A stretch of 48,806 nt of DNA from Terriglobales bacterium (GTDB lineage Bacteria; Acidobacteriota; Terriglobia; Terriglobales; Acidobacteriaceae): positions 1 to 48,806 of the forward strand of contig DATJFA010000254.1 of NCBI GenBank assembly GCA_035496015.1, in the 5' to 3' direction. The position numbers and the translations under genes were made by a program. Positions 1 through 48,806 of this stretch are shown piece by piece. How positions within the stretch are numbered: position 1 is the stretch's first letter; every line of letters begins with the position of its first letter. Under the pieces are notes generated by a model. The model was given only the letters and a program-made list of their open reading frames with translations, was not told where the DNA came from and did no database searches.

Positions 1-227
1 GCAGTTTGTAGAGGCGGGCGGCGATTTCGGCATGCAGGCGATTGCTCTCCCGTCGCCATGCCCCCTGCACTTGCTCTTCACTTTCTGTGCCCACTTTTGT
101 GCCCACTCTCGAGAGGAAATGGTATCAGACCGTATCACTCAAGGGTGGCGAAATTTCCCTGCAACGCATTGAGTTGACAGGTACCAGTGAATACCGAGTG
201 ATACCGCCGCTCCGTAATGGAATACGC

Positions 228-272
<45 letters not shown>

Positions 273-363
273 GCTTTCGTTTCGCTACCGGACAGGTTGC
301 TCCTTCGACGTTGCTCAGGATTTCGGCAGGCGGCTCCCGCTTCGCTCACGCCGCCTAAGCGCC
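273..363 (+). repeat. ~90-nt companion module, copy 1 (follows the tRNA fragment)
   Basis: Near-identical to 3588-3667 apart from a ~10-nt insertion. It contains the hairpin aggcggc...gccgcct. Confidence 0.75.
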
Positions 364-367
364 TCAA

Positions 368-412
368 CTTGGGCGCAGGGGGTCGGAGGTTCAAATCCTC
401 TAGCCCCGACCA
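368..412 (+). repeat. tRNA-Pro(UGG) 3' fragment, copy 2
   Basis: The same 45 nt as 228-272 with one mismatch (c262 vs a402), followed by atttttc. No matching 5' half lies upstream. Confidence 0.7.
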
Positions 413-454
413 ATTTTTCAGCAAACAATGACGAACTCCTGAGCGACAATTCTG

Positions 455-550
455 CCGACCTAACGAAAGGCGCATTGGGTGGGGCGAACGTCCGTCTGTC
501 CCCAGGTTTCGTCCCCCAGGTTTCCGTCCCCAGGTTTCCCAGGTTTCCCC
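455..550. repeat. REP-like composite: half hairpin (…attgggtgggg), gaacgtccgtctgtcccc core and tandem ccaggtttc units
   Basis: The same building blocks recur at 3371-3408 (inverted), 15300-15470 and 15610-15720. Confidence 0.7.
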
Positions 551-566
551 TAGAAATTGCAGGAGT

Positions 567-701
567 CTAGGAACGCATCTGCCCGCCACAGCACCGGCCG
601 CGGCTTCCGCAGCCCCTGCGCATGCACAGGATCATGCAGACAACCATCAAGAACAGAAATACCAGCGGGAAAATCCACCAGAAACCGAACAGGTAGCACA
701 T
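567..701 (-). CDS. Small (44 aa) hydrophobic, Cys-rich membrane protein (below the ORF-track cutoff)
   Basis: ATG preceded by taGGAGGgcaagact. Translation is MCYLFGFWWIFPLVFLFLMVVCMILCMRRGCGSRGRCCGGQMRS: one TM helix plus a Cys/Gly/Arg tail. Confidence 0.4.
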   Translation of the reverse strand: MCYLFGFWWIFPLVFLFLMVVCMILCMRRGCGSRGRCCGGQMRS

Positions 702-1124
702 AGTCTTGCCCTCCTAGCGACAGGACGAATGCCGCTGCGAAAGAGATACAGAGGTGGCCTGTATCTTTTCCAACCGCCATTTCGTCCTGCACTGGTAAAA
801 GCTGATTTGCGGAGGCGCATATGGAAACGTTCAATCCCAAGGGAATCTGGCAAACCTGATCCCCTATTGCCGTATTCGTGGTCGGCGGCTGTGAACCCTG
901 CGCGGAGAAGATGGTCAAGTAAGCTCTGGCGCAAGGCAGTTCGCCGCAAGAGATTGATGAGACGCTGCGGCTCCTGGCTGACATGCAGAGGCGCGACTGC
1001 GTGAAACAGGCGTTGGGACCGGAAGTGGTGGCGCGAATGGAGAAACCACTGGCGGCTGGGCGCAAGGCCCTGGAGCAGGCCATGGCGGCCCAGTCGTGCG
1101 GTACGTGCGGGTGCTCAGCGTCCG

Positions 1125-1697
1125 TCAGTGCTGGTCCCGCTTAGGCTCACAGATGAACACACCCCGGCCGTCGCGTTCGAATTCGCAGGCGGCTTTCAGC
1201 GCCGCCTGCAGTTTGCGGCGGGCCCGGTGCAGGCGCATCTTCACGGTAGTCAGCGGCAACTGCAGTAGTTCTGCGGTCTCATTAGCCGAAAGGCCATCGG
1301 CGTCACACAAGAGAAGAACCGCCTTGTAGGCATCCGACAGCTTGGCGACGTACTGTTGGACACAGGCGCTCATCTCTTCCTGCTGGATAAGGGTTAGCGC
1401 TGAAGGATGTGCCGTGTTGGCGATAGGGAGATCCTCAACGGGTTGAGCGATATGCCGTTCAGCGGCTTTCGCCCGTTGGCGCATGCGGTCAATGCTCACA
1501 TGCGTAGCGACCTGATAGAGCCAGCTCTCGAGCGCTGCAGGGTCCCGCAACGTGTCGCGCTGCCGGTGGGCGCGAATCAAGGTTTCCTGCGCCAGGTCTT
1601 CCGCATCGGCTGCATCCCGTATCAGGTACCGGATGTATCGCGTCAGAGCACCCCGGTATCGCTCAAGTTTTTCAGGAGCATGGGCAGGCGTTCCCAT
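1125..1697 (-). CDS. ECF-type RNA polymerase sigma-70 factor, with no adjacent anti-sigma
   Basis: Region 2 (DAEDLAQETLIRAHRQ...WLYQVATHVSIDRMR) and region 4 HTH (LSANETAELLQLPLTTVKMRLHRARRKL). A ~25-aa C-terminal tail carries 2 Cys. Confidence 0.9.
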   Translation of the reverse strand: MGTPAHAPEKLERYRGALTRYIRYLIRDAADAEDLAQETLIRAHRQRDTLRDPAALESWLYQVATHVSIDRMRQRAKAAERHIAQPVEDLPIANTAHPSALTLIQQEEMSACVQQYVAKLSDAYKAVLLLCDADGLSANETAELLQLPLTTVKMRLHRARRKLQAALKAACEFERDGRGVFICEPKRDQH

Positions 1698-1918
1698 GTG
1701 GGTAGTCTACTCCGGAACCCAGACCATACTTCGGGATCGTCGGCATTCACTCCCCACGTGAGCTCGTTGGCCCAGAATACTCAAAGCGCAGCGCCTTCCG
1801 GTGACTGCCGGCTCCGATCACGATCAGCGCTAAATAATTGGGAGTCTTAGGCCGATTCTGATGTCGAAATCAGATTATTCTGCAACTAGCGTTTACCTGC
1901 ACAGGTGCTCAATCTTCC

Positions 1919-2128
1919 TCACGAGCGCCGAGGATGATACAACCCGAACAAACTTGGGTCACGAATCGTCAGTTTTCCGCAGTCGAAGACGTAGAGCCTT
2001 AAGGACCGGGGCGCCACCGCGCCACCATCTGGTCTTGGCGTGGCACTGCTGCTGTTGCCGGATTGCTGGGCGCTAATGAAAGCCGTAGCGGTACATACAA
2101 CGACGAATAGCAATGAGAACTTCTTCAA
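1919..2128 (-). pseudogene. Truncated N-terminal remnant of a secreted MBL-fold (lactonase-like) hydrolase
   Basis: Signal peptide, then LRLYVFDCGKLTIRDPSLFG, a typical N-terminus of MBL-fold lactonase-like proteins. The ORF stops after 69 aa and no frame continues downstream. Confidence 0.4.
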
Positions 2129-2570
2129 GACGCTTTCGACTATTTTGAGTAAGTGCTCCGGAGTCGCGGTGCCCGGAACTATATCTCAACTCCGATAAAG
2201 GCGTTCACGTATTTTGAGAATCCTGCACCGCCCCTGGTACAAACGGTTAAAGAGTGCTGAGGCGATTTCTTTGCAATTGGTATTTCGGGGCATAATACCT
2301 GCATGCAAAGCCACGGCCATCAAGCTGCCACGGGGGGCATCGGCTGAACAGTCGTGCGACGCAGCCCGTGTATTCCGTCGCGTGATGCTTCGTGTGTCTG
2401 GAGTGCCGCTGGCGTGGTTTTGGGCGTGTCTGTTGCGAGTTGTTTGTGGCACGTTGGGTTGAAGAAATAAAGTAACACTGTTGGTCTCTATAACATCAAC
2501 TTGTAAGATAGGTAGCGGTTTCGGATGGAAGGAATGTCGACCAAACGTCCGAGCCGCGGAGCGGGGACTC

Positions 2571-3356
2571 ATGGAGTGGTGGCTTACCGACCGGAGTCGT
2601 TTGGCAGTACTGGTTATAGCGTGCGCCCTGTTGTGGTCGATCGAGGCTCTGGTCCCATTATTTCGCTATCGATCGGGAAGGTTGCGGCGGGCGCTGCCAA
2701 ACTTGGTACTGGCGCTTGGAGTGGTGCTGGTCAATTTGGCTTTCGCTTCGCTCATGGCTGCATTATCGGGGGTAGTGGTCCGCAACAATTTTGGGTTGCT
2801 CTCCGGAATGCGCTTACACCCCGGGATCCTCTTGGTATTGGGTATAGCCGGTTTGGACCTGTTCGCTTACATCGCGCATTTCCTGTTGCACAAGATGTCA
2901 GCCGGCTGGAGGTTTCACCGTGTCCATCATTCCGAATTGGAAGTGGATGTCACAACCGCCTTCCGGCAGCATCCCGGTGAGACCATTTGGCGAGCACTCT
3001 GGCTGGGCCTCGGGATTGCCGTCTTTGGACTGCCGTTTTGGATCGTTCCTCTCTACCTGAGTATCTCAAGTCTCAATGCGCTTCTGGAGCACGCTAATGT
3101 CAAAATGAGTCACCGCCTTGATCGGTGGTTGCGATTGTTGATCGTCACCCCCAACATGCACAAAATCCATCATTCCCGTCTGGTGGCCGAGACAGATTCG
3201 AATTATTCTAATATCTTTTCTTTATGGGACCGTCTGTTCGCGACACATACGTCGTGGACGGAGTATCGGAACCTTCGCTATGGGCTGAATGGTTTCGACG
3301 ATAAGCGAAAGCAGGGCCTCATGGAATTAATGAGCGAGCCTTTTCGTCCTTCCTGA
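2571..3356 (+). CDS. Fatty acid hydroxylase / sterol desaturase family membrane protein
   Basis: His boxes HFLLH, HRVHH and HKIHH plus NYSNIFSLWDRLF. The ATG at 2571 (MEWWLTD) is preferred over the track's upstream TTG at 2481. Confidence 0.85.
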   Translation: MEWWLTDRSRLAVLVIACALLWSIEALVPLFRYRSGRLRRALPNLVLALGVVLVNLAFASLMAALSGVVVRNNFGLLSGMRLHPGILLVLGIAGLDLFAYIAHFLLHKMSAGWRFHRVHHSELEVDVTTAFRQHPGETIWRALWLGLGIAVFGLPFWIVPLYLSISSLNALLEHANVKMSHRLDRWLRLLIVTPNMHKIHHSRLVAETDSNYSNIFSLWDRLFATHTSWTEYRNLRYGLNGFDDKRKQGLMELMSEPFRPS

Positions 3357-3377
3357 CCAGACCGCTCCAGGGGAAAC

Positions 3378-3408
3378 CTGGGGACAGACGGGACGTTCCC
3401 CAGTTTTT
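3378..3408 (+). terminator. Rho-independent-like terminator formed by a REP unit
   Basis: 7-bp stem ctgggga/tccccag, 12-nt loop, then ttttt, located 22 nt after the desaturase stop. Confidence 0.5.
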
Positions 3409-3554
3409 CACTTGCCACGCAGCCGAACCAATGCCGGGTGGCCTATCCGATACTTGCGGTGCCCTACCGTCTGCTGTTTTGCAAAGGGGAGGAAGGGCAG
3501 GATGGGGCAGAGGCGTTTTCAGACATACGTAGCCAGCCCGGTTGGGGCCTGGAC

Positions 3555-3587
3555 CAAAGTTCGAAAATCGTCTGCTAGGGCCGACCA
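3555..3587 (+). repeat. Degenerate tRNA-3'-end-like sequence preceding module copy 2
   Basis: caaagttcgaaaatcgtctgctagggccgacca resembles the T-arm/acceptor ...ggttcaaatcctctcgccccgacca and is ~88% identical to 4451-4483. Confidence 0.5.
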
Positions 3588-3667
3588 GCTCTCGTTTCGC
3601 TACCTGTCAGGTTGCTCCTTCGACGTTGCTCAGGATTTCGGCAGGCGGCTCACGCCGCCTAAGCGCC
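3588..3667 (+). repeat. ~90-nt companion module, copy 2
   Basis: gctctcgtttcgctacctgtcaggttgctccttcgacgttgctcaggatttcggcaggcggctcacgccgcctaagcgcc matches 273-363. Confidence 0.75.
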
Positions 3668-3724
3668 AAACGTGCCGAGACCTGCGAAACGTGATTACGT
3701 CGCTCGGTGCTGGTAACTTGAAGC

Positions 3725-4282
3725 ATGCTCAAGATCGTCGTTCTGCTGATGTTATTGGCAGCTCCGCAGCTCGATCCTTCGCTCACGCCGCAAAAAGCGC
3801 GCAAACCCACGCTGCCAAAAATTGACGAGAAAGCCTGTCCGTTCGAGGGCTGTCAGTTCGGGGCATGGACAGCCAGTGACCACGTCCAACTGTTCTCGAC
3901 GTGGAAAGAAGATCGCAAGCCCGTTATCACGGTATCCAAGGGGGAAGCGGTCACGGCGATCACCGGCGTTCACATCACGTTCGAGCCATCGGAAATCCAG
4001 GTGACCGCCCCTATTGCCGCTTACGGTCTCAAGCCAGGGGAAACGATTTATGGTTACATGTACAAAGGCGAGGGCGTTTTCAGCGCCTGGTTTAACGGCT
4101 ACTGGGTGGAAGATTTCGACGGAAGCGGGGTGGCAGATGCTGGCTGCAGTCATAAGTGCAATGCGAAGCTACTCAAGGAAGGCCGCGTGGAATGGTGGGT
4201 GGAAATCAAGACCAAAGACGGGATCGTCGGCTGGACAAAAGAAACCGACAAATTCGATGGCAAGGATGCGCTCGGCATCTGA
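3725..4282 (+). CDS. Secreted hypothetical protein (185 aa)
   Basis: N-terminal signal-like MLKIVVLLMLLAAP. The composition is protein-like throughout. I recognise no family. Confidence 0.6.
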   Translation: MLKIVVLLMLLAAPQLDPSLTPQKARKPTLPKIDEKACPFEGCQFGAWTASDHVQLFSTWKEDRKPVITVSKGEAVTAITGVHITFEPSEIQVTAPIAAYGLKPGETIYGYMYKGEGVFSAWFNGYWVEDFDGSGVADAGCSHKCNAKLLKEGRVEWWVEIKTKDGIVGWTKETDKFDGKDALGI

Positions 4283-4303
4283 CCCGTTCTTGACCAACAC
4301 AAC

Positions 4304-4727
4304 TCACGGTTGCGTGATCAAGTAATTCGGTGACCGCCGACCCTTGATAACTGGCGAGAAATCCCCATTACTCTCATTGACCCGGACGAGACCCAAGCCT
4401 TCGGGTTGTAAACTGCTGAAAAAGCACTCCGGACCATTGGGCAGCTGCAGCAAAGTTCGCAAATCGTCCGCCAAGGCCGACCATTCTTCATTCTTGGCCG
4501 TCAGGCAGCCAAAAATTTCCGCACTGCTTTTCGACGCAAGTGTCGATGTGAATCCGCACCAGGTTGATGCCGCAATGTTCGCTTTTCCCCTGTCCATGCG
4601 AACAGCGGTAATAGATATATCGAAACAGCCAATCGCGGCGAGCATCAAATATCTCGCCCTCGACTTGCTGAAGTTCACCCGTGTTGACCAAATCCTCCAC
4701 GACCGCAGTCTCACGAAGCGAGCACAT
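4304..4727 (-). pseudogene. Frameshifted hypothetical gene (two protein-like frames joined at an A/T homopolymer)
   Basis: The frame of 4488-4727 (…CVEKQCGNF) stops just after the aaaaattt run at 4511-4518. A second frame continues from there (…LTAKNEEWSALADDLRTLLQLPNGPECFF…). GC is lower than in the neighbours. Confidence 0.35.
4451..4483 (+). repeat. Degenerate tRNA-3'-end-like sequence, third copy
   Basis: caaagttcgcaaatcgtccgccaaggccgacca differs from 3555-3587 at 4 positions. Confidence 0.45.
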
Positions 4728-4834
4728 TCCAGACAGGCGAAGGCTCGCGTACTTGCTTATACACTTGCTGGCAAAGTCTGAGCGACCTTTTTACCGCATT
4801 GGCGCGTGATAACCACAGTTCGCACCTTCCCGGG

Positions 4835-7800
4835 TTAATTTACCGTCAGCGATATTGGAACGGAGTGGCTTACGCTGCCGGAGCTTCCAGTTACTGTAAG
4901 CGTGTAGGTGCCAGCTGGAGTCCCGGGAGAGGGCGGTGGCGGAGGGACATGGACGCCTCCTCCCCCGCACGAAGGCAGTAGGGCCAGCAGCAGCAGCACC
5001 AGTGCGAGAACCCAAAGCACAGGCCGAATGGTCCGCCGACGAATACCCACTAATGGAAATGCCATGAGCCCCAGGGGCAGCGTAAAGATGGCAGCTGTCA
5101 AGAATGGAAAATTAGGTGGTCGCAAAGCCGCTGTTGCCGCGCTCGTAGAGACGGCTACCTTCACAATGCCACCGTGCAAACCATCGAGTCCCACGCTGCT
5201 CGGCGAGGGATTGCACGTAGATTCCGCAGGAGCCCCGGTGCAGCTGATGGTCACGGTTGTTCCACTGAGGCCACCCAGGGGTAAAACCAGAAGATTGAAG
5301 CTCCCGGATGCACCCGCCTTCAAGACAAGGGATTGCGCGCTGGGAGTAAAGCTGTAATCCACCACGGTTAGAGTCACGAATAGCGGACTGCCCGCGCCGT
5401 TGTAAGAGATAGAGAGCAGGCCGGGGTCATTCTCCGCTGTCTGCGGCATAAACGTAACATCAACCGAGCAAGAGGAGCCGGCAGCGATGGTCGCGCCGGT
5501 GCAGGTGTCGGTTTCGCCAAACGAGTTTGAGGCAACCTGGAACCCGACCTTGGAAATATTCAAAGCCGTGTTTCCTGTGTTCTTCACGGTGACAGTTTGT
5601 GTGCCTCCAGTTGTTGCTTGAAAGGTCAGATTTGTAGGCGTCACGCTTGCCAGTGGGGTGGCTGCGGCAGATAAATCAATTTTTGTGAGAAACGCGTTGG
5701 TGCAGCAGGTAAAGCTACTCGACAATCCTCCGGCGAGCAGCGGGAAATTAACCGAGGCCGTCCACCCCGTTATGTACACGTGGCCGGTTGAATCCAAAGC
5801 CGCACCGCAGCCAAATTCCCGCTCAGATCCACCCAGGTACGAGCCAAAAACCAGGGCGGAAGTCTTGAGGTTTACAACCCCGATGTAACAGTCGTTCCCA
5901 CCGTTATAGGTATCTTGAATGGCGTTGGCCAGTGGAAGCCCGGCAGTGTTACCTTGGCCGGCGACATATATATTTTCCGACGCGTCCACCGCGAATCCGC
6001 TTCCCGCAGGCAGGCCGGGAGCGGAATAGATTAGGGAGGAGCCTGCAGTATTGAACTTCGCGTAGAGCGACCCGCCGGCGACATAAGCCTCTCCCAACGC
6101 GTCAACACCTACAACCGTCGCGCCCAGATTGCTGCCGGCGGAGCCAAAGTAAGTGGAGTAGTCCAAGGTCGAACCGCCAGGAGCAAATTTCGTGAGGAAG
6201 CCATTGAAACCGGTTCCGCTCAGCGTTGCCTGGTATGGATTTTTCGTTGGGAAATCTGTGGCAGCCGTACCGCCGGCGACATAGATTGCGCCCGTGCTGT
6301 CTACCACGACCGACGACGCAAAGTTACCACCTGTCGTCCCGCCGAGGAAGGTAGAGAAAACCAGCCCACTCCCGTCAGGCTTGACCTCAGTAACGAACGC
6401 ATCGCCGGAAATACCTGGGCTGGCGCCTCCGTTGTTGACGGTTTGGAAGGCGCCGGGAGTAGTGGGGAAATCGCTTCCGCTGGCAAGCCCAGCCACGTAC
6501 GCGTTCCCGGCAGAATCCACGGTAATCGCATAGCCGACGTTTATCCCCGCCTTTCCTCCCAGATATGTCGAGTAGACGAGTTTTGAACCGGTGGGATTCA
6601 GCTTGCTCACGAACGGAATGCATCCCTGCGTGTCTTCCAGCTTTGTCTGGAAAGCCCCCGTCGTAACGGGGAAGTCCGTTGCCGTGGTATATCCCGTCAA
6701 ATAGACGTTATCCGATGAATCGAGAGCGATAAACGGCCCACTCTCGCCGCCAATTCCGGTGTTGGTCGTTCCCCCAAAGTAGGTGGTGTAAACCAGCGCT
6801 GAACCGGTCGAATTCACCTTCGCCACGAACGCCACGCCGCCGGTCGTGTTGGAAGCGCCGGGAGTGGTGGGGAAATTCGGTTGGTTCGTCGGCCCGGTGA
6901 TAAACAAGTTTCCCGAAGAGTCCACGGCCATACTGGAGCCGGACCCCTGAAAACCAAGGAAGGTGGAGTAGACCAGGCCGGGATCAATCACCAGCGGCTG
7001 CGATTTGTCATATGGACCAAGCTCGAAGCGAACTTGGTTTGAGGATGTCAGGACAAAGTGACCACGTACGGACCTGGTATTCCTGGCAACAGATTGTGAA
7101 CTTGTACGCGTGGTGGAAACCTTCGGCTGATACACCACCGGCTTAGTCAACCGGAGGGCACTCGAGCCCCCTTCGATGAGGACATTGCCCGTCTTATCCA
7201 TTCGCAGCCGCGGCAGGCGTTGCCCATCTGATGCGCCTTCGAAACCCAGCGCGATGACGCTGGGATCAGCTCCGGGCTGGACGACAAAATCGTACTCAAG
7301 CTGCCCTTCACGGCTGTAATAAACCAGGTCAATGCCCGGATAGACATTCTTGTAGCGGACATTTGAATAGGTTGGAATGTTGCTACGCCAGTTCTTCTGA
7401 TCGTTCCCGACGAAATAGTTGACCTTACCCGGGAGTTCATCCATCCCCGAAAATTCGGGTGTCGGATTAGCACCGACTAACCGCATGCGCACAAGATCGT
7501 TGGTTGAGTGCTCTTTCTCCGCGCTCCCCGGCCACGGACGGCTCCGACGTGACAATGCGTGATGCTCTTCCTTGAGATCTCTGCTTCCCGATTTCTGAGT
7601 ATCGAGTGAAAGTAGCGCTTCCGTCTGAGTCAAAAATAGGGTGTAGCCAGGCCCATGAGTGAGGAATTTGACTTGTTCACTCGCCTGTCCCTGGTTAACT
7701 TCGAAGCTCAAAGGCAGTTTGCCGTAGCTTCCTGCCAAGTGCGCCTTTGCTGCTCCAGCAATCGAACTGGGCCTGAGGATCGGTTGGATATTCGCTTGCT

Positions 7801-7909
7801 TGGCGGGTTTGGGCGCATGCTCGGAGAGTGCGGCTCCGCCTGTGGACACCGGCAGCAATGCCAGTCCCACCCCGGCCAGGGCACCCAGAATCTGTCGACT
7901 CAGCGGCAT
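4835..7909 (-). CDS. Large secreted SBBP beta-propeller-repeat protein with an Ig-like/choice-of-anchor-like domain and an unusual C-terminal anchor module
   Basis: Repeated DSSGNxYxTG…DFPTTxGAFQ units (SBBP type). The ATG at 7909 has the SD gaggag and starts a signal peptide (MPLSRQILGALAGVGLALLP). The C-terminus has two hydrophobic segments and ends in GTYTLTVTGSSGSVSHSVPISLTVN. Confidence 0.9.
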   Translation of the reverse strand: MPLSRQILGALAGVGLALLPVSTGGAALSEHAPKPAKQANIQPILRPSSIAGAAKAHLAGSYGKLPLSFEVNQGQASEQVKFLTHGPGYTLFLTQTEALLSLDTQKSGSRDLKEEHHALSRRSRPWPGSAEKEHSTNDLVRMRLVGANPTPEFSGMDELPGKVNYFVGNDQKNWRSNIPTYSNVRYKNVYPGIDLVYYSREGQLEYDFVVQPGADPSVIALGFEGASDGQRLPRLRMDKTGNVLIEGGSSALRLTKPVVYQPKVSTTRTSSQSVARNTRSVRGHFVLTSSNQVRFELGPYDKSQPLVIDPGLVYSTFLGFQGSGSSMAVDSSGNLFITGPTNQPNFPTTPGASNTTGGVAFVAKVNSTGSALVYTTYFGGTTNTGIGGESGPFIALDSSDNVYLTGYTTATDFPVTTGAFQTKLEDTQGCIPFVSKLNPTGSKLVYSTYLGGKAGINVGYAITVDSAGNAYVAGLASGSDFPTTPGAFQTVNNGGASPGISGDAFVTEVKPDGSGLVFSTFLGGTTGGNFASSVVVDSTGAIYVAGGTAATDFPTKNPYQATLSGTGFNGFLTKFAPGGSTLDYSTYFGSAGSNLGATVVGVDALGEAYVAGGSLYAKFNTAGSSLIYSAPGLPAGSGFAVDASENIYVAGQGNTAGLPLANAIQDTYNGGNDCYIGVVNLKTSALVFGSYLGGSEREFGCGAALDSTGHVYITGWTASVNFPLLAGGLSSSFTCCTNAFLTKIDLSAAATPLASVTPTNLTFQATTGGTQTVTVKNTGNTALNISKVGFQVASNSFGETDTCTGATIAAGSSCSVDVTFMPQTAENDPGLLSISYNGAGSPLFVTLTVVDYSFTPSAQSLVLKAGASGSFNLLVLPLGGLSGTTVTISCTGAPAESTCNPSPSSVGLDGLHGGIVKVAVSTSAATAALRPPNFPFLTAAIFTLPLGLMAFPLVGIRRRTIRPVLWVLALVLLLLALLPSCGGGGVHVPPPPPSPGTPAGTYTLTVTGSSGSVSHSVPISLTVN

Positions 7910-7976
7910 AAATGGCTCCTCTGCGGACGCTTGTTTGGCCACGGCGTTCCCTGCGTCCTGGAAAGTGCGTCCTTCC

Positions 7977-8007
7977 TATTACACGGACACAGCTTGACTT
8001 TTTTCGC
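7977..8007 (-). promoter_or_regulatory. Candidate ECF-type promoter motif upstream of the SBBP gene
   Basis: The minus strand reads gcgaaaaaagtcaagctgtgtccgtgtaata. It matches 10270-10300 at 24 of 31 ungapped positions, including an exact gtccgtgtaata block. Confidence 0.4.
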
Positions 8008-8135
8008 TAGAAACGTTTTTACGGACATCAGCTACCGAGCTCACGCCGGCAAAAAAACCAGCGTGAGCTTCGGGGTGCGTAGTGTGCATCGGGTTGCATA
8101 CCGTTCAGGTCGGGTGCCGCCGGCCAAGCCGGGCT

Positions 8136-8816
8136 TCAGGGATGGCTAAGGCTGATGTTGAAGCTCAAGTAATACTGTCCAACCAAGGTCCCACCGTTAT
8201 AGAGGTTGGCAACGTTGGCATTCGAAGCGTTTGGCCCGGTCGTCGGGACGTCGCTCCACGAACTGCAGGGCGAGGAATTGCTCGTGCAGGTCACCGTCGC
8301 GGTGCCGGTCCCCGAAACCTGTGGGGACATAACCAGGGAGTAACCGACTCCTCCATAGCTAAAGTTCGCCCGCATGGCGCAGTTGTTGTCTGAAGTTACA
8401 ATTTGCGTCCAGTTCTGGAGGCCCAGGCTGGGCGTAAAGCAGCGGCTATAGAGCTGGCCATTAAATGGCATCGGACCGGCAAACGGTCCAGCGGGTGAGC
8501 CATTCACCGGGGTTAGTGTCAGATTGAACGAGCGCGAGGAGTTGCTCAAATCGAAACTCCACTGGTAATAGTTGGTCGGGCCGTTGTTGGGAGTAATCTG
8601 GCTAAGAAGCGAGCCAGCGTTGGTATACGGGCCCCCTCCGTCGTCCTGCAGGGTATAAGAGTTGCTGTTGGCATCGCAGCAGCCGCTTGAGATTGTGGCC
8701 GTGACCGAGTACCTGCTGCCCGCCAGCGCGGCGGAGGCGACGACGAGCAGCGCAAACAAGGCACACAACAAACGGCCTGCCGCTGGATTCCTGAGAATCT
8801 GCGCTAAGTTCCTCAT
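8136..8816 (-). CDS. Secreted protein of unknown family (226 aa), paralogous to the C-terminal domain of 9199-10230
   Basis: SD aaggaga and a signal peptide. Conserved blocks are shared with the 351-aa neighbour (RCF…, YxxVMSPxxxGTG, CxxW, VANLY, …SFNISLSHP end). Confidence 0.8.
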   Translation of the reverse strand: MRNLAQILRNPAAGRLLCALFALLVVASAALAGSRYSVTATISSGCCDANSNSYTLQDDGGGPYTNAGSLLSQITPNNGPTNYYQWSFDLSNSSRSFNLTLTPVNGSPAGPFAGPMPFNGQLYSRCFTPSLGLQNWTQIVTSDNNCAMRANFSYGGVGYSLVMSPQVSGTGTATVTCTSNSSPCSSWSDVPTTGPNASNANVANLYNGGTLVGQYYLSFNISLSHP

Positions 8817-8845
8817 GGGTATTCTCCTTAAGTAAGTTGTCTGCT

Positions 8846-8899
8846 TCGAAACAAAGAGGCCGCCAGTCCAAGTCCATTAGGACTCGAACCGACGGCCTC
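8846..8899 (-). terminator. Structured intergenic element / possible terminator after the 66-aa gene
   Basis: On the minus strand, stem gaggccg…cggcctc encloses the inner hairpin agtcc-taat-ggact and is followed by tttgtttcg. A second perfect hairpin gcttcgg-ctgg-ccgaagc lies at 8905-8922. Confidence 0.35.
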
Positions 8900-8945
8900 C
8901 GAGAGCTTCGGCCAGCCGAAGCGGAACCTGGTTTTTCAGTGCTCC

Positions 8946-9146
8946 CTAAGGAGCAAACTTTATTTTCTTTACGGCCAATTCAGCGATCATGGGCAGTCCA
9001 TCCTGGATCTTCAGTTTCTCAATTTCTCCATGCCCGAGTTCAGTGCAATACCGGATGAATTGCAGCCAAGCCGAATGCAGGCTGACCTGCTTGGGCGATC
9101 CAGTCATTTGGCTGGCGGCCGAATGTTTCGCGTTTGCGTCCGGCAT
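8946..9146 (-). CDS. Small cytoplasmic hypothetical protein (66 aa)
   Basis: SD gaggt upstream of the ATG. Protein-like sequence …LHSAWLQFIRYCTELGHGEIEKLKIQDGLPMIAELAVKKIKFAP. No signal peptide. Local GC is visibly lower. Confidence 0.6.
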   Translation of the reverse strand: MPDANAKHSAASQMTGSPKQVSLHSAWLQFIRYCTELGHGEIEKLKIQDGLPMIAELAVKKIKFAP

Positions 9147-9198
9147 ATCCGTTACCTCACCCAGACCATAAAGAAAATTGTCCCCTTATAATTCTGTG

Positions 9199-10230
9199 TT
9201 ACGGGTGCGTCAGGGTAATGTTGAAAGTCATTTTGTATGTCCCGACAAGTGTCAGTCTACCCGCCTTCCCCACCGTGTAGAGGTTAGCCACACTCGCCAG
9301 GCTCGGATTTGGCAGCAGATTACCGGGAGTCGGAGCGATCGTCCAGGCGGTGCAACCATCCGTGGCCGAACTGGCAACGCAGGCGACCGTAGACCAACCG
9401 GTGCCGGCATAGCTCGGGCTCATGACATAGAAATAACCTGTGCCGTTGGCAGCCGTGAAATTAAACCGCAGGGAACAGCGGTTGTTGGAAGTGTTGGCCG
9501 GAATGGTCAAAGGAATGCTCACCCAACTATTGCTTGCGTTAAAGCAGCGGGTGGCTACGGCCAGCGGGTAGAGGCCATCAAGCGCGGACTCGTCCGGGGA
9601 ACCGGGAAGTGCCAGGAAGCTTAGACGTATCTTGCGATTGCTGCCGGAGTAGGCGCGCAAATACCAGTCATTAGGCAGCAGGCTCATTGTGATGCAGGTT
9701 TTTTGCGCCGCAGTTGAATAAGTGGAACAGCTGTTGGGATCATTCTCATAGGTTGAAGCCCCTGAGGAGTTAAGAACCAGATCATCGCCCTGAACCGTCA
9801 CCGCGGCCCCGGTTGTGTCGGTATTGGACACAATAGACGTCACAGCCTCCGGATTGACCGTGAATTGATCACTCCCCACACCGGTGCGGCCGCTTGTATT
9901 TTTGACCACGATGTCGTAGCCGCTGACGGTTGCGTTCCCCGGAATGGTGATGTTCGCCACCACCTGGCTGGAGTTGACGAAGGTGGTTGAGTTCACCATG
10001 ACACCGCCGGTGTCAGTTGTGCCGGTGACGTACCAGGTGGTTGTCGCACCATTGGCAAATCCGCTACCGGCAACCTTTACGTTAAGGTTAACCGTGCCCT
10101 GCTGAGCATTATTTGGGGTGGCGGAGGTGACAGTGATCTGCCCAGCTGCGCGCTGCACGTTGAACCCCAGCACGATAGCGACCAAACACCCGCCGGTTAA
10201 AGCCCTTAGCGTCTTGGGTTGTTTTCGCAT
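9199..10230 (-). CDS. Secreted protein: N-terminal Ig-like (IPT/TIG-like) domain plus an unknown C-terminal domain shared with 8136-8816
   Basis: The ATG at 10230 has the SD aggtga and a signal peptide (MRKQPKTLRALTGGCLVAIVLGF…AAG). The C-terminus …VANLYTVGKAGRLTLVGTYKMTFNITLTHP parallels the 226-aa protein. Confidence 0.8.
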   Translation of the reverse strand: MRKQPKTLRALTGGCLVAIVLGFNVQRAAGQITVTSATPNNAQQGTVNLNVKVAGSGFANGATTTWYVTGTTDTGGVMVNSTTFVNSSQVVANITIPGNATVSGYDIVVKNTSGRTGVGSDQFTVNPEAVTSIVSNTDTTGAAVTVQGDDLVLNSSGASTYENDPNSCSTYSTAAQKTCITMSLLPNDWYLRAYSGSNRKIRLSFLALPGSPDESALDGLYPLAVATRCFNASNSWVSIPLTIPANTSNNRCSLRFNFTAANGTGYFYVMSPSYAGTGWSTVACVASSATDGCTAWTIAPTPGNLLPNPSLASVANLYTVGKAGRLTLVGTYKMTFNITLTHP

Positions 10231-10269
10231 GGGTTTCTCACCTGCCATCTTCAAAAGACTGCTTGTCCG

Positions 10270-10300
10270 TATTACACGGACTCGGCTGAGCTTTTTCCGG
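10270..10300 (-). promoter_or_regulatory. Candidate ECF-type promoter motif upstream of the 351-aa secreted protein gene
   Basis: The minus strand reads ccggaaaaagctcagccgagtccgtgtaata. It begins 6 nt after the CHAT gene stop, about 40 nt upstream of the ATG at 10230. Confidence 0.4.
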
Positions 10301-10305
10301 AAAAT

Positions 10306-13254
10306 TTAATCCATACTTCCCACCAGCACAAATGGAGCCCAGAAATAAGGCCGGTCGTAGGGGCCACCTTTGCTCCGCATGGCGTGTTCGGCGGCGCTCA
10401 GAGCGCCTGCTTTGCTGTTGCCGGGAAGCCGGCGATAAAAGTCGGCCATAAACTGCGCCGTGGACTTGTCGTTTACCTCCCACAGGCTGGCCAGCACCGT
10501 CCGGCTCCCTGCAGTCAAAAAGGCGCGTGTCAAACCTACAAAATCGTCGCCGGCAGGTATTTCGCTGAAATAGCCGCTGCCTAAGGCGGTGTCACATGCG
10601 CTGAGTGTTACCAGGCTGGCGTGTAGATGAAGCCCAAGGATTTCATGCACTTCCAGAAGTCCGTCGTCTTGGCCGCTGGCCTCCAACTCCAATCCTGAAA
10701 GCAGGGGGGCGTAACGGTTCAAATACCCATGTGTAGCCAGGTGAAGGAAGCGATAATTGCTCGCGCTTCGCTCGAATCTATCCTTGGTGGCGTTCTTGCC
10801 GGTCAGGATCAGCTTTTTGGAGGGAAACAGCCGACCGACGTCCGTCACCTCATCAGCGGCATATTTCAGATGGGCGCGCGCCGGCGCCATGGCCAGCAGG
10901 TCGCCCTTGGGCGCAGGGCCGCGATGCAAGGTCAGCACTGCGGCAGACGGCAGATAGGCGAGAGCGTACTCATCTCCCAGGAAACGGCCTCCCTCGCTTG
11001 CTGTGCGCGCCAAGGCAGCAAATGGCAAATAATTCAGAACGCCATTGGGCACAAGATATAGCCTTTGCACGCCTGCGAGCCAGCCCTGCTGCTCCACTGG
11101 GCTGATCAGCACATGACGCAGACCGGCTGCTGGAAGTCGCCAGGAATGCCCATTCGCACGTACAATCAGATCCCGCAGCAGTTCCACCCGCGAGCGCAGG
11201 TTTTCCGCCCGAATAGATACGGTCGTGGCGCGTATCTTCTCAGAAGTGAGCACAAAGATGGCCAGGTTGTCTTCCGCAATCACGTATTCGATCAGAGCAG
11301 TGTTGGGCGGAAGCAGCTTTTGCAGTTGCGCCGCGGATGGAAGGGCCAGCGCGTGCCATGTCACATAGGTCGGGTCGGAGCGACGCAGATCGTCCAGCAA
11401 GTCCTGGTAAGCACGCTCAGCAGCCGCCAGATCCTTGGAAAATGTATCCAGTGCCTGCCCGCGGCGCTGGTTGGCCGGCTGCGTCCATTCTGCATTGATC
11501 AGCCTGCGCAGCTGACGGATGCGCTCCCTCAACTCCATCTCCGTCTGTCGCTGCACTGCATTTTGGGGGCCGGGCATGCCCCGGTTGAGCTGGTCGAGGA
11601 AGCTTTGTGCCCTTAATCTTTCGGAATAAACGAAGGCCTCACCCGGCTGCTGCAACTTCAGCAACAGCTCCACCAGCGCCACATAGACCTGATATTTATC
11701 CTCTACGTAGCCTGCGCGAAAACGTTCCTCGGCAAGCTGGCCACGCACACCCTCGATGATGGTTACGGCCTGCTTGTAGGCCGTCAGCGCTTCGTGCAGC
11801 CGCCCCAGCTTTTCCAGACACTGCCCGCGTCCATAAGCGATTTGCCAGTCGAGGTCGGGGTCCCGCACCATCTTTTCGATTTCGGAAGCCGCAGTGTATT
11901 CCCCCAGGGCCGCCTCCGATTGCTGGCCCATCCGCCGGGTCTCGGCCAAGCCGTAATGAGCCCAGGCCTCACGCGGCGGAATGGCTGAGCCTTGCGCCGC
12001 TGCCAGTGCTTCTTTGGCCTCCGTCTGTGCCTCAACCAGCTTGCCCCCGCGGCCATGCTCAAGCGCCAGCTCCATTAGCGCTTGCGCAGCGCTGTCCTGA
12101 TCACCTGCTTTGCGCGCTCGGTTCAAGGCAGCCTCATATAATCCTTCGGCTTGCGGGTAGCGCTTGCGCCGCCACTCCAGATTGCCAAGCGACAGCAGAT
12201 TGGTCATGATGCCGCGATCATTGCCGATAGTTTGGGCGATCTCCAGGGCGTGCCGGAAGTCCTGTTCCCCCGAGGAAGAATCCCCCAGCATGACGTATAA
12301 ATTGCCGGTATCGTTCAACGCTTCCACCAATTCGCGTTTGAGCTCCGCGTGCTCGTAGACCTTCTGCGCCTGCTCATATTCCTGTATGGCCGGCCCAAAT
12401 TTGCCCAAACGCAACAGGGTTTCGCCCTTGCCTTTGTGCCAGTCCGCCTGTTCTTTCTCCAGTCCCGCATCTTGTGCCAGGCGCAGCGCCTGGTCAAAGC
12501 TGGACAGCGCCTTTTCGCTGTCACCTAATGCCGTGTAGCAGATGGCCATGTTGCCCAGCTCAATGCTGGCAGTGGGTGTGAGCCCGAGGCGCTCATGGAT
12601 GGCCAGAGCTTGCTGGTAATACTCCAGAGCTTTCCGGTATTCACCCAGCAGCAGGTGAACACCACCCATATTGGCCAAGGTGTCGCCCTGGCCACGCTGA
12701 TTGTCCGAGGCGCGGTGAATCCGCAACGCCTGCTCATATTGCCTCTGGGATTGGCGGTAGTCGCCCAGTTCGTCATAGACCAGTCCCAGGTTGTTGTGCG
12801 CCTGGCCCTCCAGTTCGTGCTCGTTGAGCTCATGTCCCAGCGCGATAGCTTCCTGAAAATGGCCAATCGCCTTGCCGTATTCGGCCCTGTCCCAGTAAAT
12901 GAGGCCTAACTGGTTGTGCGATCTCCCCACTTCCAGCTTGTCGCCAAGCTCCTGTTTAATCGCCATCGCGCGTTGTACATAGTCCAGGGCGCGTGGAAGG
13001 TCGCCCGCGCGCCGATAGCAATTCCCCATGTAGCCGAGGGTGATTGCTTCCCGGTGCCGGTCCCTGGATTCGCGGAACATCTCCAGGGCATGTTCGAACT
13101 CGGGAAGCGCCACTTTTGGCCCTTGTTGAATGTACGTCTGTCGCGCGTGTGCAATCAGTTCGTCAGGATCTGGCGGCCGGGCAGGGCGATTCTGCGCGCT
13201 CCCCGGAGCTGCACACAGAAAGGCCGCGAACAGCAATAAAAAACTTACTTTCAC
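10306..13254 (-). CDS. Secreted TPR-repeat + CHAT (caspase-like) domain protease
   Basis: Sec-type signal MKVSFLLLFAAFLCAAPGSAQ and many TPR units (…NLGLVYDELGDYRQSQRQYEQALRI…). The C-terminal CHAT domain has His in FLHLATHGY and Cys in LVTLSACDTALG. The GTG start has the SD ggagaa, 17 nt after the anti-sigma stop. Confidence 0.9.
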   Translation of the reverse strand: MKVSFLLLFAAFLCAAPGSAQNRPARPPDPDELIAHARQTYIQQGPKVALPEFEHALEMFRESRDRHREAITLGYMGNCYRRAGDLPRALDYVQRAMAIKQELGDKLEVGRSHNQLGLIYWDRAEYGKAIGHFQEAIALGHELNEHELEGQAHNNLGLVYDELGDYRQSQRQYEQALRIHRASDNQRGQGDTLANMGGVHLLLGEYRKALEYYQQALAIHERLGLTPTASIELGNMAICYTALGDSEKALSSFDQALRLAQDAGLEKEQADWHKGKGETLLRLGKFGPAIQEYEQAQKVYEHAELKRELVEALNDTGNLYVMLGDSSSGEQDFRHALEIAQTIGNDRGIMTNLLSLGNLEWRRKRYPQAEGLYEAALNRARKAGDQDSAAQALMELALEHGRGGKLVEAQTEAKEALAAAQGSAIPPREAWAHYGLAETRRMGQQSEAALGEYTAASEIEKMVRDPDLDWQIAYGRGQCLEKLGRLHEALTAYKQAVTIIEGVRGQLAEERFRAGYVEDKYQVYVALVELLLKLQQPGEAFVYSERLRAQSFLDQLNRGMPGPQNAVQRQTEMELRERIRQLRRLINAEWTQPANQRRGQALDTFSKDLAAAERAYQDLLDDLRRSDPTYVTWHALALPSAAQLQKLLPPNTALIEYVIAEDNLAIFVLTSEKIRATTVSIRAENLRSRVELLRDLIVRANGHSWRLPAAGLRHVLISPVEQQGWLAGVQRLYLVPNGVLNYLPFAALARTASEGGRFLGDEYALAYLPSAAVLTLHRGPAPKGDLLAMAPARAHLKYAADEVTDVGRLFPSKKLILTGKNATKDRFERSASNYRFLHLATHGYLNRYAPLLSGLELEASGQDDGLLEVHEILGLHLHASLVTLSACDTALGSGYFSEIPAGDDFVGLTRAFLTAGSRTVLASLWEVNDKSTAQFMADFYRRLPGNSKAGALSAAEHAMRSKGGPYDRPYFWAPFVLVGSMD

Positions 13255-13271
13255 CCGACATTCTCCAGTGA

Positions 13272-14033
13272 CTATCTGGCAATTGTGAAGGGCACCGGCT
13301 CGGACTTAATTGTCCTGCCATCGTGCAGATAGGCACGCACCCATACAAAGTAGTTCCCCGGTTGTAGCGGCAACTCGGGTGGCAGCTGCGCCGTGGGACT
13401 TGACGCCTGTCCTTGCCACGTCAAGTCACCTTCGGAATTCGCAACCCGCAGCTCGTAGTAAGCAGCATCGCCCACCGGTTTCCAGCGAAACCGTAAGCGG
13501 TATCTAAGCACCACCGATTCCGGCTGAGGCTCCAGCACTTCCACCATCTGCGCCGGCCTCAGCTTGCGGACATATTGCTCCTCCGTAGGCTGGGATGGGG
13601 GTTGCAGGCTGGCCATGGGCGGCTGCGACTTCTCAATTGCGGAAGCGGATATCGAAGCCGAAGACCGGCCAGGTGGCAGCGCTCGCAGCAAGACCAGAGC
13701 GGCAACAACGAGGGCGGCGAACGCCGGAACCAGCACCCATCGCCGCGGGCTTCGCCACCCGGTTCCTGCGGGTATGGCGCTGGCTGCCTTACCAATCAAC
13801 TGAGGCGGGGCTTCCGAAAGTTGCGGAGCCCTCTGCTGCCGAACCAGCCCTCCGAGGATATCCAGACAGAAGTCGCAATCTGAGAGATGTGCCTCGAGAC
13901 GTGCCCTTTCTTTCGGCCCTAGATGTTGTTCTAAATAGGCGGCTACCACCTTGTCGGATGGGCAGTTCCATCTTCGCGGCGCAATTTTTCGTGGTCCTGA
14001 CCCGATGGTCCGAATTAGTTCGTATTCATCCAT
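13272..14033 (-). CDS. zf-HC2 type single-pass anti-sigma factor with an extracytoplasmic Ig/Fn3-like domain
   Basis: CPSDK…HLSDCDFC zinc-finger motif, TM segment WVLVPAFAALVVAALVLL, and a C-terminal beta-rich domain (RFRWKPVGDAAYYELRV…GNYFVWVRAY). Confidence 0.8.
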   Translation of the reverse strand: MDEYELIRTIGSGPRKIAPRRWNCPSDKVVAAYLEQHLGPKERARLEAHLSDCDFCLDILGGLVRQQRAPQLSEAPPQLIGKAASAIPAGTGWRSPRRWVLVPAFAALVVAALVLLRALPPGRSSASISASAIEKSQPPMASLQPPSQPTEEQYVRKLRPAQMVEVLEPQPESVVLRYRLRFRWKPVGDAAYYELRVANSEGDLTWQGQASSPTAQLPPELPLQPGNYFVWVRAYLHDGRTIKSEPVPFTIAR

Positions 14034-14107
14034 GACTAAAAAGCTGAGGCTGGGGCATTTTCTGTCCCACTCCTATTTCACGGACACCAGCTGCGCTTTT
14101 CCGCCGG

Positions 14108-14917
14108 TCAGGTCATGTTTTTTCGCAGTTTCTCAAGAATGGCTGCAATTTGGCGATGGATCCACTGCGCATCACTGGCCGCCGTAAGCCGCGCGATCTC
14201 TTCCAGGGTCAGGCTCTGTTCAAAGCGCAGGCGGATGAGCAGCCGTTCAGGCTTGGTCAGCTTCTGGAGGGCTATCCAGAGCTGGTGTTCCTGTTCACGG
14301 GAGGCCAGCGCCAATTCCTGGTTGGGGTGTGGATCGGCCGGGTCATTGGCCGGCGCTTCCATTACACCGATGTTTGATTCCTGCGACATTGATTGCCGCT
14401 GCAGCTTTTGCGTGCTTCTGAGCCAATGCTGCCGCGAACTCAGTGATGCCTGAATCTGCCCTTCGGCGGCGGCAAGCCGCTCCAGGGTCAGCCCGGGAAA
14501 GGCCGGCCGCAGCGAGACCAGGGTATCCTCCAGGGACAGGCCCTTTTCGAAATGACAGCGGTAAACCTCCGCTTCCAGAGGCGGAAGCTGCGCGATGGAA
14601 CGAAACAGGCGTGGCCGGCCAAACTCCTTGCGCCGCCAATCAAGGCATAGGTTGCGGACCACCACGCGCAACCAGGTGGAAAACGCTGCCGATCCAGCCG
14701 GCCGAAAGCGCAGCAACCGGCGAAAACCATTCTTGCTCAGCTGTTCGCAGGCGAACAGAAAACAGTCCCCCGCCTGATCTTCGTCAGAGGTCGAATACCG
14801 GCAGGTTTCGAAGATAACGGAGCTGTACTGGCCTAAGAATTCCGCCCACACCTCTTGCGAGCGGCTAGAGCGAAGTCCTTCCAGGAGCAAAGCGACCGCA
14901 GAGTCTTGCGTGGACAT
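14108..14917 (-). CDS. ECF-like sigma-70 factor with an extra sigma-4-like segment
   Basis: Region 2 (…FSTWLRVVVRNLCLDWRRK) and two HTH-like region-4 segments (LPPLEAEVYRCHFEKGLSLEDTL and LTKPERLLIRLRFEQSLTLEEIARL). The ATG at 14917 is preferred over the track's GTG at 14956. Confidence 0.8.
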   Translation of the reverse strand: MSTQDSAVALLLEGLRSSRSQEVWAEFLGQYSSVIFETCRYSTSDEDQAGDCFLFACEQLSKNGFRRLLRFRPAGSAAFSTWLRVVVRNLCLDWRRKEFGRPRLFRSIAQLPPLEAEVYRCHFEKGLSLEDTLVSLRPAFPGLTLERLAAAEGQIQASLSSRQHWLRSTQKLQRQSMSQESNIGVMEAPANDPADPHPNQELALASREQEHQLWIALQKLTKPERLLIRLRFEQSLTLEEIARLTAASDAQWIHRQIAAILEKLRKNMT

Positions 14918-15299
14918 CTGGTCTTGCCTGGGGCAACGCCGGAATACTCCGGACACTTGCGGAGCGCGCGCAGTCTAGCCGAGGAAACCCACAAAGTCCA
15001 GCAGGTTATTGGACTAAGGGGAGAAACATCGGCTCACAACCTTCTTCTGTGCGGCTGTTGAAATGATGTGCTAGAAGAGCTTCTTCGACGTGCTTGACAG
15101 GACTGCCTTCACTGCCGGGCAGAGTCAAATGGCAATTAAGATTCAGGCGATTGTTTAACAACTCTATGAAACAAAATAGATTAGGGCTTTGTTCTTGAGT
15201 CCTATCAAGCGAGCAGGAGCACTGAGCAGACGGGGGCTAGATGCTGCTAGACACGATTCTACACAGGGCTAGAAATAATTCTCTCACCCGTAGTCGCCG

Positions 15300-15470
15300 C
15301 CCTAAGGCTCCGCCCACCCAACGAAAAGCGCGTTGGGTGGGGCACCCCGTTTCGTTTATGGATATACTGCGCGGTGTGAGGGGGGAAGGTGGGCCACCCG
15401 CCCAAGCCATAGTTTGGGGGAACGTCCCGTCTGTCCCTAGGTTTCGCCCAGGTTTCGCCAGGGTGTTCCC
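15300..15470. repeat. REP-like composite element
   Basis: 10-bp hairpin cccacccaac-gaaaagcgc-gttgggtggg (15313-15341), then gggggaacgtcccgtctgtccctaggtttcgcccaggtttcgcc (15416-15463). Confidence 0.75.
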
Positions 15471-15609
15471 GCCCTGCCACCAGTTAGGAGATCGCGGATG
15501 CTTCAATATCGTGTGGCTTTCTTTGTCGCATTGATGACATTAGTTTTTGTGAAGCCTGACTCTTCTGCTCAGGTCGCCAGGATTTTGGGACTGCCCGGAG
15601 TAGTGCATT

Positions 15610-15720
15610 GAGACCCACAGGTTCTCCCCAGGTTCTCCCTTCCCAAACCCGTGGGGAACCTTTGGGTCAGAATTTCGCCCACCCAACGAAAAGCACGTTG
15701 GGTGGGGCACCCTCCGTTGG
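15610..15720. repeat. REP-like composite element (second copy, different arrangement)
   Basis: caggttctcc x2 (15616-15639) and hairpin cccacccaac-gaaaagcac-gttgggtggg (15678-15706). Confidence 0.75.
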
Positions 15721-15757
15721 TGGCAGCGGTACGCCCGCTGCCACGTCGTGCTCACCC

Positions 15758-18700
15758 TCACTGCACTGTGAGGGTGAGGGCGATTGAATGGGATACGCTG
15801 CCGGAACTGGCGGTTACCGTGATGGTGTAATCCGCCGGCTGCGTTGGCGCCGGGTGAGCAGAGCTTCCGCATCCCAGGAAGACACCCGTGACTGCCAATA
15901 CCATCAACAGCAGAGCGGCGAAGAGCGCTTGCTTACGCGACAGGCGCCGGCATCGTAGCCCGAAGGGCAGTACCAGCATTCCCAACGGCAAGGCCAGGCA
16001 AAGGGCCCAACTGGTGGAGCTGCGAACCGCGGCACTGGCAGCGGGCACCTGGACAGCCACCGTGACATCGGTCGCCTCAGCTCCGGCCGCGATGGTACGA
16101 GGAGTGATGGTGATGGTGGCACCCGCTGGTCCCCCGGTTGCCGAAAGCGTTACCGCGGCTGGAAGCACCGACCCGCTGGACGGAGCAATCGTCAGGTGAT
16201 AGGTTGCGGTCCCGCCTGCGGAGACGGTGGCCGTGCGAGCTCCGCCGGTGGCCAGATCCAGGGTCACATCGGAGACCGCCAGCGACAGAGCCGAACTGGT
16301 CACGGACAAAAAGATCGAATCCCCCTCGTACACTGCCGTGAGCGAGTGCGTGCCCTCGGGCAGGCTGGAAGTGGCGTAGGTGGCAACGCCCGAGGCCACG
16401 GTGCCTGAACCCAGGAGGGTGGCTTCATCGTAAAAACTAACCGACCCGCTGGGGGTGCCTGAGGAAGAAAAGACGGTGGCCGTGAGGGTAACAGTGCCCG
16501 ACAGGAGGGCAGGATTGGCCGACGATTCCAACACTACGGAGGCTGACCCGCGAACGCCAGTTCCGCTTACCGCGACGTTCTGAGTAACATCGCTGCCGTT
16601 GAGGTGATTGTTGGTGACGACCACGTTTGTGCTGAGGCTTCCAGCCGACTGCGGTGTAAACAACACGGATACGTCGCAACCCTCGCCCGGATCCAGCGAT
16701 GTCGTGGAGGTACACAGGTTCGTGTCCGAGGAATTCTCGGAGAAATCCGCCGTGTAGCTGGGCACGGCGCTGAAAGCGAGCGCATGGATTCCGAGGTTGG
16801 TTACTGTCGCCGTCTTGGGGCTGTCGCTACTGGTTGCTCCCACGTGCGTGTTGGCGAAGCTGAGCGCTGAACCGGCGACGTTCACCTTCATCACACGATT
16901 GTTAGTGAAGTCAGGAATGAAGATGTTTCCGTTGCTATCAACCGTGACGCTGAACACGAAGATTCCGAGGGTCTGACCGGGCGTCTGGATAACGGAGGTG
17001 ACGCCGGCGGAGGTCAACTGGACGATACGGCCGTGACCAGAATCAACGATGAAAAGGTTGCCATTTCCGTCTGCCACCACGCCCTGGGTGTTGCTCAGCG
17101 TAATTCCGGTAAGAGAGACCAGGGAAGCTGCGCCGGAGGGGGCGACCTTGACCACTCGACTGCCGCGGTCAGCGATGTAGACATTTCCGCTGGGGTCAAC
17201 TGCTACTCCGGTGAGAGTGACTGTGTCGAAGGTATAACTCCCTGTAGCCAGGACATACCCGGCGCCGGCCGGGGTTACTTTGACAATGCGGCCGCGGCCA
17301 TAGTCTGCGATGTAGAGATTTCCCGCTCCGTCCATGGCTAAGCCGGCCGGGTAGCTGATGGCGGTGGCTAGGCCGGTAATGCTGACTAATGAGACGGCGC
17401 CGTCGCATTTCACCAGCACAATGCGACTGTTGCCATAATCGGCAATGTACAGATTGCCGGCTCCATCAAGAACCACGCCGGTGGGTTGAGAGAGGGTGTA
17501 CGCGCCCGTGCTCACCAGGGAGGCGCTGCCGCCGCCGGCAGCGATTTTCATCACCTTGCCCGTGTTGTAACTGGACAGGTAGATGTTGCCCGCTCCGTCA
17601 ATGGCGGTTTGGAATGGTCCGCTGAGGGATAGTCCTCCCGTGCTCACGATACTGGCGGTTCCGGGCGAGAGCGCGGCCAAGGGAGCGCCGCCGGTGCCGT
17701 AGATGGGGACCACAGCCAAAAGTTCGGAACTCTGGTCGAACAGGGCCACCGCGCCCCGCCGCAGACCGGGCAACAGTGGCAGGAATTGCACTTCCACGTT
17801 GCAGGTCGTGTTAGTCGTACCGTTGGTGCAGGTAGTGCCCGCGCCCAGCGTGAAGTCGAGGCTTTGCACGCCCAGCGTTAGCGCCTGCACGCTGCCCAGC
17901 GTTGTGGCCACATTAATAGTGAATGGCAGGGTCAGGGACCTGGCGGAGGAGGCCCCGACTTCCAGTTCGCCGAACGCCACAGCCGAGGTCATCTGCAGCG
18001 CAACACGACTGTTGGCGGTATCGGCGACATAGATTACTCCCGAAACATCCACCACCACAGCAGCGGGAGTACTGAAGGTAAGGCTGCCGGTGGTCGGGAC
18101 GGAGCCGGCTCCGCCCGAGGTGACCTGCACCACCCGGTTGTTGCCCGCATCAGCGATGAAAACATTGGCAAAAGAATCCACGGCAACCCCGAGGGGTGCA
18201 CTCAGGGCAGTTCCCAGTCCCGAGATGCTCAAGGCGGAGCCTGCGCCCCCGGTGGTTACCTTCACGATGCGGTTATTGCCCGAGTCGGCGATGTAGAGGT
18301 TTCCCGCCACATCCACGGCTAAACCCACAGGCGCGCTCAACGCGGTTCCCAAGCCGGTAATGCTGAGCACAGCCGCGCTACCGCCTGATGGCAGTTTCAC
18401 GATGCGGTCGTTGCCCGTATCCGCAATGTAGAGATTGCCCGAGGCATCAATTGCCACGCCTTTGGGGGCACTGAGGGTGAGGCCGCCAAGATCAACCGCC
18501 GATCCCGCGCCCGCTGAGGTAACCATAACAATGCGGTTATTGCCGGTATCGGCGATGTAGAGATTGCCGGAACCGTCGAGCGCCAGTCGCTCCGGCGCGC
18601 TCAGGCCTGTGCTCAATCCGGTGATGGTCAAGGCAGATGCTTCGCCGGCCGGCGTCGCCTTGACGATCTGACTGTGAGCCGTATCGGCGATGTAGATGTT

Positions 18701-18874
18701 TGCGCTATTGTCAACTACCACGCCTTTGGGGTGATTGAGGCCCGTGCTCCCTGTGTCCAAGGTTGAAGCGAGGCCATTGAACGTTACTGTCGGAGGAATC
18801 GCCCCTAACAGCGCAGGGCACAGCACAAGCAGTAGAAGTGCAGAACAACGCATCTTTGACATGATTGAGATCAC
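15758..18874 (-). CDS. Large secreted NHL-repeat beta-propeller protein with Ig-like repeats and the same C-terminal anchor module as the SBBP protein
   Basis: More than 15 units of GNLYIADxGNNRIVKV type, an Ig-like block (…SGSVSFYDEATLLGSG…THSLTAVYEGD), and a C-terminus ending in ADYTITVTASSGSVSHSIALTLTVQ. Confidence 0.9.
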   Translation of the reverse strand: MISIMSKMRCSALLLLVLCPALLGAIPPTVTFNGLASTLDTGSTGLNHPKGVVVDNSANIYIADTAHSQIVKATPAGEASALTITGLSTGLSAPERLALDGSGNLYIADTGNNRIVMVTSAGAGSAVDLGGLTLSAPKGVAIDASGNLYIADTGNDRIVKLPSGGSAAVLSITGLGTALSAPVGLAVDVAGNLYIADSGNNRIVKVTTGGAGSALSISGLGTALSAPLGVAVDSFANVFIADAGNNRVVQVTSGGAGSVPTTGSLTFSTPAAVVVDVSGVIYVADTANSRVALQMTSAVAFGELEVGASSARSLTLPFTINVATTLGSVQALTLGVQSLDFTLGAGTTCTNGTTNTTCNVEVQFLPLLPGLRRGAVALFDQSSELLAVVPIYGTGGAPLAALSPGTASIVSTGGLSLSGPFQTAIDGAGNIYLSSYNTGKVMKIAAGGGSASLVSTGAYTLSQPTGVVLDGAGNLYIADYGNSRIVLVKCDGAVSLVSITGLATAISYPAGLAMDGAGNLYIADYGRGRIVKVTPAGAGYVLATGSYTFDTVTLTGVAVDPSGNVYIADRGSRVVKVAPSGAASLVSLTGITLSNTQGVVADGNGNLFIVDSGHGRIVQLTSAGVTSVIQTPGQTLGIFVFSVTVDSNGNIFIPDFTNNRVMKVNVAGSALSFANTHVGATSSDSPKTATVTNLGIHALAFSAVPSYTADFSENSSDTNLCTSTTSLDPGEGCDVSVLFTPQSAGSLSTNVVVTNNHLNGSDVTQNVAVSGTGVRGSASVVLESSANPALLSGTVTLTATVFSSSGTPSGSVSFYDEATLLGSGTVASGVATYATSSLPEGTHSLTAVYEGDSIFLSVTSSALSLAVSDVTLDLATGGARTATVSAGGTATYHLTIAPSSGSVLPAAVTLSATGGPAGATITITPRTIAAGAEATDVTVAVQVPAASAAVRSSTSWALCLALPLGMLVLPFGLRCRRLSRKQALFAALLLMVLAVTGVFLGCGSSAHPAPTQPADYTITVTASSGSVSHSIALTLTVQ

Positions 18875-19155
18875 CGCCTAGGAATAGTCAGCGGTTGGAA
18901 TAAGCACGTTCTCGACCAAGGGCGACGGCCAAGGAACACAAGGACTTACGTCGGCGGACGGCTCCGACCAGGCGCCTGATTTCCCGATTCGGAACTGGCA
19001 ACTTCCCGATCTGGGCCGCAGCAAATTAGATTGTGTTCAGACTTCGGCGGTCACCCGCTCCAACTTCGTACCAGATGCTTTGCAGTTCCCGTGCTAGCTG
19101 AAAGCTAATCGTTTGAGCAGGGAGACGAGGGAACTGAGAACTGCGCTTCTGCCTG

Positions 19156-20781
19156 CTAGCGGCCGCTTTTTTTCTTCTCGAGCGCTCCCTGGGGCAGCGC
19201 AAAACTTACCAGCGCCTGCCCGGAAACGACGGCCACGTACTGCCGGCCATTGAGGGAGTAGGTCATGGGAGAGGCGTACAGCGCGGAGCCGGTTTCAAAA
19301 TGCCACAAAACTTTCCCTTCGCGCGCATCGAAGGCAATCAGGTTGCCTTCAATGTCGCCGGCGAACACCAGCCCTCCCGCCGTGGCCAGCGTTCCCGCCC
19401 AGGGGGCGGAATGGTGCCTGAACTCCCACTTGATCTGGCCGGTGGTGGGCTCGAGGGCGCGCAGCGCTCCCCAGTCTTTCTCGTCGGCATCCATGCTGTA
19501 GGCGCTGCCCAGAAATGCCCGCCCGGCGTGGAAGATCTGCGGCGCGGTCGTAAAGATGTCGCACTGCTCACGAACGTTGACATAAAAGAGGCCGGTCTGA
19601 GGGCTATACGACGGCGACATGAAGTTGGTGGCGCCGATCGCTCCCGGACAAACTTTGGCCCCGTCCGGGGTGGGATCGCCCCCGGGCAGCAACTCCGGCC
19701 GCCCATCCGGCCCGATTCCCTTTGCCCAGGTTTGGCGGGCGAAGGGTTTGGCGAAGAGGAACTTCCCGTCACTGCGGTCGAGCACGTAGAAGAATCCATT
19801 GCGGTTGGCATGGAGCAACAGCTTGCGCTGCTTGCCATTCAGCTCGGCATCCAGCAGAACCGGCACCTCGGTAGCGTCCCAGTCGTGCAGGTCATGCGGC
19901 GTGAACTGAAAGTGCCACTTTAACTTTCCCGAGTCGGCGTCCAGAGCCAGCACTGAATTGCTGTAAAGATTGTCGCCGCCGCGGTCGCCGCCGTAGTTGG
20001 AAGGCGAAGGATTGCCCGTAGCCCAGTACACCAGGTTCATTTCCGGATCGTAGGAGCCGGTTACCCAGGCGGGCGCGCCGCCGCGCTTCCAGCCATCGCC
20101 TTTCCAGGTGTCGAAGCCGGGCTCGCCCGGTTGAGGGACGGTGTAGAAGCGCCAGGCGCGCTTGCCTGTGCCAGCATCGTAAGCGTCAATGAAGCCGCGC
20201 ACGCCATACTCGCCCCCCGAGACGCCCACGATGATCTTGTCCTTCACCGCCAGTGGGGCCACGGTGAAGGTATAACCCTGGCGGTAGTCGGCGGCCTCGA
20301 CGTCCCAGATAACGCTGCCGGTGCGGCTGTCCAGCGCCACCACGTGCGCGTCCAGCGTGGCCAGGAACAGTTTGTCGCCCAGGATGGCGAAGCCGCGATT
20401 CACATGGCCGCAGCAGGGCTGCACGCCTTCCGGCACCGCCCGCACATATTTCCAGATGGGCCGGCCGGTGCGGGCGTCCAAAGCGAAAGCTGCGTCCTCC
20501 TGCGCCGTCACATACATCACGCCATCCACGACCAGCGGCGTAGCTTCAAATTTGCCCATGACTCCAGTCTGGAAAATCCAGTGCGGCGCAAGGTCCTGCA
20601 CATTGCCCGTGTTGATCTGCTGCAGCGGGCTGAAGCGCTGACCGTTGTATCCGCCGCTGAAGGTGAGCCAATTCTGTGGTTCTGCCCCCGGAGCTTTCAG
20701 CAGCCGCTCGTAGGTGACTTGCGCTTTTGCTGTCAGTGCCACTGCGACCACGGCCACGAGGATCAGACATTTGTGCTTCAT
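19156..20781 (-). CDS. PQQ-dependent (quinoprotein) alcohol/aldehyde dehydrogenase, propeller only
   Basis: Signal peptide, W-motif propeller repeats, vicinal Cys pair in VQPCCGHVNRG, and FTPHDLHDWDATE. Confidence 0.85.
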   Translation of the reverse strand: MKHKCLILVAVVAVALTAKAQVTYERLLKAPGAEPQNWLTFSGGYNGQRFSPLQQINTGNVQDLAPHWIFQTGVMGKFEATPLVVDGVMYVTAQEDAAFALDARTGRPIWKYVRAVPEGVQPCCGHVNRGFAILGDKLFLATLDAHVVALDSRTGSVIWDVEAADYRQGYTFTVAPLAVKDKIIVGVSGGEYGVRGFIDAYDAGTGKRAWRFYTVPQPGEPGFDTWKGDGWKRGGAPAWVTGSYDPEMNLVYWATGNPSPSNYGGDRGGDNLYSNSVLALDADSGKLKWHFQFTPHDLHDWDATEVPVLLDAELNGKQRKLLLHANRNGFFYVLDRSDGKFLFAKPFARQTWAKGIGPDGRPELLPGGDPTPDGAKVCPGAIGATNFMSPSYSPQTGLFYVNVREQCDIFTTAPQIFHAGRAFLGSAYSMDADEKDWGALRALEPTTGQIKWEFRHHSAPWAGTLATAGGLVFAGDIEGNLIAFDAREGKVLWHFETGSALYASPMTYSLNGRQYVAVVSGQALVSFALPQGALEKKKSGR

Positions 20782-21647
20782 GGCTGGCCTCGCAGGCCAG
20801 CCAGATACGCGACCAGGTCCTGCAGTTCCTTATCGCTGAGCATTTCCGGCGGATAGGGCGGCATAAGCGATTTTGGTTTGTGAACTACCTCCCGAACTTC
20901 CGATTTCACGAACAGGTGCAGGTGCTGGTCCATGCCCATGATCTGCAGCGAGAAGCTATCTTCGTTCAGAGCCACTCCCACGATTCTCTTTCCCTGCGCG
21001 GTAATGACCTCCACCGTCTGATACTTCTGCGCCAGGTCCTTGTTGGGCTCGGTGATGCCCTCGGCCAGGTGGGCGCTGGGCTGGCGGATGGATTCGGCGA
21101 GGTAAGCGGCAGAGCGCTCCGCGCCCACGCGCGAGAGGTCCGGCCCCAGTCGCCCGCCATGGCCGTTCACCATGTGGCAGGAGAGACAGCTGCCATCGCC
21201 AAGGAAGATTTCTTTGCCGCGGGCGGCATCGCCGGCCAGCGTCGCCGGCTTCTGCAGGCTGCGCAGATAGGAAATCACCTGCCAGGTTTCGGTCTCGGTG
21301 AGAATACTTTCCTGGGCGGGCATGAGCGTTCCGGGAACGCCATGCTGAACAGTGCGGAACAATTCGCCATCGCTGCCGCCGTGCGCCCAGCGCCCGGTGG
21401 TCAGGCTGGGCGCCTTCTGCGTGCCTTGAGCATCCACACCATGGCACATCGAGCAGTTAAAACGAAACTGGCTGCGGCCCTCCTGGATGGCCTGCATATT
21501 TCCAGCCAGCGGATTCTTGACCTCCGGGGACGGGCTCACAGCTACACTGGTTTGGCCCAGTGCCACGGCAGCGAGCAATGCCATAGCTGCAAGGGTGCCA
21601 CTTCGAAAGACAAACTTTCCCGTCAGGCGTCCCCTCCTCATTCCCAT
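20778..21647 (-). CDS. Dihaem c-type cytochrome, probable electron acceptor of the PQQ enzyme
   Basis: Two CxxCH motifs (CSMCHG, CLSCHM). Its stop overlaps the dehydrogenase ATG (ATGA overlap). Confidence 0.85.
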   Translation of the reverse strand: MGMRRGRLTGKFVFRSGTLAAMALLAAVALGQTSVAVSPSPEVKNPLAGNMQAIQEGRSQFRFNCSMCHGVDAQGTQKAPSLTTGRWAHGGSDGELFRTVQHGVPGTLMPAQESILTETETWQVISYLRSLQKPATLAGDAARGKEIFLGDGSCLSCHMVNGHGGRLGPDLSRVGAERSAAYLAESIRQPSAHLAEGITEPNKDLAQKYQTVEVITAQGKRIVGVALNEDSFSLQIMGMDQHLHLFVKSEVREVVHKPKSLMPPYPPEMLSDKELQDLVAYLAGLRGQP

Positions 21648-21749
21648 TGGTACGGAGTGCCAGCATCGTAGGCTGATGGTTTAGCTTGGTCAACCGGAAC
21701 CCCCAATCTGGGCGCAGTGTGCGAGGGCTTGGTCGCGATTCAACCGTGC

Positions 21750-21772
21750 TGACTCCCGACCCTTGACTCCTG
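21750..21772. repeat. Heptanucleotide-period array (tgactcc family)
   Basis: tgactcc cgaccct tgactcc tg is complementary to 22892-22904 and 23478-23509. Confidence 0.6.
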
Positions 21773-21830
21773 TTCTTTACCCGGAAGTAACCTCAGCAAC
21801 CCGCTGCCTGCATAGTAAAATCAAATTTCC

Positions 21831-22784
21831 ATGTCCACCCCGGCGGCCACCATTTCGCGCGCGGCGCAGCTTGAGAACGCTTTGCGCAATATCATCCGCG
21901 GCAAGGATGAGGTTGTGCGCCTGGCCGTGGTGGCCATCTTCGCCCGCGGCCATTTGCTGATAGAAGGCGTGCCGGGCGTGGGCAAAACCACGCTGGCGCA
22001 GGCGCTAGCCCGCGGCCTGGACTGCACCTTCCAGCGCATCCAGTTCACCAGCGACATGCTGCCCAGCGACGTGCTCGGCATCTCCATTTATTCCGCCATG
22101 GAGCAGAAGTTCGAGTTCCGCCACGGGCCCGTATTCACCAATGTGCTGCTGGCGGACGAAATTAACCGCACCACCCCTAAAACCCAATCCGCGCTGCTGG
22201 AAGCCATGAACGAGGGCCAGGTCACGGTTGACGGCCGCGCCTATCCGCTGCCCCAGCCATTTCTGGTAATTGCGACGCAAAATCCGGTGGAGCACCACGG
22301 CACCTACCCGCTGCCGGAATCGCAGATGGACCGTTTTCTAATGCGAGTGCGCATGAGCTACCCGGAAGGCGACAGCGAGCGCGCCATTCTGAGGTCGCAA
22401 GCCGGCGCCGCCCGGCTCGACGAGATGCGGCCCGTTCTGAGCGGCGCCGATGTGATTGCGATTCAGCAGGAAGTCATGCGCGTGCAGGTGGACGAGTCGC
22501 TGGTGAACTACACGCTGGAAATTGTGAAGCGCACGCGTGAATCCGAATACCTCTCCCTGGGCGTTTCCCCGCGCGGCGCGCTCATGCTTTATCGCGCCGC
22601 CCAGGCGCTGGCCTACGTGGAAGGCCGCAACTTCTGCACCCCCGAGGACTTCAAGCCGCTGGTGGTTCCGGTTTTCGCCCACCGCGTGGTGGTGAACGCA
22701 CTTTACTCATCCACTCTGAAAAAAACGGAGCAGGCCGAGCAGGTGCTGAAGGAAATTGTTGACGCCGTGCCGGTGCCCGTATAA
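21831..22784 (+). CDS. MoxR-like AAA+ ATPase
   Basis: Walker A GVPGVGKT, Walker B LLADEINR, and TQSALLEAMNEGQVTVDG. Confidence 0.9.
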   Translation: MSTPAATISRAAQLENALRNIIRGKDEVVRLAVVAIFARGHLLIEGVPGVGKTTLAQALARGLDCTFQRIQFTSDMLPSDVLGISIYSAMEQKFEFRHGPVFTNVLLADEINRTTPKTQSALLEAMNEGQVTVDGRAYPLPQPFLVIATQNPVEHHGTYPLPESQMDRFLMRVRMSYPEGDSERAILRSQAGAARLDEMRPVLSGADVIAIQQEVMRVQVDESLVNYTLEIVKRTRESEYLSLGVSPRGALMLYRAAQALAYVEGRNFCTPEDFKPLVVPVFAHRVVVNALYSSTLKKTEQAEQVLKEIVDAVPVPV

Positions 22785-22891
22785 CCCGCCGTCCTGGGCG
22801 TTTGCCCGCTACTTTGAAACCTGCGAAACTCTTCCGGGGGCAATTGCGCGCGGGCGCTGCGCGACCTGGCCGTGGTCTACAAAGACGTTCT

Positions 22892-22904
22892 GGGTCAGGA
22901 GTCA
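22892..22904. repeat. Heptanucleotide-period array fragment (caggagt family)
   Basis: gggtcaggagtca is the reverse complement of part of 21750-21772. Confidence 0.4.
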
Positions 22905-22943
22905 TCTAAAATGGCCTCTACGAGCTGAAGTGCTCGCTCTGCT

Positions 22944-23474
22944 ATGACCGTGCTGCGGTTTTTCATGCTGCTCTCGCTGGTGGTGTGGATCGGCGGGATT
23001 GTCTTCTTCGCCTTCGTGGTGGCGCCCGCGCTCTTTAGTTTGCTGCCCAACACGCATCTGGCGGGGCTGGTGGTCACGCGCTCCCTCAAAACTCTGCATT
23101 GGATTGGGCTGGTTGCAGGGCTGGTGTACGTGCTGACATCGTTTGCTTATGCTCGCGTGACCACAGCTTCAGTGCAGCCCCTGGCCGCGCGCAATGTGCT
23201 CATGTACATCATGCTGGCGCTCACCGCCGTGCTGCAGTTTTCCATCATTCCGCGAATGGATGCCCTGCGGCTGTCCGTCGGACAAATTGACGCCGTGGCG
23301 TCCGACAATCCCGTGCGCGTGCAGTTCGATGCCCTGCACGTCTGGTCTACTCGCCTGGAAGGCGCGGTTCTGCTGCTCGGCCTGGCGCTTATCTATTTGA
23401 CCGCCCGCGTGGCTGTTCAGCCGCGCTCGGCGACCACCATCACCATGCCCACTTCGGTAATGCACGGCAGCTAG
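22944..23474 (+). CDS. DUF4149 (TMEM205-like) membrane protein
   Basis: Four predicted TM helices. The N-terminus LSLVVWIGGIVFFAFVVAPALFSLLP is typical of DUF4149. Confidence 0.7.
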   Translation: MTVLRFFMLLSLVVWIGGIVFFAFVVAPALFSLLPNTHLAGLVVTRSLKTLHWIGLVAGLVYVLTSFAYARVTTASVQPLAARNVLMYIMLALTAVLQFSIIPRMDALRLSVGQIDAVASDNPVRVQFDALHVWSTRLEGAVLLLGLALIYLTARVAVQPRSATTITMPTSVMHGS

Positions 23475-23477
23475 AGC

Positions 23478-23509
23478 CAGGAGTCAGTTGTCAGGAGTCA
23501 GGGGTCAGG
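23478..23509. repeat. Heptanucleotide-period array (caggagt family) between convergent genes
   Basis: caggagt cagttgt caggagt caggggt cagg. Confidence 0.65.
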
Positions 23510-23519
23510 TTTGAGCCGA

Positions 23520-24362
23520 TTACTGACTCATGCCTCCTGCTTTATTCAGCGCTCCGTCCAGGTACACCAGATATCCCTCGATCAGCCGATAACTGTCGTA
23601 GAAGTCATCCAGGTGAACGGCTTTCATGTTGTCCTGGGAGCTGTGAAGAATGGGCCAGGTCTGCTGCGTCACCGAATGAATGGTGATACGGGGAATTTTG
23701 CGGCGGGCGAACTCTTCCGAGTCGCTGCTGCCCACTTTATCCACATTCACAACTCCGAGCGGCAGGCTCAGCGACTTGGCCACGGCTCGCAGTGCCGCCG
23801 CCAAATAAGGGTCGGCATGGCTCAGCCACATTTCGGTTGGACCCAGGCCCAGGGTATCCATGTTGACCATGGCCTCGGTGCGCGCAACCTCGTCCTTGCT
23901 CATGTGGCGCACGTAGGCCTGCGATCCTAATTCCCCCTTCTCTTCGCCCGTGAAAGCTACGAAGATGAATGTGTGCTGCCGGGGCTCGGTCCGCAACCCC
24001 TGGTAGAGGCTGGGCAGCAGCGACGCCCCGCTCCAGTTATCCACTACGCCGTCTCCCACTAACACGTGGTCGAAGTGGGCCCCCACGACGATGGTCTGGT
24101 TGGTCCGCCCGGGCAGCACGCAGATGAGGTCGGGCTGTTTAAGGTGCTCGACCTGCTCTTCCGTCAGATGGTCCGCGCAGCCCAAGTCCGTGAACATCTT
24201 TTTGAGGATGGCCTCGCGCTGGGTGTTATCGCGGGAAAATGATGCGAGCCGCTGCTCCACCACTTCCCTTTTGACCGCCTGGAAACTCAGGCCGGCGGCA
24301 AACAGAGCGGCCGGAACCACAAGAAGCACAATGGAGATAAGAACTCCTGATCGAAAACGCAT
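23520..24362 (-). CDS. M28 family metallopeptidase (secreted/membrane-anchored)
   Basis: VVGAHFDHV, VVDNWSGAS and FVAFTGEEKGELGSQAY. The ATG at 24362 (MRFRSGVLISIVLLV) is preferred over 24407. Confidence 0.85.
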   Translation of the reverse strand: MRFRSGVLISIVLLVVPAALFAAGLSFQAVKREVVEQRLASFSRDNTQREAILKKMFTDLGCADHLTEEQVEHLKQPDLICVLPGRTNQTIVVGAHFDHVLVGDGVVDNWSGASLLPSLYQGLRTEPRQHTFIFVAFTGEEKGELGSQAYVRHMSKDEVARTEAMVNMDTLGLGPTEMWLSHADPYLAAALRAVAKSLSLPLGVVNVDKVGSSDSEEFARRKIPRITIHSVTQQTWPILHSSQDNMKAVHLDDFYDSYRLIEGYLVYLDGALNKAGGMSQ

Positions 24363-24436
24363 AACGCAGCCGCAGCATAGCATCACTGCCGGCGCCGCTC
24401 CCTCCATTTATGATGGGATTGTAGCGGCCAGACTTT

Positions 24437-24471
24437 ACCAGCTACGAAGTACCAGCTACCAACTACTTCTT
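24437..24471. repeat. Heptanucleotide-period array (taccagc family) abutting the ychF start
   Basis: taccagc tacgaag taccagc taccaac tacttct. Confidence 0.6.
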
Positions 24472-25584
24472 ATGAAAACCGGAATCATCGGCCTGCCGCA
24501 GGTGGGCAAATCATCGCTGTTCCGCATGCTGACCAAGGCGCACGTCTCCGAGCGCGCTTATGCCAATCCGCGCGAAGCTCACGTTGGCGTGGCCAAAGTG
24601 CCGGACGACCGTCTCGACCGTTTGGCGGCCATGTGCAATCCGCGCAAGCTGATCCACGCTTCCGTCGAATACGTGGATGTAGCGGCCATGCCGGTGGCAT
24701 CCAGCAAAACCGCCGCTGGACCCAAAGAAGGCCTCAGCGAATCCATTGTCACCAACATCCGGAGCGTGGACGCCATTGCCCACGTGGTGCGCGCCTTTGA
24801 CGATCCCTCCATTCCACACGTGGGGGAAATCAACCCGCTGCGCGACATCAAGAACGTGGACTTCGATCTCATTCTGAGCGATCTCGGCCAGGTGGAGAAG
24901 CGCCTGGAGCGACTGGAAAAAGACTTGAAGAGGATGCGCTCGCCAGAACTCGAACGCGAGCACGACCTGCTGCTGCGCGCCAAAGCCCATCTGGAAAGCG
25001 AGCGCCCGCTGCGCGAAATGACCATGACTGCAGAGGACAAGAAGCGCGTGCGCGGCTTCATGTTCCTGAGCGAGAAGCCCATCCTCTACGTGCTCAATAT
25101 CAGCGAGACTCCCGACCTCGGCCGCGAACTGGAAGGCGCGATTGCCAAATACGATCTCACCGAAGTGGCCTCTCGGCCAAACGCGGGGGCTACCGCGATT
25201 TGCGGCAAGGTGGAAGCTGAACTGGCGGAAATGCCCGATGAAGATGCGGCCGAATTCCTCGCCAGCTACGGCCTAAAGGAAAGCGGCCTGGTGCGCCTGG
25301 TCCGCAAAACCTACGAGCTACTGGGCCTGATTTCGTTCTTTACCGTGGGTGAAGACGAGTGCCGTGCCTGGACTATCGTCCGCAACACCCGCGCGGTGGA
25401 AGCTGCCGGCGCCATCCACTCCGACCTGGAAAAGCATTTCATACGCGCCGAGACCATCCACTGGGATGCGCTGCTGGACGCCGGTTCTGAAGCCAACGCG
25501 CGCGCCCGCGGCACCCTGCGCCTGGAAGGCAAGGACTACATTGTGCAGGATGGCGACGTGATGCATATCCGCCATTCAGGGTAG
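24472..25584 (+). CDS. ychF: Ribosome-binding / redox-regulated ATPase YchF
   Basis: MKTGIIGLPQVGKSSLF P-loop and a C-terminal TGS-like FFTVGEDECRAWT…GKDYIVQDGDVMHIR. The track ORF from 24091 is an artefactual 5' extension. Confidence 0.95.
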   Translation: MKTGIIGLPQVGKSSLFRMLTKAHVSERAYANPREAHVGVAKVPDDRLDRLAAMCNPRKLIHASVEYVDVAAMPVASSKTAAGPKEGLSESIVTNIRSVDAIAHVVRAFDDPSIPHVGEINPLRDIKNVDFDLILSDLGQVEKRLERLEKDLKRMRSPELEREHDLLLRAKAHLESERPLREMTMTAEDKKRVRGFMFLSEKPILYVLNISETPDLGRELEGAIAKYDLTEVASRPNAGATAICGKVEAELAEMPDEDAAEFLASYGLKESGLVRLVRKTYELLGLISFFTVGEDECRAWTIVRNTRAVEAAGAIHSDLEKHFIRAETIHWDALLDAGSEANARARGTLRLEGKDYIVQDGDVMHIRHSG

Positions 25585-25587
25585 AGG

Positions 25588-25630
25588 CAGTTCTCGGTTC
25601 TCAGTTCTCAGTTCTCAGTTCTCAGTTCTC
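25588..25630. repeat. Heptanucleotide tandem array (cagttct x6), left arm of an inverted pair
   Basis: cagttct cggttct cagttct cagttct cagttct cagttct c, starting 4 nt after the ychF stop. Confidence 0.9.
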
Positions 25631-25670
25631 AAAGGAGAGATTCTTGAGTAGGATGGCCCGGAGGAAGGCC

Positions 25671-26030
25671 ATGGGACAGTCGTATCGTGACCTGATTGCG
25701 TGGCAAAAAGGCAATGACCTTGTGACCGAGATCTATCGAGTCACGCAACAGTTTCCGCGAGAGGAGTTGTATGGCCTAAGGAACCAATTACGACGCGCCG
25801 CTGTATCCGTCCCCAGCAAAATTGCCGAAGGCCAGGCGCGATTTTCGCCTAAGGAATTTCACCATTTCCTCGCTACCGCACGTGGTTCGCTCGTCGAAAT
25901 TGAAACGCAGGTCATAATCTCCGAGAAACTGAAGTATCTTGAGCCGGAGGTATATCACAGTATTCTTGAGCAAACTGCCGAGCTAGGTCGAATACTTAAC
26001 GGCCTCATTGCTTCGATTAAGCCCAAGTAG
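25671..26030 (+). CDS. Four-helix-bundle protein (23S rRNA intervening-sequence protein family)
   Basis: SYRDLIAWQKGNDLVTEIYRVTQQFPREELYGLRNQLRRAAVSVPSKIAEG…GSLVEIETQ. SD ggagga lies 6 nt before the ATG at 25671. Confidence 0.9.
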   Translation: MGQSYRDLIAWQKGNDLVTEIYRVTQQFPREELYGLRNQLRRAAVSVPSKIAEGQARFSPKEFHHFLATARGSLVEIETQVIISEKLKYLEPEVYHSILEQTAELGRILNGLIASIKPK

Positions 26031-26045
26031 GCGTGCACTATGGCA

Positions 26046-26078
26046 ACTGAGAACCGAGAACTGAGAACCGAGAACTGA
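26046..26078. repeat. Heptanucleotide tandem array (gagaacy), right arm, reverse complement of 25588-25630
   Basis: The reverse complement reads t cagttct cggttct cagttct cggttct cagt. Confidence 0.9.
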
Positions 26079-26081
26079 TCC

Positions 26082-26813
26082 ATGCACGCCATCGCCCTCA
26101 GCGTCCTGCTCGGCCTGACGGCTGCCGCCGCCAACGTGGTGGGCGGCGCGGTGGTAGCGCGTCGGCCCTGGGAACAGCGTTATCTGAAGTACTTTGTAGC
26201 CCTGGGCGCCGGCTTCATGCTGGCCACCGCGCTGGTGGAGATGGTGCCGGAGAGCGTCAAACTGCGCGGTTTCAGCGCCGGCTTTGTGATTCTGCTCGGC
26301 TACCTGCTCATCCATTTTTTTGAGCACACGGTCACGCCTCACTTCCATTTTGGGGAGGAGACTCACACCGCCGAGTTTGTGCAGGCGCACAAAGGAATCT
26401 CCGTCCTGCTCGGCCTGATCATCCATACTTTTTTTGACGGCATCGCCATCACCTCCGGCTTTCTGGTGTCCAGTTGGCTGGGATGGATCATCTTCATCGC
26501 CGTTTTCCTGCACAAGATTCCGGAAGGCTTCACCGTGGCCTCGGTGATGCTGGCCAGCGGGCGCAGCCGCGGCATGGCCTGGGGCGCCTCGGCTCTGCTG
26601 GGCGCGGCCACGCTCGCCGGCGTGCTGACCATGGCACTATTCCGGCACCAGGTCGGGGCCGGACTGCCGCTTTCCGCCGGCGTCACCATCTACGTTGCCG
26701 CCTCCGACCTCATCCCCGAAGTCAATAAGGAGCCCGGCGTCAAGATGGCGCTGGTGGTCTTCGTGGGAGTGGCTTTTCTTTTTGTGCTGGACAGAATTTT
26801 TCACGTCCACTAG
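26082..26813 (+). CDS. ZIP family divalent metal transporter
   Basis: IIHTFFDGIAITSGF and FLHKIPEGFTVASVM motifs, multi-pass membrane protein. Confidence 0.9.
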   Translation: MHAIALSVLLGLTAAAANVVGGAVVARRPWEQRYLKYFVALGAGFMLATALVEMVPESVKLRGFSAGFVILLGYLLIHFFEHTVTPHFHFGEETHTAEFVQAHKGISVLLGLIIHTFFDGIAITSGFLVSSWLGWIIFIAVFLHKIPEGFTVASVMLASGRSRGMAWGASALLGAATLAGVLTMALFRHQVGAGLPLSAGVTIYVAASDLIPEVNKEPGVKMALVVFVGVAFLFVLDRIFHVH

Positions 26814-27007
26814 CTGCGATTGCGAAGTAGTAGAATTGGTGCGAAGCAGTCTCAGGGTTTGTTCATGCACACGGTTTCATCTGGGCGCCAGCCCGATGTT
26901 CCTTCCCCACCACAGAACCAAATTCATATCCCAGAAGCAGCCAGCTTGGGCAGGTCGCTGGCCCATGACTGGCTGCCCACCTGGCAACGCCTGGTGGTCA
27001 TCTCCCT

Positions 27008-27349
27008 TTGTTCGCATTGTTTGTATTTTGCAGCAGCCTGGCGGTGGATTACATTCTGCTCGTCCATCGCGATTCGCCAGTGGCCACGGTGGAGGTTTCC
27101 GACGCGCTGGCCGCCCTGCTCGCAGGTGTGCTTTTCTACAAGATCCTCGACGCCGGACGGAAGCGCCGCAAACTGATCCTGCAGCGGCTGGAATCCATTG
27201 ACCAGATGAACCACCATATCCGCAATGCCCTGCAGGTTATTTCTTTCACCGTCCACGCCAACCAGGAGCACGCCAAGGAGGTGGACAATATTGACCGCGC
27301 GGTAAATCGCATTCAGTGGGCGCTGCGGGAAATTTTGCCGAAGATGTGA
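27008..27349 (+). CDS. Small membrane-anchored hypothetical protein with a DHp-like His helix
   Basis: N-terminal hydrophobic segment, then LESIDQMNHHIRNALQVISF, which resembles a histidine-kinase dimerisation helix. The start is uncertain (TTG at 27008, or CTG further upstream). Confidence 0.5.
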   Translation: MFALFVFCSSLAVDYILLVHRDSPVATVEVSDALAALLAGVLFYKILDAGRKRRKLILQRLESIDQMNHHIRNALQVISFTVHANQEHAKEVDNIDRAVNRIQWALREILPKM

Positions 27350-27363
27350 AGCGGGCGGAGCCG

Positions 27364-27395
27364 GTAGTACCTAGTACCTAGTTTCCAGTACCGAG
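27364..27395. repeat. Heptanucleotide-period array (agtacct family)
   Basis: gt agtacct agtacct agtttcc agtaccg ag. Confidence 0.65.
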
Positions 27396-27504
27396 GGAAC
27401 TCTGATCAAGGTGCTGTCTTGGAAAGAAACGGCCTTCAGCTAGGTCGTGCCATACTGAATCAGAGTCTCCCAAGTAGCCAGTTCCCAGTCGGTTTGACCA
27501 GACA

Positions 27505-27530
27505 GGATACCTGGGTACTGGATACTAGCT
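27505..27530. repeat. Heptanucleotide-period array, inverted partner of 27364-27395
   Basis: The reverse complement reads agctagt atccagt acccagg tatcc. Confidence 0.55.
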
Positions 27531-27537
27531 CCGAACC

Positions 27538-28743
27538 CTACTCAACCTGGTGTTTTGCCGTGTAGCCGTCGCGATAAACCAGCTGGTACTTCACTTCTTT
27601 GCCTTTCTGATTATGGATCTTCAACGGCTGTCCGTCCGGCGCCACCAACTCGACCTTGAGCTTGCGGTAGGTGCCATCCAGCTTTGAGTCCGTGGGGTGA
27701 TAGGCAATGGTGTACTGGTTGCGCAGGGAAGCTCCGATATCGCGATAAATATCCGGCAACTCGCCCTCGAAGCGCGGGAAGTAGGCCTTGCCGCCGGTCA
27801 GCTTGGCGAAGGTTCGCATCTGGTTATCGGCCTGCAGGTAGTCCATCATGGCGGCGGAGACGTCGGGATTCATCCCGTAGTGCGACTCCACATATTCCCG
27901 CCACATGAAGCCGATGCTGACCGGGAAGATGGTGACATCTTTCGTCGCCTTGACCTTCTGCATGATCTGGTCCAGCGTGAGCTTGCTGAAGGTGTCGCGC
28001 CCGGTGGAAACCACCACAATCGCCTTGCGCCCGGGGAGGCGGTCCAGCCGGTCGAGGGTGTCGGAGAGAGCGTCAAACAGATTGGTTTCGCTGAAGCCAG
28101 GAATGCGCAACTGGTTCAGAGCACCGAAGACGGCCCGCTTGTCCTGGGTAAAGTCCACCAGGATATAAGGCTTCATGTCATAAGAGACCACCGCCACCCA
28201 GTCATTCGGCTTCAGGGAATTGGCGAAATAGTAGGACGCGTTCAGGGCGTCGTACATGAAGGAGTAGTTAGTGGCCGCAAACTCTACCAGCAGCACCGCG
28301 GTGATGGGAGCCTCCGACTGGTTGAAACTGGTTAAGTTCTGCTGTACCCCGTCTTCGAACACCTTGAAATTGTCCTTTTTCAGGCCGGGAATGAACTGTC
28401 CTTCCTTGGTAAGCGCCATTACGTCCAAAGTAACTAGTGGGACGTTGACCTGGATGGAGTAGTCCGGCATCCCAGGCACTTTCTTGGGTGCGGGAGGAGG
28501 CGGCGGAGGCGGTTCTTCCTTCTTTTTGGGGACCGCGATGGGGCCAATATCTCCTTGCGGACCACCAGCTTCCGGCGGGGCTTGCTCGGTAGGCTTCTGT
28601 TGCTGCTGGCTGGAACTTTGGTCTTGGGATTGCGCCCCGGCCAGCGCCAGGCTAGTAAGCAGCAGGCAGAGAACGGCAAACAGGCTAACTGCCCGCAGGG
28701 CAGGCCTTTGCCCTGGGGAACAGGACGATGGCAGACTCAACAT
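27538..28743 (-). CDS. VWA domain protein of the acidobacterial VWFA-related type
   Basis: Signal peptide, Q/P-rich linker, VNVPLVTLDVMALTKEGQFIPGLKKDNFKVFEDGVQQ, then a VWA fold block (AIVVVSTGRDTFS). Confidence 0.85.
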   Translation of the reverse strand: MLSLPSSCSPGQRPALRAVSLFAVLCLLLTSLALAGAQSQDQSSSQQQQKPTEQAPPEAGGPQGDIGPIAVPKKKEEPPPPPPPAPKKVPGMPDYSIQVNVPLVTLDVMALTKEGQFIPGLKKDNFKVFEDGVQQNLTSFNQSEAPITAVLLVEFAATNYSFMYDALNASYYFANSLKPNDWVAVVSYDMKPYILVDFTQDKRAVFGALNQLRIPGFSETNLFDALSDTLDRLDRLPGRKAIVVVSTGRDTFSKLTLDQIMQKVKATKDVTIFPVSIGFMWREYVESHYGMNPDVSAAMMDYLQADNQMRTFAKLTGGKAYFPRFEGELPDIYRDIGASLRNQYTIAYHPTDSKLDGTYRKLKVELVAPDGQPLKIHNQKGKEVKYQLVYRDGYTAKHQVE

Positions 28744-28890
28744 GAATCCCTCTAGACGAGACTCTCTCTGTGCTAGTATAGATGCACTCTGACGCGATTT
28801 GGATAGATATCGCGGCGGCCTACCTCCCCGACATTTAAAAACCTGGCTCCAGACTTCAGCATGCGGAGTCTATCCAGACAGAGTAGCTGG

Positions 28891-30684
28891 ATGAAAAATA
28901 AGAATTTTGCGCCCCTGGTTGTGTTCAGTTTGTTTCTGTTGACGGTCGCCGGTGTTGCCAGCGACCTGTCCCTGAAAACCAAAATTCTGCCATTGAGCCA
29001 GATCCACGCCGGCATGCGTGGGGTCGCTTACACCGTATTCCAGGGAACTACGCCTGAGCCGATGGAAGTGGAGGTTCTGGGAGTTCTGAAGGATGTAAAC
29101 GGCCCTAAGGGCGACGTGATCTTAGTGCGCCTGCACGGCCCCAAGGTGGAATACACCGGCGTGGTCGCCGGCATGAGCGGCAGCCCGGTTTACATTGACG
29201 GCAAGCTGGTGGGCGCATTAGCGTTCCGTATCGGCGAGTTCTCCAAAGAGCCTATTGCCGGCGTCACTCCTATTCAGGAAATGCTGGAGATCAGCGAACT
29301 GGACCGCAGCAAGCCGAATGACATCCAGCCCGCCTCCGCCAAGGCGCCGCAGGTAACCACCAAGACCGCTTCGCCCGGTGTCGCTTCCGCGCCTGCGGGG
29401 TACAAGGACTACCTAACTCCGATCGAAACCCCGCTGGTGTTTACCGGCTTCAGCGATCAGGCCTTCCAGCGTTTCGCATCGCAGTTCCATGCTGCCGGCA
29501 TCGTGCCCGTAATGGGCGCAGGTTCGGTGAGCCCGGATGAAAAACAGCCTGAGCCGCTAGTGCCTGGTTCCTCCATCAGCGCCGTGCTGGTGCGTGGTGA
29601 CATGAATATTGCCGCCACGTGCACCGTGACTTATCTGGATGCCAGCCACCTGCTGGCCTGCGGCCATCCCTTGATGCAGTTCGGCAATGTGAACCTGCCC
29701 ATGGATAAGGCGGAGGTGCTCGCCACTCTTCCCTCCCCCGCAAACGCTTTCAAGATCGTCAACACCACCGAGCAGGTCGGCTCGTTCGTACAGGACCGCC
29801 ACAACGGCATCCTGGGCGTGTTCAACAAGCAGCCGCAGATGATTCCGGTGACGCTGAGCATTCACGGCGTCACCAGCCCCAAAACGTTCCACTATGAGGT
29901 GCTGGACAACAGCAAGCTGACGCCGCTGGCCATGATGGCCACCGTTTTCAGCGCCCTGCAGGGGGTGAACGAATACGGCGAGGACACCACATATCGGCTG
30001 GAAGGCCGCATCAAGGTTAATGGTTATCCTGAGGTGGAGTTGCGGGACATGTTTGCTCCCGGCGATGGCGGCCAGCCTACTGGGGTGATGGTGGCGCTTT
30101 CACTGGGTGACCGCTTCAGCCGCATTTTTGATAATTCCTACGAGGTGCCAAACCTCCGCAGCGTGGACCTGAGTTTCGACCTGGTGAACGACCGCCGCTC
30201 TGCCCGCCTGGAGAGCGCTCGCACCGACGCAACCGAAGCGCGGCCGGGTGACGAAGTTATGGTGGAGGCGGTGCTGCGGCCTTATCGCGGTGAGCGCATT
30301 GTGCGCAGGATTCCTATTCGCGTTCCTACTTCCTCTTCCAAGGGTGCGCTGCGCATTCTAGTGAGCGATGGCGATACTCTGGACCGAATCCGCAGCAGCG
30401 GCCTGCCTATGGGTCGCCAGCTCGATCTGGGCTCCATTATTGCCGTGCTCAACAAAGAGCACTCCAATGACCGCCTCTATGTTTCCCTGCTGGAGGCTGA
30501 TCCAGAAGCCATGGTGCAGGACAAGGTAATGCCCAGTCTGCCGCTTTCAGTGATGAACGTCATGGATGGCATGCGCGGCACACAGGACATGGTGGTGCTG
30601 GGCGAGTCTTCGGTAAATGAAGCCTCTACCCCGCTGGATTACCAGGTCTCCGGGGCGCAGATCATTGCTTTGACAATAAAGTAG
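28891..30684 (+). CDS. SpoIVB-like peptidase S55 domain protein (secreted)
   Basis: GVVAGMSGSPVYIDGKLVGALAF catalytic-Ser motif. The signal peptide starts from the ATG at 28891 (MKNKNFAPLVVFSLFLL). Confidence 0.8.
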   Translation: MKNKNFAPLVVFSLFLLTVAGVASDLSLKTKILPLSQIHAGMRGVAYTVFQGTTPEPMEVEVLGVLKDVNGPKGDVILVRLHGPKVEYTGVVAGMSGSPVYIDGKLVGALAFRIGEFSKEPIAGVTPIQEMLEISELDRSKPNDIQPASAKAPQVTTKTASPGVASAPAGYKDYLTPIETPLVFTGFSDQAFQRFASQFHAAGIVPVMGAGSVSPDEKQPEPLVPGSSISAVLVRGDMNIAATCTVTYLDASHLLACGHPLMQFGNVNLPMDKAEVLATLPSPANAFKIVNTTEQVGSFVQDRHNGILGVFNKQPQMIPVTLSIHGVTSPKTFHYEVLDNSKLTPLAMMATVFSALQGVNEYGEDTTYRLEGRIKVNGYPEVELRDMFAPGDGGQPTGVMVALSLGDRFSRIFDNSYEVPNLRSVDLSFDLVNDRRSARLESARTDATEARPGDEVMVEAVLRPYRGERIVRRIPIRVPTSSSKGALRILVSDGDTLDRIRSSGLPMGRQLDLGSIIAVLNKEHSNDRLYVSLLEADPEAMVQDKVMPSLPLSVMNVMDGMRGTQDMVVLGESSVNEASTPLDYQVSGAQIIALTIK

Positions 30685-30769
30685 TTGGTAGCTAGTAGCT
30701 GGTAGTTAGTAGCTCGTGCTACCAAACGTTGCCAAATCGCCAACTACCAACTACAAACTACCAGCTACC
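30681..30769. repeat. Inverted pair of heptanucleotide arrays (gtagctg / cagctac) forming a long imperfect hairpin
   Basis: Left arm gtagttg gtagcta gtagctg gtagtta gtagctc. Right arm ccaacta ccaacta caaacta ccagcta cc. The spacer is 23 nt. Confidence 0.8.
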
Positions 30770-30856
30770 TTTTGGGGTCCCGCGCCCATACGCAGAGTGG
30801 CTGCTTCCCGTGATACTCTGAGCTTTCCCCCAATGTATTTAGAGGCCGCAAGCAAG

Positions 30857-33085
30857 ATGCCCAAATTCCTCGCGCTTTTCGTCATCATTCTGGCTACAAC
30901 CCTTGTCCTGGCTGAAGGCACCCGCACCTGGGAGCAATCGAGCTTTGACGATTTCGAGAAAGGCACCGCCAATGGCGTGGCCATCACCAGCGACGGCGCG
31001 CTGGAGCTGGCGCCTTCGTTCCGCTCACTGTACGTCACCCCGTCCACCTATACCTGGGCCATGGACACCGACAGCGAAGGCAATGTTTATGTTGCTGCCG
31101 GCTCTCCCGCCCGGGTTTATCGCATCACGCCGCAGGGAAATGCCAGCGTGATCTTCGCGCCGCAGGAACTGCAGGTGCAGACGCTGGTGGTGGGACCGCG
31201 AAACACGATTTATGCGGGCACCTCGCCGGATGGCAAGGTCTACAAAATCGAGCGCAAGAAGGCAGCTTCCGGGGCCGCCGACCAAGGCCAGGCCGCCTCA
31301 GACTCCAAGAGCACATTCACCGTTGACCCGAATTATTCCTCAACCGTTCTCTTCACTCCCGGCTCTAAGTACATCTGGAATCTGGCTCTGGACAAGCAGG
31401 GCAACCTGTACGTGGCTACCGGCGACCATGGCGAGATCTTCAAGGTGGCGCAAAATGGCGAACATTCGCTGTTCTTCAAGAGCGACGACGCCCACATTCG
31501 TGTCCTTGCCTTCGACTCCAAGGGTAACCTGATCGCCGGTTCCGACGGCAGTGGTTTGGTTTATCGCATTTCCCCCGATGGCCAGGCTTTTGTTCTCTAT
31601 AGCGCCCCCAAGAAGGAAATCACGGCCCTGGCCATTGATGCCAAAGGAAACATTTACGCCGCCGCAGTGGGCGAGAAGCGTGGCCAGCCGGGTGGCGGTT
31701 TGCCTGTCCAGGTGCCGGTTGTCCCCGTGCCTTCCGGCCCGCAGATGGGCTTGACTGTCAGTGCCGGGCCGTCAACTCCTGCCCCTATGGTCTCGGTTCC
31801 CAGCTTCCCTACCGCTGGGGGATCGGAAATTTACCGCATTGCGCCTGACGGGTCGCCGCTCACGGTGTGGAGTTCGCACGACGATCTGGTCTACGCCCTG
31901 GCCTTCGATCATGCGAACAGGCTGCTGGCCGGCACCGGGAACAAGGGCCACATTTACGCTATAACCGGCAACGATGAATTTACCGACCTGCTGAAAGCTC
32001 CGGCCAACCAGGTAACTGCTTTTGCCAAGGCGCCGCAGGGCGGGCTGTACGCGTGCAGCAGCAACTTCGGGAAGGTGTTCGTGCTCGGGTCGCAGCCGCA
32101 AACCGAGGGCACATACGAGAGCGATGTTTTCGACGCGCACATCTTTTCCCGCTGGGGCCGCGCCGAGGTGCGCTCCAGCGGCCCGGTGGACTTTTACGCC
32201 CGCAGCGGCAATGTAGATAATCCCGACCGCAACTGGAGCACATGGCAGAAGGTTGACCTGCTTAACCAAGGCACGGTCTCCATTCCATCGGCACGGTTTG
32301 TGCAGTGGAAGGCGGTGCTTCACGCCGGCCACACTTCGGCCAGCGTAGACAGGGTGGTCGTCAATTACCTGCCCAAGAACGTGGCTCCCGAGATTGACGA
32401 CGTGGTGGTGCAGGTGGGCATGCGGTATCAGCCCATACCCAAGCCTCCTGTCGAAGCCGGCGGCGCGGGCGGGCCTCCCCCCGGGAATACGCCCCTTCCC
32501 CCGCCGATTCACGACCGCGATTCCATCGCCGTGCACTGGACGGCACACGACGACAATGAGGATCAACTGGTCTACTCGCTTTACTATCGCGGCGATGGCG
32601 ACACCCGCTGGCTGCTACTGAAGAATGGCCTGGACGACCGCTATTATTCGTTCGACGCCAGCCTTCTGCCCGATGGCGGCTATGCCATGAAGGTGGTCGC
32701 CTCGGACGCGCCTTCGCACTCACCCAATGAGGCGCTGACCTCTTCCCAGGAGAGCTCGCGCTTCGAAGTGGACACCACGCCGCCGGCCATTCAGGACCTG
32801 CGCGGGACTGCTTCCGGCGGGCAGTTGCGCGTAACCTTCCGCGCCCTGGACAGCTTTTCACCCATAAAACGAGCGGAATACTCCATTGACGCCAAGGACT
32901 GGCAATACATCGAGCCGGTGGGCCAGATTTCCGATTCTAAAACGGAAAGCTATGACTTCAGCATTCCCCTGGCCGCGGGCGACCCCCAGGAGCACATCGT
33001 CGTAGTCCGCGCCTACGACCGCTTTGAGAACATGGGCGCCGCCAAGTTTGTGGTGAAAGCTGCTTCTTCGCAGCCGGGAAAATAA
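30857..33085 (+). CDS. Secreted beta-propeller protein with C-terminal Fn3/Ig-like domains
   Basis: Signal MPKFLALFVIILATTLVLAEG, repeated GNxYxA…G.VYRI blades, and a C-terminal block HWTAHDDNEDQLVYSLYYRGDGDTRW…FEVDTTPP. Confidence 0.8.
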   Translation: MPKFLALFVIILATTLVLAEGTRTWEQSSFDDFEKGTANGVAITSDGALELAPSFRSLYVTPSTYTWAMDTDSEGNVYVAAGSPARVYRITPQGNASVIFAPQELQVQTLVVGPRNTIYAGTSPDGKVYKIERKKAASGAADQGQAASDSKSTFTVDPNYSSTVLFTPGSKYIWNLALDKQGNLYVATGDHGEIFKVAQNGEHSLFFKSDDAHIRVLAFDSKGNLIAGSDGSGLVYRISPDGQAFVLYSAPKKEITALAIDAKGNIYAAAVGEKRGQPGGGLPVQVPVVPVPSGPQMGLTVSAGPSTPAPMVSVPSFPTAGGSEIYRIAPDGSPLTVWSSHDDLVYALAFDHANRLLAGTGNKGHIYAITGNDEFTDLLKAPANQVTAFAKAPQGGLYACSSNFGKVFVLGSQPQTEGTYESDVFDAHIFSRWGRAEVRSSGPVDFYARSGNVDNPDRNWSTWQKVDLLNQGTVSIPSARFVQWKAVLHAGHTSASVDRVVVNYLPKNVAPEIDDVVVQVGMRYQPIPKPPVEAGGAGGPPPGNTPLPPPIHDRDSIAVHWTAHDDNEDQLVYSLYYRGDGDTRWLLLKNGLDDRYYSFDASLLPDGGYAMKVVASDAPSHSPNEALTSSQESSRFEVDTTPPAIQDLRGTASGGQLRVTFRALDSFSPIKRAEYSIDAKDWQYIEPVGQISDSKTESYDFSIPLAAGDPQEHIVVVRAYDRFENMGAAKFVVKAASSQPGK

Positions 33086-33126
33086 GTGGCCAGCTACAAT
33101 CAGGCATTCACCGGTTGATCATTAAC

Positions 33127-33155
33127 CTTTGTGGCGCGGGCGCCCTCGCCCGCGG
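33127..33155. repeat. REP-like motif ctttgtggcgcgggcgcc(c)tcgcccgcg
   Basis: Also present at 43461-43487. Confidence 0.6.
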
Positions 33156-33289
33156 CTTTTGATGGCGTGCTTTGCCAACATCAACTATGGCTCGGAATGA
33201 GACCACGCTGAGGGCGGGACGCCCTTAGGACAGCCGGCGAGACGCCGGCGCTACACACCATTCGCGGGCGCCCGTGCTTCCTTGTGGTA

Positions 33290-33311
33290 GAGACGTTACT
33301 TGTAACGTCTC
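33290..33311. promoter_or_regulatory. Perfect 10-bp palindrome upstream of lolC/E, next to a TATAAT box
   Basis: gagacgttac-tt-gtaacgtctc. A consensus tataat lies at 33330-33335, 41 nt before the ATG. Confidence 0.3.
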
Positions 33312-33376
33312 CCTTCGCCTCCTTGCCGCTATAATCGCCTTTCAGTTAAGAGCTAAAGGCCAATAGCTGCTTCTTC

Positions 33377-34666
33377 ATGTCCTTCGAACTTTTCGTCGCC
33401 CGACGATACCTGCGTGCCAAACGCAGACAAGCTGTCATTGGCGTCATTACCGCCATTTCCATCGCCGGAGTCGCTGCCGGCGTAGCCTCGCTCATCATTG
33501 CCCTCTCCATTACTAACGGCTTTCGCACTGACCTGCAGCAGCGCCTTCTTGGCGCCACTGCTCACATCAATCTGATGCGCGTGCAGAGCCAGGGCATCAC
33601 CAACTGGAGGCAGCTTCTGGCCAGGATGCTGCGGCAGCCGCACGTTGTCGCGGGGGCGCCGGCCATCTACGAACAACTTTTGATTTCGCGCGGCGCCCGT
33701 GCCCAGGGCGCTGTGCTCAAGGGGATTATTCCCGCTGATGAGCGCAAGGTCAGCGACCTGCTGGGAAGCATCAAGCAAGGCTCTGCCGCCGAGCTCAGCG
33801 AAGCGCAAGCAGCCCCGCCGGCGGCCTCGGCTTCGCCTTCCTCCCTGGAGGCGGCGCGCCAGCGCGTGCAATCTTTGCCGCCTATCGTCCTCGGCAAAGA
33901 TATGGCCGACCAGCTCGGCGCCACCGTTGGGTCCGTCGTGCTGGTTACCAGCCCGCAGGGAGAGCTCACGCCTTTTGGCCTGGTACCGAAATTCCAGAAT
34001 TTCCGCGTGGTGGGAATTTTTGAGTCCGGCTTCTACGACTACGACAGCTCCTGGGCCCTGACCAGCCTCTCCGCCGCGCAGAAATTGTTTGGCCTGGGAG
34101 ATGAAATTGCCGTGCTTGAATTCAAGGTGGATGACATCTACCGCGCCGCCCAGATCGGCCAGGAACTGGAGAAAGCGGCGGGCCAGGGCTTCATGACCAC
34201 CAACTGGATGGAGCAGAACCGCGCTCTCTTCCGCGCCCTGCGCCTGGAGCAGGTGGTCACTTTTATTACCATCGGGCTGATTGTGTTCGTGGCGGCGCTC
34301 AACATCCTGATCTCGCTCACCATGATGGTGATGGAGAAGACGCGCGACATTGCTGTGCTCATGTCCATGGGCGCGCGCAAGCGGCAGATTCGCCGCGTAT
34401 TTGTCACCCAGGGCGTGCTCATCGGCGTGCTGGGAACCATAATCGGCCTAGTCGTTGGCTATGTGCTTTCCTGGGCCGGCGGCCACTACCATCTGATTTC
34501 GCTTTCGCCGGAAGTCTATTCCATTGACTATGTTCCCTTCGCGCCCACCGTGCTCGATGGCGTGCTGGTCGCGGCGGTGGCGTTGGCCATTTCCTTTGTG
34601 GCTACCATCTATCCTTCCTGGTCGGCGGCGCGGATCGCGCCCGCGGAAGCGCTTCGTTACGAGTAG
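33377..34666 (+). CDS. LolC/LolE family lipoprotein-releasing ABC transporter permease
   Basis: MSFELFVARRYLRAKRRQAVIGVITAISIAGVAAGVASLI, a large periplasmic loop, and a C-terminal FtsX-type 3-TM bundle. Confidence 0.9.
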   Translation: MSFELFVARRYLRAKRRQAVIGVITAISIAGVAAGVASLIIALSITNGFRTDLQQRLLGATAHINLMRVQSQGITNWRQLLARMLRQPHVVAGAPAIYEQLLISRGARAQGAVLKGIIPADERKVSDLLGSIKQGSAAELSEAQAAPPAASASPSSLEAARQRVQSLPPIVLGKDMADQLGATVGSVVLVTSPQGELTPFGLVPKFQNFRVVGIFESGFYDYDSSWALTSLSAAQKLFGLGDEIAVLEFKVDDIYRAAQIGQELEKAAGQGFMTTNWMEQNRALFRALRLEQVVTFITIGLIVFVAALNILISLTMMVMEKTRDIAVLMSMGARKRQIRRVFVTQGVLIGVLGTIIGLVVGYVLSWAGGHYHLISLSPEVYSIDYVPFAPTVLDGVLVAAVALAISFVATIYPSWSAARIAPAEALRYE

Positions 34667-34668
34667 CT

Positions 34669-34795
34669 CCAGCCCCGAAGACGGAAGAGTTCTTGTGAAA
34701 CGTTCTTTCGCCCCGCTGGGGCTATGAATTTACTCCACTTTGTACCCCGGACGTACGTCCCGGGCTACATTCTGGTGCCGCTCCGCGGCTCAAGA
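34669..34795. repeat. REP/MITE-like palindromic region
   Basis: agcccc…ggggct arms (34671-34722) and the near-perfect palindrome cccggacgtacgtcccggg (about 34746-34765). Confidence 0.4.
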
Positions 34796-34925
34796 ATGAA
34801 GGTACTGTTCCATCGCCGTCTGAATTTCTGAGTTCTCACCCAGACTCCGAAGCCATGGGTAAGCAGCGTAAAGCAAAGACGCAAGTCCCGTGGGTACGGC
34901 ACTCGTCGTCTGCTCGCGCAACGGC

Positions 34926-36098
34926 TCAGCGGCGTGAAATGCTGACTCCTGACTCCTGACAACTAATTCCTTGTTCCAAAAACAGCGGCTCATCCACCAT
35001 ATGCAAAAACCACTTCTCCATTACCACGTTCCTCGCGAACCACGGCATCCGCAGCAGGCGCCGCGCAATTCCCGCCACCATTTTGGGCGAAAGCTGGCGA
35101 CCCACGGCCGTGGCCCAGTCGCCCCGGGTATGGCCATAACGCTGGCGCAGCAACCCCACGTACGGTTCCAGCTTCTCCCGCCGGTAATCTCCCGCCGCAT
35201 CGTTAATCACTCTTGCGGCCAGCAGCCCCGATTCAATCGCCGGGCGAATGCCCTCCCCACTCTGTGAGTAAGCCAGCCCCGCGGCATCGCCGATAAGCAT
35301 CACACCGTCGTCCACCAGCTTGCGCGTGGTCTTGGAATAAATGAGGTAGGCATGGCCCAGGATTGAGGCCGGAAGGTCAAACGCCACCTTGCCCGTGCGC
35401 CTGAGAAACGCGAGAAACTCGGCAACGTGTCCCGACAGACTGCGCCGGTCCAGCCGCCCCAGCCCCACATTCAACACATTCCCTTTGCGGAAGCACCAGC
35501 CGTAGCCGCGCATGTCGGCGCAGAAATAGAGTTCCGGAATCTCGGGCTTGATGGAGCAAGCGGCCTGCTGACGCGCATCCATTTCGAATTCCGCCTCCTG
35601 CGCCACGACAATTTCCTCGCTCCCCATTTTGGCGCCCAGCTGCCTGGCCACTGGGCAGAAGTGTCCACCAGCCCCCACCACGAGCCGCGCCTTTATCTCC
35701 CCATTCACCAGCCAGGCGTCGTTCTGTCGCCCCATGCTTTCGAAGGCCACGCCCTGCAGCGCAGGCGCGCCGCAGCGCTTCAGCAGGTAGTCGTCAAATT
35801 CAAAGCGGCGGATGCCATAGCTGACCGGGCTTCCATAGTTGGTCTCAATTTCGGGATCGCCCATGCGGCTGGTGCGAAACCCGCAAATGGGCTGGAAGGC
35901 GCGCCCGCGCGCGTAGTCGGCGGGGTCAAGCTGCAATTCGCTGATTATCTGGGGCGTAATCCAGCCGCCGCACACTTTGTCGCGGGGGAAGGTCTGCCTG
36001 TCAATGATGAGCACGTCGAGGACTGAGCCGCGCAGTGCCCAGGCGCACGACGAGCCTGCCGGCCCCCCGCCTACGATCAGCACGTCACAAATTTTCAT
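34926..36098 (-). CDS. FAD-dependent oxidoreductase, geranylgeranyl reductase family
   Basis: DVLIVGGGPAGSSCAWAL dinucleotide fold and GDAAGLAYSQSGEGIRPAIESG. The last ~10 codons read through a heptamer array. Confidence 0.85.
   Translation of the reverse strand: MKICDVLIVGGGPAGSSCAWALRGSVLDVLIIDRQTFPRDKVCGGWITPQIISELQLDPADYARGRAFQPICGFRTSRMGDPEIETNYGSPVSYGIRRFEFDDYLLKRCGAPALQGVAFESMGRQNDAWLVNGEIKARLVVGAGGHFCPVARQLGAKMGSEEIVVAQEAEFEMDARQQAACSIKPEIPELYFCADMRGYGWCFRKGNVLNVGLGRLDRRSLSGHVAEFLAFLRRTGKVAFDLPASILGHAYLIYSKTTRKLVDDGVMLIGDAAGLAYSQSGEGIRPAIESGLLAARVINDAAGDYRREKLEPYVGLLRQRYGHTRGDWATAVGRQLSPKMVAGIARRLLRMPWFARNVVMEKWFLHMVDEPLFLEQGISCQESGVSISRR
34943..34960. repeat. Heptanucleotide-period array (tgactcc family)
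   Basis: tgactcc tgactcc tgac. Confidence 0.6.
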
Positions 36099-36300
36099 TG
36101 CGCGCGTCCCCGGTTACGGGCGTAACATGGTCTGCAGCATTTTCGCACAATTAAATTTTGCCTCGGCTACATCCGTTTTCCGGGCGGCAGCATCTCACGA
36201 TTCCGGTTGCGCCATTCCTCACGTTCTGCCCGGAGCACGGCCGCTTAGGCGCCGAGCGCCGGGGCGTCACAACCTTCATAACAGCTGAAAGGAGCACGTC

Positions 36301-36519
36301 ATGGCTCCGCTTATTGAAGCTGAACGCTGGTGCGAGCAGGTAGTTGCCAGGAGCCTGGTGACCGCACGCGTCGTGGATTGCCATCGTCCCGCCGTTTCCA
36401 TCTGCCCCGGTTGCGGCAGCGGCCTGTGCGAAGAGCACGCCGTGATCTGCCCAGACTGCGGAGTGAGCTTCTGCGTTCGCTGCGACCACGTGTGCCACCG
36501 CCAGGCACAGGTGGCGTAG
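36301..36519 (+). CDS. Small Cys/His-rich (B-box / zinc-ribbon-like) protein, 72 aa
   Basis: Strong SD aaggag 6 nt before the ATG. Paired motifs are CPGC…CEEH…CPDC…CVRC…HVCH. Confidence 0.5.
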   Translation: MAPLIEAERWCEQVVARSLVTARVVDCHRPAVSICPGCGSGLCEEHAVICPDCGVSFCVRCDHVCHRQAQVA

Positions 36520-36563
36520 TCCTGCCGAGGACTGCCGGATAGCCGCCAACTTCAGATGCTACC

Positions 36564-37808
36564 TCAGTCTGCCGCCTGCATCCGACCCGCACTCTGGGGC
36601 TGCGGCTGGTAAAGATACGCCCGGGTCCAGGGAATCGCCTTGCACTGCGGGCCCGCGAATACCACCTGAAACAGCTGCATGGAGCCAGCACGGAACGCGG
36701 CCACCGAGCCGGCGAGGTACAGCCGCCATATGCGCACAAAGCGGTCGTCGAACATCGTAGCCACCTGCTGCCGCGAACTCTCGAAACGTTCCAGCCAGTG
36801 CTCCAAGGTGCGGGCATAGTGCAGGCGCAGATTCTCGACATCGAGCACGGCAAAGTCCGAGGGCTCGAGTATGTCAGCCACTTCGCGCAGGCTGGGTGGA
36901 TAGGCGCCGGGGAAAATGCGCTTGCGAACCCAGGCGTTCAGCGGCCGGCGCTGGTTGCGACCGATGAAGTGCAGCAGCCCGCGCCCGCTGTCGCCAATGG
37001 TTCGGTGGATCACCTTGCTCATCTCCCGGTAGTGCTCCCGCCCCACGTGCTCCAGCATGCCCACTGAAACGAACGCGTCAAAGCGGCCGTAGATGTTGCG
37101 GTAGTCGTCCTCGATGAATTCCACCCGGCCATCCAGGCCCTCCTGCTGCGCCCGCCAGCGCGCGTAAACAATCTGCTCGTGCGAGATGTTGAAGGCCTTG
37201 ACTTTCACGCCGTAGTGCCGGGCCATGTGCAGGGCCAGGCTGCCCCAGCCGCAGCCTGCCTCTACTACCCGCTCTCCGGGCCGCAGCCACACCTTGCGGC
37301 AAACGTGGTTCATCTTGGCAAGCTGCGCCTCCTCCAGCGTCGCCGAAGGTTCCGGAAAATAGGCGCAAGTGTAAACCAGGTTGCGATCGAGCCAGAGCTG
37401 GTAGAACTGATTGCCGAGGTCGTAATGATGATGGATGTTGTGGCGGGACCCGAGCCGAGTGTTGCCCTGGCTCAGGCGCAGCCACCATGAAGCCAAACGC
37501 GGGTACCAGGAGGAGTTTCCGCGCGCGGCCATGGGGCAATACACGGCATCCAGCAGCGTAAGCAGGCCGCCCTGAATTTCCACCGCGCCATCGGCGTAGG
37601 CCTCGCCGAATGCGACTTCCGGATTCACAACAATGCGCATCAGGGTGGCGCGATCATGGATGACCAGGCCGGCGACAACGTGTCCATCCTTCGGCCCAAC
37701 CGCCGGGCCGTCTTTCAGCGCGATGCGGACGGACGGACTGCCGATGGCGGCATATAACTTTTTCAGCAGCCAACGGTCCGTGGAGGAGAACATGCGAGCG
37801 CCAGACAT
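36564..37808 (-). CDS. cfa: Cyclopropane-fatty-acyl-phospholipid synthase family SAM methyltransferase
   Basis: HYDLGNQFYQLWLDRNLVYTCAYF and VVEAGCGWGSLALHMAR. Confidence 0.9.
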   Translation of the reverse strand: MSGARMFSSTDRWLLKKLYAAIGSPSVRIALKDGPAVGPKDGHVVAGLVIHDRATLMRIVVNPEVAFGEAYADGAVEIQGGLLTLLDAVYCPMAARGNSSWYPRLASWWLRLSQGNTRLGSRHNIHHHYDLGNQFYQLWLDRNLVYTCAYFPEPSATLEEAQLAKMNHVCRKVWLRPGERVVEAGCGWGSLALHMARHYGVKVKAFNISHEQIVYARWRAQQEGLDGRVEFIEDDYRNIYGRFDAFVSVGMLEHVGREHYREMSKVIHRTIGDSGRGLLHFIGRNQRRPLNAWVRKRIFPGAYPPSLREVADILEPSDFAVLDVENLRLHYARTLEHWLERFESSRQQVATMFDDRFVRIWRLYLAGSVAAFRAGSMQLFQVVFAGPQCKAIPWTRAYLYQPQPQSAGRMQAAD

Positions 37809-38005
37809 GGCCTCTCCTTGCGCCAGCCTTCGCCGGCGAACGTAGCAGGTTAATCCGTTGCGCTGGCCCTAGTAAATCCCTAATGCACCGAATGGCATGC
37901 ATCTCAATTTCTGTGGCAGGCGCGGCAGGCTAATTTGCAATTTCGTTTGCTGACTGAATGCTGAGTACTCGTGCTGACTACAAAGCACGGCCGACAGAAG
38001 AGTGC

Positions 38006-40687
38006 CTACTCGCACCTAAGGGCCATAATGGGATCCACCCGGGAAGCCCGCCGTGCTGGGATGTAACACGCTCCCAGGGCAACGAATGCAATCAGCGCCA
38101 CCGCGGTGACGAAGACCAGCCACGGGGACACCGAGAATCCCTGGAACGCGCTTGCCAGCACACGGGGAACGGCGGCGGATCCCAGGACGCCAAGCAAGAG
38201 CCCGAACCCAGCCAGCCTGGCTCCCTCCCCCAATACCAGGCGCAGAATGTCGTGCCTGGCAGCCCCTAAAGCTACGCGGATTCCAATCTCGTGCGTGCGC
38301 TGTAGTACCAGGTAGGAGATGACGCCATAGATGCCGACCGTGGCCAGCACCAGGGCCAGGCCGGCGAAAATTCCTAGCAATTCGCCTATGATCAGCGAAC
38401 CTGCGCCTCCGCCCTGGCTGTACATCACCTGCTCCATGGTCATGAGGTTGCTGACCGGCTGGTCTTGGTCTATGTCCCAAACCGCCTGGCGCAGAGCGGG
38501 GACGAGCGCGCTGACTGCGGTGGCGCTTCGCGCAACCACCGACATTCTGGGCGCGGGAAACTGCAGATAACTGGCGTAGATTTGCGGATGGCCGGCGATT
38601 TGTCCCACCGACTCATCCACATTGCCGACCACGCCTATGATTTCCCGCCACACTGGAGGCCCCGAGCTGTCGCTGCCGAGGCTGATGTGCTGGCCCACCG
38701 GGGTGCCCACAGGAAAAAACTGCCGCGCGAGTTCGCGATTGACCAGGACCACGGGAGGCGCCTTCGCATTGTCAGAATTGGCAAAAGACCTACCCTGCAG
38801 CACCGGAATTCCCATGGTGCTGAAATACCCCCGGGTCACGATGTAATAGGTGGCTCGCGGCCGGTCGCTTTCCGGCAGGGGCGGCCGCCCGGCGATGGCA
38901 AACGGCAGTGCTTCCGTACCCAGTCCTGTCGGCAAACTGGAAGCCGCCGCGGCAGCCTGAACGCCGGGGAGTCCGCGCACGCGCTCAATCAGCTGCTGGA
39001 AAAATGCCCTCTGTCGCAGGGGACCGGAATATTCCCGGCTGCTAAGAGCCACTTCGGCTGTCAGCAGCTGTCGCGGGTTGAAACCGTGGTCACCCCGTAT
39101 TTTCTGCTGGAACAGGCGAATCATCAGGCCGGCACCGGTCAGCAGCACGAGTGACACGGCAATCTCTCCCGCCACCAGCAGTTTTCGCGTCCGCATGCGG
39201 CTTTTGCCTGCGCTGCCGGTGCGGCTGCTCTCCCGGAGCGTGGGTTGCAGGCTGGGTTTGGTGAGCTGCAGCGCCGGCGCCAGCCCAAACACCAGGAGCG
39301 AAAGAATTGCGAGGGCGATTGTGAACATCAGGACATCGTTGTCCAATCCAAAGCGGATTCCCGCAACGACCTCGTTGAAACTGAATGCTGCTCGCAGAAC
39401 GCGGATCCCGGCGTAGGCAAGTAATAAACCGAGACCTGTTCCGAAAGCGCAAATCAGCAAGTTTTCCGCCAGCAACTGCCGCACCAGCCGCAGCCGGCGC
39501 GCCCCCAGTGCGGCGCGGATGGCGATTTCCTGTTGTCTTCCGCTGCCGCGGGCTATCAAAAGACCGGCAATGTTGGCGCAGGCCACCAGCAGGACAAATC
39601 CGACTGCCGCCATCAGCAGCACCAAGGCCGGGCGCACTTCGGCATCGCGTACTTCAAATTCCTGCAAGGAGAGCAGCGCGGTTTCCCAGCCCTTGTCCGC
39701 CTCGAGATAGGTGTTCTCCAGGCGCTCGGCGATAGCGCTTATTTCAGCCTGCGCCTGCCGCACGGTAACGCCTTGGGCCAGCCGCCCGACCACAAAGAAG
39801 GGACGCAATTTTCGCCCTTCTGAACTTAGTTCGTTGGGCGTGAATACCAAGGGAGTCCAGGCCTGTGCTCCAAATATCCACAAATTGAACGAGGCCGGCA
39901 TAACTCCGATCACGGTGCACACTTGCCCGTCCAGGTCCACGGTCTTGCCCAAAATCGCCGGATCGGCGGAAAACTTTCGCTGCCACAGCCCATGACTGAG
40001 AATTACTTCGCGTTCCCGGCCCGGCTGGTCCTCTCCTGGAAGAAATGTGCGTCCTTGCGCCGCTGCCACTCCCAGCAACTGAAAGAAATTGGCGGAGACG
40101 CGCATGCCCATGACGTGCTCTGGCGGCCCATAACCGGTAAAGGTGTAATCGTGCCAGGCATCCATGGCTGCCAGACCGCTGAACGACCGCGTCTGTTCCC
40201 GCCAGGAAAGGAAGTCGGGGGCTGACGCCGGCCGTTCCGTACTGTCCTCCAGACCCCGGCTGCGGCTCACAGAAAGCAGCATCATGACCCTGTCTGGATC
40301 GGCTACTGTCGGCTTGCGGAGCAGAATGCCGCTTATGGTGCTGAAGATCGCGCTGTTGGCGCCGATGCCCAGGGCCAGCGTGAGCACCGCCACGGTGGTA
40401 AAGCCGGGAGCTTTGTGCAGCGTGCGTCCGGCGTAGCGCAGGTCCTGCAGCAGCGTTTCCAGCCCAGGCAGGCCGCTACGATCGCGGTAGAGTTCCTTTG
40501 TCTGCTCCAGGCCGCCCAGGCGGATCAGAGCCTGCCGGCGCGCCTCTTCCGGCGTCATCCCAGCGCGCAGGTTGTCTTCAATGTGGAACTGCAGATTGCT
40601 CTCCAGTTCCTGCGCCAGCTCCCGCTCCCGCCGCTCTTTGCGGAACATGGCAGCCAACCTCACCAGAAATGCGCGCAGCTTTTGCAT
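38006..40687 (-). CDS. ADOP family duplicated (MacB/FtsX-like) permease, paralogue 1
   Basis: Permease prefix domain (ELESNLQFHIEDNLRAGMTPEEARR), then two MacB-periplasmic/FtsX modules, ending in VDPIMALRCE. Confidence 0.9.
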   Translation of the reverse strand: MQKLRAFLVRLAAMFRKERRERELAQELESNLQFHIEDNLRAGMTPEEARRQALIRLGGLEQTKELYRDRSGLPGLETLLQDLRYAGRTLHKAPGFTTVAVLTLALGIGANSAIFSTISGILLRKPTVADPDRVMMLLSVSRSRGLEDSTERPASAPDFLSWREQTRSFSGLAAMDAWHDYTFTGYGPPEHVMGMRVSANFFQLLGVAAAQGRTFLPGEDQPGREREVILSHGLWQRKFSADPAILGKTVDLDGQVCTVIGVMPASFNLWIFGAQAWTPLVFTPNELSSEGRKLRPFFVVGRLAQGVTVRQAQAEISAIAERLENTYLEADKGWETALLSLQEFEVRDAEVRPALVLLMAAVGFVLLVACANIAGLLIARGSGRQQEIAIRAALGARRLRLVRQLLAENLLICAFGTGLGLLLAYAGIRVLRAAFSFNEVVAGIRFGLDNDVLMFTIALAILSLLVFGLAPALQLTKPSLQPTLRESSRTGSAGKSRMRTRKLLVAGEIAVSLVLLTGAGLMIRLFQQKIRGDHGFNPRQLLTAEVALSSREYSGPLRQRAFFQQLIERVRGLPGVQAAAAASSLPTGLGTEALPFAIAGRPPLPESDRPRATYYIVTRGYFSTMGIPVLQGRSFANSDNAKAPPVVLVNRELARQFFPVGTPVGQHISLGSDSSGPPVWREIIGVVGNVDESVGQIAGHPQIYASYLQFPAPRMSVVARSATAVSALVPALRQAVWDIDQDQPVSNLMTMEQVMYSQGGGAGSLIIGELLGIFAGLALVLATVGIYGVISYLVLQRTHEIGIRVALGAARHDILRLVLGEGARLAGFGLLLGVLGSAAVPRVLASAFQGFSVSPWLVFVTAVALIAFVALGACYIPARRASRVDPIMALRCE
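40354..40687. repeat. Near-identical 5' coding block shared by the two ADOP genes (copy A)
   Basis: Aligns without indels to 43108-43441 (constant offset of 2754). By eye there are about 8 mismatches in the first ~275 nt. Confidence 0.9.
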
Positions 40688-40750
40688 ATCGGCTCCAGGT
40701 TACGGTGCTGCTAAAAACTATTTCCTGTTGAGGACTTCGCCTGATTCCTT

Positions 40751-43441
40751 CTACTCGTACCTCAGGGCCACTAGAGGATCCACTTTTGTGGCGCGACGCG
40801 CGGGCAAGTACGACGCGCCCACGGCCACCGCTGCTATGACCATGCAGACTACGGCAAACGTGACAGGATCAACAGGTCGAATTTTGAATAGCAAACTAGC
40901 GAGATAACGCGTGACCCCCAGTGCGCCCGCTAAACCCATGGCGAGCCCAAACAGCGTCGTCGCAACGGCCTCTCCCATGAGAAGACGCAGAATGCTTCCC
41001 GGCAGGGCTCCCAACGCCATGCGTATGCCAATCTCGTGCGTGCGTTGCGCGGCAAAATAGGCCATCACGCCATAGATGCCGACCACAGCCAGCAACAGGG
41101 CAAAGCCGGCAAAGATCCCCAGCAGCGTAGCATTGAAGCGCGGGGCGGCCAATTCACTCGCCAGGCGTTGATCCATGGTGGCGATGTCGAAAATAGGTAA
41201 GTTGGGATCAAGCTCGCCTAGCTTCTGTCGAAGCGCGACCGCCAGGGCGAGAGGGCTGGTCTTGCAGCGTAGTGCGACTATTGTGGTCTCCAATGTCTGC
41301 ACGTTGAGAGTCGGATCATCCGCGGGCGCCGCATATGGGCGGTACAACTGCGCATCTGGCTCGCGGTCTAGTGCGGTGTGCCGCACATCTTCCACCACTC
41401 CGACGATCACATGCCACGGCCAGGTCGGGCCGCCCACACGTACCCGCTTGCCCAAGGGATCCTGGCCGGGAAAGAAGCGGCGGGCAAAACTGCGATTGAT
41501 AATTACCGGCAGGTCGTGGTTCGTGCCGTCGCGCTCTTCAAAAAACCGACCCGCGACCAAAGCGATGCGCATAGCCCGAAAATACTCCGGGCTGACCGAG
41601 GTTGCCGGCACCGAGGGTGCCGCACCTGGGGGTAGCGGAGCTCCGCCTGCGAAGCGCACCGCCCATTCGCCTGCGTATCCTCCCAAAGGCAAGGCATTCG
41701 CCAGACCCACCACTTCCACGCCGGGCAAGCCTCTCAAGTTCTGCAGAAGCTCTTCCAGAAAAACCTGCTGTTGCGCCGGCTTGGAATACTTCAGCTCAGG
41801 CAGCTTCAGACGCGCGGTGAGCACCTGGTGCGGTTCGAATCCGGGATTAACGCTGGAAAGCAGAACAAAACTGCGCAACAGGAGCCCAGAGCCGGCCAGC
41901 AACACCAGCGCTAAGGCCAGTTCGGAGATAACCAGCAGCTTGCGCAGCTTGTGCCCGCCGCGCGCACCGGTCATGCGGAGGCTTGTGCGCTTCAAGGCTT
42001 CATTGATGTCTGGTTTTGAGGTCGCCAGCGCCGGCAATAGACCCGAGAGCAGGCTCACCAGAATCGTGACTGCGATGGTGAAGACAAGGACTGAAAAATC
42101 AAGGCTCATGGGGCCCAGGTGCGCCAGGCTTGGTGGCAGCAACCAGTGCAGCAGGCGGATGAGGATCACGCCAGCCGACAACCCCAGACTTCCTCCCAGG
42201 AGGGCGAGCACCGCGCTTTCCGTCAGCAGCTGCCGAACCAGCCGCGCGCGCCCCGCCCCTATGGCAACGCGAACGGCGAATTCCTGCTGCCGTGCCGCGG
42301 TGCGCACCAATTGCAGGTTGGCTACATTGACACAAGCAATCAGGAGCACGAATCCCACCGCCCCCAGCAGTACCAGCAACGCCGGTCGGGAGCTCCCCGC
42401 CAGTTCCTGCTGCAGCGCCGTGACCTGTACTCGCACGTTGCGCCGCCCCATACGCACAAAAACCGGAGATACCTGATTAAAGTCGCGTTCATTGATAGTC
42501 TGCAACTCGGCCGCGGCCCGCGCCGGTTTGACTCCTTTCTTCAGTCGCGCGAGCACATCGGTATCGGTCAGCCAATCCGCATTCCAATCAACCCGAGGAG
42601 AAAGCTGAAAGGGAATGAACACCTCAGGCGCGAGGTCAGGGTCAGGAAAGCGAAAGCCGGAGGGCGTTACCCCGACCACCGTAAATCTTCGACTATCGAG
42701 CGTGATCGCCTTGCCTAAAATGTGCGAGTCGAGCCCGAAACGCCGCTGCCACAACTCATGGCTTAAGATGGCTACCGCAGGGCCCTCAGGCAGGGTTTCC
42801 CGCGGCAGGAAGGCCCTCCCACGGACTGGCTGAACTCCCAGGGTTTGAAAGAAATCAGCGGTCACGGCGGCAGTTGTGATGTGCTCCGGCGGCCCAGCTC
42901 CGGTGAGATTAGACTCTTCGCCGCCATCGTAAGCCGCCAAATTCTCAAAAGAATGTGCTTGCAGTTTCCAATTGGTGTAATCGGGATTAGGAACCAGGGC
43001 GTTGTCGTGGTCCTTGCTCCAAATTTCGGTGACCCATACCAGCCGGTCAGGGTCGTGGTAGGGGAGCGGGCGCAGTAAGGCCGCGTTGACCGCGGAGAAG
43101 ATGGCCGTGTTGGCGCCGATGCCCAGGGCGAGCGTGAGCACCGCCACGGTGGTAAAGCCGGGAGCTTTGTGCAGCGTGCGTCCGGCGTAGCGCAGGTCCT
43201 GCAGCAGCGTTTCCAGCCCCGGCAGGCCGCTACGATCGCGGTAGAGTTCCTTTGTCTGCTCCAGGCCGCCCAGGCGCATCAGCGCCAGCCGGCGCGCTTC
43301 TTCCGGCGTCATCCCCGCGCGCAGGTTGTCTTCAATGTGGAACTGCAGATTGCTCTCCAGTTCCTGCGCCAGCTCCCGCTCGCGGCGTGCCTTGCCGAAC
43401 AAGCCGCCGAATCTCACCAACCACGCCCGGAGTAGCTTCAT
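40751..43441 (-). CDS. ADOP family duplicated (MacB/FtsX-like) permease, paralogue 2
   Basis: Same architecture as paralogue 1, ending in VDPLVALRYE. The body is clearly diverged from paralogue 1. Confidence 0.9.
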   Translation of the reverse strand: MKLLRAWLVRFGGLFGKARRERELAQELESNLQFHIEDNLRAGMTPEEARRLALMRLGGLEQTKELYRDRSGLPGLETLLQDLRYAGRTLHKAPGFTTVAVLTLALGIGANTAIFSAVNAALLRPLPYHDPDRLVWVTEIWSKDHDNALVPNPDYTNWKLQAHSFENLAAYDGGEESNLTGAGPPEHITTAAVTADFFQTLGVQPVRGRAFLPRETLPEGPAVAILSHELWQRRFGLDSHILGKAITLDSRRFTVVGVTPSGFRFPDPDLAPEVFIPFQLSPRVDWNADWLTDTDVLARLKKGVKPARAAAELQTINERDFNQVSPVFVRMGRRNVRVQVTALQQELAGSSRPALLVLLGAVGFVLLIACVNVANLQLVRTAARQQEFAVRVAIGAGRARLVRQLLTESAVLALLGGSLGLSAGVILIRLLHWLLPPSLAHLGPMSLDFSVLVFTIAVTILVSLLSGLLPALATSKPDINEALKRTSLRMTGARGGHKLRKLLVISELALALVLLAGSGLLLRSFVLLSSVNPGFEPHQVLTARLKLPELKYSKPAQQQVFLEELLQNLRGLPGVEVVGLANALPLGGYAGEWAVRFAGGAPLPPGAAPSVPATSVSPEYFRAMRIALVAGRFFEERDGTNHDLPVIINRSFARRFFPGQDPLGKRVRVGGPTWPWHVIVGVVEDVRHTALDREPDAQLYRPYAAPADDPTLNVQTLETTIVALRCKTSPLALAVALRQKLGELDPNLPIFDIATMDQRLASELAAPRFNATLLGIFAGFALLLAVVGIYGVMAYFAAQRTHEIGIRMALGALPGSILRLLMGEAVATTLFGLAMGLAGALGVTRYLASLLFKIRPVDPVTFAVVCMVIAAVAVGASYLPARRATKVDPLVALRYE
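43108..43441. repeat. Near-identical 5' coding block shared by the two ADOP genes (copy B)
   Basis: See 40354-40687. Confidence 0.9.
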
Positions 43442-43460
43442 GCCTGCACCTTACCAACCA

Positions 43461-43487
43461 CTTTGTGGCGCGGGCGCCTCGCCCGCG
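43461..43487. repeat. REP-like motif ctttgtggcgcgggcgcctcgcccgcg
   Basis: Matches 33127-33155. Confidence 0.6.
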
Positions 43488-43550
43488 TCGGAGCGCGCCC
43501 CCGCGCTCGCCCATTCCTGCTAAGAAATTTTCGCTTCCGAGGTTCCCCCC

Positions 43551-43564
43551 TGACTCCTGACTCC
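43551..43564. repeat. Heptanucleotide-period array (tgactcc family)
   Basis: tgactcc tgactcc. Confidence 0.5.
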
Positions 43565-43635
43565 TTTTCTCTTGTCTCCCAGAGCTCACGGGCTGAATGC
43601 TCACTGCTGAGTGCAGGCCCGCTGCCAACCTGGTA

Positions 43636-43980
43636 TTAGGTACTGGGAACTGTTCCCTTCAAAAACCGCGCCACAATCGCCGTCGCCTGCTCCCAGTCCC
43701 GCGCCTCTTTTTCCAACTGCTTCTGGCCGGCGCGCGTCAGCTTGTAGTACTTCGCCTTGCGATTGTTTTGCGAAACGCCCCACTCGCCGCTGATGTAGCC
43801 TTCCTGCTCCAGTTTGAGCAGCGCGGGATAGAGCGTGCCGTAATTGAGCGCCAGCAAGTGGCCGCTGGTCTGCTCGATGCGCCGGGCGATGCCATAACCG
43901 TGCAGCGGCCCCATGGTCTCCAGTGTTTTCAGCACCATCAGCGCCAGTGTTCCCTGCCAGACGTCGGTTTTATCGCCCAC
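43636..43980 (-). CDS. PadR family transcriptional regulator (acidobacterial type, precedes the ADOP permeases)
   Basis: GDKTDVWQGTLALMVLKTLETMGPLHGYGIARRIE…YPALLKLEQEGYI. The GTG at 43980 with SD ggagg is preferred over the track ATG at 44031. Confidence 0.9.
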   Translation of the reverse strand: MGDKTDVWQGTLALMVLKTLETMGPLHGYGIARRIEQTSGHLLALNYGTLYPALLKLEQEGYISGEWGVSQNNRKAKYYKLTRAGQKQLEKEARDWEQATAIVARFLKGTVPST

Positions 43981-44167
43981 CGCCCCTCCTATGGGCACAC
44001 CATACAAAGTACGAACCACAGCATCGCACAATTCCTATGGGGTGGCAATAGGAATGATCGAAAAATTTCTGTCGGTCCGCAAGAGCAAACATGACAGCGC
44101 CCGCTGGCCTTGTCGCCGATTGGCCGGTTTCGGAGTATGCTTTCTCCTCGAAAAAGAAGGAGCCTTC

Positions 44168-45313
44168 ATGCAGCTCTCGCGCCGTGGTTTTCTGCGTTCT
44201 GCCAGCATCGCCGCCGCCGCAACCGCCGTTCTCGAACTGCCGGCGCTGGCCGTCCCCCCTCAAGTGGAAGCCGCGCACAGGGGAGACATTCCTACCGGCG
44301 CCATTAAGCTCAGCAACAACGAGAACGCCTACGGCCCCTCTCCCAAGAGTCTGGCGGCGATGCAGGCCGCGGGGGCGGAAGGCAACCGCTATCCCGACCG
44401 CTACAACCACCAACTTGTGCAAAGCATTGCTGCGCTTCACCAGGTGAAGCCCGAGCGGGTGCTCCTGGGCTGCGGCTCCATGGACATTCTGCGCGCGGCT
44501 ACAGCCGCGTTTCTGGGCCCGGGGAAGGCACTGATCATGCCCCAACCCACGTTTGAAGCCATTGCCGATTATTCCAAGCCTCTGGGTTCGCAAACCGTAA
44601 AGCTGCCCCTGGACAGCAAGTACGCGCACGACCTGGATGCCATGCTGGCCAGCGCGCAAAAACAACCTTCGCTGATTTACGTATGCAATCCCAACAATCC
44701 CACCGCCACCATCACGCCACGCAAAGATCTGGAAACTTTCATTGGCAAGCTGCCGTCCAACGCAGTCGTGCTGATAGACGAGGCCTATCATCACTTTGCC
44801 CTTGGCTCTCCGGGCTATGAGTCGTTCCTCGACCGGCCGGTGGAGGACGAGCGCCTCATCGTGAGCCGCACTTTTTCCAAGGTCTACGGATTGGCGGGAA
44901 TGCGCATCGGCTACGCCATCGCCAGCGGCGAAACCCTGAAGCGCCTGAGCGCGTTCCGCTCCGAGGAATGCCAGAACACAGCCGGAGTGCGAGCCGCCAT
45001 CGCCGGACTTGCCGACCAGGACTACGTGCGGATGGCCATTGCCCGCAATGCAACTGACCGGCAAGAATTCTTCAAGCAGGCCAAAGCGCGCGCGCTTAAC
45101 CCGATTGACTCGCAGGCCAATTTCATCATGATGAACGCCTCGCGGCCAGACCCGGCGGTGATTGACTACTTCCAGAAGAACAACATCATCATCGGGCGCA
45201 AGTTCCCACCCATGGACAATTACGTGCGCATCTCTCTGGGCAAGCCGGATGAGATGCGCCGGTTCTGGCAGGTCTGGGACGAGATGACGCGGGCGATTCC
45301 GGCCACCAGCTAA
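44168..45313 (+). CDS. Class II PLP aminotransferase (histidinol-phosphate aminotransferase family) with a twin-arginine signal
   Basis: MQLSRRGFLRSASIAAAATAVLELPALA Tat motif, LSNNENAYGPSP, and PLP-Lys block SRTFSKVYGLAGMRIGYA. Confidence 0.85.
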   Translation: MQLSRRGFLRSASIAAAATAVLELPALAVPPQVEAAHRGDIPTGAIKLSNNENAYGPSPKSLAAMQAAGAEGNRYPDRYNHQLVQSIAALHQVKPERVLLGCGSMDILRAATAAFLGPGKALIMPQPTFEAIADYSKPLGSQTVKLPLDSKYAHDLDAMLASAQKQPSLIYVCNPNNPTATITPRKDLETFIGKLPSNAVVLIDEAYHHFALGSPGYESFLDRPVEDERLIVSRTFSKVYGLAGMRIGYAIASGETLKRLSAFRSEECQNTAGVRAAIAGLADQDYVRMAIARNATDRQEFFKQAKARALNPIDSQANFIMMNASRPDPAVIDYFQKNNIIIGRKFPPMDNYVRISLGKPDEMRRFWQVWDEMTRAIPATS

Positions 45314-45387
45314 GTCATTTTCCGACAGCCTGATTGGCGGCGCTAAACTCAAACTACGGATTTATCGCGGTGGACGAGGGCAGGACT

Positions 45388-45756
45388 TCAGGCGCAGGCT
45401 TCGCACCATTGGTGGGCAGAGGAAGGTGCAGGCTCGGCGGCTGCTTCCGCCGCCGGGCCGATGGCAAATACCGACGTCAGATTGGTGAGTTCCAGCACCT
45501 CGGCGACCGGCGCCGAAGGCCGCATCAGCTTGAGTTCGGTGCCCAGGCCGTTCACGCAGGTGTGCAGAAACACAAGCGTGCCCAGGCCGCCGGCGTCAAT
45601 GCGGTCCACGCGAGAGAGGTCAAGAACAATGGCCCTCTTGCCCAGCTCGCAAAGCACCGCCTCGCGCAGCGCGGAAAGAGCGTTGCCCACGACGATCCTG
45701 CCGTCGCAATGAAGTATGGCCGTCTCCCCGGTTCGTTCTATCCTTATGTTCAGCAT
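45388..45756 (-). CDS. STAS domain protein (anti-sigma-factor antagonist-like)
   Basis: MLNIRIERTGETAILHCDGRIV…VLDLSRVDRIDAGGLGTLV. SD gaggag lies before the ATG at 45756. Confidence 0.75.
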   Translation of the reverse strand: MLNIRIERTGETAILHCDGRIVVGNALSALREAVLCELGKRAIVLDLSRVDRIDAGGLGTLVFLHTCVNGLGTELKLMRPSAPVAEVLELTNLTSVFAIGPAAEAAAEPAPSSAHQWCEACA

Positions 45757-45942
45757 TCTGAACTCCTCTATTCTTCTATACCATCCCATACGCAAATCTG
45801 TCGTTAAGAGTTCATTAAAATGTGCCGTAGTCAGCTCAATCTGCAGTAATGGACGTCTCAGGGGGACAGAAGTTAGCTAAAACAGTAAGCTTTCGTGTCG
45901 GCGGACCTTGAAGTGAGCTGCAATCCCCTGCAGAGTCGAGAC

Positions 45943-46485
45943 TTACCGCTGGCTGGCTTCACCAGCGGCCACGCGCTGGTTGAACTTCGCCGACTGATTG
46001 CGCGGAATGCTCAGCGACTTCCAGCGCGCGTGCTGCAAGTGCTTGGCCAGGAAGACGATCTGCCCTATATGGTAGGCGTAATGGACGATTTGGCGATTCA
46101 CCGCCTGCATCACCGAATGGGCTTCACCACGAATGGTCACCTTGCGTTCAACATCGGCCGAGTTCAGCGGTTCCACCGCCTCGAACAAACAGCCCGCCTC
46201 CCACATCTTGATCAGCGACTCCCGTGTGGCGGGCGGCTCGTCGAACTCGCTGTCGCGATTGCGGTCCGGTTTTTCGCCGTCGCCGGTCAGAAAGTTGGTC
46301 CAGCGTGAGCGCATGTTACCCGCTATGTGCTTCACGATCTGGGCAATGGAGTTCATCTCTGGATCGAGTGTCGCCAGCAACTGCTCATCGCTGACCTGCG
46401 CGATCGCCTCTTCCCCCAGCTTTTTGTAGTAGCGAAACAGCGCGAGCGAATCCTCAACGTAATCGGTGGTGAACTGGAGCGCCAT
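45943..46485 (-). CDS. DinB-superfamily / DUF1572-like protein
   Basis: SIAQIVKHIAGNMRSRW…HYAYHIGQIVFLAKH four-helix His pattern. The start is taken at MALQFT. Confidence 0.7.
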   Translation of the reverse strand: MALQFTTDYVEDSLALFRYYKKLGEEAIAQVSDEQLLATLDPEMNSIAQIVKHIAGNMRSRWTNFLTGDGEKPDRNRDSEFDEPPATRESLIKMWEAGCLFEAVEPLNSADVERKVTIRGEAHSVMQAVNRQIVHYAYHIGQIVFLAKHLQHARWKSLSIPRNQSAKFNQRVAAGEASQR

Positions 46486-46630
46486 GCGGGTAATTTTACG
46501 GCACAGCGGGAAATCTAAAGATGAAGAACTAACCACATTTACCCGCATGAGATTGGTTAAGAGATAGCGGCGATTTCTGCGGGCGGGTGTGGGGCACCCG
46601 CACCCTGCAGATGTGGGAAACCCGCGCCTT

Positions 46631-46996
46631 TCAGTCCATCAGAGAAAAGGCCTGATCGCAGCGGAAGGCGATGGCGTACTTGCCTTCAGGAACGAGTTCG
46701 TCCACACGGGCCACTTCGCCGATGCCGCTCAGGCGGATGCTGCGCTCCAGGCGCGATTCCAAAACCAGCACCAACTCGCCGCGCAGGCCCACAGGCAGCA
46801 TTTTCTCCGCCAGCATGAGCACTCCATCCTTGCTCACATTCTGGGTGACGCCGCACAATTTCTCATTCTCGGCCTGGAGCGGGTGGACACAGGCAGGCTG
46901 CTTCAGCGGGAAGCGGCGGCTTTTGCGACGTTCGGTTTCGTGCATGTGAGCTGAGCTGCGCCCCCGCAGCTTACCTCGGCCAGAGCCGTACATCAT
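46631..46996 (-). CDS. PilZ domain protein (putative c-di-GMP receptor)
   Basis: RRKSRRF (RxxxR) and NVSKDG (D/NxSxxG) motifs at the expected spacing. Confidence 0.75.
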   Translation of the reverse strand: MMYGSGRGKLRGRSSAHMHETERRKSRRFPLKQPACVHPLQAENEKLCGVTQNVSKDGVLMLAEKMLPVGLRGELVLVLESRLERSIRLSGIGEVARVDELVPEGKYAIAFRCDQAFSLMD

Positions 46997-47115
46997 CTTC
47001 CGGGGCAGGGTGCGGCGTCCACAATTATTTGCACAATGCGCATTATCCTGCTTTCACAAACAGCGCGTAAGTGATTTGAAAGATTCGGGAAAACCTGACA
47101 GAGCGGCGAGGCGAG

Positions 47116-47895
47116 CTACTCGACCACCAAGGTGCCGCGAGGTTCCTCAGCGTGCTCACGGGCGGGATTCTTGCGCGATCCCTGGGGCGAGGAGCCGGGA
47201 GCGTTATCCGCCTCGGCTTCGCGGTGGCTGAGGGCGTAGAGCACCAATTCCACCCGGCCGGAGATGCCCAGCTTGTCGAAGATGCGGAATAAATAGTTCT
47301 TTACGGTGTGCTCGCTGAGGTTGAGCTGCTTGGCGATTTCGCGGTTGGTGAGACCCTCAGCCACGCAGGAGACCACCTGCTCCTCGCGCTTACTAAGCAA
47401 GCTCTTGCCCTTGGCGTTGACAATGTGCAGCGGGGCCACCTGGCCCAACGCCTCCAGCACAAACTGCAGTTCGCCGTTATTGGCCCAAATCTGCCCCTGA
47501 TGCACGCAGACGATGCACTTGCAGAGCATCTTGAAGGATTGAGAGCGGCAGAAAATGCCGCGCGCGCCGCCGCGGAAGGCATCCACCACCAGATCGCGGT
47601 CAGAGGAATCGAGCAGCAGGATGGTACGGGTGCGGGGATGGGTGGCGCGGAGTTCGCGCAGCAGCTGAAAACCGCTGAGGGGGCCATCCTGCAAATTGGC
47701 GCTGATGACCGTCACCTGGGCCTCTTCCTGCTTCAGGAGGCCCATAACCTCGCTCATGCTGGTGGCACAGCCCACCACGCGGAAGTTGTTGTTGCGCTGC
47801 AAGGAGCTGGTAAGAAGCTGACAAGCCATGCGGTTCTCATCGGCCACCAGCACGCTGATGGCTTTCTCCGATTGTGGGACCGCATGCACCGACAC
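47116..47895 (-). CDS. LuxR/NarL-family regulator with an atypical (probably non-phosphorylatable) receiver domain
   Basis: C-terminal HTH LSKREEQVVSCVAEGLTNREIAKQLNLSEHTVKNYLFRIFDKLG. In the receiver, beta-3 reads QVTVISANLQDGP, where the phospho-acceptor Asp is expected. Confidence 0.85.
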   Translation of the reverse strand: MSVHAVPQSEKAISVLVADENRMACQLLTSSLQRNNNFRVVGCATSMSEVMGLLKQEEAQVTVISANLQDGPLSGFQLLRELRATHPRTRTILLLDSSDRDLVVDAFRGGARGIFCRSQSFKMLCKCIVCVHQGQIWANNGELQFVLEALGQVAPLHIVNAKGKSLLSKREEQVVSCVAEGLTNREIAKQLNLSEHTVKNYLFRIFDKLGISGRVELVLYALSHREAEADNAPGSSPQGSRKNPAREHAEEPRGTLVVE

Positions 47896-48405
47896 CGAAC
47901 CTGCTCCTGTTGCTGCAAATTGTAACGGCGACCCCAGCTAGCTTACAAGGGAATTGCCCTTGAGGGCTGAGGGTAACCACCAAAAACAACAGCACTTCTG
48001 GGCCAGTCTACGGCCAGTTGAAGGATACCACCAGAGTAAGAAGGTTCAAGGTTACTATGGTTCGGCGGCTGAAGCCAGCTTGCAACGCTAAATACATGAT
48101 TTGGAATGTCTTTACAGCTGGCAGCCGCTCTCCTGGTCCTGTCTACAATGGCAACCGTCAGGCTACACTTCTGTTGGGGCTTGAGGTTGTTCTTCTCTAA
48201 GTCGTAAGACTCCAACACTAGTCCTGGCCATGGAAGAACATACCTCAGCTTCCCTGTGAATCCTTTAGCTCAGAGAGGGGTACCCACCCAGCATCGGTTT
48301 GGAGACAAGCATCCAGTTGTGGGTAGATGCGCAAAAAGGTAGTTTAGTGGTGTGCAGGATAGCCCCTGAAATAACGGGGGACGAACGGAAAAAGGGAAAC
48401 TGTTG

Positions 48406-48806
48406 ATGAGCACGGCGGTGGGCCTGCATCCAATCAAGTTGCACACCCCTAGCCAGGGCGAGGGCGAGGACCGAGAAACGGCGGGCACGCAGGTGCAGTG
48501 GTATGCCGCTTACACGCGTTCGCGCCACGAGAAGGTGGTGGCGGAAACGCTGGAAAAACGCACCGTGGAGCACTTCCTGCCGCTCTATGAGACGGTGCGG
48601 AAGTGGAAAAACGGCCGCTTCAAAGTGCAGTTGCCGCTGTTTCCCGGATACCTGTTCGTGCACATAGCCCTGAGGGATCGGTTGCGGGTGCTGCAGGTGC
48701 CGGGGGTGGTGCGACTGGTGGGATTCAATGGCGTGCCTGCGGCGCTGCCGCAGGCCGAAGTTGAGATTATTCGCAGCGCGCTATGCAAGGGTGTGGAAGC
48801 CGAACC
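48406..48806 (+). CDS. NusG-like (UpxY/RfaH-type) transcription antiterminator, 3' partial at the window edge
   Basis: NGN-domain signature WYAAYTRSRHEKVVAETLEKRTVEHFLPLYETVRKWKNGRFKVQLPLFPGYLFV. It is not in the ORF track because it runs off the end. Confidence 0.8.
   Translation, partial: MSTAVGLHPIKLHTPSQGEGEDRETAGTQVQWYAAYTRSRHEKVVAETLEKRTVEHFLPLYETVRKWKNGRFKVQLPLFPGYLFVHIALRDRLRVLQVPGVVRLVGFNGVPAALPQAEVEIIRSALCKGVEAE

Follow-up and report, generated by a model that had tools for sequence, protein, structure and literature searches.

Does an exported TPR-CHAT protease, encoded directly behind a sigma factor and its membrane anti-sigma factor, release that sigma factor? The question is raised by a 48.8-kb window (the whole stretch of DNA analysed, 48,806 nucleotides from a Terriglobales bacterium), whose module could show directly whether a TPR-CHAT protease does so. 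The original prediction described six minus-strand ORFs (8136-14917) for a sigma factor, an anti-sigma factor, a TPR-CHAT protein and proteins of 343, 66 and 226 aa; every one was found where it had been placed, and Pfam bore out the domain calls (Sigma70_r2/r4, zf-HC2, and CHAT with TPRs). The features, with the basis of each call where relevant, are as follows.

14972-15000, minus strand: sigma-70-like promoter of the sigma gene, TGGACT (15000-14995), 17-nt spacer, TAGACT (14977-14972); read from the sequence.
14108-14917, minus strand: ECF-like sigma factor, 269 aa; Pfam, NCBIfam, orthologue alignments A1 and A5.
13272-14033, minus strand: single-pass zinc-type (CHCC) anti-sigma factor, 253 aa; zf-HC2 match.
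10306-13254, minus strand: Sec-exported TPR-CHAT caspase-like cysteine protease, 982 aa; Pfam, alignments, AF2 model.
9199-10230, minus strand: secreted two-domain all-beta protein, 343 aa (the Ig-domain protein); alignments, AF2, Foldseek.
8946-9146, minus strand: small cytoplasmic protein, 66 aa, a distant DUF2292 (YezD-like) relative and fifth core gene.
8846-8917, minus strand: conserved structured RNA and intrinsic terminator ending the core operon; terminator scan.
8136-8816, minus strand: secreted 226-aa protein, paralogous to the C-terminal module of the 343-aa protein.
4835-7942, minus strand: DUF7948 surface protein, 1035 aa, a lineage-specific regulon member; Pfam, NCBIfam.

The core unit is five genes, those for the sigma factor, the anti-sigma factor, the TPR-CHAT protein, the Ig-domain secreted protein and the 66-aa DUF2292-like protein, and it closes with the conserved terminator RNA. 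This RNA, made up of GGCUGA, a 4-bp hairpin, a 16-bp GC-rich hairpin and a U tract, lies 3′ of the 66-aa gene in every locus having that gene; 11 of its 20 pairs show compensatory changes (94.9% paired), which 0 of 500 shuffles matched, and Rfam has no family for it. Since its strong conserved hairpin (8856-8899) stands between the 66-aa and 226-aa genes, the six genes are probably not the single operon that had been proposed. The flanking DUF7948 gene, although outside those six, is part of the conserved neighbourhood, being syntenic in five related loci (L001, L002, L004, L008 and L014).

Conservation of the sigma/anti-sigma/TPR-CHAT trio as neighbours, on which the original prediction was staked, proved very strong. 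Among testable sigma-anchored loci from metagenomes, the anti-sigma gene neighbours the sigma gene in 50/51, TPR-CHAT is present in 31/31, the Ig-domain protein in 17/17, and the 66-aa gene follows the Ig-domain gene in 13/15. Anti-sigma-anchored contexts contained sigma, anti-sigma and CHAT in 4/4 cases, as did 3/3 contexts anchored on distant CHAT homologues (50% identity). Gene order and spacing are kept near-perfectly down to 41% sigma identity, and the named sources are Terriglobia without exception. The module is best explained as a self-contained cell-envelope signalling unit of Terriglobia (Acidobacteriota), soil bacteria. Because the neighbourhood is conserved from all three anchors, and because coupling is tight (17 nt from the anti-sigma stop to the CHAT start), our best explanation, held tentatively and at a confidence somewhat short of even, is that the exported TPR-CHAT protein acts as a site-1 protease on the membrane anti-sigma factor and thereby frees the sigma factor.

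The sigma factor most probably starts at its ATG, an alternative GTG at 14956 being less likely. Sigma70_r2 (25.6 bits) and Sigma70_r4 (35.5 bits) each exceed the Pfam gathering score, and NCBIfam TIGR02937 scores 71 bits. Its sigma2 (residues ~45-115) and sigma4 (~215-269) domains are separated by an insert of ~95 aa for which no PDB relatives were found. The TGGACT-17 nt-TAGACT promoter is kept in close relatives, and a Gibbs sampler run on 62 upstream regions returned TAGA(C/A)T ~50-140 nt ahead of the sigma start codon; this promoter is not among the sites listed by a simple consensus scan. The regions ahead of the sigma gene yielded no promoter common to all clades, which counts against the site-1 reading.

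The anti-sigma ATG follows the sigma stop after a 74-nt gap. The protein matches zf-HC2 at 22.7 bits against a Pfam cut-off of 22.2, with weak PDB matches to RslA and RsiW, and consists of a cytoplasmic ZAS domain, a TM helix (residues ~99-116), a P/S/Q-rich linker and a C-terminal beta domain of ~85 aa with weak fn3 and CopC matches (the TM helix, like the signal peptides below, was called from inspection, hydrophobicity and conservation). Among 45 unique anti-sigma sequences, C24/H49/C53/C56 and R156 are conserved at at least 95%. The linker varies in length, with R156 near-invariant within it, and unlike the linker the beta domain is strongly conserved. This anatomy fits a site-1 substrate, since a variable linker bearing R156 precedes a conserved ectodomain.

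That ectodomain also bears on whether sigma and anti-sigma factors simply control an envelope-protein operon in which CHAT has no physical or proteolytic tie to the anti-sigma factor. ECF operons often include their own target genes, and nothing here shows direct contact between CHAT and the anti-sigma factor; against such plain co-regulation stand the order and spacing noted above, the ectodomain's strong conservation, which implies a conserved periplasmic partner, and the precedent of M. xanthus DdvA, in which a single polypeptide carries the ZAS domain, the TM helix, a flexible linker and the periplasmic TPR-CHAT (PMC11506125). We regard it as very improbable. As a Rosetta-stone precedent, the same fusion of anti-sigma and TPR-CHAT, together with DdvA's rank as the model's top full-length Foldseek match, argues for CHAT as the site-1 protease. 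DdvA dyad mutants, which have no phenotype (PMC11506125), argue against it.

Translation of the TPR-CHAT gene starts at a GTG with GGAGAA upstream. Pfam finds the CHAT domain (E = 2e-60) and many TPR families, giving the layout signal peptide (residues 1-20), ~12 TPR pairs, helical linker and CHAT domain. The His/Cys dyad recognized from the start is intact rather than degenerate: H842/C887 is invariant in 28 homologues, and 26/26 additional full-length ORFs carry HLA[TAS]HG and LSAC[DEN]T. The predicted signal peptide is likewise conserved, an N-terminus of this type ending A-x-A|Q in 26/28 homologues; the remaining two are truncated gene calls. Dyad and signal peptide together support the site-1 reading. 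The AF2 model (mf752ef40b7b0) has pLDDT ~90 in the TPR part and 40-70 in the CHAT part. Given sigma, the anti-sigma ectodomain shows partial correlations of 0.40 with TPR and 0.36 with CHAT (weak, and without a significance level), and the cytoplasmic domain 0.18 and 0.25, respectively. This weak co-evolution signal of the ectodomain points toward cleavage by CHAT; co-variation of the Ig N-domain with CHAT is no weaker (0.46, the highest value), which points away from it.

A pattern search for the ECF-type motif CGGAAAA-N11-GTCCGTGWAA gave exactly three matches in the window, where 0.03 would be expected.

14072-14109, minus strand: P1 (CGGAAAA ... GTCCGTGAAAT), sigma/anti-sigma gap; exact match 14079-14101.
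10268-10305, minus strand: P2 (CGGAAAA ... GTCCGTGTAAT), right after the CHAT stop and upstream of the Ig-domain gene; exact match 10275-10297.
7975-8012, minus strand: P3, third motif copy, upstream of the DUF7948 gene; exact match 7982-8005.

Their PWM scores are 40.9, 38.0 and 40.2 bits, respectively, with the next-best site at 3.1 and, as the control for P1, a shuffle maximum of 10.5 bits. In 640 kb of related loci there are 93 unique motif sites, each in coding-strand orientation and at matching intergenic positions. In other loci, 65 unique sites occupy the P1 position and 22 the P2 position; in L001, L002, L008 and L014 the orthologous gene is likewise preceded by a counterpart of P3. 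The motif never occurs upstream of the sigma gene, and the 226-aa gene has no promoter motif of its own. This recurrence at fixed positions favours the site-1 reading. We infer that the module's own sigma factor reads the motif, and the indirectness of that step weighs on the other side. The module's own ECF-type promoter stands before neighbouring genes for secreted proteins, which fits the idea that the sigma factor switches on adjacent surface-protein genes. An internal sigma-dependent promoter before the anti-sigma gene is also known in the case of rseA.

Since CHAT lies under the putative sigma-dependent P1, it could equally be a regulon output, which tells against CHAT as the trigger. 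The sigma/anti-sigma pair would then answer some envelope cue by way of a generic site-1 protease encoded elsewhere (DegS/Prc/PrsW-like), and the induced periplasmic TPR-CHAT would process or mature co-induced secreted proteins, for example by separating the constant Ig domain from the variable C-domain, or by acting on anchored surface proteins as do clan-CD peptidases such as PorU or gingipains. The Ig-domain gene sits under P2, every co-regulated protein is secreted or anchored, a constant Ig N-domain with a swapped partner domain is as expected of a common recognition handle, and that domain has the top partial correlation with CHAT. Yet the sole invariant partner of CHAT over all loci is the anti-sigma factor, directly upstream with tight spacing, while the genes downstream vary (L007 has only one; L005 has DUF5122 and CBM96 proteins); the linker from Ig to C-domain showed no conserved cleavage motif, and the DdvA fusion joins TPR-CHAT to an anti-sigma factor, not to cargo. 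On balance this alternative seems rather unlikely.

The secreted proteins themselves combine constant and variable parts. In the 343-aa protein (AF2 pLDDT 85) the N-terminal Ig/E-set domain (residues ~30-126) is constant, at 46-59% identity in all loci, with solely Ig/IPT/CopC-like Foldseek matches, and the C-terminal beta-sandwich, for which Foldseek gave no significant match, is lineage-specific and exchanged elsewhere for FG-GAP/VCBS, DUF5122 propellers and others. The 343-aa and 226-aa proteins are indeed paralogous (38% identity over 165 aa, E = 3e-19), the latter being confined to close relatives (L001, L002 and L008), apart from a weak match in L053/L054. The 1035-aa protein combines DUF7948, an SBBP beta-propeller, a choice-of-anchor D / Ig domain and a 'lipo-invert' C-terminal anchoring tail (NCBIfam NF058595, 89 bits against a cut-off of 37). 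For the 66-aa family, with 212 representative clusters, 6/30 members match Pfam DUF2292 (best E = 2e-4), and the window's own member does not. What had been called a cargo of unknown secreted proteins is not uniform: one Ig-domain protein and the 66-aa protein belong to the core, and lineage-specific members are the 226-aa paralogue and the DUF7948 protein.

Recognition components typically pair a constant handle with a variable domain, and TPR-CHAT might instead be a periplasmic guard or co-sensor (RseB- or co-receptor-like) whose TPR solenoid binds and shields the anti-sigma ectodomain. The protease would attack proteins of the envelope that are foreign or misfolded, perhaps those of phages or competitors caught by the Ig-domain protein's variable C-domains, and substrate engagement would expose the anti-sigma factor to ordinary proteolysis. 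DdvA/DdvS governs an anti-phage island, and the cue it senses is believed to be a protein associated with phage (PMC11506125); neighbourhoods of caspase, ECF sigma and TPR genes have been predicted as conflict systems (PMC8195603). Here, in contrast, PADLOC gave no defence-system match beyond generic TPR, the regulon consists of surface beta-propeller/Ig proteins rather than nucleases, CBASS or CRISPR, and the chromosomal surroundings are ordinary. We consider this role improbable.

Under the site-1 reading, a housekeeping-type promoter would supply the ECF-like sigma factor, and the single-pass CHCC anti-sigma would hold it at the membrane while the Sec-exported TPR-CHAT engages the conserved beta domain in the periplasm. 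Upon a signal whose nature we can only infer, TPR-CHAT would cut the flexible juxtamembrane linker, near-invariant Arg156 being the candidate site, and an RseP-type intramembrane protease followed by cytoplasmic proteases would release the sigma factor. The free sigma factor would transcribe from P1 the anti-sigma and CHAT genes (feedback), from P2 the Ig-domain and 66-aa genes, and from P3, in the window's lineage, the large anchored beta-propeller surface protein. The Ig-domain protein may be a ligand-binding co-sensor docked on TPR-CHAT, or the main output.

Among known systems, the module had been likened to Craspase (type III-E: Cas7-11, Csx29, Csx30, Csx31, RpoE). Both link a TPR-CHAT protease genetically to an ECF-type sigma factor, proteolysis is thought to release the sigma factor, and aligning the two CHAT domains brings the catalytic His and Cys into register (Csx29 HG/AC(E/D)T). 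The analogy is one of distant CHAT-domain homology only (PDB profile search E = 2e-5; Csx29 NCBIfam 42.6 bits against a cut-off of 300). Craspase is cytoplasmic, RNA-guided and Cas7-11-bound, with Csx30 as substrate, whereas here the protease is exported, the sigma factor is partnered by a membrane ZAS anti-sigma of the classical type and, as originally noted, the window has neither cas gene nor CRISPR array. RseA/DegS/RseP with RseB (E. coli) and RsiW/PrsW/RasP (B. subtilis) share the single-pass anti-sigma with a cytoplasmic sigma-binding domain and a periplasmic site-1 cut, proposed here, that removes the ectodomain and licenses site-2 cleavage; their site-1 enzymes are serine proteases or metalloproteases, mostly encoded elsewhere, unlike the operon-encoded clan-CD cysteine protease with its TPR sensor arm. 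Conflict systems predicted in 2021 (PMC8195603) resemble the module by gene neighbourhood (caspase-fold peptidase, TPR protein, ECF sigma) and by constant plus variable domains; they are cytoplasmic, multidomain, effector-associated and mainly from multicellular bacteria, and lack a ZAS anti-sigma and an exported CHAT.

The arrangement had been thought undescribed as a signalling system, and DdvA supplies the precedent. The closest known system is DdvS/DdvA, not Craspase, and the module reads as a split-gene variant of that kind of switch. The relation may be analogy rather than shared descent, since DdvA was not detected by sequence with the CHAT profile and, as the top full-length Foldseek match (8rw5/8rot), reaches a TM of only 0.22-0.25 with a low-confidence CHAT model. 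The two systems share a CHCC zinc anti-sigma domain, single TM helix and long flexible linker, a periplasmic TPR-CHAT with intact His/Cys dyad, and the AA-n16-CGT promoter geometry (GGAA-n16-CGT here, GTAA-n16-CGT for DdvS; PMC6061681). The proposed mechanism is also the same: CHAT as site-1 protease, then RseP, was proposed for DdvA in 2024, where RseP degrades DdvA only after TPR-CHAT removal (PMC11506125). In the module, unlike DdvS/DdvA, anti-sigma and TPR-CHAT are separate genes, the protease has its own signal peptide, and the anti-sigma bears a small beta domain in place of TPR-CHAT. The Ig-domain and DUF2292-like proteins are extra core genes, the sigma gene lacks an ECF promoter (DdvS, by comparison, regulates itself and is coupled to DdvA in translation), the regulon is surface proteins rather than CBASS/CRISPR, and the hosts are Acidobacteriota rather than Myxococcota.

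The conserved core of the module is five genes, not six, as judged from neighbourhoods inspected from three independent anchors: homologues of the anti-sigma factor, distant homologues of the CHAT protein and metagenomic relatives of the sigma factor. The core genes, and the other features of the window discussed here, are the following.

14108-14917, minus strand, ECF sigma factor (269 aa)
14273-14620, minus strand, insert within the sigma factor (residues about 100-215)
13272-14033, minus strand, anti-sigma factor (253 aa)
13566-13568, minus strand, R156 of the anti-sigma factor, from conservation in 45 anti-sigmas
10306-13254, minus strand, TPR-CHAT protein (982 aa)
9199-10230, minus strand, Ig-domain protein (343 aa)
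8946-9146, minus strand, 66-aa protein
8846-8917, minus strand, 3'-terminal structured RNA/terminator of the core operon, from covariation and a terminator scan
8136-8816, minus strand, 226-aa paralogue of the Ig-domain protein
4835-7942, minus strand, DUF7948 surface protein (1035 aa)
4835-5160, minus strand, lipo-invert tail (NF058595)
15758-16080, minus strand, lipo-invert tail (NF058595)

Anti-sigma homologues form only 23 clusters (47-88% identity), and the arrays anchored on them run sigma, anti-sigma, CHAT, ~335 aa, ~67 aa, ~225 aa and DUF7948, with differing genes upstream; one Terriglobales MAG has the array of the window minus the 226-aa paralogue. At all three distant CHAT homologues (50% identity, long contigs), a 261-280-aa sigma and a 261-278-aa anti-sigma lie directly upstream. 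These anti-sigmas are about 31% identical to that of the window and retain the CHCC ligands, the TM helix, the variable-length linker and the C-terminal beta domain. A scan of a genome collection with patterns from the first sigma alignment was too narrow, giving 2 loci only. Searching metagenomes with a sigma alignment turned up 255 relatives; 80 loci were retained and dereplicated, and each apparent exception was checked. Where testable, the anti-sigma was present at 50/51 of these sigma-anchored loci, CHAT at 31/31, a protein with the Ig-like N-domain at 17/17 and the 66-aa protein at 13/15. The original prediction of six consecutive minus-strand genes thus holds in part: all six ORFs are present where it placed them, and sigma, anti-sigma and CHAT are indeed conserved neighbours, but the 226-aa paralogue, like the DUF7948 protein, is restricted to closer relatives.

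Wherever the source names an organism, it is from Terriglobia or Terriglobales. The surroundings in the window are ordinary for Acidobacteria (PQQ dehydrogenase, cytochrome c, MoxR, YchF, MacB/FtsX permeases). Two adjoining permeases of ~895 aa (38006-43441, minus strand) stand in tandem, with the MacB_PCD/FtsX domains duplicated in each. An Acido-Lenti-1 RNA (RF01687) at 34745-34790, plus strand, scores 38 bits (gathering score 37), consistent with acidobacterial origin.

In ECF sigma factors, sigma2 and sigma4 are characteristically joined by no more than a short linker, and sigma3 and sigma1.1 are missing. Pfam bore out the predicted domain calls for the first three genes (Sigma70_r2/r4, zf-HC2 and full-length CHAT after a TPR array). 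The 269-aa sigma matches Sigma70_r2 at 25.6 bits (cut-off 24) and Sigma70_r4 at 35.5 bits (cut-off 24.1), as well as the NCBIfam model TIGR02937 (sigma70-ECF superfamily) at 71.4 bits (cut-off 42.9), matches that assign it to the ECF family, with an insert of ~95 residues. The orthologue alignment shows this insert to be conserved and to separate sigma2 from sigma4, which is unusual for ECF. Neither a PDB relative nor a Pfam match was found for it; part of it, LPPLEAEVYRCHFEKGLSLEDTLVSL, resembles an additional helix-turn-helix. The only exception to sigma/anti-sigma pairing is a sigma relative at two of the related loci (L025 591-1187 and L027 5545-6141) that ends at about residue 195 with no anti-sigma after it, possibly a decayed copy.

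The 253-aa protein matches zf-HC2 at 22.7 bits, just over the cut-off of 22.2. Among 45 anti-sigma sequences, conservation is 95% or higher at C24, H49, C53 and C56. The protein belongs to the transmembrane anti-sigmas of the ZAS type (zf-HC2, class I) and is predicted to bind zinc and its cognate sigma. A hydrophobic segment at about residues 99-116, conserved by inspection in all anti-sigma alignments, is its predicted single TM helix. Beyond this comes a disordered-looking linker of variable length and then a strongly conserved ectodomain. Alone within the otherwise unconserved juxtamembrane linker, R156 is at least 95% conserved among the 45 sequences; the residue before it is usually V, I or T, the beta domain begins about 12 residues later, and R156 is a candidate cleavage or contact site. 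Since the ectodomain is so strongly conserved, it must have a conserved periplasmic partner; within the module, TPR-CHAT and the Ig N-domain alone are both periplasmic and invariant. Homology between the ectodomain and the Ig N-domain, which would have fitted competitive binding, was rejected (hhalign probability 1%).

The CHAT gene starts with GTG, 17 nt past the anti-sigma stop, with GGAGAA upstream. Pfam matches the 982-aa product to CHAT (PF12770) at E = 2e-60 over profile positions 4-289 of 289, behind a long TPR array. The predicted catalytic dyad is not degenerate: H842 and C887 are invariant in 28 CHAT homologues (50-88% identity), the motifs HLA[TAS]HG and LSAC[DEN]T occur in 26/26 further unique full-length CHAT ORFs, and in alignment the dyad is in register with that of Csx29, the TPR-CHAT protein of type III-E Craspase, in solved Craspase structures. 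With the full-length domain match and this dyad, the protein belongs to the CHAT peptidase family (clan CD caspase fold). Its N-terminus reads MKVSFLLLFAAFLCAAPGSA/QN, the slash marking the putative signal-peptide junction. By inspection, the signal peptide of the original prediction has its equivalent in 26 of the 28 homologues, as a hydrophobic N-terminus ending A-x-A/Q; the remaining 2 are truncated gene calls. The AF2 model of the protein is confident in the TPR part only.

The fourth gene combines a constant and a variable half. Its N-terminal domain of ~100 residues keeps 46-59% identity even at loci with the anti-sigma at 30%, and its C-terminal part differs by lineage (the window-type module, FG-GAP/VCBS repeats, DUF5122 propellers and others). 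An AF2 model of the 343-aa protein (pLDDT 85) has an Ig/E-set domain followed by a beta-sandwich; Foldseek gave IPT/Ig/CopC-like matches for the first domain and no significant PDB match for the C-terminal module. That module recurs in the 226-aa protein (38% identity, E = 3e-19), so the two are paralogous, as predicted.

The 66-aa protein lacks a signal peptide. Its family comprises about 212 representative clusters (60-110 aa) with the consensus LHPAW..FIR.C..LG.GEIE.LKIQDGLPV.AE....KVKF. DUF2292 (PF10055) matches 6/30 family members weakly (best E = 2.2e-4) and does not match the protein of the window at E <= 10; a literature search on DUF2292 gave nothing useful. Some related loci (L005 12865-13188 + 15698-15862; L058 14515-15717 + 15811-16878) have the 66-aa gene twice or two Ig-N-domain genes in tandem, so that duplication can affect the downstream portion of the module.

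The DUF7948/SBBP protein and the 1038-aa NHL-repeat protein share a C-terminus composed of a TM segment, an Arg-rich stretch, a second TM segment with a lipobox-like LxxCG and a short beta module. With 89.3 and 57 bits, respectively, against the NCBIfam model NF058595 (cut-off 37), both belong to the 'lipo-invert' class of C-terminally anchored surface proteins. Of these two flanking genes, only that for DUF7948 has the promoter motif described next.

Comparison of internal intergenic regions uncovered a sharply conserved bipartite motif, gCGGAAAAa-N8-gtGTCCGTG(A/T)AA. The window has three copies: P1 within the 74-nt sigma/anti-sigma gap, P2 right behind the stop codon of CHAT, and P3 ahead of the gene for DUF7948. 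The pattern GAAAA-N(11-17)-GTCCGTG occurs 3 times against 0.03 expected. A PWM built from related loci gives P1-P3 38-41 bits; elsewhere in the 48.8 kb no site exceeds 3.1, and 20 shuffles reach 10.5 at most. At a threshold of 18 bits, 640 kb of related loci hold 93 unique sites (65 P1, 22 P2, 4 P3 and 2 elsewhere), none of them upstream of a sigma gene and none on the other strand. The spacer varies in sequence and is fixed in length, the offset of GGAAA being identical in 78/85 sites. In P2, the -10 element lies within a perfect palindrome, GTCCGT-GTAATA-CGGAC (10262-10281, minus strand), that may serve as an operator or fold into a hairpin at the 5' end of the transcript.

GGAA-n16-CGT is the geometry of canonical ECF promoters. 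Together with the adjacent anti-sigma, this motif of AAC/CGT type fits the ECF assignment of the sigma, its putative reader. The experimentally mapped promoters of DdvS, the sigma factor of Myxococcus xanthus whose anti-sigma DdvA is fused to TPR-CHAT, have equal geometry, with GTAA-n16-CGT in place of GGAA-n16-CGT (PMC6061681). The parsimonious reading is that the module's own sigma recognises the sites, in which case the genes behind P1-P3 would be its regulon: anti-sigma and CHAT, the Ig-domain and 66-aa proteins and, in the lineage of the window, the DUF7948 surface protein. The sigma itself would be made constitutively. Upstream of its gene is TGGACT-N17-TAGACT in the window and close relatives, and a Gibbs sampler run on 62 dereplicated sigma upstream regions found TAGA(C/A)T 50-140 nt before the start codon, which suggests a promoter of housekeeping type. 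An ECF-type dyad at this position was rejected, as eight loci share no two-block motif and the Gibbs sampler found only the housekeeping-like -10 in the 62 regions.

Downstream of the 66-aa gene is a GC-rich hairpin of ~16-20 bp with a U tract, whose flanks are conserved in sequence in every locus carrying that gene. The element consists, in order, of GGCUGA, a 4-bp hairpin (CCGA...UCGG) with two covarying pairs, and a long hairpin on GGCCG/CGGCC with a variable top. RNAalifold gives 20 pairs, 11 with compensatory changes; by pair count 94.9% is paired, a value reached by 0/500 shuffles, with slid controls at 28-51%. No Rfam family matches it. It is a conserved RNA element that contains a terminator. 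Further copies include L001 7420-7490 and L020 16635-16720 and 17575-17660; at loci L020-L023 the second copy follows the next gene. The stretch GGTTCGAGTCC at about 8880, which has a T-arm look, was considered as a tRNA fragment or att site and rejected: ARAGORN finds no tRNA, and the stretch forms one side of the terminator stem.

ECF sigma factors with their anti-sigmas constitute the third major mode of signal transduction in bacteria. To our knowledge the route of anti-sigma inactivation is established for few types only, and we know of no characterised anti-sigma linked to a CHAT protease other than DdvA. In DdvA a ZAS, a TM helix, a flexible linker and a periplasmic TPR-CHAT form a single chain, the active site is turned towards the partner protomer's linker, and RseP degrades the protein only once TPR-CHAT is removed; the authors' proposal is that CHAT makes the site-1 cut by autoproteolysis, which they could not trigger (PMC11506125). 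The anatomy of the anti-sigma in our module, where one TM helix joins a cytoplasmic zinc domain to a variable linker and a conserved ectodomain, is by its sequence that of a regulated-proteolysis switch. In a crude mirror-tree comparison of 25 loci, without a significance test, the partial correlation given sigma was 0.40 between the anti-sigma ectodomain and TPR and 0.36 between the ectodomain and CHAT, while the cytoplasmic domain gave 0.18 and 0.25 with TPR and CHAT; such weak correlations are only a hint. From the DdvA precedent, this anatomy and the mirror-tree hint we rank the readings. Slightly short of an even chance, the leading one, which the original prediction also put forward, is that CHAT is an operon-encoded site-1 protease of the anti-sigma. 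The same crude comparison of 25 loci gave 0.46 for CHAT with the Ig N-domain, a value in line with CHAT being instead an output of the regulon that processes Ig-domain or surface proteins; weighed with the precedent, we consider this rather unlikely. That CHAT serves as a guard or co-sensor we find improbable, and mere co-regulation of sigma/anti-sigma and CHAT is the least probable of the four.

The site-1 protease reading can be extended to an extracytoplasmic caspase-type surveillance cascade, which as a whole we regard as quite unlikely. In it, the Ig-domain proteins would be interchangeable periplasmic or surface receptors or baits that dock on the TPR arm through their constant Ig handle; CHAT would be activated in trans when a ligand is caught or the variable domain is damaged; CHAT would cut the anti-sigma linker after the invariant Arg, and transcription would start; and the DUF2292-like protein and the 3' RNA element would form a cytoplasmic, post-transcriptional layer. 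If true, this would be a new, modular means by which a single sigma factor responds to many different cues from outside, or to non-self proteins, and the first demonstrated caspase-family site-1 protease.

DdvA leaves open whether the caspase-like domain is the site-1 protease, protease and substrate being one chain there. The module is a naturally occurring split version, of which soil Acidobacteria have hundreds of variants, and its protease, substrate and candidate co-factor are separate proteins; it is of interest mainly because the proposed, unproven step of a caspase as site-1 protease can be tested directly with them. As candidate region for cleavage there remains a linker containing a single invariant arginine, and three promoters with a sharply defined motif are usable as reporters. 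Context is also gained for families of unknown function, namely the Ig-handle proteins, the DUF2292-like family and the DUF7948 surface proteins.

The original prediction had likened the module to Craspase. The CHAT protein is not a member of the Craspase/Csx29 group, since it scores 42.6 bits against the NCBIfam Csx29 model NF041237 (cut-off 300), is exported by a conserved signal peptide and has no cas genes beside it. As predicted, the window holds no CRISPR array or cas domain, and the NCBIfam search of the cluster proteins gave no Csx30 or Csx31 match. Membership of a defence system was considered and rejected, PADLOC giving only a generic TPR match and a sub-threshold BovA. Neighbourhoods of caspase, TPR and ECF sigma have been predicted in conflict systems (PMC8195603), which differ in architecture and are cytoplasmic.

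For the CHAT model, the top Foldseek match in the PDB, over the full length, is DdvA (8rw5/8rot; E = 8e-12, about 1000 columns), at a TM of 0.22-0.25 and with the CHAT region at low confidence. Profile searches of the PDB did not retrieve DdvA with the CHAT HMM at E <= 1, nor DdvS with the sigma. By analogy the module would work like DdvS/DdvA and, more generally, like RseA-type regulated intramembrane proteolysis. It is nevertheless not strictly of the DdvA type, because anti-sigma and TPR-CHAT are separate genes in all loci examined (about 90), the sigma has no motif site upstream and so appears not to be autoregulated, and the putative regulon is of surface or secreted proteins rather than a defence island. 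The best 120 CHAT homologues (923-1047 aa) likewise have N-terminal signal peptides instead of ZAS domains. The main text of the ECF classification (PMC7826278) does not mention CHAT, though its supplements may. The original prediction did not recognise the arrangement as a described signalling system; our literature search found no paper on the split sigma / anti-sigma / CHAT form, whereas the fused form has its precedent in DdvA (PMC11506125). The module is widespread and represents a split form of the DdvA-type CHAT-linked ECF switch that, as far as we checked, had not been described before; it is distinguished by a promoter motif of defined sequence, two further core genes and a structured RNA motif that is new.
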